Below, in pieces: positions 1-64,000 of a stretch of 64,000 nt of DNA. Source of the stretch: Octopus bimaculoides (Eukaryota); NCBI RefSeq assembly GCF_001194135.2, contig NC_068993.1, positions 53,089,547 to 53,153,546 on the forward strand. The letters are read 5' to 3'. A program made the translations under genes and the position numbers. Within the stretch, counting starts at the first letter, position 1; each line of letters begins with the position of its first letter. Below the pieces are notes generated by a model. The model had not been told where the DNA came from. It made no database searches and worked only from the letters and a program-made list of their open reading frames with translations.

Positions 1-2359
1 ACAAAAAAAAAACCCGTTATTCAGTGGTATCAATGTAGCAAAGAAGTTGATGGGGGAGGAATATACCAAACTCCTTATATCACACATTTCCAGCTGATAA
101 GCAAAACCAGTAAATGCCACCTTTCTCGGTGCATTATTTCTGCACATTAGAAAGGTGTCGGATCTAAAGTTCTTCCAATATTTATGACTTTTTTTGAAAT
201 AGTTGGTTTCCTTTAACTTGAGGCACTGGCCTCATTTTGAGGTTTACTGTTTAGCTAGTTTGTGTCATCTCTTAATGTATAAACAGCTGCTTGGTGATTG
301 ACAGAATTACAAGAAATTGTCTTTTTTCTTAAGTTACCTGTTACTAATTTTAGATGCATATCAAATCTTTTGCCTGTGGATCATTGTACACAAAATAAAC
401 ACTTTGAATCTAGCTTCTTAAGGTTCATTGTCGTCGTCATTTAACGTCTGCTTTCCATGCTAGCATGGGTTGGACGATTTGATTGAGGACTGGTGAAACC
501 AGATGGCTACACCAGGCTCTAATCGGATCTGGCAGAGTTGCGATATATAAATTTGATTTTCATTTACATACATCAAGAGTACAATCTTTAAAGAGTGTTG
601 CTACCAAATGATGTTACCCTTGTTGAAGTGTTATCTCAACATAATCTTCAAAGGTAATTAGAAATTTTATCACCAAAAGAGCTAATTTGATCCAAAAATG
701 AGATTAATCTTGACTGCACTTGTGTGTTTATTGAATTTCAAGTCAATAACTATACTGAGTTCCTTCTTTGTCTCAGCAGTTTCAAGAACTTGATCCTTTG
801 TCTCATTTGAATATCTGATTGTGGCTGAGTTTAAATAAGGAAGCACTTTTCTCTAACATTCAACAGTAATTGCTACCAAATTAAATTGTTTAGACTAACT
901 CTCCTTGCAAAACATTGTCATCCATATCATTGATATCTCTGTATTATTAGAAAAAAAAAGCTTGCACATTCTTTATGAAGATGAAAGATGCCAACCTGAA
1001 CAAGTATCGACTGTCAAAAAAGAAAGGCAGTTTTATTATTTACCAGGGAATCGACTAATTCATAAGCTCATCAGTATAATCAAAGTATTCAAAATTTGAT
1101 CCAATTTAAAACTTTCATTGCTTCATATCTAAATTTGCATTAGATATATTAAGATCTATGTAGAAACTTTGGGTTTTGCTTTGAAGTGGGGATAGTTGAG
1201 ATGGTCTGACATACAGTTGTTTGTGCATTTGAAGCAATTCAACACAATATCTCTTGATCTTATCTTAGCTTGGTACATTGCTTTTGATTATATTAAATGT
1301 AATTGATATTGGGTACAAGCTGTATCCTATTTAGTGTCCATGCAATGACACTAAATTGTTTTGCAAGTGTTAAAGAAAGAATTAGATGAATAGATGGTGT
1401 TGGTTTGTGATTAAAATGTCCTTGCAGGCTAACGTTTGACAAATATGTCAAGGCATTAAACAAATGAAACATAACTACAGTAGAAGATATGTTATATATC
1501 CTACTTAACAGAACTTGTTGTAGGGATCAAGATAGGAAAATTGTTGACTATGGAACCTCATGAGAGTTCATCTGCTTGCTCAGTAGTTTATAGCAATAGC
1601 AAAAAGTGTATTGGGAATTAGTTTTTGAATTCTAGAAGAAATTTTTGGGCTTTATTTTCTTTTAATTCTAAGCTTACTCTGTATAAACTATGATTATATT
1701 GAAACCGAAGGTTAATATATATTTGTGATTACAATTTTAGCAGAGATGTTTCAAAATTCTTTTATCCAAAGATTTATGCTAACATTCTTTTTATGTTCTG
1801 TAAAAATTAAATGTTAGTGTTAGAATTTTGGGGCCTTGTTTTTCAACAAAATATAAGAAATTTGTTCTGGAGTATTGCTCTCAGACATTTCATTATAAAA
1901 GATAAACATGAAATCATGGATTTTTATACTTTTTTTTTATAATCTTTTTCCTTTTGAGTTAAAAACACTTTATATAAAAAGAGAAATGTCTTCCTCTAAT
2001 TTTCTGGTTTTGATGTGATTTTCCTGAAAATGTTGACAATCTTTGTAAATGTTAAAGATGATTGAAATATTTTATTTCATGCTGTAAATATTCAATTTGA
2101 GCAGAATTTTTTTTTTTTAAATATTGAAATAACATTCAATAAACTATATTTCCAGATCCTTCTACTTAGGTGTCTATATATAATGCTAATTTTCTTTCAA
2201 GGTACAACAAAGATAGTTCATTTATTTAGAATGAACCAAGGTTCAAGAATTTTGTATGTTGCTTGGTACTTTGACCAAATGTCTTATCTTCTATAACGCT
2301 GAACTAACCAGTCTTGTGAGTTGATTTGGTAGATGGAAACTGAATATGTGTGTGCATGT

Positions 2360-2575
2360 ACAAGATGGTGTTGAAAAGTTCCTGGCTTTGGGTTGAAAGA
2401 AAATACAGGAGAATCGGTTAATATTTTATTCAGCATATTCCCTTCTTAGATTCACGCACTTATTGCAGTAGTCCTTCAGATTTGTAAGCCCTGTAAAAGA
2501 ACTTGAATGTTTAGCCTCCAACCAGGCCTTTTGCAATACTGTTAAAGCCAGGAATTTTTCGGTACCAACTCACAT
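2360..2575. mobile_element. Mariner-like MITE
   Basis: Imperfect TIRs TACAAGATGGTGTTGAAAAGTTCCTGGCTTT / AAAGCCAGGAATTTTTCGGTACC. Confidence 0.6.
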
Positions 2576-2749
2576 GTGATAGTTGTAAAGTGTTATTTGC
2601 TTCCTGTCTTCCATGAAAAACCTGTCCAGCTAAGGTAAAATATTACTTGGAAAACAGATAAGGGTGATGACAGGAAGGATATCCAGCTGTAGAACATCTG
2701 ACTTAGAAAAATGGGCATTAAAAGCAATGATATTTTTATCTCTATCTAG

Positions 2750-3470
2750 GTTCTCTTGCAGGATGCCCCAAGACTGTTTCCACAAGTTTTCCCCATTCAC
2801 CTCTATCTTCCATATTGATCCTCAACTCCTGTACCCCTTCCATACCAGTATCCTCCAGCAAGTTGTCGATCTAGGTCATCTTCCTCTCCTGGTTCTTCCT
2901 TCCGTTGGTTGCCAGAGCACTAGTTTGCTAGCAATATCATTGGTGTAGTCCCTGGAATAAGTCAGCATTTGTTGTATGACCCTTCCAGGAGACATTGAAT
3001 GCCATTCTAAGCATCCTCATATAACAACAGTCCAACTGCTTCTTCAATGCTTTAGTGAACGTCCATGTTTCACCCCCACTTTCCTTGCTAACTTTGAACT
3101 CCATACCTTTCTTAATTTATGGCATGTACTCTAGGCCAGAGCTTTCCTTGCTACGATCTTTTTCGGTATCCACACATTTTCAACTACCTTGAGCAACATA
3201 CCGTCTCTCACTGACACAGGCATTTCGTGGTTGAAACTTGCAGCTCTGTTTTCTTTGCATTACAGTCCAATCCTACCTTCTATTCCTGCTCTAATCTGCT
3301 CAGCACCTCCTGTGCTTGATCTGTCCTCATTGTTAGTAATGCCAGGTCATCAGTATAGTCTAGGTCAGTTGTTATTACTGTTTGATGCCGTCTATGTTTC
3401 TTATGCAGTTTGAATCCCAGTTCTTCCTTGCCCTTATACATTCTCTCTCTGTCATTTTCTAGTTCTTTCC
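2750..3470 (-). mobile_element. Degenerate RTE-type LINE, RT C-terminal half
   Basis: Minus-strand translation TTDLDYTDDLALL...KVGLDCNAKKTE and ASKLVLWQPTEGRTRRGR..IDNLLEDTG..ELRINMEDRGEW, with stops and frameshifts. Confidence 0.85.
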
Positions 3471-4621
3471 TTCAGAGTGGGAGGTATAGGTATGTGTTAC
3501 TTCTGTTTCATTACATCACAGAGGCAATTGTTAGAGATAGTGAATGTGTGGTAAAGTTATTTAGGGAGAGTGTTACTTACATGGTGAGAGGAAAGGTTTT
3601 GCAGTGTTTTCTCTGAGCTATGTCTTAGGACCGCAATGCCTCATCTTTAACACACTCTCATATCTACTATCATTCTCAGCACACTCATATCTGCCATCAA
3701 CAGCCTCCACCCTTACATATCTCTGACCTCCATCTCTGCCACTATATACATCTCTTTTTCCCCTGTTTTCCCACCTCACACATTTCCCTATTTTCTGCTC
3801 TATCAACTTGTTTATTATATTGCTATTCTCCACCCTCCCTGTACTGCAACTTATCTCCATAAGCCACTTGTATTTCTTTCGCCTTCCTCCCATACTGATA
3901 TTTTCCATTGACTACACCCCATCCTTGTTCATTACTCCTATCCCTGTCTCTAACTCTGTCACTCTCCTCTCTCTAACTCTGTCACTCTCCTCTCTCTCTC
4001 TCTCTTATCGACTTATCCAAACACCTACTCTTCCCAATCCTTTGTCTATATTCTCTCTTATACTCATCTTTTTTAACAAGCTCATTGCCTAATTGTGACA
4101 CTAGTGCCTGTTCTGATACTGTTTTTCTATACATCGTTGACAGGGAGATGAGTCACTGCTATCTCTAGTGGTCGAATGTCCATCATTGACAAAACCAAGG
4201 AAGGTCAAAATCATGTGATCTGGTGGTCCCGACACTAGGGATGACAGATTTATCTCCCTGCTGGCAATATAAACAATAGTGCTTTTTGCACCAAAAGCCA
4301 ATATGTGAGTTTCTCTCATGGTGTCTACCGCAGTATAGTTTGTTCTAACAGAACATTCATGTTCAAGTGGGGTGAAATATTACTCATCTTATACTTTGAG
4401 AGTATACTCTGACATACCCTCAAGGTATGAATTGTCTTCCATACAGCTACTCTCACCCATCCTTATATAATGTGGAGTAATCATGTATCTCTTACCTGTC
4501 CCTGTATTATAGTTTACACCATCAACACTAGCATAAAGCCACCTCCAACCCATGTCAATGTGAAAGATGGCCATTAGGCCATTAAATGATGTTGATTATA
4601 TTTATATATAAGACAGCAAGC

Positions 4622-5105
4622 TAGGGAGCGTTCGAGACGGCGAGTAAAACGATGAGGAGCAGTCAAGCAGGAAGTAAAAAAGCAGGGGAGCGTTCAAGAC
4701 GGAGTAAAATTATGGGGGAGCATTCGAGACGGCAAGTAAAATGATGGGAAGCTTTCAAGACAGGAAGTAAAACAATGGGGAGCTTTTGAGACAGGGAGTA
4801 AAATGACAGGGAGCGTTCAAGCCAGGGAAAAAAGTGCGGGGGAGCATTCGAGACAGGGAGATAAACGACGCAGGAGCGTTCGAGACAGGGAGTAAAACGA
4901 TGGAGGAGTAATCGAGACGGTGAGTAAAACTATGGCGAGTGTTCATGACAGGGACAAAATCGCGGGGGAGCATTCGAGAGGGGGAGTAAAATGATGGAGT
5001 GCGTTCAAGACAGGATGTAGAAAAACGGGAGAGCATTCAAGAAAGGGAGTAAAACGACGGGGAAGCGTTTGAGACAGCTAATAAAACAACGGGGTGCACT
5101 CGAGT
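4622..5105 (+). repeat. Diverged 31-bp minisatellite, about 15 units plus a partial unit
   Basis: Consensus GGGAGCGTTCGAGACAGGGAGTAAAACGATG; units aligned by eye. Confidence 0.9.
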
Positions 5106-5221
5106 ATTTTAATACGTGTCATGAGAGGCAAGACAATTTTCTTCTTCTTCATTTTTTTATCTGGAACGCAAGATTCTTTATGTGAATTCATGTGTGGGAA
5201 AAAAATTTTTCTCATCTCAGG

Positions 5222-5446
5222 AGAGTTACCATGCCAATATAATTAACACACACCGGTTCAATTCCACTCATTTATTAAATACCCAATTTTTTTGTGAAAG
5301 CTCTTTCATTGCTTTTTTGCAACTTTCTCAGTGAAGAAGGTTACAAAAATGCAACAAGAGAGATCTGACAAAAAATTGGATATTTGATAAATGAGTGGAA
5401 TTGAACCAGTGTGTGTGTGTGTTAATTATATTGGCTTGATGACTCT
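5222..5446. repeat. Foldback (long imperfect palindrome), probable MITE
   Basis: Arm GCCAATATAATTAACACACACCGGTTCAATTCCACTCATTTATTAAATACCCAATTTTTT is mirrored at 5370-5436; pairing continues to a ~7-nt loop near 5318-5324. Confidence 0.9.
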
Positions 5447-5919
5447 GCCTAGGCACAACAATTTTTTTTTTTTTGTGTGTGTGTGTGTTATTGGTAAATA
5501 GTTTGGTTCTGCTGTGGTTAACCTGTTTGTACAGGTAGGTTTTAGTCTTTCAAAGTATAGTTGGATGTGGAGATGTGGAAAAAGAAGCATCCAGAATGCC
5601 TTGAGTATATGAGGCTAAGACAAAAGGGATACTTTGGAAAAGCAAATCAGTATAACTACATTTTAATTTTATTGATTTAGGGATGCAAGATTAATTTTGG
5701 AGTAGTCAGAAATCATGTTGGATTTTTTTTAAAAAACATGAAATTTCTGAATTATTAAAAGGTTCAGAATTAGTCTTTTGAATATTTGAGAGACTGTATG
5801 GAAAGAAAAGTTCAGTTTGTATGATGTTGGCCCAGTATCATTCAGCTTGGTGGTATTTTATCCAATTTCAAAAGTCTGGTGATTTGGCAGGATTGTCCCT
5901 AGAGATAGTTTCACAAGAA

Positions 5920-6050
5920 CGTATCGTCATCATCTTGTTGAGCTTGCTTGGACATTTTTAACCCACATATGCAGTCCTGCATTAGTTGAGGGAGGTCTTC
6001 ACGGAGGCATCTGGTGAGTTGATCTACATATGTTGTGTTCAACAAGAACA
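5920..6050 (-). mobile_element. 3' end remnant of an RTE-like LINE with (GAT)n tail
   Basis: Minus strand reads TTYVDQLTR..EDLPQLMQD then CAAGCTCAACAAGATGATGACGAT. Confidence 0.65.
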
Positions 6051-7959
6051 TATAAATGATGGAAATAATAAATAAGACTTTGTTTGGAACACAGAAAAGT
6101 TTTTATTCTCTCAAAAATATCATTATAACTAAGTATTTAACTTTAGTTTTTGTTGTATGAAGGTATTCTTTTAATCTTTTGCTTGCCAGAAAGTTTTTAT
6201 AGAAACAGATACAGCCTTTAGCAGGTTGATAAAGGCTATCTCTGTTATTAAAACCACCAATATCAATAATACAAACTCTTATCTCTTTCAAATCCAAAAT
6301 TTTATTAAATATAAATATGATCCACAACCTTATACTGAAATAAAAATCAATATTCCAAAATAGAAAAACAAAATGCCATACCTTTTCAGATTATCATTCC
6401 AAAATTAACATTCCTTCTTTTGGTTAATTACCTCTAAAAATCCCCCAAAAAAGAAACAATACAATTGTGTCCTTCACATTTACCTGTTTCAGTATTTTAT
6501 CAATAAAAAACCATATATTCTTTAAAAGCTTTGGTTCTAACGTTCAAAATACCAACATTTTGACTCTTTGTATGATTGATTCTTGACATTTCCCCAGAAA
6601 CTGTTTTCATCTTGATCCAAATCCTATAAGCAATAGTTGTAACAAAAAAGTAAATCAATTATTGTATGGAGTGCATTGGCAATAAATACTGATTTCAAAT
6701 TTTGGCACAAGGCCAGCAAAGGGATAAGTCAATTACATCAACCACAGTTCAAATGATACTTATTTTATTGATCCCAAAAGAGTGGAAAGTAAAGTTAACC
6801 TTAGCACATAAAATCAGGAAAAATGCCACTAAGCATTTTGTCTGGTATGCTAACAATTCTTTTCTACTCTAGGCACAAGGCCCGAAATTTTGGGGGAGGG
6901 GCCAGTCAATAAGATTGACAACTGGTAATTAATTTATCAACTCCAAAAGGATGAAAGGCAAAGTCGATCTCAGCAGAATTTGAACTCAGAACGTAAAAGC
7001 AGGCGAAATACCATCATCATCTTCATCAAAAAGTTTTCAGATATATTTTTTGGTTTATGGTACTCTTTATTTGTAAAATAAAAACATTGCACAAAATAAT
7101 ATTAGTGTCGTAAGACAAGCTACTAGTTACTGAATTATACACCGTGGTCATATATTTGAAATAGTTCGTGACATCAGTGAAAACCCAGTTACTAATTGCC
7201 TGTTTCTTCTCAATTTTCATTGAATAAATATTCCTACAAAAGAAATGTAATAATTTTTTCAAATTATCAATATATTGTACGTATTTTTACACATTAAGGC
7301 ACCATATTTATGTACAGAAAAGGTTAGTATCTCATTAGAAATAGTTTCTGAGTTAGCTGTTAGGCCAGCAATTTTGAGAAGAGATAGTTAATTGATACCA
7401 TTGATTCCCAGCACTAGATCAGTATTTTATCAACCCTGAAATGACAAAAAGTAAAGTTGACCTCAGCATGTAAAGAGCCAGTAGAAATATCATACAGCAT
7501 TTTTTTTCTGACATAATGATTCTGCCAGATCACCACCTGAAACAAGCTTTAAATATTCGTTTCAAATTTTAACACAAGACCTGCAGCTTTGGTGGAAGGA
7601 GTAAGTAGATTACATCAATCCCAACAATCAATTAGTACTTATTTTATTGACTCCAAAAGGATGAAAGGCAAAGTTGTCCACAGCGGAATTTGATATTAGA
7701 ACATAAATACAGACAATATGCCGCTAAGCATTTTGCCCAGTATTATAACACTTCTGCTTGCTCACCACCTTAAACAAGCTTTAAATATTTCCAAACCTGG
7801 AATTATTGTGTTCTGTTTAAATGCCTAAAAGTTAATATGACAAATACCAAAGCATTATTTAATCATAATGAGCATGAAATGCAAGTATCGTAAAGGAAGT
7901 GTTCTAGCTTAATACGTGAGAACAGAATAAAATCTTAATATTGTGTGAGTAACCCTTTT

Positions 7960-8383
7960 GTTGACCTTTGGAAATGTGCTGTGCGTGAGAAGACCCGGCA
8001 AGCCAAGTAAGATCGTTGCCAGTGCCCCTGGACTGGTTCTTGTGCGGGTGGCACATGAGATGCACCATTTTGAGCGTGGCCATTGCCAGTACCGCCTGAC
8101 TGGCTCCCGTAGGATTTTCGAGCGAGATCGTTGCCAGTGCCCCTGGACTGGCTTGTGCGGGTGGCACATAAAAGACACCATTTCGAGCGTGGCCGTTTTC
8201 GTGCGGGTGACACGTAAAAGCACCCACTACACTCTCTGAGTGGTTGGCGTTAGGAAGGGCATCCAGCTGTAGAAACTCTGCCAAATTAGATTGGAGCGGT
8301 GTAGCCATCTGGTTCACCAGTCCTCAGTCAAATCGTCCAACCCATGCTAGCATGGAAAGCGGACGTTAAACGATGATGATGAT
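7960..8383 (+). mobile_element. Young SINE family C with RTE-like (GAT)n tail; near-identical copies at ~18050-18297(+), 63772-64000(-), 428-540(-)
   Basis: Shared 3' body GGTTGGCGTTAGGAAGGGCATCCAGCTGTAGAAAC...GCATGGAAAGCGGACGTTAAACGATGATGAT. Confidence 0.88.
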
Positions 8384-8720
8384 TTCTGTTGAAATATACT
8401 GCTTTTGTTTCAATTAATTTTTTAAATAATTGAGAATTTAATCAAATAACTTTGTCGTTATTAAGCTGCTGTTTGTAAAATAAATTAACATGAAATTGTG
8501 GTGAAAGGTCCTAATTTAAATCTCTTTGAAAAAAAGAAGTTTATATCATAGAACCTGGAGTAATCTCAGATAGGCTGGTATTCGAAAGGGTTAATGTGAG
8601 AAATGTCACCACAAAAGGTGCTGGCAAATTATAACAAAAATCAAGATTTTAGGCATTTCAAAAACACAAAATTAATTACAAGAATGATCATTCTCTTGGC
8701 AAATAAGAGTTTCTTCTATA

Positions 8721-8935
8721 AGGTGGTGAGCTGGCAGGAACGTTAGCATGCCAGACAAAATGCTTAGCGGTATTTCATCTGTCTTTACATTCTGAGTTCA
8801 AATTCCACCAAGGTCGACTTTGCCTTTCATCCTTTGGGGTTGATAAATTAAGTACCAGTTGCCTACTGGGGTTGATCTAATCAACTGCCTCCCTCCCCAA
8901 AACTTTCAGGCCTTGTGCCTAGAGTAGGAAAAAAA
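8721..8935 (+). mobile_element. tRNA-derived SINE family A; further copies at ~6690-7010(-), 7367-7539(-), 7558-7771(-), 13105-13320(-), 24625-24790(-), 26210-26360(-), 32323-32515(+), 60520-60725(-)
   Basis: A-box-like GGTGAGCTGGCAG, B-box GAGTTCAAATTCC, shared body GTCGACTTTGCCTTTCATCCTTT..GGGGTCGAT..GGCCTTGTGCCTAGAGTAG; not assigned among the named octopus SINEs (OK/OR1/OR2). Confidence 0.85.
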
Positions 8936-10276
8936 AAGGGTTTCTCTCATTATGTGAAATATAAACTGTGTGAAATATGCCCAAGCATGTTATTTCATGG
9001 TAGTAAAATTTGTCTTTAGCATGGAAGATTTGCAGAGAACAAGGTAACTAGAGAGTTTATGGGTAATAAAGGTATCAAATGATGGATACAATAGAGGCTA
9101 CTGCCGGTAGTCATGAAATTTCTGTTCATTTAATAAATGCTGAAAGACCATGTTAAACAAAGTTTGAGTAATAGGGACCAATGAACATATGCATAGAATA
9201 ATAACTTTTTTTTTTTATAGGGAGAGCTTATGGTTAATCAACTTAATCAAATCTTGTATATTACTAGTTATTATTATCATATTCCTCTCCACAAGAACAA
9301 AAGGCAATATAGTTTTGCCAGGATGAAACACAGAAATGGATATTATAACCTGCTTTTTATTGATTTGATATTCGAACTTGCAATGGAGAATAAGCAAAGC
9401 AATCAAATTGTGCAAGAAAAGTTCAACATTAGTCTTTGAATATTCAGAATTAATGTTATGTTGTTCAAATATTTACACTGGACATTTGGATATTTGATTA
9501 ATAATGCATGTGACAAGATAGGGTAATAGCCCTGGTAAACATCTCAAGTGGGTTTGGCAAGATAAAAATGTCATCAGTTCAAGTTATAAAATGGTTGGTG
9601 TAAAGAAGAGCATCATGGCATCATCAATAATATTAATACACCAATTTGTTTTTGTACATACCTGACGTGTGTGTCACACTTAAGAGAAAGAAATTTTGTT
9701 ACTTGAATAAAAATTTTTAACTTGATCTCTTGTAATTTCTGGCAGAGATTTGAAACCACCACCTATATGTTGTATTACTACTTCTCAACACCCATGCCTA
9801 CTGGTACACCAAAACAGCAACAATCTTAATGGGAAAATTAGGGTACTTAAATTTGATGCATCAGTTGAGCAAGGGAGAGAGGAAGTGAGAAAGAAAGGTT
9901 TCTCTCAGCTTCCGTCAACCAAATCCACTCACAAGGCTTTGGTTGGTCTGAGACTATGGTAGAACACACTTGCCCAAGGTGTCACACAATGGGACAGAAC
10001 CCAGAGCCATATGGCTAGGAGGCAAACTTCTTACCACACAGTCATACCTGCACTTAAAAATAGGCACACATATATTCTTTTATTCTGTTATTCCTTTACT
10101 TGTTTCAGTCATTTGATTGTGGCCATGCTGGAGCACTGCCTTTAGTTGATCAAATTGACCCCAGGACTTATTCTTTGTAAGTCTTGTACTTGTTCTATTG
10201 GTCTCTTTTGCCAAACTACTAAGTTACGGGGACATAAACACACCAGTATCGGTTTTCAAGTGATGTTGGGGGGACA

Positions 10277-10312
<36 letters not shown>

Positions 10313-10648
10313 TATACATATACATATATATATATATATATGCGACAGGCTTCTTTCAGTTTCCAACTACCAAATCCACTCACAAGGCTTTGGCTGGCCC
10401 AAAGCTATAGTAGAAGACACTTTCCCAATGTGCCATACAGTGGGACTGAACTCGGAACCATGTGGCTGGTAAGCAAGCTACTTACCACACAGGCACTCCA
10501 TATACATTTATATAATCACTATCATTATCATTTAATGCTTGTCTTCCATGTTGGCATGAGCTGGACATTTCAACAAGATTTCTACAAGCCAGTTGACTGT
10601 GCTAAGTTCCAATATCTACGGCTTGATGCCCTTCCTAATGCCAACCAT

Positions 10649-10878
10649 TTAAACCCTTTTGATACAATCCTGGCTGAAACTGCCTCTGGCTCTGTAGTAC
10701 AAATGTCTTGTTTTCAAAAGTTCTGAATTAAAATCTTCCACCAAACCTTAGTCACAATTTATGTTTTTAACACTAGCTTAATGATAACTAAGTTTTTTAC
10801 TAAATTCTTTGTTATATTTAAAATTAATTGAAAGAAACACAGAGCATCTCAGCAAAAATATGGTAACAAAAAGGTTAA
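10649..10878. mobile_element. piggyBac-like MITE; related truncated copy at ~8385-8594
   Basis: Ends TTAAACCCTTTTGATAC...GGTAACAAAAAGGTTAA; the second copy ends AAAGGGTTAA. Confidence 0.55.
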
Positions 10879-11059
10879 GAGTGTGCTGGGTGCTTTTTCA
10901 TAGCACTGACACCAGTGAGGTCACAAGACATGACCCCCTCAACTGAGCATAGGCACAATATTGAGGGAGGTGAATTTGTGTCAGAGCTTGAGGGGTTAAA
11001 GTATGAAAGAGTAATCAGCGTCTTGCTATAGAGGTGATACATAGCTACCATCATATATA

Positions 11060-11464
11060 NNNNNNNNNNNNNNNNNNNNNNNNNNNNNNNNNNNNNNNNN
11101 NNNNNNNNNNNNNNNNNNNNNNNNNNNNNNNNNNNNNNNNNNNNNNNNNNNNNNNNNNNNNNNNNNNNNNNNNNNNNNNNNNNNNNNNNNNNNNNNNNNN
11201 NNNNNNNNNNNNNNNNNNNNNNNNNNNNNNNNNNNNNNNNNNNNNNNNNNNNNNNNNNNNNNNNNNNNNNNNNNNNNNNNNNNNNNNNNNNNNNNNNNNN
11301 NNNNNNNNNNNNNNNNNNNNNNNNNNNNNNNNNNNNNNNNNNNNNNNNNNNNNNNNNNNNNNNNNNNNNNNNNNNNNNNNNNNNNNNNNNNNNNNNNNNN
11401 NNNNNNNNNNNNNNNNNNNNNNNNNNNNNNNNNNNNNNNNNNNNNNNNNNNNNNNNNNNNNNNN
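11060..11464. other. Assembly gap (N); further gaps at 24101-24287 and 41451-41460
   Basis: N runs, each flanked by TA/CA microsatellites. Confidence 1.
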
Positions 11465-11478
11465 TATATATATATATA

Positions 11479-11904
11479 TATTGGTTCATCCCATAAATAA
11501 TGCAGATTTTTCAATTGCATGAACTAAAAGTCAGAGGGGGACGGGATAAACTACCTGCATCAACTTGCGACAAAAGCAGGTAGTAATTTTCCCTTGGTCT
11601 TATTCTTAGTGCAATTTTTGAAGAGTGCAGTTCTGTTTATAATTTATTCCACAGTCTTCAAAATCATTTGGACAAAAAAATATGAATTCTGTAGACAAGG
11701 TCAGAACAGTACTGGAGGAGTATTTTTTTTATCATGGACATGTGAATTTTGGAAGTGGGGCCTTGCAAGTCTACCAGATAGATGGAAGAGCATTGTAGAA
11801 AATGAAGGGGAATATATTTTAGATTAAAAAGAACTTTGTTTATCTTAATTTTGAAAAATAAAAGAGGTATGAAAAAACTGCATTATTTATGGGATGCCCC
11901 AATA
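11479..11904 (+). mobile_element. Deleted mariner element inserted in a (TA)n tract
   Basis: TIRs TATTGGTTCATCCCATAAATAATGCAG / CTGCATTATTTATGGGATGCCCCAATA; remnant mariner C-terminus FWKWGLASLPDRWKSIVENEGEYILD. Confidence 0.85.
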
Positions 11905-12511
11905 TATATATATATAATGACTGGCTTCTTATAGTTTCCATCAACCGAGTCCATTCACAAAGCTTTGGTCGACCCAGGGTAAGACATCCAAAGTGCCATG
12001 TATCAGGGCTGAACCTGAAACCATGTAGTTGGGAAGCAAGCTTCTTACCACACAACCATACATACTCCTGCTGTCTCCCACTCTCTTTCTCTCTTTCCCT
12101 TGCTCTTCCCTTTAGCTGTGTAACCATGTATCCCTTTTACAGCAGCACACATGTTTGTGCCCCCCCCTCTCTCTCTCCAGGTAACCATGTCACTCCTCCA
12201 CAGCAAGACATCTCTGTCTCTCTGTCACACTCTAACCTCTCATCATCTGACACAAGATCGCTTCCTCCAATGCCCCCTCCCCTCTCAAAAATTCTTTGTC
12301 TTGCAAGTTACTTGGTGACCCTGCTGGTGTTGGTGTTGCATAAAAAGCATCCAGTCCACACTGTGAAGTGGTTGGCATTTGGAAGGACATCCAGCTGTGA
12401 AAATCATGCCAAAACAGACACAGGTGCCTGGTGTAGTCTTCTGTCTGATTCCTGTCAAACCGTCTAACCCATGCCAGCATAGATGGTGGATGTTAAATGA
12501 TGATGATGATG

Positions 12512-12522
12512 ATATATATATA

Positions 12523-12588
<66 letters not shown>
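12512..12588 (+). repeat. (TA)n(GA)n microsatellite; others at 17344-17384 (GT), 17975-18030 (CAT), 24468-24495 (GA), 25406-25442 (TA), 27180-27241, 33778-33811, 41430-41500
   Basis: Direct reading. Confidence 0.95.
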
Positions 12589-12591
<3 letters not shown>

Positions 12592-15500
12592 ACTTAGTTA
12601 AATTTCACATTATTTGTGTATGAAGTTGTTATGACCACCAGGAAAGTTAGTTTTAGAGATGGTCACTGAATATTTTATGTAACCAATGAACATCTCACAA
12701 AACCAGCTCCACTGGGGCAAAGCTCACATTATCGATCATGGTTGATTGTAGTATTACTACTGCATTAATCAAAGCACTCAATAACAGTCCTGATATTTTT
12801 TCTACTTGGCACTCCATTGTGAAATGCCTGAAAAGTGGGCAAATTTATTCAAATTTGAAAAATGAAAAACAGAAGTTGTAGAGGAAGAACAAAGCTACTA
12901 AAACTCACAAAACACTGCAATAAGAATACTTTTTGTGTTAATTCAAATGGGGAAAAATTGTCAGACAACCCAATAGAAATTAATATATAAATAATTTTAT
13001 ATCAAACAGTAAAATTAAAGAAATGATAATATTTTTGTTAAGAAAATGCTATACACAGAGATCTGTATAATGTAATAAACCTAAACAGAACATTCCATAA
13101 TTATTTCAAGCTTAGGCACAAGGCACCAATTTAGAGGAAGGATGCTCAGTTGGTACAATTAACCCTTGTATTTGACAGGTACTTTATTTTATCAACCCTA
13201 GAGGAATAAAAGGTAAAACTGACTCCAGCAAGATTTGAACTCAGAACATAAAGAACCAGAAAAAATATCACAAAGTATTTTGTCTGATGCTCTAATGGCC
13301 CTGCCAGTTCTTCACCATAAGACATTCCATAATACTTTACAAAATGCATTAGTACAGATTTTTTTTTTTACTTTTAGTTAACTATATTAATTTCAATAAT
13401 TAAATTAAGACAGTTATATCAAAAATAAAAGTTTCAGTTTATGCAAAGATGTCAGCTTCAGTATTTAATTCTCACATTTTTCAAATGTCTCCCTTCTGTT
13501 GCTTTACTTCTATGTCTAATTCTACTATAGTTTCAGGAACTCTGTTGACCAGGTTACAATTGTGCAACAAAAATCTTGACATCTCAAAAATTAAAAATGA
13601 ATTTAAAGTGAATTTTACAGCTTTGTGTGTTATAAATGGCTAGAATGACTTTTTCATGATGTAACTGCTTCAGTTACAGCAGATCAAGTCACTCGCTAGC
13701 CAAGTTCAGTTTTACATTATTTAATAATAATTAATTATTTTGAAATGTATAAATAATCATTAGGGAACAGTTTCATATTGTAGATGTTCATATAGTAATA
13801 ATGTACAACATATACTAAAAAACAGCAGATAGGTTAATCATGTACAACCTATAATTATAAAAGGAGATACTTTTCTCATTCGAATATGAGCTACACTTGA
13901 ATGTCTAGAGACAAATCAGAGAAGGTGAAAAAGAAAATTACCTCATATTAAAGCCAATTAATACATAGTACATGGAATCTTGTATTTAAAATGAAGCATG
14001 CAAAAATATTAGTTTCTTAAAAAAAGAAATTGAATAAATGAAAATCTTTACCCAAAGTGAATTCAACAAATACCTTTTAGTGCAACTAAATAAATAATTC
14101 CATCTGCTTTTAACTGTAATCATCAAAGTTTTGCATTCTCCTTGATGTGGGCTTTAAAAAAAATATGGACTGATTGAGAGGAAAGTTTTTGTTCCCACGT
14201 TTAGATGCAAAAACAAAAAAAAGAAAGAAAGAGGAAAAGGGAAAATATTTGAAATGTGATGACAGATTTTTGACATCGTTTTGCACACATTACTTCCTGT
14301 TACTTATTTTTATTGTTTTATTAACAATCAAGGCAATGCAGATGGTGCATCTGTTGAGAGATGGGGTAGATATTTTGATATGCAAAGTTCAGCCACCTTA
14401 TAGTTCTGTGTTCAAATCATGCCAATAGTAAAATTGCATCTGCCAAACAAATGGACTTTATTGAAATAAGTATCAGTTATATATTGTAATTTGGTAAATC
14501 AATTGGTTATCAAATTGGGTTGTGTCGAAAGAAACCCTCATTTCAGCAGCTGTGGGCTTGCTATCAAATTTCAATGAACAAAGTTCAGTTTCCAATTGGT
14601 TCTATGTCACTTTCGTTGTAACATTATAGAACATAGAAAAAGCATGAACATATTTGTGGGAATTTGGAGATAAGGATTTCTCTTTTTTTTTTTGCCTTGC
14701 AATTTTAAAAACTACAGAAGGAAAACTACTGATATAGTTTATGAATGCAAGACATGGAAAAACTGGAAAAAAAAAAGAAAACCATTTTTGCCTGAGACAT
14801 TACTTATCCCTATTTTTCGGAGTTTTCCTTTGCAACCTCATGGCTTTGAATTTGGTCTCTTGGGCAAGAGCCTTCAACCTTAGTCTTAAGTCAACCAATA
14901 TTTTGTGAATGAAATTTGGTAGGTGAACGCTGTACAAAAGCACATCATATGTGTGAGTGTGCAGGTATAGTTTGTGTGACAATTTGTGAATCTTTTGTTA
15001 TAAATATTCAAGAGCAATGCCAAGTCTTTCAATTGGTAATCATTTTTCAGTTTCTTTAAATGTTTTAGCTACAAGAAATAAACCATTGTTAGGTTTTTTC
15101 CCCAAAAGACAAAGGCCATGTTTATTGTAGTTTAAACTTCTTTCAGTAACTCCTGATCACAAAAGGATTACTGAAATTATTCCTCTAAACTCCATTAGGT
15201 TTTTTTTTTTTTTTTTTTTTTTAAATTCAGACAACAATCCTATCTCTCTCCTTTCATCTGAATCCTCTTATTTCTATGTCAGATACAGTATAAGCTTGAA
15301 AGGATTGCTGTGTATTAATTAGAGCATGATGTTAATTCTGTTATGGATGTTGATTTTTTTGTTGGATTTATCTTATTTGGTGCTTATTTTTCCTTCTAAT
15401 TACAGAGGGCTCATTGAGTGTGATGTGCAATAGCTCTAAAACTAAACAATTTGTCTAATGACCATACGGTCAATAGACAAATTGTTTAAAACCTGATTAA

Positions 15501-15794
15501 AGCACCCAACTCTATTTAATTCAGTTTTCATGACTAACTGTAACTGACCATAATCAGGATCTTCTGTTTCATCACAGTTGAGTAAAGAAAGATATCAAAA
15601 TCTGTCTTCAGCCTAGAAGTGAGAGTTTATCAAGGTTTTCAAGGTGTTTAAGTAGCTGAGAATACAAGACTTCACTTGAATGGAACATCTATTCTCCAAA
15701 GAGATTATCTCCAGCTGTTGCAGGTAATCATTTTCAGCTGCATGGAATAGAGCAATGTGAAATGAAGTGTTTTTCTCATGACACAGTACACCAC

Positions 15795-16922
15795 CTGTAC
15801 CAAGCAAAAGTCTTTGGCTACTTTAAACTATTGTAAATTTTTACTAATTGCCAACTTATAAGTGACTGTTTCACATTGCACTTTTTGCAGATGAAACATT
15901 GGCCCTGTTGGAGCTATTTTCATACCTAATCATTATATTTTGAATGAGAGGGGAAGATGTGAGACAACCGCCAAAAATGGCCATGCAAAAGTTTTCAGCC
16001 ACCTCACATAAACCAATCAAGATACAGTGTTTTAAAACAGAAAAATGTCTATAATGAAAATTTATTACATAATGTTCATCTCAAGAAGTTCTAAGTGAGA
16101 ATTTGTCAGAAGGCCTTCAGGAAAGCAAAACGACCTACATTACATGATGAAAACAGTGAAGTTTGCGGGTAAGAGTTTGATGTTTTGGGAATACATAAAA
16201 AGTGATGGTTCAAGAAAGTTGGTTAAAACTGATGGTAACTTGAAAAGTGCCAAATACATCCAATTGCTGAAGGACAATTTGATACCAGACTTGGATGAAG
16301 GTGAAATTTTTCAGCATGACGGAGCTCCATACCACAGATTGGATGCAACACAACAGAATCCGGCTGATGAAGGTGTTACCATATTGAAAGATTGGCCAGT
16401 TCAGAGCCCTGACTTAAATATCATCAAGCAAATGTGGATTGAACTAAAGAGAAGCATTCATCAGAAGAATCCACACAACCTTGAAGAGTTGTGGGAGCTC
16501 AGCCACAGAGAATGGTATCTCATACCTGTGAAAATGGTGAAGGATTTGTACACATCTCTTCTCAGGTGCATTGAAGCAATTATTCAAGCTAATAAAAGCC
16601 ACACAAAATATTAACAATGTACAGTAACTTCTTGAAATGAACATTATGTAATAAATTTTTTTTATAGACATTTTTCTGTTTTAAGACATTGTATCTTGAC
16701 TGGTATATGTGAAGTGGCTGAAAACTTCTACATGGTCATCTTGCATCATCCCCTTTCATTCAGAACCCCTATTACAAAATATAATGATTAGGTATAGAAA
16801 TGACTCCAACAGGACCAGTGTTTCATCTGTAAAAAATGCAATGTGAAACATCCACTTATAAGTTGGCAATTAGTAGAAATTTACAATACTTTAAAGTGGC
16901 CAAAGACTTTTGCATGGTACTG
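15795..16922 (+). mobile_element. Internally deleted Tc1-family DNA transposon with ~260-bp TIRs
   Basis: TIRs at ~15795-16052 and ~16662-16922 (CAGTACCATGCAAAAGTCTTTGGCCAC..); ORF 16144-16614 has FQHDGAPYH and WPVQSPDLNII; DNA-binding domain and first D are missing. Confidence 0.9.
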
Positions 16923-17338
16923 AAGAAGACACTTCGCTATGATGCCACATAGGGGTGGTGGTGGAATTGAACCCAAACCTGTGATCAAGAAGTAAACTGT
17001 TTAATATAGCTTTATCTACCTATCTACTTATCTATCTATCTGTCTGTCTGACTGTCTTCCTACCTATACGTATACACACTTATATCAATGTAAGCACATG
17101 AAACAGCATTCGATTAAAATAATGATTTATATATCTGTTCAGAATTCTATATTGCATATACAAACATGGAAGAGTGATACACACACACACCCAATCTCAG
17201 ACATACACTCTCTCACACTCAAACACATACATACAAGCATTCTACAGCCACTAAATGTATGTCTGTATACACACATACTTATAAATGTTTATACATACAA
17301 ACATACATGAATACATTTAGTGGCTTTACAATGGTTAT

Positions 17339-17386
<48 letters not shown>

Positions 17387-18484
17387 CCAAGGAAGATGCC
17401 ACTAGAAAATTGACAGGCAAGATCATTTAGTTGACCTTTTCCCCTTGAAGAGTGCTGACAACACACAATATTCAGTAGTTCTTGCCATAGACTTTTATTT
17501 GATGGTGTCATTCTGTGAGATGTTTATCCTATTCACATTCATAAACTGTCATTGTAAATGTTTTACTTGATCACCTTTCCCAGATACTATTTGGTTTTTG
17601 CCTCTTTTCCAAATTCAGTTTTTTAAAGTTTTTTTAACAATTAACAACCATTTTTGATTTTTTTTCATTTTATCCCTTTTTCAGACTCAATATTATGAGA
17701 GATATTCTAAAATGTTACTGTTAAAGAATGACCAACGGAAAGCATAAACATTAGTGTATTAAAAGAAAGATGAGTCTCTGTATGAGGTTTTGAAAGAGGG
17801 ACTGTACATTTGATAGGGATCTTGCCAGTTACATTTTAGAGCAGTTCATCTGTTACTAGCTCCCGCCTGGTACCTAATTCTCATCAATATCTCCACAAAT
17901 TGTCTACGTGCAGTAACCCATCATCTCTGAAACAACACCATTGACAGGCAGTCTAAATCAGATTGGTGGCAGACATCATCATCATCATCATCACCACCAC
18001 AGCCATTGTTGTCATCATCATCATCATAATCAGCAGCTGCATTTTAATATCGTGGCACATAAAATACACCATTTCAAGCGTGGCCGTAGCCAGTACCGCC
18101 TGACTGGCCTTCACGCCAGTGGCACGTAAAAGCACCCACTACACTCTCGGAGTGGTTGGCGTTAGGAAGGGCATCCAGCTGTAGAAACTCTGCCAAATCA
18201 GATTGGAGCCTGGTGTAGCCATCTGGTTCACCAGTCCTCAGTCAAATCGTCCAACCCATGCTAGCATGGAAAGCGGACGTTAAACGACGACGATGATTTT
18301 CTGTCCTTGCATGAGTTGGACAGAGTTTGTTGAGGTGGATTTTCTATAGTAGGATGCTCTTCTTGTCACCAACCTTCACTTGTTTCCAAATAAGGTAATA
18401 TTTCCCTATGACCAGACATGAAAAATTGGAAATGAAGAGCATTGCTTACATGACACTCATTTAGCCATAATAATAACAATAACA

Positions 18485-18598
18485 ACAACAACCACATCGA
18501 AAAATATCTTAGGAATGAGAACCCAGGTTCAAAATTTCCCAAGACACCTAATGAAGGCAGGAGGGTATATCAGCTGAAACGTTGTGCTAACAACAAAC
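18485..18598 (+). mobile_element. Penelope-like terminal-repeat fragment containing a decayed minimal hammerhead ribozyme
   Basis: GACAC-CTAATGA-A-GGCAG..CAGCT-GAAA-CGTT-GTGCT at 18543-18588. Confidence 0.65.
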
Positions 18599-21500
18599 CT
18601 TTACTTGCTACTCTTCTAGGTTTAAAATATTTTCTGCAAATAAATATGGTCAGCTATATTTATATTTGTTCAATGCTCGAACAGTTCCACCATCCACCAA
18701 TCTGAGTTTTTATTTTTCCTTCACACTTTTGGAACCATCCCTTCTTATTTGAATTGGTTGTTATAGATAAACACACTTTTTAACATTAACCACTAAACTT
18801 AAAATTAGGAACATTATTACATGCACCTGAAAGAGTTTTATGTTAAAACACTAGTGCATATAACATTTACAATGGGTATACAAAAGTAGAGCAACAGTGG
18901 CTTTAATATTTTAATTCAGACAATCACCTCAAATAGCCTCATGTGCTAAAAACAAGTGAGAATGCAAAGTACTGTACTTTGGATATTATTCTACTTTGCA
19001 GTCTCATTGTGTTGAGCTATGAAGACAATGGCATTGAACATCTTTGAACTCATAACATTTTTTTTTAATAACAATTCAGTACATTAACCAGTTTTCAGAA
19101 GTAACGGTTATACTTTGTTATGTTTGCAAGCTTGTGAATAAGTTTTTTTCTTATATTTAGTTCTAGTAAAATTAAACCTATATAACTATATCATCATCCT
19201 TTCCACTTCTGCTCTTGCTATAAAAACCTGTCTCCTAGTTTCGCTTATTTGATATGGTTCTTTGCTACCACCATTTTACCTGTTTCCAAATCCATCTCTT
19301 CTCTTTTGTACCTCACTGTTCCACTAACATGTCACCCTTTGTCTGGCAGAAGCTTAATAAATATTAACAACTATAGAATATAAGCAGTTATATAGATATC
19401 AATCTCTTTATTTAATTTACATAAAAAATAATAGTTATTCTGGAAATAAATACCAAGAACATTAATTTTTACAGTTCCTCATTCACAAACACTTAATGAA
19501 AATGAAAAGAAGCATGTTCTATGAATTTCCTCTAGACTATAACGGTTTCCATCTTTAATGAAATGTCTTAGATTATGTCATGCTAACAATTTCTAAAAGG
19601 AATGAAATAGTGCTATACATGATTACCACAAACTAAATATTTTAAGGAACTTCATAAGTAAACAAAAACAAAAAAAAAACATGAATTCTATGCATCTCTT
19701 TCCTTATAATTCCTCAATTTCAATTTTCTAATTCTTCTTTATGTGATGATGAAATTATTGTTTCTCTTGTAAAAGCTGTGATGGCTAGGGGAACATAGTT
19801 TGTTTTGAATAATTCACATGTCATTATTTTAAAAAGAAAACTATTATAACAAAATGAGTTTGCACTAAACTTATACGGATTTCTTTTAACCGAAACCACT
19901 CAACCTACTCCTATATTCTCACACAAAACATTTATGGGTGTATTCCACAATTTGAATAGTTCCATCCACTCTGTGCTGAATAGATTAACTTCCATATTTC
20001 AATAATTCTATGAAAAAAAAAAAAATTAAATGCTCCTGAATGTGATGAGTACTGCATTGTTTTTTGATTTTATAATAATGTTCATGGGTTGTACAGATAT
20101 CTGATTGAAAAAGCTAACTGAAGTTGTTGGAAAGAAGAATTTAAAAAAAAAAACATCAACACAAACTGGAAGTAGTAGACAAAGTTTTAATTCAAGCAAC
20201 TTTATTTTTAATTCAAAACAGATTCGAAATTAATTTTGATAATTAACAACTTTTTTTTTTAACATTCAATACAAAATGATATCATACAACCAACAAAATA
20301 TTAAAAAATAAAGTAGAAATTTTGGCAGTTTAGAACAATGTAACTCCATTGTGTAAACAGGAATTAATTGACAAAGGAAAAATAATACTGATTGTATTCA
20401 GTTATATAATTAATCTCATCAATATTGTAAGCAATTATTGAATAATATGGAACTAAAAGACACAAAAAAAAAATATATGTATGTATATATACATAAACAC
20501 TGTGCTAGCTCTTTTTCATTGGACTGACTAGAATAAAGCATAAACATGTATCGAATAAATATGCATAAAAAGGGAAATTTTAAAATCACAATTTTATTGG
20601 CATATTAAGGTGAAACCATGAGCATAGTAAGCAATCCATTGTGGTTATACATAGACAATACAAAGCTACATACAAGGCACCTATTAATGCTTGAGAATCA
20701 CATTAAATAGGCATATTGACAAACTTAAAAGGCTCAAAGTTTTTTCAGTAAAGCCACTGTATATTTTTCATGCCTTCAAAAGTAAACTTTTGGGCATCAT
20801 TTATTCAAGTAATCAGAGGAAGATTATGTCTGCCACTGGTCATGTAAGTTTTAGAATGTGTTTATATGATAAGAATACAAAAAGTTGAATTTCTTTTTTT
20901 ACTTTTCTTCATCAAAAATAGAATAACATTTGAGTATATAAGTTAGAGAGAATATAAATTTAAATGAAAATTAATTTAGAAAACACAAAATAAACAACAA
21001 CAAAAAGAGATTGGTTTTTGATGGTTTCTTTTTTTTTTTTTTTTTGAAATTATGAATTCTGAAATTAAAAGTAATCTATTTGACTAGCTTTCTCAAGGTG
21101 AAAAAAAAAAAATTAAATAAATAAAACTCAAACGATTTAAAAAAATACAAATAGTAGTATTATAATAATTAAACTACAATTCTACTATTTGAAAAAAATA
21201 TTTTAAGATATATTTGGTAGTTTGAATCACCATGATCATTTTCGATTTGTTTGGGGTTTTTTTTTGTTCTTTTTATTCATATTATGGTTCAGATGATTTC
21301 ACTGAGTCAAGTCCCTGGATATTTCCCCTAAGTCGGTTATAACTTTAGCTATCACTATTGATCATTAACAACATCTATTACAATCATCATTACTATATGA
21401 CTATATATAGTAGTAGAACTTCAGACAGAAATTTGGCAAGGTGGAAGAAAACTGCTTTGGGCCCCAGACAAGGTGAGGAAGAGAGGGGATATTCTCAAAA

Positions 21501-24068
21501 TTCAAGGAAGCTGTGAATTTTTTATTTTGTTTTTTAAGGGAAAGGCTCAGCAGGCCCCTCCTTGGTTCTCCAAGCCCCAAACCAAAGTACAGGCTGAAGC
21601 CCAACCCCTGATAGGACTAGAATAGTATCATAATTTTGTTGTCAGAACCTGACATCCATAATTCTTATCTCATTTACATACAGCTCATTCATTGGATACA
21701 AATTAAGCATGTGACAAATTACAATCATTCTCATTCTTTCCTTTATTGAAGATCAACAATTTTTATAGGATTTTTTTTACTTTGAAATTATGTTTTTAAA
21801 AGTAAAATGATTTTAAAATAAGAAAAAAAAAAAGATACAAATCTATAGCCAACAAATGTAAAAATTTACTCAATCTCATTTAAATTCTTACTGCAGAAAA
21901 AATTTTATATTCATCCACTGGTTATAAATCTACCATCCTTATGTATATCACAAAAATGTTTCAAACAAATTCTTTGGTTTACTTCAGGTCCTCACTAATA
22001 TAACATGCATCCCACACAGTAATGTATCACATCCAGATATCAATATTAAGCATTATTCCAGTAAATAAGATGGTTGGATGTTGCATTTCATCCATATGCA
22101 TTAGATACCATAACTTCTACAATATGTAGGTGAAGTCACCAGTGCATGCCAGAAAGTTAACAGATTAATGTTTATCTCACATGAACTCTTACACCTAATG
22201 ACATTACATGCACTTCCATTTTTTTCTTTTATACATTTCTGAATGTCACTCCATGCTTTAGTGGGTAAAGTGGAGCGTGCTGTCCAAAATATAGCAAATT
22301 ATCAAGTTTTGGCAAGCTGATGGGACAGTGCTGGTCAACTGGAAAGCATCATGGATTCAGTTTTCTACTGTGATCCCATAATTCAAGATTAGTGTAAAAA
22401 TTCCTCATAAACTAAAATATTAAGAAAAAAGTGTCTACATCCCATAACTAAGATTCTTTAAATATAAAGTTACGAGATACCTGATATGATTTACATATCC
22501 ACAGCAAGTTTTTTGTATCCTATGATTCCACTGTCTGCAGAAAAAAAAAATAAAAACCAAAACCAAAAAAATTAATAATAAAAACATTCAACAGTTTCTA
22601 GAGCTTCAGTGGAAACAGTATCCAGAAATATAAACTGAAATTGTTTTTCTGAATATAACAAAAAAACAAAAAAAAAACAAATGATTGAATCATATTTCAT
22701 AGAAAAGACAATTCAATGCAAATTTTTAATTGTGCATAATTTTATTTCACAACTGTTAAACAGCATGCATTTGTTATGTCTACTAATCTTATTTTTGGTT
22801 TGTTAATTCAAATAAAAAGGAATGTACTGAAATTACTATCACAAAAACTTGAAGATTCAAACATTTTCTGCCTATAAATACACATACATACATATGAGAA
22901 TAGCTACACACATGCATGAAAAAGAGCAGATTAATAAGATTCAATCCTTATTGAAAGAAAGCTTGAATTTATTTCTTAGCCTACACAGCAATCATTATCA
23001 TGTTGCATACTATATATACCAGTACACACACACACACACACATATATACCCACAATGTCTAGTTATACACACACTGGTGATTAACTTGAACAGCTGCAGG
23101 AAAAACATTGGCAGGGAGCAATTTCAAATGGGCAATATTCTGACAGGGGAAGGACTAGTTGAATGGGAGAGATTACAACATGGGTAAAAAGGGGGAGGGG
23201 GACCAGGAGTTAAAGGAAGTATGGGACCAGCCAGGTCTGAGGTGGAGAAGCCACTTAATAGCAGTTGCAGAAAGGCAAAGTGAGGAGACAGTATGTCCGT
23301 AGTCCACAGACTGGAGTATGTTGGACTTTTACACACACATACACACAACATTTATTCAAACTTCAGTTATCACATCATTACAAGTTTCTTGTTCATGTTC
23401 CTCAGGCAACTGAGGAATGGAAATGAGAAACTACAAATAGTGACTAACACTTACTCAAATTAACACTGTTCCACTCTACTTAACAGAAATGAATACTACT
23501 TCCACTTCAATACAAGTTACTTCAGAGTGAATCTTTAATCATATATATCATTATGATAATATTCATCATCATCATGTTTATGGCTGCTTTCTTCTTTGCT
23601 TAGAGAAAGACGAGGCTTCTTAAAGCAATATTCTATGGTCAGATGCCTTTCCTGATGCTAACCCTTACTTTTTTTCAAATCAAGTGCTCTGCTGGTCTCC
23701 ACATGTTAAATCACTGAATTGTTAATGATGGACATATACAAATACCACCACTAATCAAACAACATCAATGTAAATACACGGAGAGAAAAGCACACAAACC
23801 TTTACATCCTCATCCTTTAACATCTGTTTTCTATGCTGACACAGGTTGGACAGTTGAACAGAATCCAGCTAGCTGCAGTACTGTACAGTGTTCCAGTGTT
23901 ATTGTCCAAGTTTTACTTACAAAATATTAGTCAAACTAAGCCTATAATAGAAGACACTTGCTAAAGGTACCATGAGCTCAAAACCATATAGGTATGAAGT
24001 GAACTTGCTTACCACACAGCTATGTTTATGTATATTCTTAATGACACAGCCATGTGCATATATATATA

Positions 24069-24100
<32 letters not shown>

Positions 24101-24287
24101 NNNNNNNNNNNNNNNNNNNNNNNNNNNNNNNNNNNNNNNNNNNNNNNNNNNNNNNNNNNNNNNNNNNNNNNNNNNNNNNNNNNNNNNNNNNNNNNNNNNN
24201 NNNNNNNNNNNNNNNNNNNNNNNNNNNNNNNNNNNNNNNNNNNNNNNNNNNNNNNNNNNNNNNNNNNNNNNNNNNNNNNNNNNNNNN

Positions 24288-24326
<39 letters not shown>

Positions 24327-24463
24327 GGAATGTTTTAATCAAGGTTTCTACAAAACATAAGCACATCTGAATCTGATGTAGTAAACTAAAATAGAAAAAC
24401 CAAACCTGTAGAAGTTATAGAAGTCAGGTGGTCAGTGATAAATATGAAAATACAAAATGAATT

Positions 24464-24498
<35 letters not shown>

Positions 24499-25400
24499 GA
24501 AGAATGAAGAATTATGCTTCAGAGCTTGTGGCTGATAGTGTGTACCCATACATATTGAACTTAGTAGATGACCAAATGTTTGGGTAGTAACCTTCAAACA
24601 CTATACAAGACAAATAATAATAATAATCCTTTCTACTATAGGCACAACGCCTGAAATTTTGGGGAGGGAATTGTCGATTACATTGACCCCAGTGTTTCAC
24701 TGGTACTTAATTTATCGACCCCAAAAGGATGAAAGGCAAAGTTAACCTCAGTGGAATTTAAACTCAACATAAAGATAGACAAAATGCTGCTAATATAATA
24801 AATCATGATAATAAACTTCAATCTATGAGCAGGTTAGTAAATACAGGTAAGACATTATTTGAAGTTCAACATGTTAATTTACAAGAATATTGTTGCCTAA
24901 ATACCAAATAGGTTATCTTAAAGAATAGCCTGCTACATTATTGGAGAGGTTCCAAAAATATAAAGAAATAAATACACATATACTCATACAGAACATATAC
25001 ATATAAAAAGTACACATGTACACACACACATCAAAAGATATGTGTGGGCATGGCTGCAGAGACTTGTATGTACTTAAACAAAGAGGCTCAGAGAGAGAGC
25101 AAAACCATAATGAGAGCTCTGTTGGTGCTACTGAAAAATTGAAGTGCATTAAATAAATTTTCTATGAATTGTCTGTTTGATGAAATGAGATTTCAACATT
25201 TGTACATTTAATAATATTCAGCCAAATGCTTTTGAAGATATTTCTTACAACCAACTGTTATATAGCATGAAAGCAGGAAGCAGAGTTTACATTTAAAAAA
25301 GTAGCTATGGTTCTGTGTAATCGATATTAGTATTATTTCAGTTTTGATTAACTTTTAAATGAAAATATTTTACTGATTTGAAACAAAATCTTATGAGTAG

Positions 25401-25445
<45 letters not shown>

Positions 25446-27196
25446 AAAGAGAGAGGTATTTTGCATCAGAATTTCTATACTGGCATAAGTGAGACATTTT
25501 CAGTTGCTGTTGTTGTCCAAGAATATATACTTATATAGCCGGATGCTCTTCCTAATATTAACCAGTGAATCCTGAGGTAGAAACTGTTAATAGCTAGTTG
25601 CTGTAGAAAGATTTGAATGAAAAACCATCTGGTTAATAGTCCAGCAACTTAGCCACAAACATTGTGTGCCATTTTAACCATTTAACATTTTGATTCCAGT
25701 GTATGCTGTTTATAAATTACAAACAGCTTGTTCATCTCTTCCATTGCTAAATGTACAAAAAATTAAAAAAGAGAAAAAGCTGAAAGAAAACATAGTGGAA
25801 TGCATTTATTTTCATTTTGAATATATACTCTTGTTTTATTTTTAATTCTTGCTAATTTACGATTTCATTTTTATATATTTGACTTAAAAAGGAAAAAAGT
25901 AAATCATTTTGAAAAATAAATAAATAAAATTTAAGAATATCTAATAATGGATTTCTAATTTGGTACCAAGCCATAAATTTGTAAATAATTTAATCCTCTC
26001 ATGACTGTATTTCTCATGAAATTCAGTCCGTGTTTCAACTAATTGGAAAAACCATCTAGAATTTAGCAAAAGGAATTTTATCACGTTTCCAATATTAAGA
26101 TAATTTTTGGAACATAGCATAAAAAATGTTTCATAAAATTATGATGAAAGGATCTTTTTTATATAATTAATTCAAATATGAATATTTTGGAATTAGATAA
26201 TTTGAATCATAAAATCAGAGGCAATTCCAGGCCAGTTAGTATGAAAAGGGATTAATTCTCTGAACAAAACATTACTGGTACTTGGCTTATTAATTCCCAG
26301 AGGTATGAAAGGCAAAGTCAATCCCAGAATATAAAGGGATGTAACTAAATACAAGGTATTTAGTTGAGTCATGGAATTTTTTTAAATAGAACAGGTGAAA
26401 TGTGATCTTTCAGACAGAGCCAGTCTTTGAATTTTATTAAGGGTTTTTTTTTCTCCCCCTAATGCAGACCATCACTACTTTCCTCAAACTTTATATTTTT
26501 GTCTTATTATTATTTCAGCACTTTACTATTTCTGCCACTCTATGGCCTTTAAGACTTCTGAATTATTAACAGAAAATAATAAAATAAAATAAAACAACTT
26601 ATTTTAAAGACTCATTATAAATTTAGAGTAAATTACAAAATTTTTTTTGCTAACAAATTTTTCATCTGATGCCTATTTTTCCATTATGACAAAGTAGTAA
26701 GGTCTACAAATCCAACTGTTTATGTGCATGATTACTTTAGAAAACTTTTTTATTTGTATGTGTGGTTGCTCTCCTTAATATCTAGCTATTGTGTCATATA
26801 ATGAGAGCAATACACACTTTCATGCTAGCTAGTCATATGCATTTCCAAGTTTACAACACAAATATTTGAACTCACGACCAATAGTTCAGTAACCACTTAC
26901 CACAATCCGTCTGTCGGTATTTCACACTGTCAAAATATAACAATCTATATTAATGATAGAAATTTTTCATGAGTTATACAAGAATTTTTAAATGAAGCAA
27001 CATCATTTAGTTTTTACCAACTATTTCTAAATTGTTATACATGCCAGCTTCCTATTGTTAGGTGTAGATATTCAAAAGAATTATATAAATAAGATTTAGT
27101 AGTAGGAGATACAAAATAACTTAGTACCTTTAGATACTATACTGAAAATAGCACTAATGTGGTATGAGCATATATGCGTGTATGTATGTATGTATG

Positions 27197-27243
<47 letters not shown>

Positions 27244-27586
27244 CAGATGCGTTTTTTTTCATTATGTTGTTACTAAAATGTGAAGCAAATAATGCCAAAG
27301 CAATTTCAGTAATAGGTTGCTGGCAAGATATCACAGTGGAAAAAAAAAACACCTTTAGTAAGGAGTTATTATATTACAGCTAAGAAATATATTTCACTCC
27401 AGATTACATATATCAAAAGAAGGGCAAACAGACATCCCTGCAGAAATCCTCATCTAAACAGGATTTTTAGGTGAGGAAATAACATAAAAAGGACATTGTA
27501 AATGATAATTAGGGAACATAAAAACAAATCTTATTGGGTCTAATAGAACTGATGGATTGAGGAGGTTTCAGAACAATATATAAAAT

Positions 27587-27837
27587 TTAAGCTTGACAAC
27601 AACTGTAGCTAGATACTGGAGTTGTCTCCCCAGAGGGAAACGCTTTGTTATTATGAGGCCGAAGTTCATGAGCTTTAGCTTGTTTCGTCAGTTCTCGTGC
27701 AATATCAAAAAATAACTTTTCAACATTGTCAGCTTCTTTTGCTGAAGTTTCCAAGAAAGTCATCTCGTAACGATTTGCAAATTGTTCTCCTATTGTAGTA
27801 GGTATTTCTCTGCGATTTATCTGATCAATTTTGTTAC
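27587..27837 (-). CDS. RAB30: Rab30 last coding exon (GNKID...ETSAK...SCCQA*)
   Basis: 251 nt, phase 1 acceptor TTTGTAG; NKID and ETSAK motifs; C-terminal CC prenylation motif; the four exons sum to 606 nt = 201 aa plus stop. Confidence 0.96.
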
Positions 27838-30800
27838 CTACAAAGAAAAAGAAAAAAAGAAAAAACAAAAAATCAACTCTTATACAATAAAGCTATTTTT
27901 CTAAATTTAGTAGCATAAAAAATATTTCAGAAGCAATATGAAATACACAAGACATTCTTGAGCAGCCAGCATTTAATTCAAAAGGAATTATAATACCAAA
28001 TCATTATTTGCAACCACTTCTTTATCTCTTGTTTGTTTCATTGTTTGTTACATTGTTTAACGTCCATTTTTTCATACTTGCATGAGTCAGAGTTTATTGA
28101 GATTTTCAATGGCCAGATATGCTTTTGCAGAATATTGGAAATGAATTTCACTCATGTATGACAACTATGACACAATGTCAAGACAATGAGGCATAAACAT
28201 GCACATGCACACACACACACACACAACCTCCAATATATGTTGTATATGTATGTATATGTTTCTGTGTGTATGTTTGTCCCCGCCAACATCGCTTGACAAC
28301 CAATGCTGGTGTGTTTACATCGCCCGTAACTTAGCGGTTTGGCAAAAGAGACCGATAGAATAAGTACTAGGCTTACAAAGAATAAGCCCTGGGGTCGATT
28401 TGCTCGACTAAAGGCAGTGCTCCAGCATGGCCGCAGTCAAATGATTGAAGCAAGTAAAAGTGTACAACAAAACTAAATACTGCCATGTATTCAGCTGCCT
28501 TATTCCCATTACTGTCAGTAATACTCCAACCAATAAAGGTCACTGGCTTTGCTCTACAATTTTCAGACTAATCAACACCTCACCTAAACCCTTCTTTCAC
28601 ACTTTTAGCCTGCCCTTTAATATGCTTAGTTATATTGTATAACTCACATTCCTTTCACTCAGCACTAGATGGAATCCTAAATTCCATCCATGAACATTTT
28701 TTTTTTTGTCCAGTCTTCTTCAACACAGCAACAACTGAATATAACCTCTCTGACACTTCAGTAATAAAGAGAAACAAAGGTTATTTAGCAGCTGTGTCAT
28801 AAATAAAGCAGTGGTTTCTTTGTAAACAAATCTGTAACATGAAAATTTAGATTAATATTTTTGTTGCTCACTCATTCAGAACTATATTGTGTATACTTTA
28901 ATAGGATTATTATGATAGTTTTTTATTCTAAAATAAACTGAATTCATTTTGACAATGTTGTTTGTTAAAAGTCCTCTTATCATCCAAAAATACTGTCATC
29001 AAATATGTCACCTTTGACTTCAATGCTGCTTATGAAGGCCATGTTTTTACCCCTTGTATGGAATAGCTCACTATAATTCTATTCTTTTAAATCAATTGAT
29101 AACTTTTTGTTAGCTTTTAGGACCATATGCAAAGAAACAATAGTTAACAATGAAGTTTTTGTACTGATACTTAAACTAGATGTCATTTGTTGATTGAAGA
29201 ACATATTTTTTTTTCAATGGTAGTATTGTTCTGTTAATGAGATTGCATATATAGATTTAAAGAATTAAAATTTAAAATGATAACAATCTCACAATTATGG
29301 CAGCGTCATTCTTGATTTCCATGTATGAAGGAGCTATTATCAAAAATAAGATTAATGTGACAGACTAAGATAATCAGAAAACAGTCATCACCACATTGTC
29401 ATATTTCATTTTGAAACTTTTACTAACAAATTCATAATCATCTATTTGTGAAGAGAAGTCTCTATATAATAATCAATATAAATGTTGGTTGACTGGTTGA
29501 TTTCTCCAGTCATGTTTTACATCAGAGAGAGAGAGAGAAAGAGAGAGAGCAAACAAGAAATGCTGAGAGGTGCAAGATGATTGGAGAGAAAGAATCAGAG
29601 GAGGGGTGGAGAATGAGGAAGAGAGGGAGTAAATGACAGTAGTTATGGGAGGAGTTATACAAATGAGGAATTTGTTTTAATTTTATTTTAAGATAAATAT
29701 TTTTGCTTGAACATTAGTATTGATTTCATCATTTTGTATAAGTAGTCAAAAATTTGATAAAAGTTAAATTATATTTTATTGTATGTATGCCATGCTTCCT
29801 GATATTAGCCAGGGTGGTAAAATATACGCTTCAAAAGTCATGTCATATGTTGGGTAGCACTTTAGTAATTTAATATTCATTAAAGAATGAATCAAGCAGT
29901 TACATAAAAAGCTTTGCCCAAAGAGCCTGAAGTTATACCCAAACCTTACTATCAGTAAGAGTCTTCAATGTCTAGTAGTACTAGGAAAATAATCTTCCCT
30001 AATTTAAATAAAAAATTACGCCAGATACTCCTTGGATAGTGCTATCAATGACTGAAAATGGTAAACTAACAAAATATAATGTACAATTCCAGTATACTAA
30101 TTGCACCAATGTAAATTGACAGTATAAATAACCAGAAACAGAAGACTGTGTTTTACTTCAGTGGCTCAGTAGAAAATTGTTCTACATGACAGAACTTAGT
30201 ACTGAAAGTGAAAACACAAACAAATGACTATATAAATAAAATGACTATATAAATAAAACAAGTGAACAATTAATAGAATTGCTATCATTGCTGAAATGAA
30301 AGATAAAATAAATGGTAAAATTGTAAAATATATACTAAAAAAAAAAACACAATTAAACCTTGGGAGAGGCATTATGCTGGTAATAAACACACGCACTGGT
30401 TCAGTCCTTTATTAATTTATATAGTTTTTTGTTAAATTATTTCATTGCACTCTTGCAATCTCTTCAGTAACTTGTCTCTCCACTTCCATTTATTTTGAAT
30501 ATATGATCTGGCGTTGTTTTGGCGTTGTTCGAAACTGTTTAATTGTATTTCTTTCAACACACGTATCCACATCAAGAATCTTGCACACGAAATACACATA
30601 CGAAATAAAAAATTTAAAAAAACAATAAACATGGCCAAAGCAAGTAGCATATCTATAATGACTAATGAGAAATAAATTGTATATGATTGATTAGATAATT
30701 TGAACATAGTAGAGAGTTTAGGACCACTGAGTTGAAAAAGTAAAAATGAAAAAAGCCAGTACATTCAAGCTGTTAAAAATTACATATATGTATATGTACA

Positions 30801-31452
30801 CACACACACAACTACATCATTTTAACATCTACTTTTCCATACTTGTATACATTAGATGAAATTCACTTTGACAATCCTGTATTAAAAAAATATGTAAATG
30901 CATATTTCATGTTTAATCTGTCACTGCAGAAATAAAATTTAAGCATTCAATTCTCAGTTATCATCCTTCTACTGAAATCTTATCTGTTATTTAAAAGTAA
31001 GTCACTCAAACTTATCTGTTAAATTTTTCACCCAACACCTAAACCAACACCCAACACCTAAACTGAGTATCAAGAATTTCTATTATTAATAATAATTAGG
31101 GTAGCAGACAAATGCTTCAAACAATATTTTATAACAAACTGAAGTGAAACATTTACTAAAGATAGTCTCTTCACAGAAAAATGTTTACAAAAGATTTTCC
31201 TGTTGATAGAAAAAAATCTTTAAAAAGTGGAAAGATACTCGAAAGAATAACATCTCACTCATTAAAAGATGTACTTCTATCAGAATTGTTAGTAATTCTT
31301 ATTGGGTTAATGCTGCCTAAGAAGGATATTACAATTAATTGAGAATTTTTGTTAGCATAGAGTATTCATTGGATCACTTCTTAATTTGATAATTAAATGA
31401 TTTGAAAAGAAAAACATAATTAATGCTCCAAGTGGAAATAATTAAAACTTAC

Positions 31453-31636
31453 CAACTAAATAAGTTAACACTTTGCTGTTAGTATGAGTTTCGATTTCAT
31501 TTATCCATTGGATAAGACTGTCATAAGATGCTTGGCAGCAAACATCATAAACGACAATAAGAGCATTTGCGGATCTGTAGTATGACTGAGTAATGGAACG
31601 GAATCGCTCCTGGCCAGCAGTATCCCATATCTGCAG
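31453..31636 (-). CDS. RAB30: Rab30 coding exon 3 (LQIWDTAGQERFRSITQSYYRSANAL...TYLV)
   Basis: 184 nt, phase 0/1, TTTACAG acceptor, GTAAGT donor; WDTAGQE G3 motif. Confidence 0.96.
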
Positions 31637-33391
31637 CTGTAAACAATAAATTATAAGCATTACACAAAAGAAATGGAAATTTCATTAGTTTAAGATTCTC
31701 CATGAAAATACATTTTATGCTGGATTCAATAAAAAAAACAAAAAAACAAACCATAGCTGTTACTCAGAATTAAGGCTGACTTGGCAGCATGTACCATGCT
31801 TTTGCTAATTGTTTTAGAGACACATGTAACCACAAGTAGACACATACTCTTTTGGTCTCATCACCCATGACCCAGCAGAACATCCTAGATGTGATAACTG
31901 GAGAAAGAGATGGCTGGCCTAGCACTGGACTAGTACTTATTTCTGCTGAATAGAATGAACCAGCCTTCCATGGTGCCACAGTGTGCTATGCAACCTAAGT
32001 ATCGAAACCATAAGCTTATGACTGTCAGTTCAATACTACACCAGGTCACATGGTAATTATTCAATGTCAATAGGCAAAGAAATCTAATAGTAACACTTAT
32101 GTTTTTCAAAGGACTATTTTACATAATTTTAAATACAATTTTATATTTTGATATCAATTTCAGTTTTGAGATACTGATTTCAAATATTCATTTCAAACCT
32201 TTACTAAATGATGACAAATAACTATATATATAAACTGTATGTGTCACTTAATTTGATGAAATTCTTTTAAATTGGAATTAATCTAATTTCACTTATATCA
32301 ACTTCAATACTTATTTTAGTCTAAGGCGGCTGGGCGAAACGCTTAGTGGTATTTCATCTGCCCTTACGTTCTGAGTTCAAATTCCGCTGAGGTCCACTTT
32401 GCTTTTCATCCTTTCGGGGTCGATAAATTGAGTATCAGTTGCGTACTGGGGTTGATCTAATCGACTGGCCCCCTCCCCTAAAAATTTTGAGCCCTGTGCC
32501 TAGAGTAGAAAAGAATACTTATTTTAGTCTAGCACTTATTTTGTTAATCTCTGTTTGCCAAGATACTAAATTGTGGGACATAAAGGGACACAACATAGAC
32601 ATAAACATTGTATACGTGTTTTATCATTTACTTGTTTCGTTGAAACTGTGGCCAAGTGGGGGTACCACCTTGAGGGGTTCAGTCAAACAAATCAACCCTG
32701 TACATATTTCTAAGCCTGAAACTTATTCTATCCGTCTCTTTCGTCAAACTATTAAGTTACACAGACATAAACAAACCAACAGCACTTGTCAAATGATGGC
32801 AGGAGACAAACATACACGTGTGTGTGTGTGAGATGTGCTTCAACATAGCTTCCATGCACCAAATTCACTCACAAGGCATTGGTTGGACTGGAGGTATTGT
32901 AGAAGACACTTGGCCAAGGTGCCACACAATAGTACTCAACCATCATTTTATACATATATACATACATACACACACACACACACATATAAATAAGGGTTTC
33001 TGACTATCTTCATTGACCAAATTTCACTGACAAGTTAATTTAGGCTCCAGTAAAAACAGAACCAAGTGACCAGGTGACAAAGCAATCTTCTTAACCACAT
33101 AACTATCTCTGTAGCAATATACGTAATTTTTTATTTAGTTATATTCTTATATTTGTAATTTGTAAATTTCCTTTAAACTGTCATTTCAACAGAAAAACTT
33201 CTCCCAGATAAGTTTCAAATAATTGTATATGCTCATCTATATGTATTAATTTTAAATTATTAGGGAAGAAGCATTTTCACAAAAAAAAACTAAACAGAAA
33301 TTATATTAAAATTGTGTTTACATTAATATTATTTTTGTTTTCAATCACATTTGCTGTAGTTAAAAAAAATGCATAGAAGCATTTGATGAGT

Positions 33392-33519
33392 ATTCTACAT
33401 GTACCCAAAGTCAGTGAAATAAAAAAAAAATCTTAATTCTACATGTACCCAAAGTCAGTGAAATAAAAAAAATCTTAATTCTACATGTACCCAAAGTCAG
33501 TGAAATAAAAAAAATCTTA
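33392..33519 (+). repeat. Three tandem copies of a 42-44-bp unit
   Basis: ATTCTACATGTACCCAAAGTCAGTGAAAT(A)nTCTTA x3, differing only in A-run length (10, 8, 8). Confidence 0.95.
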
Positions 33520-33773
33520 ATTATACCAGTTATTTCCCCTCTCCCTGAAATTGCATCTGCCAGTTTATAGGCCACTCAAATTTTTTAACAATCGAGTTTT
33601 AAGTTGGAGAATTTTGAATTCTTTAATAAAATTTAGAAATAGACAATTATATACACATACACAAGTAGATACAAAGACATAGAAAATAGAGGAAAACCTC
33701 TAAAATTTAAGAATGCAGCTTCTATGTACAGAATTCAACTTTAATTTGTTTACTTTATGTATAGATACATACT

Positions 33774-33815
<42 letters not shown>

Positions 33816-35160
33816 AAATCATGTATAAACAAATCATGTATAAATAAAAACGTGCCGTTCCAGATATGTGAGTACTACACCAAATTTGCATGCATTTCAA
33901 CCCTGTAGGAATCTGGTTACTGAAGTACAAAATATTTCTTTCTTTAAGTGAAAGCCAGGTTGCCTTCAAGAGTTTTGGTTAGAAGCTTTCAGAAAGATTG
34001 GAAACATAAGTTCAAAAATAAGTAATGAAAAGAGAACAGGTAATTGTTTATGAGAAGTACTATTACTGATTACAAAATTGCAATAAGTAAAGCTACATTA
34101 TTTTCACAACACATTCTCTAATTAGAGTTTAATGGTAATTAAAATCTTGTTGGAGAAGATAGGAGTTCTCACAGAAGAAATAAATGGATATATATGATTG
34201 TTGTTACATGTATGCTATTATATGCAATGAACAGGGAGATGAGTTTAGAGAAAACAAAAGAGTAACTGCTTACATCATACCCATAAATATCAATGAATTT
34301 AGTGAAGAATACAAAAATAAAAAGGTTATTGGTTAAGAACAAAATTGGGAGAAAACAGACATTTATAAGATTCTAAAGATAGTAGAAAAGAGTTTTAAGG
34401 AATCAGTATCAACAGATGCTGATAGTATATATCTGATAAAGATACATAGAAATTTGGATATAAGCTACTGAGAGGCAGACATCATCATAATCATTTTAAT
34501 GTCCTCTTTTCCATGGTTGCACTGGTCAGACAAATATGTTTAGGCAGAGTTTTTCTATAACTGGATGCCCTTCATGTTGCCAAACCTGAACTGTTTCCAA
34601 GTGAGATAATTATCTCCCAATCTGCTGAACAGCTCCCAACTCAAACATGCTTTTTTTACATTGAGAAATGGAAGCAAAAACATTTGTTAAAGATTGTTTC
34701 GTTTACAAAAATCGTACAACATGTCAAGACATGCCAGAAAGAAAAGATATCCTTTTGTTGATGGATTGCAAAGCAATGATACTGGCAGGAAGCCACTGTT
34801 TACAAACCAGTGAACACAAGGGAAGTCCATCCACCCACTCACTCACTCTCCAGGTTGAGCCACTACTTCTCTGCATTGGGAGGTCACAGCTCTGACACTA
34901 TGGACATATGATTAGAAGTAATAGGAAAAAATCATACAATGAATTCTTGAAACCCAGCCATTTGGCTGGAGACCTAGGAGTACACAAATATTGAGATAGT
35001 TGGATAATATTCATAGTCTCAGTTGGCCACGTTTGGGAATCCAGATGGAAAATGTAATGATGGTTGCTTCTGATAGGATCCTATATAGGAGGTGTCTGAG
35101 GACTCTACCCTCACGAATAGTGGATGGAGAAGATGGAAGTTTTAAAAACACAATTCTTAC

Positions 35161-35244
35161 CTTAACTTTATCCCCATCAATTTCAACACTTTTTATCATG
35201 AAATCTACTCCTATAGTAGCTCCCTGACCAGGTGGAAACAATCC
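35161..35244 (-). CDS. RAB30: Rab30 coding exon 2 (GLFPPGQGATIGVDFMIKSVEIDGDKVK)
   Basis: 84 nt, phase 0/0, CTTCAG acceptor, GTAAGA donor; switch I GATIGVDF. Confidence 0.95.
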
Positions 35245-35939
35245 CTGAAGTGAAGAAAGATAATTTTGATAAATGTTTATTAAAAACAATCCACGATGTC
35301 AAAAATAGACAACAATCAATGCAAATAAACATCATATCTTGTAAAAAAGTTGAATTTGGGAGAAATGCTGATGGTGAACACTGGCAAATAGTGTTGCAAA
35401 AAATTTAAACAGTGTACCCCGTGTAAATTATAGAAGCACAAGGTATGGGATGACAGGTAGGTCAACAGATATGCAGCAGATGCACAGAGACAAAAAGCAT
35501 TAAGAACTCACAAAAAATAGATTTTCTAAAATGCTCAGAAGGCTCTCTGAAAGTAGTTGATAGCTTTTATTACTTAGGTGACTTAATTATCAGTAGGTGT
35601 GATTATTTTTGGGAAAACTTTATATCAAATTTTTGGGAGCTGTGGTGCTTGAAGAGAAGATAATAAATCATGGAGATTGTTTTGATGATTGTCAGCCAGC
35701 TACTGAGAATAAAATGAGTTCTTTACAAAACTTGCAGAATGAATTAACAATTGAAAAGTCTCTGAAAGTGTAAAGGGCAACTGTGCAACAAGGGTTGAGA
35801 ATGATTAAAAGCACATAGTGACTAAATATCTCAAGTAAGTTTCAAGTCGTTTTTGATAAAGAGGATTCTAAAATTCTATATGCTCTTTTGTGCCAAGTCT
35901 TGGAAAACGATCATCTGTTGCAGTTATTCTAGAATCCAA

Positions 35940-36570
35940 GAATGGCATGACATCATTAAAGATGCAGTCAGTATCATACAGTATTGGAAAGAACACTTGC
36001 TGGCTTCTTTTTCAGTCCCACAGCATTAGATGATGCAACTGTTGATAGTTTATTTCAACAAAGTTCACTTCATCATATGCATTGTAAGCCTATGGAGGGT
36101 GAAGTAGTTCTGGCAATTAAGATCAATACTGGCAAAGCACCAGGATTAGACAGAAGTATCAACTCCAACAGAACTATTGCAAACTGAAGGTGAAAAGTTT
36201 TTGTCCGCCATACTTAATAACAAACAGCAGAAAAAGAAATCCTATACAAGTCTGGATTGATGAAATTTCTAGCTAAATACACAAAGGTAAAGAATCCAAA
36301 TCTGTTTATAACTCTTGTGGTATCACTGTCATGGAATCCATTGATAAAAGTCTATTTAGACTGCTGTTCAGTTGGTTAATAAAAGACATCTAACCCTCAA
36401 TGCTAACTGAAATACAATCAGGCATTATGGACAGGATTTTTCTCTGCAAGATAACTTCAAGAAAAATGCATTGAAGAGCAGATACAACTATATCAAATCT
36501 TTGTTGAATTAACAAAGACCTTCAATACTATTAACAAAAAGCACTGAAGAAAGTCCTTGGAAAGTTGGAT
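35940..36570 (+). mobile_element. Degenerate RTE/BovB-like LINE, RT N-terminal part, in a Rab30 intron
   Basis: Remnants PMEGEVVLAIK..NTGKAPGLD, PTELLQTEGE, QLQEKCIE, FVELTKTFNTIN..ALKKVLGK. Confidence 0.7.
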
Positions 36571-36979
36571 TCATCATCATCGTTATTTAATGTCCATTTT
36601 ACATGCTGATATGGATTGGACGGTTTGATAAGAGCTGACCAGCTGAAGAGCTCCATATCTGTTTTGGCATGGTTTCTATGACTGGATGCCTTTCCCAACA
36701 TCAACCATTTTACAGAGTGCACTGGATGCTTTTACAGAGCACCAGCACAGGTGCTTTTATGTGGCACCAGCACCTACAAGCCCACAAGATAAGGGAGGCT
36801 CATGTCACATTCAGTAGGCAACTTTCTAATGAAATTGCTATAGAGAAAGGAGTTAATGTGAAATCCCAGCCTTTACACTAATTTTAAAGTGTACAGGGTA
36901 CAATTAACAAAATGAAAATCTGATCTTCATGTTGTATATCATAGCAAGACAAAGACATTTATAAAGGAATTTAATTTAC

Positions 36980-37066
36980 CTGTGTAAATCTTCGGACAAG
37001 ACATGTTTTTCCAACACCAGCATTTCCTATTAGCACTACCTTGAAAAGGTATTTATAATCTTCCAT
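36980..37066 (-). CDS. RAB30: Rab30 coding exon 1 (MEDYKYLFKVVLIGNAGVGKTCLVRRFTQ)
   Basis: ATG at 37066-37064; P-loop GNAGVGKT typical of Rab30; 87 nt; GTAAAT donor; TTATAG acceptor 8 nt upstream of the ATG (exon starts ~37074). Confidence 0.95.
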
Positions 37067-40000
37067 GGAGAATTCTATAATAACAAATGACAACAACAAC
37101 AACAACAAAAGAATATACAATGATAATAATAATAGAAACAACAGAATATAATTGCAATAATGATCAAATGTAACTACAGGTATAGAAGAAAGGTATGTTT
37201 GCTAACAGTTATGAACATTTTGCTTGGCAACAATGCCTTCACTAAGGATTTTTACAAATTAACTAAGAGATAATGATTTGGAAACAGAATTTCAACATTC
37301 TGACAGATGAAAACAATAACATTTGTAGCAAACAGAGCACATCAGCACTGAGAAAAATTTTAAGCAAATCAGATACCAGGCACCCATCCACAAAATAACA
37401 CTCATCCTTGGCAAGCTGGAAGAAAATACACCTTACACCAGCTCCACTTTCTCAGACTCAATAGATGTACTTTGGGGCCCAGGTTGACGGGCTACCTGAT
37501 GTAAAGAACTAAAATGTCTGAGAAAATATGTGCTTACCAATGAAACAATGCAAGCATTGTCCACCTATATTGTTCCTAACAAGAAGCATTTCTTCTCAGT
37601 TCATTTCTGGGTGAGATTTACCAAACAGGATATCACCTCATTGTGAAATGTGCTGATCTAATGAAATTGTTAGCCTCCAAGACCATTGGTTACAAATCTG
37701 ACTCAAATCATTTCCAAAAGTCACAAAGATCCATGGTCCAGTATTCAACACCCATCCTCAAGGATAGAAAATAAATCACTAAGACACTGACCTATCACAG
37801 ATAGTTTTCCAGCAGGAGGAATTGAACTCAAACTACAAAACCAATAAGTATATACTGTTGCTGTGTATGTTGGTGAATATATGACTTTTGTACCCTAGTT
37901 AGAGCTAGATGGCTTGATCATGGACACACATAACATTAAGAGGCAAGATACAAATAGCTAACTTCTGGCATTAATTAATACTCAGCCATTTGAACTGGCA
38001 TTTTAGTTATTAATAACATATTACCAGTAATACTACAATATAAGAAAAAAAAGGAAACTAACAAACTTGTTAAACCTTGAAATAATGAAATGAGTACTTG
38101 AAAAAAAAAAAAAAAAAAAAAAAAAAACAGATTTATGTGACAATTAATATACTTCAAGAATAAAGGAAATATATTGAAAGAAAAAGAATTTTTGCAATAT
38201 ATAACAGAGAAGTTATCATTGAAAGAAGGTGAAATGACAAATTACACAAAAACTATGTCATCTATCAAATATGATTTTCACATTTAATGTCAATATTGAT
38301 CTGAATTAGATCAATATTCACAATTTTCATATTTCAGACCCTATTATGAACAGCATATTGGCATAGTCATTGGAGCATTAGATAAAATGACTCACAATAT
38401 TTGTTCCAATTCACTGTATGCTGCATTCAGATCTCACCAGTGTGAACTTTGCATTTCATCCTTTTGGGCAACATGCAAAAAGCACTGGTGACACAAAAAA
38501 AATACTGGTGCCTGTCTCATGTGAAAAAGTGCGGGTGCCACATAAAAAGCATCCAGCCATAAAGACTATGCTAGAACAGACAAAGGTGCCTGGTGCAGCC
38601 CCTGATCATACCAGCTCTTGTCAAACTGTCCAACTCATGCCAATACAGAGTACTTGTGAAAGCTATAACCCTTCTGAATTCAAACCTAATCTGTCACCTG
38701 GTTTAACTCCACCACCTGACATTTTGGGTACCTGTAATAGAGTTCATGCAGGTGCAAGCTTTCAAATCTGGTTTCAGGTTTGATATCTTCAAACGTTCCT
38801 CCTACCAATCTTGGAAGCACTGTAAAGTGTTATGAGCATTGCTGCTCTTGTTGACTAAAAGATTCTAAAAAAGGGGGAAAAAAATGTTCCTAAAATCTGT
38901 CATTATCTCTTTTAAGTGTCGACGTTTGCTTCCCAACCACATGGTTCCAAGTTGAGACCCACTGTGTGGCACATTGGATTGTCTTCTACTATATCCTTGG
39001 GCCAACCAAAGCATTGTGAGTGGATTGGATAGATGGAAATTGAAAGAAGCCCATCATGTAAATATATATGTGGGCGTGTCTTTGTGCCTGTGTTTGTCCC
39101 CCACTGTTACTTGAGAACTAGTGTTGGTGTGGTCCTCCAACATGTTGAGTCCTGTCAAACCGTCCAATCCATGTCAGCATGAAAAACGAATATTAAATGA
39201 TGATGATAAATATTATTCTTAATAGTCCTAAGTCTGAGTTTGTATTTTACAATGAACACGAACGTTCCTTTCACAGACTCCAAACACACTACCATTCATG
39301 GTAACCAGACAGAAACGTGGGTTTGTATGGTTTGTTACGAAAAAAAATTGGGTTTATGAGTGGAATGGTCAAATAAGAACCTATAGAATTTAAACCATTC
39401 AGGTCATAATATACTTAGACAAGGTTGAATATACATAAAGCTAACAATTGTTTTCACAATAATTTAAATACGAATCTGGACGGTGTGAAAAAAAATATTT
39501 GCATATGTGCTATTTAAACGAACTAATTAATACCAATGAGGTCTGTGATGGACAAGTTGGTTAAGCATCAAAGAAAATGGGAGATGTTGAGCGAACTGCC
39601 ACTTCTGCCAACAATGTTAATGGTTATCTCTGCATCTGAATAGCAGATTGTGTAATTCTTGAGTGTAAAGTATGAAATAACAAAGTAAAGGTAATGAAGA
39701 GGAGAAAAACCTGCAGGTCAATGATCGACTGGATATAAGGTTTCAAGTTTCAACTCTGCAATAGCTACTGTACACTTGTCTCCCAATAAGATACATATTC
39801 CATATGCAAGTGGATAGTCATTTCATTTTTTCAAATAAACATTTAAAAAAATGTGTGTGTGTGCGTGCGTACACACACGTATACACCTGGTGAATTCCGA
39901 AAGAGGCTTCACTACATATAAATACTGCATTGCATTATGTATTAAATCAATCAATCCCAATGTAAGAAAAGACAATAATAATAACCTTCCGTTCATATAT

Positions 40001-41460
40001 TAAGCTAGGTAAAACAGGAATAGAAAAGAATTACCATTCAATGATAACAATCTGGTTGACTGTCGACTATGTTATTTATGACGAAGTATCAGAGAATACT
40101 TTTTACATCTAAAAAAAAGCCAGTAGACTTTATACTATTAATCTTTAGACTATCCTATTATATGACACTTGGTTAAAAAAAAAAACAAAAAAAACTGTTC
40201 AAGGCAATTTTAGAATGGGCTATTCGCAATTAGGATTTGTAGGGAACAGTGATTCTCCTTGAGTGCTAAAACTAAACCTTTTTGGAGGAATTTAGTTCTT
40301 TCGTAATCCTTTTGCACTTTCCAACTTCAGAGACAACCACTTTCGGTGTTTTAAAAATGGTTAAAAATAATCACTTTTTTCAGCTTACATCATCATCATG
40401 AATTGTATTTTCGCTGATCATTTTTGTCAGAATATTTATTGCTACTTAGCCTCGAGTCAGTCCTGACCAGGCAGGCTTATCATCAAAAGCGTTCCAGCCG
40501 TAATCATCCCGTCTCTTGTATATTTTAGGACTACGCTATCCAACGTGTCTTTCCGATTTCATGATGGTATGAGTAAATGGAGGAAGATCTGGCTGTTATT
40601 TCTAGCATATCGAGCAACTACGAAGACGATCCCTCATCTATCTGTCCCTCACAAATATACATCATACATATACATATTTGGTCCCATTACACATTTGTTT
40701 ATTTCCATTCTAATGTCCTCTTTTTTGCCCTTGTAGAAAATAAAGTAGTCGTCATCGTCATTAGATTTCCCTCGTTAAATTTTCGGCAACAGAATTATTA
40801 TTACCATAAATGTCCATGTGAACCCTGAAGAAATTCTTATAAATCAATATATGTAATGTATTCAACATTACCAAACATAAATGTATTGTTTATTGCAAAG
40901 CCTTATTCGTCGTTACCATTATATCACAACCACTTCATCCCGAAAATACCGAAAAGACACAACTACAAGTTAACGTGGAAGCCTCTATGTGGTAATTCAA
41001 CCCGCTAAAAACAGCATCCAAATCTCTCTAAATCACACATTTCTGCATTATGAAAATGAAAATAGATATAATTGATAATGTAGAAATATATATATATATA
41101 CACACATACACAATAAAAAAAAAAGAGATTCAAATAGGAGGGTCACAGAATGCTTTTCATCATAGGTCTGTCTGCTCGCCCATGGTAAAACCTATGGTTA
41201 AATAATAAATTCTAAAAGAAGCCTTTTTTTTAATATTTGTATTATGCATGTCACAATAATTCAGTGGTATTCATATTTAGAATCAATTACCTATTTAACT
41301 TCAATCTGATATATATTTTAGGGTTCGAAGTTTATAATAATACGACCTATACTACTGGGTTATTTCTGAATGTGGACGAGCTCTATACTGCACTACCACG
41401 TTCCTAACGAAATACAACATAGATAACTATATATATATATATATATATATNNNNNNNNNN

Positions 41461-41498
<38 letters not shown>

Positions 41499-42037
41499 GC
41501 GTATTCATTACTCGCAATAGTAAATAATTATAGGAATATCTTTCTACCTTATTTATATTATACGCACACCTATCTACCCATATATATATTATATATAATC
41601 TATAGCGGTGTATTTTATGTATGTATGAATTATTAATATTTTCAGTAGAATGAATCAAAATAGGTATTAAGGCGAAAGAAGGAAAAAAGATAACCAAGTT
41701 AAAAATTTGTATTTGATTTGTTCTGATACACACAAACACACGCATAATTTATTTCTAAAATTAAGTTACAGCTCACAAACTGACAATAGAGATATATATC
41801 CAAGAGAAGTAACAACGTAGATGAATATTTGCGATGTTTAGGTTTGGGGGTTTTTAGAAAAAAAAGCTACATTATCATTTAAAAATATATAAAATTTAAA
41901 AGGCAACACACCCACTTCGTCGTCTGCTCACATCCCATACAGACACTATAGCAAAAGCTTAATTGATTAAACAATTAATTTAAAATGTGGTTAGCTAATT
42001 TAATAGATAAACAAAAAAAAAATCACAATTGACTTAC

Positions 42038-42081
42038 CTTATGGAAGATCTTCGCGAAAAATAGTAATATTCCTGGGGAAG
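42038..42081 (-). other. RAB30: Putative non-coding 5' UTR exon of Rab30
   Basis: Consensus donor AAG|GTAAGT on the minus strand (plus-strand ACTTAC 42032-42037); possible acceptor TTCTTGTACAG at 42083-42082; the ATG exon has its own acceptor, so an upstream exon is needed. The 5' boundary is uncertain. Confidence 0.45.
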
Positions 42082-42539
42082 CTGTACAAGAATTTAAAGA
42101 TCAATGAGAAGGGTGATGATATAAGATATTAAAGGTTTATATATAGGGACAATCAGAACAGAATCATATCAAGAATAGAAGATAATGTAGCACTAAAAAA
42201 AAAAAAAAGCTGTATTAAAGCATAAAATATATTTTACTTTTAATTATCAAACTATATATATATATATGCACACATACACACAGAGGCAGACAGTCAGATG
42301 TTTATCTTCCAGAAATAGGTCTAACAAGTTATTGAATGGCTTTTGTAAATGAGGCGTAAAATATCGAAAAACATAACATTACTGAACGTACATCGAAATA
42401 AATATATATCTAAATAATGTTTATGGAATCATATAAAAATGGCGTTAACCTCTCACACTGACAATAATTTTAAATAATATTGGCAACAAAACAAAATACC
42501 AGAGATTCACGGTGACCAAAAAAGTTCGGCAGTAAATCC

Positions 42540-43060
42540 CGTTAGCTTCCGGTTTTTTTTAACATTTCTATATTTGACGTTATAATTTTCTGTTCCTTTT
42601 GAATTTAAACTAGAATAAAAATAAGAATATTTTGTTTTTGTCAATATTTTTTTAAGATCATGAAAATATATTTCTTTTCTCGCGAACTAATTTTCAATCA
42701 CATATGTAGACTTATTTACCGCAAAAACTGTATTAACTGTTCGTTAATTTGACTGAACTCAATATATTTTAAAATATCGATAAAATTTCATTATAAACTG
42801 CATGAATTCTTAAACATTTTATCTTAAATAGAAAAAGAAGTAGAGGCGAGTATTATTCTATTAAAAAAGACATATAATGATTCCAAGAATTCAAGAGAAC
42901 TTCTTTCCTTAAAATTTATTTCTTTACAATGGAAGGTATTTTGAATCACGTGTGCAAACAATATTGACCAATGAGAACGTCAGTCGGTGATTCTGCGTAA
43001 GCGTGAGCTGTCTACGTCATTGTCCTGCGTCTCTTAGCTGTTACTTCGACTTCTCTTGAA
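42540..43060. promoter_or_regulatory. Shared (bidirectional) promoter region of Rab30 and PCF11
   Basis: CpG-enriched relative to flanks; CTTCCGG ETS-like 42546-52, TCTCGCGA 42678-85, TATCGATA DRE-like 42775-82, CACGTG 42947-52, CCAAT 42968-72, ACGTCA half-CRE at 42977-82 and 43014-19; lies between divergent genes. Confidence 0.6.
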
Positions 43061-43259
43061 GATGTCTAACAAAATTATAGCTTTGTAAAGAGAACAGCAA
43101 CACTAATATATCGCTAGAAAGTAATTTTTACAGGCAGGAAGTTTTTTTTTTTATATTTTTCCAATATCTATTTTTTATGGAGCAGTTCTGAAGTTGTAAA
43201 ATTCTCTACATCAAAACCTTCAACAGAAGATTCACTAGACTCTATATATATATGAGAAA

Positions 43260-43418
43260 ATGGCTGATGCCGAAGAAGTGATAGATAGCTACCGTTCGTC
43301 TCTTGCTGACTTGACGATTAATAGCAAGCCACTAATCAGTATGTTGACCATGCTTGCCGAAGATCATATCCAGTATGCCCAACACATCGTTCAGCTGATC
43401 GAGCAGCATTTACAAAAG
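43260..43418 (+). CDS. PCF11: PCF11 exon 1 (CID N-terminus MADAEEVIDSYRSSLADLTINSKPLISMLTMLAED...LQK)
   Basis: AAAATGG start context; matches the PCF11 CID motif LxDLTxNSKPxIxMLTxLAE; 159 nt; GT donor at 43419. Confidence 0.93.
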
Positions 43419-43915
43419 GTTTCGCTTTCTACATTTTTTTTTTAGGATTCTATCAATTCGCCATCGGATTTCAATCAATATTTTCCTTTCTTTTTATGTT
43501 TTTCCGCGACCGCCATCTTTGGTTTGTGTGATTGAAATTTGAGTGCGAAATGAAAGCTTCTCTATTATAATTCTACTTATGTGTTTGTGTTTTTACTTTT
43601 TCTTCTTCTTCTTCCATTATTGTATTGTGTTAAATTTCTTATTCCTTCTGTTTTTAAATGCGAATCATATAAGTAAATTCAGTAGTAACTCCTTCATTGA
43701 ATTCATAATATAGGTCAGTTAATGTTTGTTACATGACCTCTAGTTGTAGGTTTTTTTTTTCCTTTTCGTATATTTTATTTCAACTGATTTATATTTAGTG
43801 GAACGTTTAAGCTGTCATATGATCATTTTATTATCATTATTATAGGTTCAAATATTTCTTAATGCTTAACGTTTTAAGTCAATGTAAGACATAGTCTATA
43901 TAGTTTGACGAGTTT

Positions 43916-44297
43916 ACTCTTTTACTTGTTTCAGTCATTTTGACTGTGGCCATGCTGGAGCACCGCCTTTTAGTCGAGCTAATCGACCCCGGGACTTATT
44001 CTTTGTAAGCCTAGTACTTATTCTATCGGTCTGTTTTGCCGAACCGCTAAGTTACGGGGACGTAAACACACCAGCATCGGTTGTCAAGCGATGTTGGGTG
44101 GGGGGGACAGACACAGACATGCATGTATATATATATATACATATATACGACAGGCTTCTTTCAGTTTCCGTCTACTAAATCCACTCACAAGGCTTTGGTC
44201 GACCCGAGGCTATAGTAGGAGACACTTGCCCAAGGTGCCACGCAGTGGGACTGAACCCAGAACCATGTGGTTGGTAAGCAAGCTACTTACCACATAG
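43916..44297 (-). mobile_element. tRNA/CORE-type SINE family B; further copies at ~9890-10050, 10075-10500, 11915-12065, 28255-28460(+), 32620-32930, 38925-39130(+), 48960-49140
   Basis: Minus strand GTGGTAAGTAGCTTGCTT..GGGTTCAGTCCC (A/B boxes), then GGCACCTTGGGCAAGTGTC (CORE-like), internal (TA/CA)n tract and shared tail. Confidence 0.85.
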
Positions 44298-45470
44298 CAA
44301 CTGATTTATATTTAGTGGAACGTTTAAGCTGTCATATGATCATTTTATTATGATTATTATAGGTTCAAATATTTCTTAATGCTTAACGTTTTAAGTAAAT
44401 ATATCAATGGACGACATTATAGTCTATATAGTTTGACGAGTTTGTGTAAAACTGAAGAATTAACAATCTGAAACTTGTTATGCAAACATAAGTAATGATT
44501 CAAAATGAAATACGAAAGGCAATTTTTGTAGAAGCTAAAACAGGATGGTACACACACTTCGTTTGGTAGCAGTGATGGAAGTAATGTATTCATAATGTTA
44601 GGCATACTGATGAATTTGAAAAGCTTAAACAAGATCGATTCTTTTTCTATTCGTTTTAGCTTTAACGTTTTAGAAAATTGCAAATCCTCGTGATTACAAA
44701 AGAATGTCTCAGTTCTATTTCAAGGTGTTTTGTATTGCTCTATGGTTGTTTATTTATTTAGATTAACGCATTTGACATAACAGATTGGTGTCCCACCCAA
44801 CTCTGCTACCCTTTAACTGTTTTTCAAAATGCTTATTTTATACTGAGTTTACGCTTTCGGTAGTAATTTTTGACAAAATTAGAAGCAAAAATTGGAGGGG
44901 GGTGCATTGGCACCCCTCCCTATTACCGCCAATTTCTGTAGCTTTAGCATTTAATTAATTTTTTTTCCATGATTTATGTTTGAAACCTTTACATTCGTAA
45001 CCCATGCCCTCGAAAACGGATTTCCGTACAATTTTATTTATTTATTATTTTTTTAAACATAATCTACACCCCGGTAAGCCTCTCTACAAAATCCCTTTTA
45101 AAATATGCTGTTTCAATTTGTAGTTATTCCTTATTTTCATCTTCCCTCTTCTCTTACTGCGAATTTTAGTGTGTTATCGTTATTAAATGCAATTCATTTA
45201 CTTGTTTTAGATAGGATAAATATTTAAAGTTAATTTCCGAGGAGTTTTTAGCTATTTTGGAACGGCGTGTTCCTAGTGTACTTAAATCTCTGAATTTTGT
45301 GTGTGTGTGTGTATTCAATTTACTTCTATTGCCAATATTACTCAATAATGTCTTTCGCATTATTCTAAACTTTAATATACATGTACTTCGTGGAAGGAAT
45401 CGCGTATGTTTTAGTATTCTACTAAGTTCTAACATACAATATGGTGCCATTGGAGTCGAATATTTAAAAC

Positions 45471-45507
<37 letters not shown>

Positions 45508-48500
45508 GATAATGATTCTTGCTAGTGTGCAATATTTTAACCACACTGAGCCTGAATTTTTATCTTCGTTTGTATGACTACATGTGTAGTATATATATAT
45601 GCATCCACAAATATATACATGATACAGCCTGAGGTGGGAGTAAAAGTATATTTTAAAAGTAATGAAGGATGCTTTTTTTTTTTTACTCGTTATTACGCTG
45701 CATTTTTAAAAAGTATAATTTAATCCATCCATTTAATGTTTATTCGTAATCATTTCATAGATCTTTACAGAATATGTAATATATGTCTACCGTTGTAGCA
45801 GTTGTCACTGTTGAACGCTTATGAAATCCAAGCTTGTACAACTGTGACATACAATGGCTTGTGCAGGGTGTACTAGCCCGAATACATTTATCCGTTTTCT
45901 AATCTGTTAGATAAGTTTTTATTCCGAAACCAAAAAAAAAAATTACAGGAGATAACGTCAGTAATGAATTTCGGAATGGGGCATAGCATATACTAGACAA
46001 AAACCGATTTTTCGATTAGCATAATTTTATTGGGTTAATGTTGTACACTATGTGAAATTTAGTTTCATCCGTCTCTAGTTAGTTTTCCTTTGTATTTATT
46101 TTCCCTTCGACAACCAAACCACCTCCATATTCTCGAAACTACTCCTTGTTTAGTAGTAACTGGGCGGGGTTTCAGTTAATAGACCTTTCACTCTCTCCTT
46201 CCCCGAATTTTATTCTAATTAGCATGGTTGTTTCCCTTCTATCACAATAGAAATAACTCGTAGAAAACGTCAATTCTGTGTGTGTGTATACACGATGTAG
46301 TCTATGAAGTAATTGAATAAGGTACTCAATGAAAACATTTAAGTAATACTTCAGTTTATGGGGCCATTGTTTTATTATATAACCTAATAAAAGCATTGTG
46401 GTGTGTGTGTGTGTATTTATTTATATATATATAATAATAATAATAATACTAAATACGTCATTAAAGGAGTGGTTTTAGAGTTAAATGGTGGATTTGTACA
46501 ACCATAACTGCAATGCAAGATTTGTTTTGTTTTTACCATTATTTTCTGGAAGGCTTCAAATTTGTCTTTAAAAATTGTACATTTGTTTGTAATAACATAC
46601 TAACTCTCCCTTTGCTTGCCATAAGAGGTTCGTCATCCAAAAATATTTAAAAGAATCTTCCGATGATCTTTTTAATCTTTGTACATATAAAATGTCGAAC
46701 ATCATACTGGAGTATACTGAAAGCGAACAAATAATCGTTATAATTGGCAGTATCAAATAGCAGGATGCCCCTCCCCCTTTTTTTTAATAAGTTATTTGAA
46801 AAGAAAGTTTTGTCTGCATAGCCTTTTTTTAAAGGTAAAGTTTTCTTTAATCTACATCTTACGGTTATTATGTAAGCTTGAAAAATTATTTAAAAGTTGT
46901 TCTGTATATAAAAGTTAAATAAAAGATATGGAAATACCTAAAAAAAAAAAAAAAATTGTATTTGTCACTGCTGATTATTGATTATTTTGATTTTTAGTTT
47001 GTATCACTTTGTTCGATATTTTATGTACAAAGATTGAAAGGTTACAGTTTTTCTAAAGAAGTTTGTCAAAATACATTGACTGACTCGTAATTCTTTGGAA
47101 AAACATGAAGGGCGAAAATGTATTCTCTTACACAAAATTGCTAAATTGCTATAACGAAATAAATTTTAATTTGAATAGCTTGAACCAAGTTGTCATTTTA
47201 AAAATAATTAACCTGGTAGTAAGTTTGAGTGAGAATGGAAGAAAAATAAAAGCTTTAGTTTTGGTTGACAAAATCCAGCCATATGCATGCTTTTTTTCTT
47301 CATTTCACTCTCTTTTTCGATATTCATTTGTGGATTTGATATATTAAAGCACATACTAAATTGTCATTCAGTCCCTTGGTATGATGAAGATCAAAATCGA
47401 ACAAGAGGTAAGCTCAAGCTCTACTAGCCTACGATCTTGATTTAGTTTCTCTTAAACTTATTTTACACAGTTCAAGATCAATGATTGGGAGAATGTATAT
47501 CTTAATCATATTGATGTCTTAGATTGCTGCAAGATATATTTGATTGTATTGTCTTGGCGTGTTCCTTGCTTTATCTGCTCCAGGTGGCTTTAGTTTTGTG
47601 TAACTTGTCTAGATAATGTTCTGGCAAGTAAATTGGAAATAATTTACTATCTTACAGGAACAACAAAATGTTGCTGTTTCATCTAGTGTTCTTTTTTTTC
47701 TGTTGCAACAAGAAGTGTTACAACCTGTTTGAGTAAATCCAGTTAAATGTTTCACTGGTATTGTTTTCTATGTGTCAGGTAATAATCTGGTAGCAGTGTT
47801 TCAAATTGTCATAGTAGTTGGGTAAAGCAAAACCAAAAAAAATACTTTGAACACATGCCTTTGTCTCTAAAAACAATATTTCTATCTAAATTTCAGAAAA
47901 CATCTTGGTAACTAATCTGCTTTCTTTGCAGGAAATCTTTTGCCTGCTTGTCTTGTGTGGACTGACTTAATATTGAATGGTTTCTGTGCCAATTCTCAAA
48001 TTTATTCTGTACTTTTAGGCTTAAGAGAAATTTAAAAGTGAACTTAATTGTCAATTTTGGTTAAGCATTTATACTTTTGAATCCATACATTTATATGTGA
48101 TTAAAATGGGGGGAGGTTAATTGCATGGCAAAAAGTATACATTAATATTATAAGTTAAATACCAAGGTAGCATGAGGTTATGCATATTGGTTAACTGTGG
48201 TCTTAGAATGTTAGGTAGATGTATTTTAGTATCTTCATGTGTTAGTGCTGTTGGGGTTCAAAAATACAGGTCTATGTAACAGTTGTTATGGACTTAAAGT
48301 GAACATTTGATTCTAGATTAAAAACCAAGTATAGTGGGTGATTTGGGTGTGTCTTGGCTTTCGAATAACCCATGCTTTGGAAATAGTTTTGTAGAACTTG
48401 TGGAAATGTTTTTCACAACAATTTTCTGTTCACATTTCGAATATTTGGTTGTAGTTAAACTCTAGGCTTTTTTTAAAATGTTAGTCTTCTTTGCAAATAT

Positions 48501-51500
48501 ATGTTGAATCATTAGTTTTGTCAGCTTTTCCCTTATTTCCATTGATGGGGGGAGTTTGAGATAGTGTTCTACAGCTGGCACTGATTTTTTTTATTTTTTT
48601 AGAGTAAGGTACTATACTCTGTGACATCATACAAATTTACAAGTCGCTATACTTTTTGTGTTGGTCATGAAAACCATCTCTGCCAGCTGAATGATCTCCT
48701 AATTGTTTTAACATTTGTTTTTCCATGCTTTCGTGAGGAAGAGATTTCTACAGAGTCAGGTGTCCTTTTCGTTTCTGAGCAGAGTAGTAAGCACTCCCAA
48801 TCTACTGAACAACAAACAGTCCAGACAAGGTTATACTGAGCCTTTTGTTTACAGAGATCACACATGTCAAGGAGTCCAACAGGCTTTCACATTAAACTGC
48901 AAGCAGACATATTTATGAACTGTGTGGTTTGTTTCCAGTCAGTAAACACATGCGAAGACTGGGGAAATACTTATCTATATTTCATTCTACGTCTACCAGT
49001 TTCATTCAAAAGGCATTGACACCAGCCAACAGCAACCACAGTTGGGCAGGATCACTAACCACGTTTTGAAGCATGATGAAAAGCACTTGCCCAAGGTGCC
49101 ATCCAGTGGGAGTTATCCAGAAATCATATAGTTATGAAACATTCTGAACCAGAAAGCACTGCTTATAATATTTTGTGGTGTATATGTGTTTGTCAGTGAT
49201 TGTTTATTAGAATTAACTCTGGAAAATATTAACTAAATAACCATTTGTGTCCATCACATGGTGATGGTTTTTGATATTACTCGGCTGAACTCTAATTTAA
49301 CACTTAATTAATGAATATTAATACATGCACCATATTCCACTTTACCTACTTATTAACACACCAAACCAAAACTGAAATACATTCAACTATTGAATTAGGC
49401 TTTCAGATTACTTAGATAACTGTTTTGTGACATTAACAGTTCCTGAAAATATCACTGCTAATAACTTGCTACATGATATTGAATAATCAACACATTATTC
49501 TATTAATATTATTGAAGTATTTACTTTGGTCATTTTAAATGTTGCTGGTGTTTTGAGACAATTTTATTGAGGGGAGATTTCCTTGCACTTTCTTTACAAC
49601 TAGGTGTACTCGACTGTTTTGAGAGCAATGTTTCTTGAACAAGCTGCTGGCACTTGGCTTGTCTCTTACCCTATAGACACATTCAGGTCATTTGTTGGGG
49701 TCCACAGTTTTCATCTGCCTCAACATTTGTATCCATGGTTTATATAGTTATGTATAAACCCCTTGGTAGCCACTTTAAAATGTTAGAACAATGGTTTGTT
49801 TGGAATGTCAAGGATTAGAACCTTTTGTCCAAATCGGAGACTGCCTTTCTAATGCCAGTAACTTAAAATCCACCCAGTTCTTGCTGAACCTTGATAAGTG
49901 ATGGAAAAGTGACTCCTGATAAAAAGGTCAGTTGACCACAGAAACCATGCTGAAAATGGAATCTCTAAGTAAAATATGTACATTTCAAGCTATCTAGGAC
50001 CAAACACTGAGTAAAGAAGATTCTGTAGTTCAGCTCCTTTGGTAGCATTGGTGTAATGAAACAGTCTGTATGATATGCTACAACAAAGCCAAAAGTATTA
50101 TCAATCAATAACTTATCCCCTTTAGACTTGCACTGCCTAGCTAATTGTTCATGTCATCTTTATTGGAATTAGTATTACATATATCAACTAACACTTAACC
50201 AATTTCCGTGGCTTCGTGTTTGTAGTTGTGGGCCTAGGCTCAGTACCATGCAGCCCACATTCTATATATGTTCTTTATGCAGTCTACCTTGTGCATAGAG
50301 CTTGAGAAACTTCGGATGCCTTTAAGTCAACTAGGTATGTGTCTATGTATAGAGATAAATATTAAGTTACTATTTCCTTGATGATAAAGTTGAAACTGTT
50401 TCTAATAAACGTAAAGGGATCATAACTTTGATATTGTTCATTTGAAGTGTGTGTGTGAATTCTAGACAAGTTAAGGGAGGTAAGTACACACTTGAATGGT
50501 TCCACTCTGGGTTATGGTTTTAGTATCAACCATTTAACAAAATTGAAATTTCCAGAACTAGATTAAATTAGCTGTGTTCAACAAATTTTATCCTTAGTAA
50601 AATTTGAATCATTTGGGTGTGTATTTCACTCTTGCTTTTTGTGAAAGCAATATGCATTTTGTATGTGTGTATTAAAACCCTTAGTTTTGATGAATGTTTC
50701 AGTAATTTTTGTGGTCATGTGAACTTCTGTGTATGGCATGATGGCGTATATGACAGTAATATTCTTATTTTGTTGAAAATATAAATTCTTATGTGCATTT
50801 GTGGATAAGGGGTTACACTTGTTTTTGTCCAAGGAGTTTGGATTTTGTATGTGTTAATACAAATACATATGTAAATTAATAAACTCAAAACTTATCTTAA
50901 TTACACTTGTGTGTAATTTTCTTTTTTCTCTTTTTTTTTTTTTTCTTTTTTTCCAGACAGGATGGTGACTCAGTAGTAGAGTGCTGGCAGTGGGGGGTTT
51001 TATTATTACTATTAGTATCACAAGAATGAATGCATTAATTAGTTTATGAAGTACAATAATTACATATCAGAGGTATTGATTGATTATACTGTAAATTTTA
51101 CCCAATAGATTATTCATGAATGGCTAACTCTCCATCCAGTAAATAATTGTTCATAATTTTAGTCTTTGGCTTGATGAAGAAATTTTCTCCATTGAAATTA
51201 TTTTATCATATATAGCTCAAAATGTGATTTCCATTTACTAAGGAATCCTATTATTTAACCATGGGTTATTTTGAAAATATCTCAACAAAATGTTAAATCA
51301 GTATCTAGGAAAAGGTAAAATCGAGTATTAATACAAATTAGGAACTTTTCACTGTTTGTAGTAAAAGTACCCTCCTTGGACAACTCATGGGCTATCTGTT
51401 CTATTAATAAAAAGTATGTCCAAATATATTGCTGATATATTAATAACTTGGCTTTGAAACAGCAATAAACAAAAGTTTGTAATTATTGGTCACTTGAACC

Positions 51501-53039
51501 TTAAATTTACTGTCTTGAATTACAGTATCGGAACAAAAAACCCGTCAAGCATAATGCGTGTGTCTGAGCATGTAATGCAGATCAAAACACTAATAAATGA
51601 TTAATGGGTTATCTTTGAGTAGAAATAAAATGAATTTCATTTGAATTGGCTGCTTTTACACTCTCTTACCCTGAGAAGCTACATCATCTCAAGCTGGATT
51701 CAGCAAAAGTATCAAGAAATTTCAGCTGGCGTTTGTTGAACAGTTAGAAACTGTATTAGTTTATAAGAATAAATGATTGCCAGTCAATATGTCTTGCCTT
51801 CTGAGTACTTAACATGCAAGTTTGTTTTGTTTTTATCATAAATGAAGTTTCAATTTTGAACAGATGCAGGTTTAGTTGATCAAGTTGGCTGGCAGCATGT
51901 TTTTCAAAAATTTCTATTTTTAAATAATTAGCTTACTTTTGATGCTAATTAATTTTTATTTTAATATATTGTGATTATAAAATTGAAGTTTGATATTTAT
52001 GTCGCCAACTTTCTCTAAACTTGTTTCTTTCACTCTTGAGAGGTTCCCAAGTCAATTAGATGGTTTACTGTGAAATGAATGTACTTTATAAGAGTTACTG
52101 TAACAACAACTCTGAATAATTTTATGTTTGCTGCTAATATTGGTAATTCGTTTAATAATACAAAATCTGATATAAATTAACATGTATTTTAATTGCAAAT
52201 CATAAGATTGTTTGTTTTGTGTTGTTACAAAACTCTTTGCCATCTATTTTGGGAATCTTTATTAGGTTTATTTTGCCATAAACTGGCTAAGTTGTATCAA
52301 TGGAATCCATTCATTTTGCAAAATTACGAAGAAACCCTGTTGTGATTCACTGGACAAGAATCAGTTTCCATCAAATAGTGGAGCTTGAAGAAGGAGCATC
52401 AAAAGAAAAGCTGTAGGAATGAAGATGCTACACACTTTCTTAAATGAAGATGGTTTTCTGATTATGCATTTACATATGAAATACAGGGCGGTGTCATTTC
52501 TTTTACACCGTGCTATAACAAACATTAGAAATTGATAAACAGGTGGAAAACATCGCTCCTGCTGATCATTGATATTCTTGGTAATAAATACTTGAAAAAT
52601 ATTTTTGTATCCTGGATTTGTCATTCTTTGTTGGCCATTAACTAGGTCATTTGTGACCTAAGGAATGTATCTTATAGTAAGCGTCACGATTCCTTCCAAA
52701 GCACCTGTTAAGTTCCATTCTTTTGGATGTCAGGTAAGAGTTTGGACATTTCTTCATACTCTTTATATTTCAATTACATTTTTAAAGTAAGCTGTGTAAT
52801 TTGGCTCCTTGCCAATATTTAACAATTATTGACATGTGAATTATTTCAGTGTATTTTCAGAGTCACGGCTTACTCAAAACACTGAACTTGGTCACACTAG
52901 TTCATTTATACAAACTGAATAACCAAGCATTCGGTTTTTTTCCCTCTCCCTCAGAACTTGAGATTATGGTGATTTATTTTGTATTCACATTTCCAAAATA
53001 TCATATTTCATATTTTGAGTCTGTTTTTGTTCTTTTCAG

Positions 53040-53168
53040 GTGAAACCATCACAGAAATTGCCAGTTCTATATTTGATTGACTCGATAATAAAGAATCTGG
53101 ATGAGTGTGAATATCCTCAGCTTTTCAGCAAAAATATAGTTGCTATATTTTGTGATACTTTTGAAAAG
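53040..53168 (+). CDS. PCF11: PCF11 exon 2 (VKPSQKLPVLYLIDSIIKN...FEK)
   Basis: CID motif KLPxLYLxDSIxKN; TTTTCAG acceptor, GTTAGG donor; 129 nt, phase 0/0. Confidence 0.95.
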
Positions 53169-53619
53169 GTTAGGATGAGTTGCAGTGATTTTTATGTAGA
53201 TTTCTAAATCTTAATAGTCATATGGGTGGGTTTTGTGAAAGGTAATTTGGATGCTCTTTAAGTGAATAAAGTTTAGTCTTTTATTTTTATTTTTTTCTCC
53301 AATTACGAATACCTCTAATTTTCAATTCTTTTGTATTGATTGCTTTATTAAAGAATATATTTCAATGATTTTGTGATATGTTTTGTACATCAGATGTTTT
53401 ACATTGAGCAGAGAGCTTAAGTTATTGATTGTTTAGTATGTAAAGTTACTTGGCTATTTTTCTATTTTGAGTTGTTAGTACTGTGCCAAGTAGATTTGCT
53501 ACACATTAATTCATTTGCTGATTATGTTTGTAATGGAAAAGGTTTCCGAAACGTAAGAAGATTGACAGACTGACTATTGGGTTTGTATTGCTAAATATAC
53601 AGGTTTTTTTGGCGTATAG

Positions 53620-53799
53620 GTGGATGAAAAAACCAGAGGATCCATGTACAAACTTAGACAGACTTGGCAGATGTTTTTCCCTAACCAGAAACTATATGCA
53701 CTTGATATGCGTGTGAACATGTTGGATCCAGCTTGGCCCATCATCGCAGATCCTCCTGGACAAGGAAACATACATGTGAACCCAAGATTTTTAGTCCAG
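53620..53799 (+). CDS. PCF11: PCF11 exon 3 (VDEKTRGSMYKLRQTW...LDPAWPI...IHVNPRFLVQ)
   Basis: CID end with KLRxTW, DPAWPI and IHVNPxF motifs; 180 nt, AG/GT boundaries. Confidence 0.95.
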
Positions 53800-55368
53800 G
53801 TAAAAGATATCCTGCCAGCTCCAGTTGATGAATTTTTACCCCCTTCCCTTAGTTATAATAAAAGATTAGTCAATTCCATTTTTACTAACCTATTACGTAT
53901 TGCCTTGTCATGTGAGGAATGTTTCGGTTCTTCAGAATTTTGTTGCAGTAAATTAGCTTATTGTTCATTCTTAGAGAAATGCTTTCCCAAATTTTCATTT
54001 TTGCTTCATGGAAATTTTTTATATGTATATTTTTTTTACTGTGGTTGCATTTAATTTATTAATCCATAATTTATTCAGAATCATTCATTAGTGTATATGT
54101 ATCTGTTTTATGAGGTCAAAGCTTCATAACAGTTTGTTAGGTTCCCCCCACCCCTGGGATCATGTAGGAAAACACAAGTTGTCGCGATTTTATTTATGAA
54201 AAGTGTGTTTTTTTAATTAGCCTATTCTTTCATTGAAACTCCATTTTGAGGGTGTTTATCTGGTAAAATGCTTAGTTGTGGCCATTTGGTTCTCGGAAGG
54301 TACTACTACAGCAGTAATGTACTGGGGTGAGTCACAGATTTTTGTGACCTTTTAAGTAGGCGATTTAATCAATAAAATATTTATGAATAGGTAGATGTAG
54401 GTTTTTTTTAAGAGTATAAGTGAAAGGTTGTTTCACTACTCTTCAGAACATACTGTTTTCTTTTATTAGCTTAACTATTATTATGCAGTATTTGCCATGT
54501 AATGTTCTGGTGCATCTAGAATCAAAGAATTCTTCATTTGATTTTGTCATTAGTAAGGGGTTTGAATTCATATTTTTCTCTGTAAATTTAACTTTGTTTA
54601 GAATTGATTTCAGGCATTTATACTCTTTGGTCACCATGGTAATAAGTTAGGTGTCTTTGTTTTGTTTGTTTTTTTTTTACTGCATAAAGCCAGGAAAATT
54701 TTTTCTTATTCAGAAGAATGTGTATACAAAATAAGTCCTGTCATCATCCAACTTCCCTTTCCCATTTTGTCTGCTGCCTGTTTTTTTTTTTTTTTTTTAA
54801 TTTTATGTATTTATATATATATATATATATATAGTTTGCTTCATATTTTAGCCATCTTAAACAGCACAATTAAGATTTAGAATTCGAGCTAATTGAATAT
54901 CTCATTGTCCATTTTCATGGAAATAAACATTTCATGTTCATTTCAGTTGGTTTTAATAGACTTATCTCATTCAAATTAACTGGTTTGATTTTTTTCCAAG
55001 TAGTATCCTTGTTTTCATTTCCTCCACTTAAGTATTTGAAAGGTTGGGCAGTAAGTTTGTTTTTGAAAGACACGATTTAAGTAGTTTTTAGAATACTAAG
55101 TAAAGCCATTTTAATAAATGGTAAACATATAGCATTGTTTCTTGTCTAACAATGGTTTATAAAGGATGGTAGTAATAAAAATTAGGTATTTTCGTTTGTG
55201 ATTATCTTAATGTCTTTATATTTATTACATTAGCTACTGTCCATACAAATTTGAAACAGCAAGTTTCACAAATAAGATCATTGCTAATTTCAATAAGATT
55301 TGACATTTTATTAACCTATCGAATGTTCAGTAGTCAGGCAGCTAATTAATGCTGTCTTTTCTGAACAG

Positions 55369-55527
55369 AAAGAGGAAGAAAGAAAACCTGTTGAGCAACC
55401 GGAAACTTTGATGAGAAAACAGTTGATAGCTAAGCAGCAAGAATTACTGGGAATATTGCAGCAGCAGGTGGACCATGACTCAACAGAGCCTTCAGCTAAT
55501 TCACCAGAAAGTATCAACAAGCACCAG
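55369..55527 (+). CDS. PCF11: PCF11 exon 4 (coiled coil KEEERK...MRKQLIAKQQELLGILQQQ...KHQ)
   Basis: 159 nt, open, phase 0/0, GAACAG acceptor, CAG|GTAATG donor; resembles the post-CID helical segment. Confidence 0.85.
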
Positions 55528-55959
55528 GTAATGGTGTGCTGGGTTCTATTTTTCCAAACAGAAAATTGCGACTACTAGGGTGTGGGTTTTTTTTTTTTTT
55601 TTTATGTGCAGTGTTTTTGTTTTTAATTTGTTCAATAATAGGGACCCCTTTCATTTTATATGGTAGGTATGGATTAAACTTTGAAATATCTGGGTTGAGG
55701 TTCCCCATTCCTGAGGAGCATGCATGTTATATTATGGGTTGTCTTGTTTGTAGTTGGATGATGACTTACATATACAGTATTGTTTTAAGTAAATATTCCT
55801 TAGATTTTTTCTATTCAAATTTTGTATATACGTCCCTTTGACTAATTTGTTTTTTTATTTATCTTTTGCATTTAGTTAGCTGTACTCATTTTAGTGAAAA
55901 ATTAATAGTAATACTTATTTTCCTTTTTTTTTTTTTTTTCTCTCTCTCTCAACCCATAG

Positions 55960-57524
55960 GACAATGACTTCTCTGTGATTAACGATTCATCAAATGCATC
56001 AGTTTCCAAAAAAACTAAATTGCCTTTACCTAAAATCGATTTTGTATCTGATCAAAAAATTAACAATAGGCAAGATAATACGAGCATGATACAGACTACC
56101 CCTTCTGTAACACTACCTGCCAAAGTCAGAGACCCACGCCTTGCCAGGGATCCGCGCTTAGCATCTAGAGATCCTAGGATTCAAACTATTAGTCGCAAGA
56201 GCAAAGAAGAGTCTAATAACACGGGAAAAACTGAAAAGGAGTCTACAAATACAAACGCTCCTGTTCTCTCATATAATTTACCATCTAATATGCATAATTT
56301 CGATGCTGTTGTGTCTCCTCATACATTGCCTGTCTCTAGAGAGACACAGAGGCTAGAAATTACTCCCAAAATAGCCTTTGATGATAAAAAGAAATTGCCA
56401 AAGGGTGAGATAGATGCTACAAATGAACAGATGTTTTTACCTAGCCTTCCTTGTGATTCAGAAGTAAGACATCCGACAAGTATTTCTTCAGTTCCTGATA
56501 GACTTATGGGTAAAACTAACTCTGGAAATTTCATGGATTTAAGTGCCACTGAAGATTCAAGGTTTTCTTCTGAAGGCTCATCAATGGATGTGACACCACA
56601 AACGTCAAACACTGTTACACCTCATTCAGCTCTCAGTGGTTCTAAATTAGGTGAGGAATCTGTTGATTTAATAAATAAGCCTATGCAGTTTTCTGGAGAT
56701 TATCTCAAAGCGGATACTTGCATTCCAAGTAAAACACTAAGTGAAGAAGACAAGCATAGTGATAAATACCAAACAGGTGATAAGATACGTTCTTCCTCGA
56801 GGGATCGACAAAAGGCCAGTGATGATGGGGACAAATGCCGTAGACGGGATGACCGAGAGAATTTGCGTGAACATGGTCGTCACAGTCGAGACTTTAGGGG
56901 TAGTCGGCGTGGTGAACGTCGGGAGGATGATACACGAAGATTTGGTGATAAGGATGAAGATCGGCGTAATCGACACCGGGAGGATGAATATCGTGACCGT
57001 AACACAGATAGGTTTGGGCGTGAGCGGCGTAGTAAAGATAGGTTTTCTAGTCGGTACAGAGATCGCTATGAGGATGATGACCATGAGAGATCTAGATGGC
57101 GAAGAGGTAGAGACCGGTCTCCTTTTAAACGATCACCTGAGTCAAGTGGTGCACGTAATTGGCATCAGGAAGAAAGGAAATATAAAGATCAAAGATCTGA
57201 CATGTGGAAAAACTCTGGAGATGGGCATTTGTCTCACAATGATAATAATGACCAGATGTCTTCAAAAGGAAATCAAATTCGTCGCAGTCCGAATCATAGC
57301 AAGTCTATCTCTAGCAATAGTAGGCATGATAGTTCTGGTCCCAAGGATAGTGTTAATGGAAAATCATCTGATGAGAAAAATCTTAAGAGAGATAGGGATT
57401 ATAGAGAGGTCTCCTTAGTAAATGCATCTGAGTGTGGCTTGTCACGACCAACTAGTCAAAAGCAAATTTGTCCAGATCCAGGAATTGATGTGCCAGAGCC
57501 TTCCAGTACAAAAGAAGATTTAAG
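55960..57524 (+). CDS. PCF11: PCF11 exon 5 (RDPRL repeats, R/D/E/S-rich charged region)
   Basis: 1565 nt, open; long polypyrimidine tract then CATAG; RDPRLARDPRLASRDPRI; AG|GTTAGT phase-2 donor joins exon 6 in frame. Confidence 0.9.
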
Positions 57525-57916
57525 GTTAGTTAATAATTTTTGTCTTAAGCAGACATGGTTATTAAAATTTGTTTTATCATCTGAGTCACAATGTGCATGT
57601 TGCACCTGTCTGAAATCTAAATTGCATAAAGTCTGGGGATTTATGTAAAATCTGATTTCATTTGACATTATCCCTTTTGATCTTAAAGTGAACTAAAAGC
57701 CTTTCATTGAAATTGTGTTTAATTTATCTCCCAAACACCAGCTTAATAATAGTAATTTTACTGAATCCATCATTTATTAAAATAAGTTTTATTCACTTGA
57801 TATTTTACATCAGTATATTTAAAAAGTAATGCCACTATAGTTGTTCTCTATGCAACCATGTTTATGATCATTCTAATAGAATTGTCTTGTAATAAGTATT
57901 TTATAATACTTTTCAG

Positions 57917-59907
57917 TGATTTATTTGGTAAAGAAGATCAAGATTACAGAGTACCACCTAGCAGAATGAGTGATCACCACATCCCGTACATGAGAAGTGG
58001 TAGTCACTCAGGTTGGGCAAAGTTCAAAGCAGATCATCCTGATAACTTTGCAGATGAAAATGATGCATGTGCAACTCCAAAGGATATTGATGAGCGATAC
58101 AAAGATGTTGATATGCGTTGGAATTCAGGTCAAAGGCCTGGCTGTTTGCAGAATACATTTAAATCTTCATATTCTGGAAGAGTATTAGATTCTGCTACGA
58201 GAAATGAACATACTAGCTTACTTATAGGTGCAGCAAGACTAGCTGAGTCAGGCAAATTATCTCATGAAGAGCATCAGTTAGTTTTAAAGCAAATTGGTAA
58301 TTTGCAGAATATTAATTATGATAAGTCTGGTAAACAGCTTGATCATTATGAAGATGGTCAAAGTTTTGATCAGAGGTCCCATGACATTAAAAACTACCAT
58401 GTACATGATCAGATAAAATCAAACAAGTGGGTAGCAGAAGTAACTCCTGAGGTTAATTCCCACAGTCCTCAAAGAGATACATCCCATTTATTTCTCTCTA
58501 ATCATCATCAAGATGCTGATATGAGAAATCAAGTTAACGAAATGCCTCCATGTAACGTCCCACTTTCTAACCAACCACATCCAGTCCACTCTAATAATGC
58601 ACCTTGGGGTCCAGGTGCATTAATGCAATCTGATTTGGTAGATCCACGATGGAAAGGAAATGCAGTTGTAATGGATAGTGAAATGTCCGAAGTTGTAATT
58701 GACCATAAACCTTATGAAGTTGTACTCAATGGAAAGCGTCGAAAAATTAGGTTGCATGGAAAAGTATTTGAAATGTTTGCTGATGGTAGAGAAAGAGCTA
58801 TATCAATAAACAACCACTTATATTACCGATTTGGTGAGGATATTAAGGATGTACAAATTGACGGTCGCTGGCACAGAATACATTATCAGGGCCAACCTAA
58901 ACATTTATGGATTGATGGACAAAGTTTTGAGGTACGAGTAGATGCACCACCAAGGCGCATTGTTCTTAACAAAGCTGAACACTTTCTACACGTTGATGGA
59001 AGAGATATGATGATTTTTATTGATAGAGTAAAACAGGGCATATATGGTGGACCGCCAAGGAGTATATTTATTAACAATATTTGCCATGAAATAAGGTTTG
59101 ATCCTCCACCAAGGCAAATTCTGATTGATTGTAAACAATGTGAATTGAAATTGAACTGCCGGATACCTTTTGTTGTTATTGATGGCAAACCACATGGTAT
59201 CAGGTTTGATGGTCCAGATCGGGAAATTATCATAGACGACACTCCATACATGGTTCCAGTTGATAAACCAATTAAAATTCGTCTTGGCAAACGTCCTCAT
59301 TTTCTTGCATTTGGTGGCCCTGCACATGAAGTTATTATTGATGGTAAATGGTTTGAAGTTCGATTTGAAGGTCCACCAGTAGAAATACATCTTGGTAACA
59401 GAACACACACTGTCATGCTGAAAGGGGCCTCTCCTACAGTAAAAATTCTCGGAGAGTTGCCTGTTACCCCTGAACCTAACAGACCACAATTTAATTTTGG
59501 TACTTCAAATATGTTTCCTCCGACACCTCTAGTTAATAACTTTAATCGACCAAGAGTACCAGATAACTTTCAGCCAAGACCTCCACATTGGGATGTTACT
59601 TTTGAAAGGAGACGAAATCAACCAGATACAATGGCAATGATTCGACCATCTCATTTCCCACCAGAAAGACCTTTGGAAAGTTTAAGGTTCCCAACAATAT
59701 CTCCCATCATGGGGTCAACTTCTGTACAACCACTTCCAGCTCCCAGTTTAATCAATAGTGGCCAGCCACCATTTTATCCCAACATGGCAGGAACTATCAG
59801 TGCAGTCGCTCTCCCACCACTACCAACCCTCCCTCCAGGTTTAGCTCCAGTTCCAACACCTGCATCTGTTGCTCCACATCAGTTTCCACAGATTACTTTT
59901 ACAACAG
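57917..59907 (+). CDS. PCF11: PCF11 exon 6 (DLFGKEDQDYR, 18-aa repeat domain, Pro-rich region)
   Basis: 1991 nt, open; TTTTCAG acceptor; DxDxR motifs; RFEGP-like repeats; G|GTTAGT phase-1 donor. Confidence 0.9.
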
Positions 59908-59999
59908 GTTAGTATTGTTTATGTTAATTATTTTTACATAATTATAAAAAGGTATTATTTAAATTTCATCTTGACTTTTTCTCCTTATATTTCTTTTAG

Positions 60000-60194
60000 C
60001 TGGCTTTGTCGGAAATATCTCTACTCCTGCCATATCATCTATTCCAGTTTCTCAAACTGCTCTTGCAACAGCCAATATTGTTTCTAACACTGTACCTGCT
60101 CCACCTCTCACAGTAAATGCTCCTACATTATTACCAGGCCTAGCATCTCTTCCTTCAGCACTCAACAAAATAGTGCCACCTCCTAATAATTTAT
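60000..60194 (+). CDS. PCF11: PCF11 exon 7 (AGFVGNISTPAISS...PPPNNL), symmetric phase 1/1
   Basis: 195 nt, open, TTCTTTTAG acceptor, GTAAGT donor; skippable without frameshift. Confidence 0.8.
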
Positions 60195-60886
60195 GTAAGT
60201 AATTATTTGAAATGTTCTTGTACTAATTATTCTTATTGTTCACTCCATGTGTGTGAGGGAATAAAGTGAAATGTTATTTTTAAAACTTAAATAATTACTT
60301 TATCAGAACAGACTTATAATTAGCTGTAAGAGCAATAGTTTAGGCTTATAAAGCTGCCTATTTGTATTCCATACAGAGCTATCAGGACTACAGATGTAAA
60401 AGAAATCAAGGGAAGGGAAGGGAGAAAGATAAAAGAAAGAATAAGTGACAAGTATTAATCTAAGTGCTTATGTTCTGTGAATATCCTAGTTAATGGAATA
60501 ACAACTTGCCCCTTCAGTATTCTTTTCTACTCTGGGCACATGGCCTGAAATTTGGGGGGAGGTGGGAGACAATCAATTAGATCGACCCCAGTATGCAACT
60601 GGTACTTAATTTATCAACCCTAAAAAGATGAAAAGCAAATTTGAACTCAGAACATGAAGACAGATGAAATACCGTTAAGTATTTCGCCCAGTGTGCTGAC
60701 GTTTCTGCCAGCTCACTGCCTTTTGCCTCTTCAATATTTTAACTGGAATTGTATTAATTAAGAAGGGTTTTTATTTTTTTCTCGATAGAAAAAGAACTTA
60801 ACCAAATTTCTAATTGACATCATTTTAATCTTCTTGAAAATCAACATCTAGTAAATTGGGTTTTTTTCATTTTTGCTTTTTTCCAG

Positions 60887-61014
60887 TAACAGTCAATCAA
60901 CCCCAACCAGTAACACAGCCTATTGATGTTGCAACTCTCTTCCAAAAACTTGTCAGTGCAGGTATAATTCCAAATAATACAGTCAAAAAAGAAAAGGAAG
61001 AGCCACCTGAAAAG
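60887..61014 (+). CDS. PCF11: PCF11 exon 8 (..QPIDVATLFQKLVSAGII..EK)
   Basis: Matches the PCF11 xDVxxLFxKLxxxGIx helix; TTTTCCAG acceptor; phase 1/0. Confidence 0.88.
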
Positions 61015-61111
61015 GTTTATATGCTAATTCATTTAGTTATGTTGTTTGTTTGTTCAATCTGCCTGTTATTGCATTCTATCTCTTTTATTTCTTTTTTTTT
61101 TTTTTTCCTAG

Positions 61112-61176
61112 GAAAAAGAACCAGAACCTGAAGTTATTCCAGATTTAACTGATTTTAAAACTGCTAAATTAAAAAT
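61112..61176 (+). CDS. PCF11: PCF11 exon 9 (EKEPEPEVIPDLTDFKTAKLK)
   Basis: 65 nt, long T tract then CTAG, GTAAGT donor; phase 0/2. Confidence 0.88.
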
Positions 61177-61558
61177 GTAAGTATGATTTTTTTTTTTTTT
61201 TCATGTAACATAACATAAAAATTGCAATGGTTGTAAAAATCAAGTGCTTTGTCTCTACTTTTGAAATATGTTTTCCTTCCCTCTTGCTCTCCATTTTTTT
61301 TTCATTGCTGTTGCTATTATTTTGCTAGTGAATTTCTTCAAATCAAAATACTACTAAAGAGTACTTTTTCCTCATCACTCCCCTCTCCTTATGCACACAC
61401 GCCACCACAACTAAGATGCATTCAAAGAAATATACTAATACTTGGCTTAATTTTTGTTACATAGGTTTATTAGGTTTATTCACTTCTTAAAATTTTTTTT
61501 TGCATTCTGTATTAATCTACCAACATGAACATTTTAGATTTATCTTTTTAATTTCAAG

Positions 61559-61683
61559 CTGGCTTCGTTGGAAATATCTCTACTCTTGCCATATTGTCTA
61601 TTCCAGTTACTCAAACTGCTCTTGCAACAGCCAATATTGTTTCTAACACTCTACCTGTTCCACCTCTCGCAGTAAATGCTCCT
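61559..61683 (+). pseudogene. Intronic partial duplicate of PCF11 exon 7
   Basis: 125 nt about 93% identical to 60000-60124 (about 9 substitutions), preceded by AG. Confidence 0.85.
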
Positions 61684-62530
61684 CTGTTAATAGTTTGGCA
61701 AATAAGTTATTTTTCCTCTTACAAATTACTGAGAAGATGGAAGCACCCACTATTCCCTTAACTTTCAATAAAATTATTCTTTGAATGTAATCTGTTGACA
61801 GGGATAAATCCAAATTGCAGGTGGCACCTAATACTTATTGTAAAAATAGATGGATCATAGATATGCACACAAATGAAATACAGGCAAAATATTAGATCAG
61901 AATTGGAAGTACCTTTCTGAAACATTGCTGCTTTTGGTACAAGAATTCTCATAAATCTTCTAGTGTATTTTTATGGGTAGATGGGATTTAGGATTCCATT
62001 AAGAAAGGAATGTTTAATTTCTAGAAAGTTTACATGAAACATAACAGACCACTCAACCTGCGAGAAACAGCAACCTAGTTCTCTTAAATCACTTTCTGCC
62101 ATCTTTAGAAAAATATATTAGCTAGTGTTGTCCCTGGATATGTGCAAAGATGGGCTAGTCATAGAAACTCGGTCTGCTCAACCAGAGCTGCTCCATGGTT
62201 AAACAACAGCAACATTAAGCACATATTTTGAGGTTTTTGACGCTTATTAAGTTGTATTAAAATTCACTTTCAATAAGAGAAAATTACGCTTTGACTAAGT
62301 TCAGTTATCAGTTCTTGCATGAAGGTATAGTGTAAGGATTAGAATTAGTGCCAATAATATAAGAACTTTTATTAACTAGACTTCTACAATATTAATTAAA
62401 TCCTTTTGAATATATTTTTACATTTACAAACAGCAACTTACACCAGTATATAATTCATTGATATTGGTATGTAAAAGTTTGAATATAGATTTTTCATTTT
62501 AAATATATTTATTTTTTCTGCTTATTGTAG

Positions 62531-62714
62531 AAAATATGTACAGTTTATTAATGAGATATATGATGGTATCCAATGTTCTTCATGCGGTATACGGTTCACC
62601 GTTGATGACACGGAAAAATATCGAGAACATCTTGACTGGCACTTTCGTCAAAACAAAAAAGAAAAAGATGATTATAAAGTTGCTAAATACAGGAAATGGT
62701 ATTATGAAATTAAT
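62531..62714 (+). CDS. PCF11: PCF11 exon 10, C2H2 zinc finger (QCSSCGIRF...HLDWHFRQN...RKWYY)
   Basis: Canonical PCF11 CxxCGxRF...HLDWHxRQN and RxWYY; 184 nt, phase 2/0. Confidence 0.95.
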
Positions 62715-63345
62715 GTAAGTATTTCTGCAGTTGCTGTAGTGCCAATCCAATAACTAGTTAATATTTGTATGTTTATTCCATAGAACTTATCTGTGGGGCT
62801 TCAGGAGTAGTATGAAGAGTGAATGACAATTTCACTAGTGCCAGTGTCACAAGGTTTGTTGGATTCTGTCAAACTGTCCAACCCATGCCAGCATCGAAAG
62901 TAGATGATGATGATAATGGTGAAGTGCTGTCACTTCTAAGCATATGATTTGACTGAACTACAGGAGTTGTCTATTCTGTAGGGAAAATTCTTTCCTTTCT
63001 GTTAGTTTTACATTGTTTATGATAAATGACTTGTATGGTAATAGAATTCTGTGTTTTCATGATTTGTTTTTTAGAGAAAGTACTATCTTTATCTCTTGAC
63101 TGCTACCAGTTTATCAGATTTATTTTGAAAAGGTATTTCCATTGCATGATGTGTCTGCTTGGTGCTGATTGCTTTACATAATAGGATGAAATTAAAAGAT
63201 TAAATGATTTAAATTCAGTAGGCATAAGAAGAACCATTTCATGTATGGATGGAAAACATGATTATTCCTAAGTGGTAAACTATTTTTTTAAAACATTTTT
63301 CCATAAATCAAGTTTAACAAGTGATTTTTATTCCTTTCTCTTCAG

Positions 63346-63388
63346 GAATGGATCCAATATGAAGAAATTCAAGATGATGAAGAGAAAA
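63346..63388 (+). CDS. PCF11: PCF11 exon 11, Clp1-binding segment (EWIQYEEIQDDEEK)
   Basis: Continues WYY..xWIxFEE; TTCAG acceptor, GTAAGA donor; 43 nt, phase 0/1. Confidence 0.9.
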
Positions 63389-63502
63389 GTAAGATATTTA
63401 TGCTTTTGTTTTTATTAGTCTTTGTGATGAAACTGCTGATAATAAACTGCATGCTCATTAAATATCTTTCTCTTATTATTTCTCAACTCTTCAACATTTT
63501 AG

Positions 63503-63618
63503 ATCGCAGCAACTTTTTTGAAAATATGCTGAATTCTGTCCAAGAACCATCATTTGTTGGAGCTCAAGGAAATAAGGTTTTGCAATGTCCTGCTGCCACT
63601 GGAAATGACACAGATGAT
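63503..63618 (+). CDS. PCF11: PCF11 exon 12 (NRSNFFE...QCPAATGNDTDD); gene continues beyond the window
   Basis: SxFFE motif; 116 nt, phase 1/0; GTTAGT donor; the final zinc knuckle and stop are not in the window. Confidence 0.88.
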
Positions 63619-64000
63619 GTTAGTGATTTATACTTTTTCAAATTCCATTAATCCTATTGCTACCAACCTGTTTAAGACATCCCTTTCTCCTAGAGTACAA
63701 ACTTGTTTCAAGAAGTCTAATTTTAAATATTCTATCACAGTTCTTTGTTAATTTATGTTCTAAATACATCATCATCATCATCATCATCGTTTAACGTCCG
63801 CTTTCCATGCTAGCATGGGTTGGACGATTTGACTGAGGACTGGTGAAACCGGATGGCAACACCAGGCTCCAGTCTGATTTGGCAGAGTTTCTACAGCTGG
63901 ATGCCCTTCCTAACGCCAACCACTCAGAGAGTGGAGTGGGTGCTTTTACGTGTCACCCGCACGAAAACGACCACTCTCGAAATGGTGTCTTTTATGTGCC

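Follow-up and report, generated by a model that had tools for sequence, protein, structure and literature searches.

Does the first intron of the octopus PCF11 gene contain a poly(A) site through which the gene might limit its own expression? PCF11 is a limiting factor of 3'-end formation and transcription termination in vertebrates, and the poly(A) site in intron 1 of the vertebrate gene is the textbook case of a processing factor that senses its own activity. To our knowledge, this autoregulatory loop has been described in vertebrates only. Similarly, our literature search found no link of PCF11 to octopus nor, among the relevant papers, of PAS1 to invertebrates. The vertebrate site, PAS1, consists of tandem AATAAA hexamers within a conserved intron 1 (Kamieniarz-Gdula et al. 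2019, PMC6458999). A preliminary description of a 64,000-nucleotide stretch of the Octopus bimaculoides genome (hereafter the window) had placed a cluster of five AATAAA in PCF11 intron 1 and proposed it as a candidate autoregulatory intronic polyadenylation site.

The gene context given there was confirmed: the ORF at 43260 encodes the N-terminus of the CID, exon 2 begins at 53040, and the gene lies on the + strand, with the following parts.

43260 to 43418, + strand: coding part of PCF11 exon 1 (MADAEEVIDSYRSS...QHLQK), the ORF at 43260 and the start of the CID domain
43416 to 43424, + strand: 5' splice site of intron 1, AAG/GTTTCG, in which none of the four positions +3 to +6 matches the GTRAGT consensus
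43419 to 53039, + strand: PCF11 intron 1, 9,621 bp, with A 0.30 and T 0.38
53040 to 53168, + strand: PCF11 exon 2 (VKPSQKLPVLYLIDSIIKN...FEK), which starts with VKPSQKLPV, the candidate site lying 1.27 kb upstream

Exon 1 showed 89% identity with residues 1-57 of Acanthosepion pharaonis PCF11, and Pfam CID homologues matched its product as the CID N-terminus. The position of intron 1, at a K/V boundary within the CID, is common to octopus, the limpet Lottia, a fish, a springtail and a psyllid. The candidate AATAAA at 51768 sits in this first coding intron of the PCF11 orthologue, at a homologous intron position. A small 23-bp tandem repeat was also observed in the intron, at 51278-51328.

Next, the AATAAA cluster was analyzed. 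All five sense hexamers were present on the + strand (51406, 51464, 51592, 51624 and 51768), as were the four TGTA motifs reported around them (51357, 51478, 51571 and 51752) and the GT-rich run after the last hexamer, which is GTTTGTTTTGTTTTT at 51820-51834, 47 nt past that AATAAA. The count of about seven further AATAAA elsewhere in the intron was also correct, being exactly 7 on the sense strand. From the local composition, ~0.7 hexamers would be expected in 479 bp. For an interval whose width had been picked post hoc, the probability of at least five AATAAA in 368 bp was 0.004-0.01 within the intron (sense strand; uniform or Markov nulls, the latter of order 1/3). However, over the whole window it rose to 0.10-0.15 when the + strand was considered and to 0.21-0.27 when either strand counted, and two equally dense clusters were found elsewhere in the window, at 30307-30671 (+) and 44749-45041 (-). 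The density argument thus stood nominally within the intron and fell at the scale of the window, indicating that the significance of the cluster is only nominal and that it is weak as a statistic. AATAAA clustering in the decapodiform orthologue described below was likewise without significance (P = 0.17-0.33). Depletion of sense AATAAA from the first 3 kb of octopus intron 1 (0 observed vs 2.1 expected) was not significant either (P = 0.12). A repeat or transposon origin of the cluster was rejected, since no second copy was present within the window.

The case for a poly(A) site rests on conservation, not on AATAAA counting. The octopus gene was compared by blastn with its orthologue in a decapodiform relative (squid or cuttlefish), a locus (L001) that covers the last 4.9 kb of intron 1. 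In this one pairwise comparison, a single conserved block was found in the 4.9 kb of intron 1 and none in ~5.8 kb of other introns; the block, at 51671-51835, was the sole non-exonic match to L001 between 43000 and 64000 (~21 kb). A second conserved site may lie more proximally in intron 1, beyond the coverage of L001. The features of the block and of the region upstream are as follows.

51406 to 51629, + strand: four upstream AATAAA (51406, 51464, 51592 and 51624), unconserved and with poor downstream context
51671 to 51835, + strand: conserved non-coding element, with its counterpart at L001:3093-3276 in the decapodiform orthologue
51752 to 51755, + strand: conserved UGUA, 16 nt upstream of the hexamer and inside the invariant CTGTATTAGT
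51768 to 51773, + strand: candidate poly(A) signal AATAAA, with an identical hexamer at L001:3212
51781 to 51790, + strand: predicted cleavage zone, with CA at 51781-82 and 51785-86, 8-13 nt past the hexamer
51790 to 51803, + strand: proximal U/GU-rich downstream element TGTCTTGCCTTCTG, conserved as TGTCTTGCCTTTTC in L001
51820 to 51834, + strand: distal GU-rich element, aligned with GCTTGCTTTGTTTCA in L001

The element matched L001 with 72% identity over 219 bp (E=6e-26) and also with 78% over 132 bp (E=2e-23). Around the hexamer, the core was ~90% identical in this species pair vs ~50% in the 200-bp flanks, and from AAGAATAAAT to AACATG, 47 of 52 bases were identical between octopus and L001. 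The conserved bases coincide with the components of a sense-strand poly(A) site, namely UGUA, AATAAA, CA and two GU-rich stretches. The predicted cleavage zone was placed according to the usual spacing of 10-30 nt between hexamer and cleavage site. Furthermore, the downstream GU-rich score of the 51768 hexamer was 15, in the top ~2% among 347 background hexamers, whereas the four upstream hexamers, with scores of 6, 8, 9 and 9, were close to the background mean of 7.2. These four lie outside the conserved block, and 51624 alone aligns loosely with an ATTAAA in L001. Therefore, conservation upheld the hexamer at 51768, in one decapodiform, but not the other four, and of the proposed intronic poly(A) cluster we retain only 51768, with its GU-rich downstream region. 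The other four hexamers most probably occur there by chance; at best, they would be helpers particular to this lineage. Taken at the sequence level, the block suggests with moderate confidence that PCF11 intron 1 contains one conserved intronic poly(A) site, with the AATAAA at 51768 as its signal.

The 5' splice site of intron 1 was then considered. The vertebrate autoregulatory intron is characterized by a weak 5' splice site, and that of mouse Pcf11 intron 1 is reported to be very weak (PMC6428223). Octopus intron 1 is like its vertebrate counterpart in this respect. The other 5' splice sites of octopus PCF11 read GTTAGG, GTAAAA, GTTAGT (three times) and GTAAGT (twice), and these seven confidently read sites showed 2-4 consensus matches out of four vs 0/4 in intron 1. 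Thus, when strength is taken as the consensus match count and not from a trained splice-site model, no other 5' splice site of the gene is as weak as that of intron 1. At the equivalent intron position, both Lottia and the fish have AAG/GTTTTT, and the psyllid has AAG/GTCTGA. However, the springtail has a perfect GTAAGT, which counts against the poly(A) reading.

Several other explanations of the block were weighed. Cephalopod conserved non-coding elements are usually taken as transcriptional regulators, which counts against the poly(A) reading, as does the chance of an AATAAA occurring inside such an AT-rich element, which is roughly 0.2. The hexamers may have clustered by chance in the AT-rich DNA of the intron, and the block may be a transcriptional or chromatin regulatory element of the enhancer or loop-anchor type that merely contains AATAAA, with no polyadenylation. 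The similar clusters elsewhere and the lack of significance at the window scale are in line with this explanation, as are the ordinary context and absent conservation of four of the five hexamers. It is also in line with the enrichment of cephalopod conserved non-coding elements at regulatory loop anchors (PMC13652810). In favour of the poly(A) reading, few non-coding alignments of this kind join octopods and decapodiforms across the genome (528 + 6182 for E. scolopes vs O. bimaculoides; PMC13652810). The octopus block is like the known coleoid elements in being longer than 100 bp, non-coding, syntenic and shared by Octopodiformes and Decapodiformes; however, those elements are treated as regulators of transcription and of the 3D genome (PMC13652810), whereas the block has a strand-specific layout of RNA 3'-end signals. 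Its best-conserved stretch is the hexamer with the 45 nt downstream, in sense orientation, and the upstream UGUA and the two GU-rich runs are spaced as a poly(A) site needs. Moreover, in no gene family other than PCF11 is a poly(A) site of intron 1 known as a conserved regulator, and the weak 5' splice site provides a further, independent match. We consider a purely regulatory element possible but somewhat unlikely.

The block may instead control splicing, or be a poison exon in intron 1, alternative but not terminal; what is conserved would then be splice sites together with enhancer or silencer sequences. Conserved AG dinucleotides (CAAG/ and TTCAG/CTGG) precede the hexamer, a conserved 7-bp stem (GCUGGCG with UGCCAGU) brackets it, and a short reading frame is present in both species. 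The following feature bears both on this reading and on the form that a short PCF11 transcript might take.

51726 to 51776, + strand: speculative alternative terminal micro-exon, with a conserved acceptor CAG/CTGGCG

Its phase-0 ORF reads LAFVEQLETVLVYKNK up to a TGA stop that directly follows the AATAAA, the L001 version being LAFVGEELATVLVVCKKNK and a stop, and the indels that separate the two species in this stretch are of 3 and 6 nt. However, the polypyrimidine tract is poor (8/20), no conserved GT donor follows the block, and a 10-nt indel lies in its upstream part. In addition, conservation peaks downstream of the stop codon and hexamer, a better fit to a 3'-end signal than to an internal exon. 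A splicing element or internal exon is therefore judged improbable.

The block may also mark where a separate sense transcript ends, for instance a small gene or lncRNA that lies within the intron and has a promoter of its own, and not a premature end of PCF11 transcripts. The conserved poly(A)-site layout is in line with such a transcript, and nothing links its putative upstream end to PCF11 exon 1. On the other hand, no other conserved block, nucleotide or translated, was found in the 3.1 kb upstream that L001 covers, and a sense intronic poly(A) site would act on the PCF11 pre-mRNA too. We regard a nested transcript as quite improbable, and a nested coding gene was rejected because tblastx gave no coding conservation in the part covered by the decapodiform locus. 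Finally, a structured RNA of small size, for instance a snoRNA or an intronic miRNA specific to coleoids, would suit the intronic place and deep octopod-decapodiform conservation but was rejected as highly improbable: no stable conserved hairpin or box motif was present (a putative box-D CTGA was unconserved), shuffled sequences folded with equal energy (z = -0.03 sense, -0.41 antisense), no 80-nt window fell below -16 kcal/mol or z = -1.5, one compensatory pair only was found, and the block matched no known Rfam family at E<=1. An Rfam scan of 43000-54000 likewise gave nothing except a meaningless bacterial sRNA match at 45008.

If the block is a conserved intronic poly(A) site, its use and the resulting short transcript and feedback may be pictured as follows. 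Intron 1 would be slow to be removed because of its very poor 5' splice site and its length of 9.6 kb. The UGUA, AAUAAA and GU-rich element would be transcribed 1.27 kb ahead of the 3' splice site of exon 2, which would give the 3'-end machinery a time window. Cleavage, predicted at about 51782-51815, would end the transcript early. The short form might carry a long extension of exon 1, or exon 1 might be spliced to a short terminal exon near 51726; of the CID domain, the product would contain the first 53 codons only. Because PCF11 is limiting for such sites in vertebrates, more PCF11 would lead to more premature ends and less full-length mRNA, that is, negative feedback. Through the conserved poly(A)-like block around 51768, this mollusc may thus restrain its own 3'-end factor by premature polyadenylation, in a vertebrate-like manner.

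The octopus candidate was compared with known systems. It shares its gene and intron with the vertebrate PCF11 intronic site PAS1/IPA (PMC6458999; Wang et al. 2019, PMC6428223), and, like PAS1, it has a sense AATAAA in a conserved intronic block. However, PAS1 has several conserved tandem AATAAA, whereas one of the five octopus hexamers is conserved. The vertebrate intron is 3 kb long and conserved throughout; the octopus intron is 9.6 kb long, with the candidate site 8.3 kb from the 5' splice site, a distance that counts against the poly(A) reading. In addition, vertebrate site use and its response to PCF11 were shown experimentally, whereas the octopus candidate is known from its sequence. 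CSTF3 (CstF-77) provides a second comparison: its conserved poly(A) site in intron 3, a large intron whose 5' splice site is weak, is described as giving feedback control (Luo et al. 2013, PMC3708835). Octopus PCF11 is similarly a gene for a 3'-end processing factor with a conserved candidate intronic poly(A) site, a large intron and a weak 5' splice site. CSTF3 differs in being another gene with another intron, and in having a site of medium strength under U1 snRNP control.

The element was also searched for in other genomes and databases. It had no detectable sequence homology to the fish intron, and blastn-short against intron 1 of fish, Lottia and springtail returned low-complexity GT-rich strings only (E of at least 0.04); this lack of homology bears on common descent, not on mechanism. 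Lottia and the fish each have textbook AATAAA plus GU-rich sites early in intron 1, and in the fish the first intron-1 AATAAA is followed by the GU-rich GTTTGTTTTATTTTT, which is similar to GTTTGTTTTGTTTTT. A CID query at E 1e-20, a cut-off too strict for single exons, yielded no further cephalopod locus, and joining exon 1, exon 2 and nearby ORFs into one query gave no cephalopod match. Exact protein look-up of the exon-1 read-through ORF gave no match in a database without cephalopod exon-1 proteins. Pattern scans of JGI metagenomes with the core gave 0 matches and then 3 chance matches without PCF11 exons. Logan contig L002, whose source species shows 93% identity in the big exon, ends before intron 1; two other invertebrate loci (L009 and L010) are without exon 1, and the Acanthosepion, ant and crab loci were outside the comparison.

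A broader proposal is that PCF11 self-limitation, through an intron-1 poly(A) site together with a poor 5' splice site (AAG/GTTT..), was already present in the common ancestor of vertebrates and molluscs, if not earlier. In cephalopods, the element would then be a lineage-specific form of it, which might yield a conserved product of 69-72 residues (53 CID residues plus the tail LAFV..KNK). We consider this ancestry unlikely on present evidence. If true, the loop would not be a vertebrate invention. A conserved poly(A)-like element in this intron of cephalopods, together with the crippled 5' splice site shared by octopus, limpet and fish, would give a functional meaning to one of the few non-coding elements that octopods and decapodiforms have in common, and the octopus 3'-end and long-read data that already exist would then allow a direct test of how old the loop is.

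The PCF11 coding pieces were placed on the forward strand as listed below, and this placement sets the bounds of intron 1, which splits the CID domain of PCF11.

43260, + strand: PCF11 exon 1 ORF, start MADAEEVIDSYRSSLADLTINSKPL...QHLQK, N-terminus of the CID domain
43419-53039, + strand: PCF11 intron 1, from the gene model
53040, + strand: second PCF11 coding piece, VKPSQKLPVLYLIDSIIKN.., next after exon 1
53620, + strand: third PCF11 coding piece, VDEKTRG.., next after the 53040 piece

The gene context claimed in the preliminary description was borne out: Pfam CID was found in homologues of the ORF, and PCF11 of the cuttlefish Acanthosepion pharaonis could be aligned to the window across 43260-63621. 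That description had also proposed an autoregulatory polyadenylation site in intron 1, arguing from a dense group of AATAAA hexamers. A sequence scan confirmed all of its elements at the claimed positions.

51406, 51464, 51592, 51624, 51768, + strand: five AATAAA
51357, 51478, 51571, 51752, + strand: four TGTA
51820-51834, + strand: GT-rich run GTTTGTTTTGTTTTT

The claim of about seven other AATAAA in the rest of the intron also held, as seven were counted in sense, giving 12 sense against 25 antisense hexamers in intron 1, a ratio predicted from its T-over-A composition. The first 3 kb (43419-46385) contained 0 sense and 14 antisense hexamers, where composition expects 2.1 and 7.3; this sense depletion was not significant (P=0.12).

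Approximately 0.7 hexamers are expected in the 479 bp of the cluster from local base composition. In a sliding-interval test, the probability of five AATAAA in some 368-bp interval was 0.004-0.01 for the sense strand of intron 1 (Markov or uniform nulls), but 0.10-0.15 when the entire window was taken on the + strand and 0.21-0.27 when either strand was allowed, the interval having been chosen post hoc. Two further clusters of equal density were found at 30307-30671 (+) and 44749-45041 (-). The densest cluster of the window, 30235-30671 (+; 7 in 437 bp), lies inside the RAB30 span, antisense to RAB30, showing that such clusters arise without any PCF11 link. The cluster is thus a real but statistically weak observation: the hexamers cluster beyond chance only nominally, within the intron, and their density alone would not be sufficient to carry the poly(A)-site claim.

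For the analysis of conservation, the big exon (57858-59909) was used as query and retrieved two cephalopod relatives; further searches yielded no additional cephalopod locus. One, a 6-kb Logan contig with 93% identity in this exon, ends before intron 1. The other, a 340-kb ENA contig (L001; 60% identity), comprises the final 4.9 kb of intron 1, followed by exon 2 (4897-5031) and exon 3. Its exons are 87-98% identical to the Acanthosepion protein, compared with 82-87% for the CID exons of the window, indicating from sequence that L001 is decapodiform and the window octopod. The octopod-decapodiform divergence dates to roughly 270-300 million years ago. As blastn of window 43000-64000 against L001 revealed, the two share the coding exons and exactly one further block, 51710-51832 (78% over 132 bp, E=2e-23), which a more sensitive search widened to 51671-51863 (E=6e-26). 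The block is syntenic: going downstream from it, exon 2 is reached after 1.27 kb in the window and after about 1.7 kb in the L001 contig. In this single species pair, the AATAAA at 51768 is identical at L001:3212, the core AAGAATAAATGATTGCCAGTCAATATGTCTTGCCTTCTGAGTACTTAACATG is identical at 47 of 52 positions, the UGUA-containing CTGTATTAGT is unchanged, and the distal GT-rich run is mostly retained. The 200-bp flanks on each side showed about 50% identity, the noise level. Across whole genomes, Euprymna and Octopus share few alignable non-coding stretches (528 on homologous and 6182 on non-homologous chromosomes; PMC13652810). The four upstream AATAAA of the cluster fall outside the conserved block in this alignment, so that within this species pair only the fifth hexamer is conserved.

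The downstream context was scored by a simple heuristic, GU/U-richness 8-65 nt 3' of the hexamer, against 347 AATAAA/ATTAAA on both window strands. The AATAAA at 51768 scored 15 (top ~2%); the mean of the background was 7.2, and the remaining four hexamers gave 6, 8, 9 and 9. A sense AATAAA at 46386 (46386-46415), in the part of intron 1 beyond L001 coverage, also scored 15, only because a (GT)n microsatellite comes next.

Several other identities for the block were examined. A nested coding gene upstream was rejected for the part covered by L001, since tblastx hits were confined to the block and fell in several frames, a pattern typical of nucleotide-level conservation. No Rfam match was found in the block and no second copy in the window; no 80-nt window of it contained a miRNA-like hairpin, and its folding energy was at the shuffled level, with z = -0.03 for the sense and -0.41 for the antisense strand. 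The consensus fold contained one compensatory pair. A conserved 7-bp stem (51727-51733 with 51778-51784; GCUGGCG with UGCCAGU) would have the conserved AAUAAA as part of its loop; its sole decapodiform difference, G to A, turns a G-U into an A-U pair, in an overall fold of shuffled stability.

The 5' splice site of intron 1 was then compared across animals by heuristic consensus matching.

Octopus, 43416-43424: AAG/GTTTCG, 0 matches to GTRAGT at +3 to +6
Lottia gigantea (limpet), L003:5151-5159: AAG/GTTTTT, weak
Fish (record named Pholidichthys leucotaenia), L004:5250-5258: AAG/GTTTTT, weak
Psyllid, L011:1172-1180: AAG/GTCTGA, weak
Springtail, L005:3151-3159: ACG/GTAAGT, perfect

The other readable donors of the octopus gene are GTTAGG, GTAAAA, three copies of GTTAGT and two of GTAAGT. 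In a sample of five species with one contrary, the GTTT type found in octopus, limpet and fish hints that a poor donor at the homologous intron may be ancient. In the psyllid, an AATAAA (L011:1184) lies only 10 nt past the weak donor (GTCTGAACTAATAAAAAC).

In mouse Pcf11, the 5' splice site of intron 1 is at the 3rd percentile, and this weakness has been viewed as the source of the regulatability of the intronic site (Wang et al., PMC6428223). The vertebrate site consists of conserved AATAAA in tandem, and the 3-kb first intron around them is conserved as well; the site is used in human and zebrafish and responds to PCF11 dose (Kamieniarz-Gdula et al., PMC6458999). The fish locus contained UGUA-AATAAA-GU-rich sites at L004:6225 and 6812. 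In the 1.85-kb Lottia intron, 310 nt past the weak donor, an overlapping tandem AATAAATAAA is followed by TGTTTGTTTCATTTGTGT, with TGTCTTCACTGTTTGTTTCATTTGTGT within 10-40 nt after the tandem (L003:5461-5510), so that all parts of a poly(A) site seem to be present. The octopus site plausibly works like the vertebrate one, because five features are alike: the gene and intron are the same, the sense hexamer has a proper context, the site is more conserved than its background, the 5' splice site is weak, and the predicted product is a truncated CID. In contrast, several tandem hexamers are not jointly conserved between octopus and L001, and no sequence homology of the cephalopod element to vertebrate, limpet or springtail introns was found.

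From the observed layout, its conservation and the weak donor, we infer cleavage, a short RNA and feedback. In the most probable mechanism, the crippled 5' splice site and long intron would slow intron 1 removal, so that the conserved site could be cleaved while the exon 2 acceptor, 1.27 kb downstream, is still to be transcribed. Such a short RNA would be unable to encode working PCF11 and, if PCF11 favours such sites in molluscs as in vertebrates, negative feedback would follow. A spliced short terminal exon is a speculative variant: joined in phase to exon 1, the conserved CAG/CTGGCG at 51726 would read LAFVEQLETVLVYKNK, with a stop codon right after AATAAA, and the L001 counterpart reads LAFVGEELATVLVVCKKNK, with indels of 3 and 6 nt; short length and a poor polypyrimidine tract make this variant speculative. 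The proposal of intronic autoregulation is therefore partly supported, for the fifth hexamer, by conservation, context and weak donor, but not by AATAAA density. We rate the chances of a functional poly(A) site centred on 51768 as evenly balanced, and it seems unlikely that the feedback loop predates the mollusc-vertebrate split.

Elsewhere in the window, a 156-aa ORF at 16144-16614 (+) resembles, by eye, the C-terminal part of a Tc1/mariner transposase (..DGAPYHRLDATQQ..PVQSPDLNIIKQMW..). N runs (assembly gaps; 602 N in total) occur at 11060-11464, 24101-24287 and 41451-41460, alongside (TA)n/(TG)n/(CA)n microsatellites. The divergent upstream neighbour of PCF11 is a RAB30 orthologue (27587-27868 and 35011-35289, - strand), which among solved structures matched Rab-30 best (E=2e-26, against 3e-13 for the runner-up). 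In Lottia, a gene of the Ras/Rab family is likewise arranged head-to-head with PCF11 (L003:515-4024, - strand), and RAB30 adjoins PCF11 in human as well; this adjacency may be an old microsynteny.
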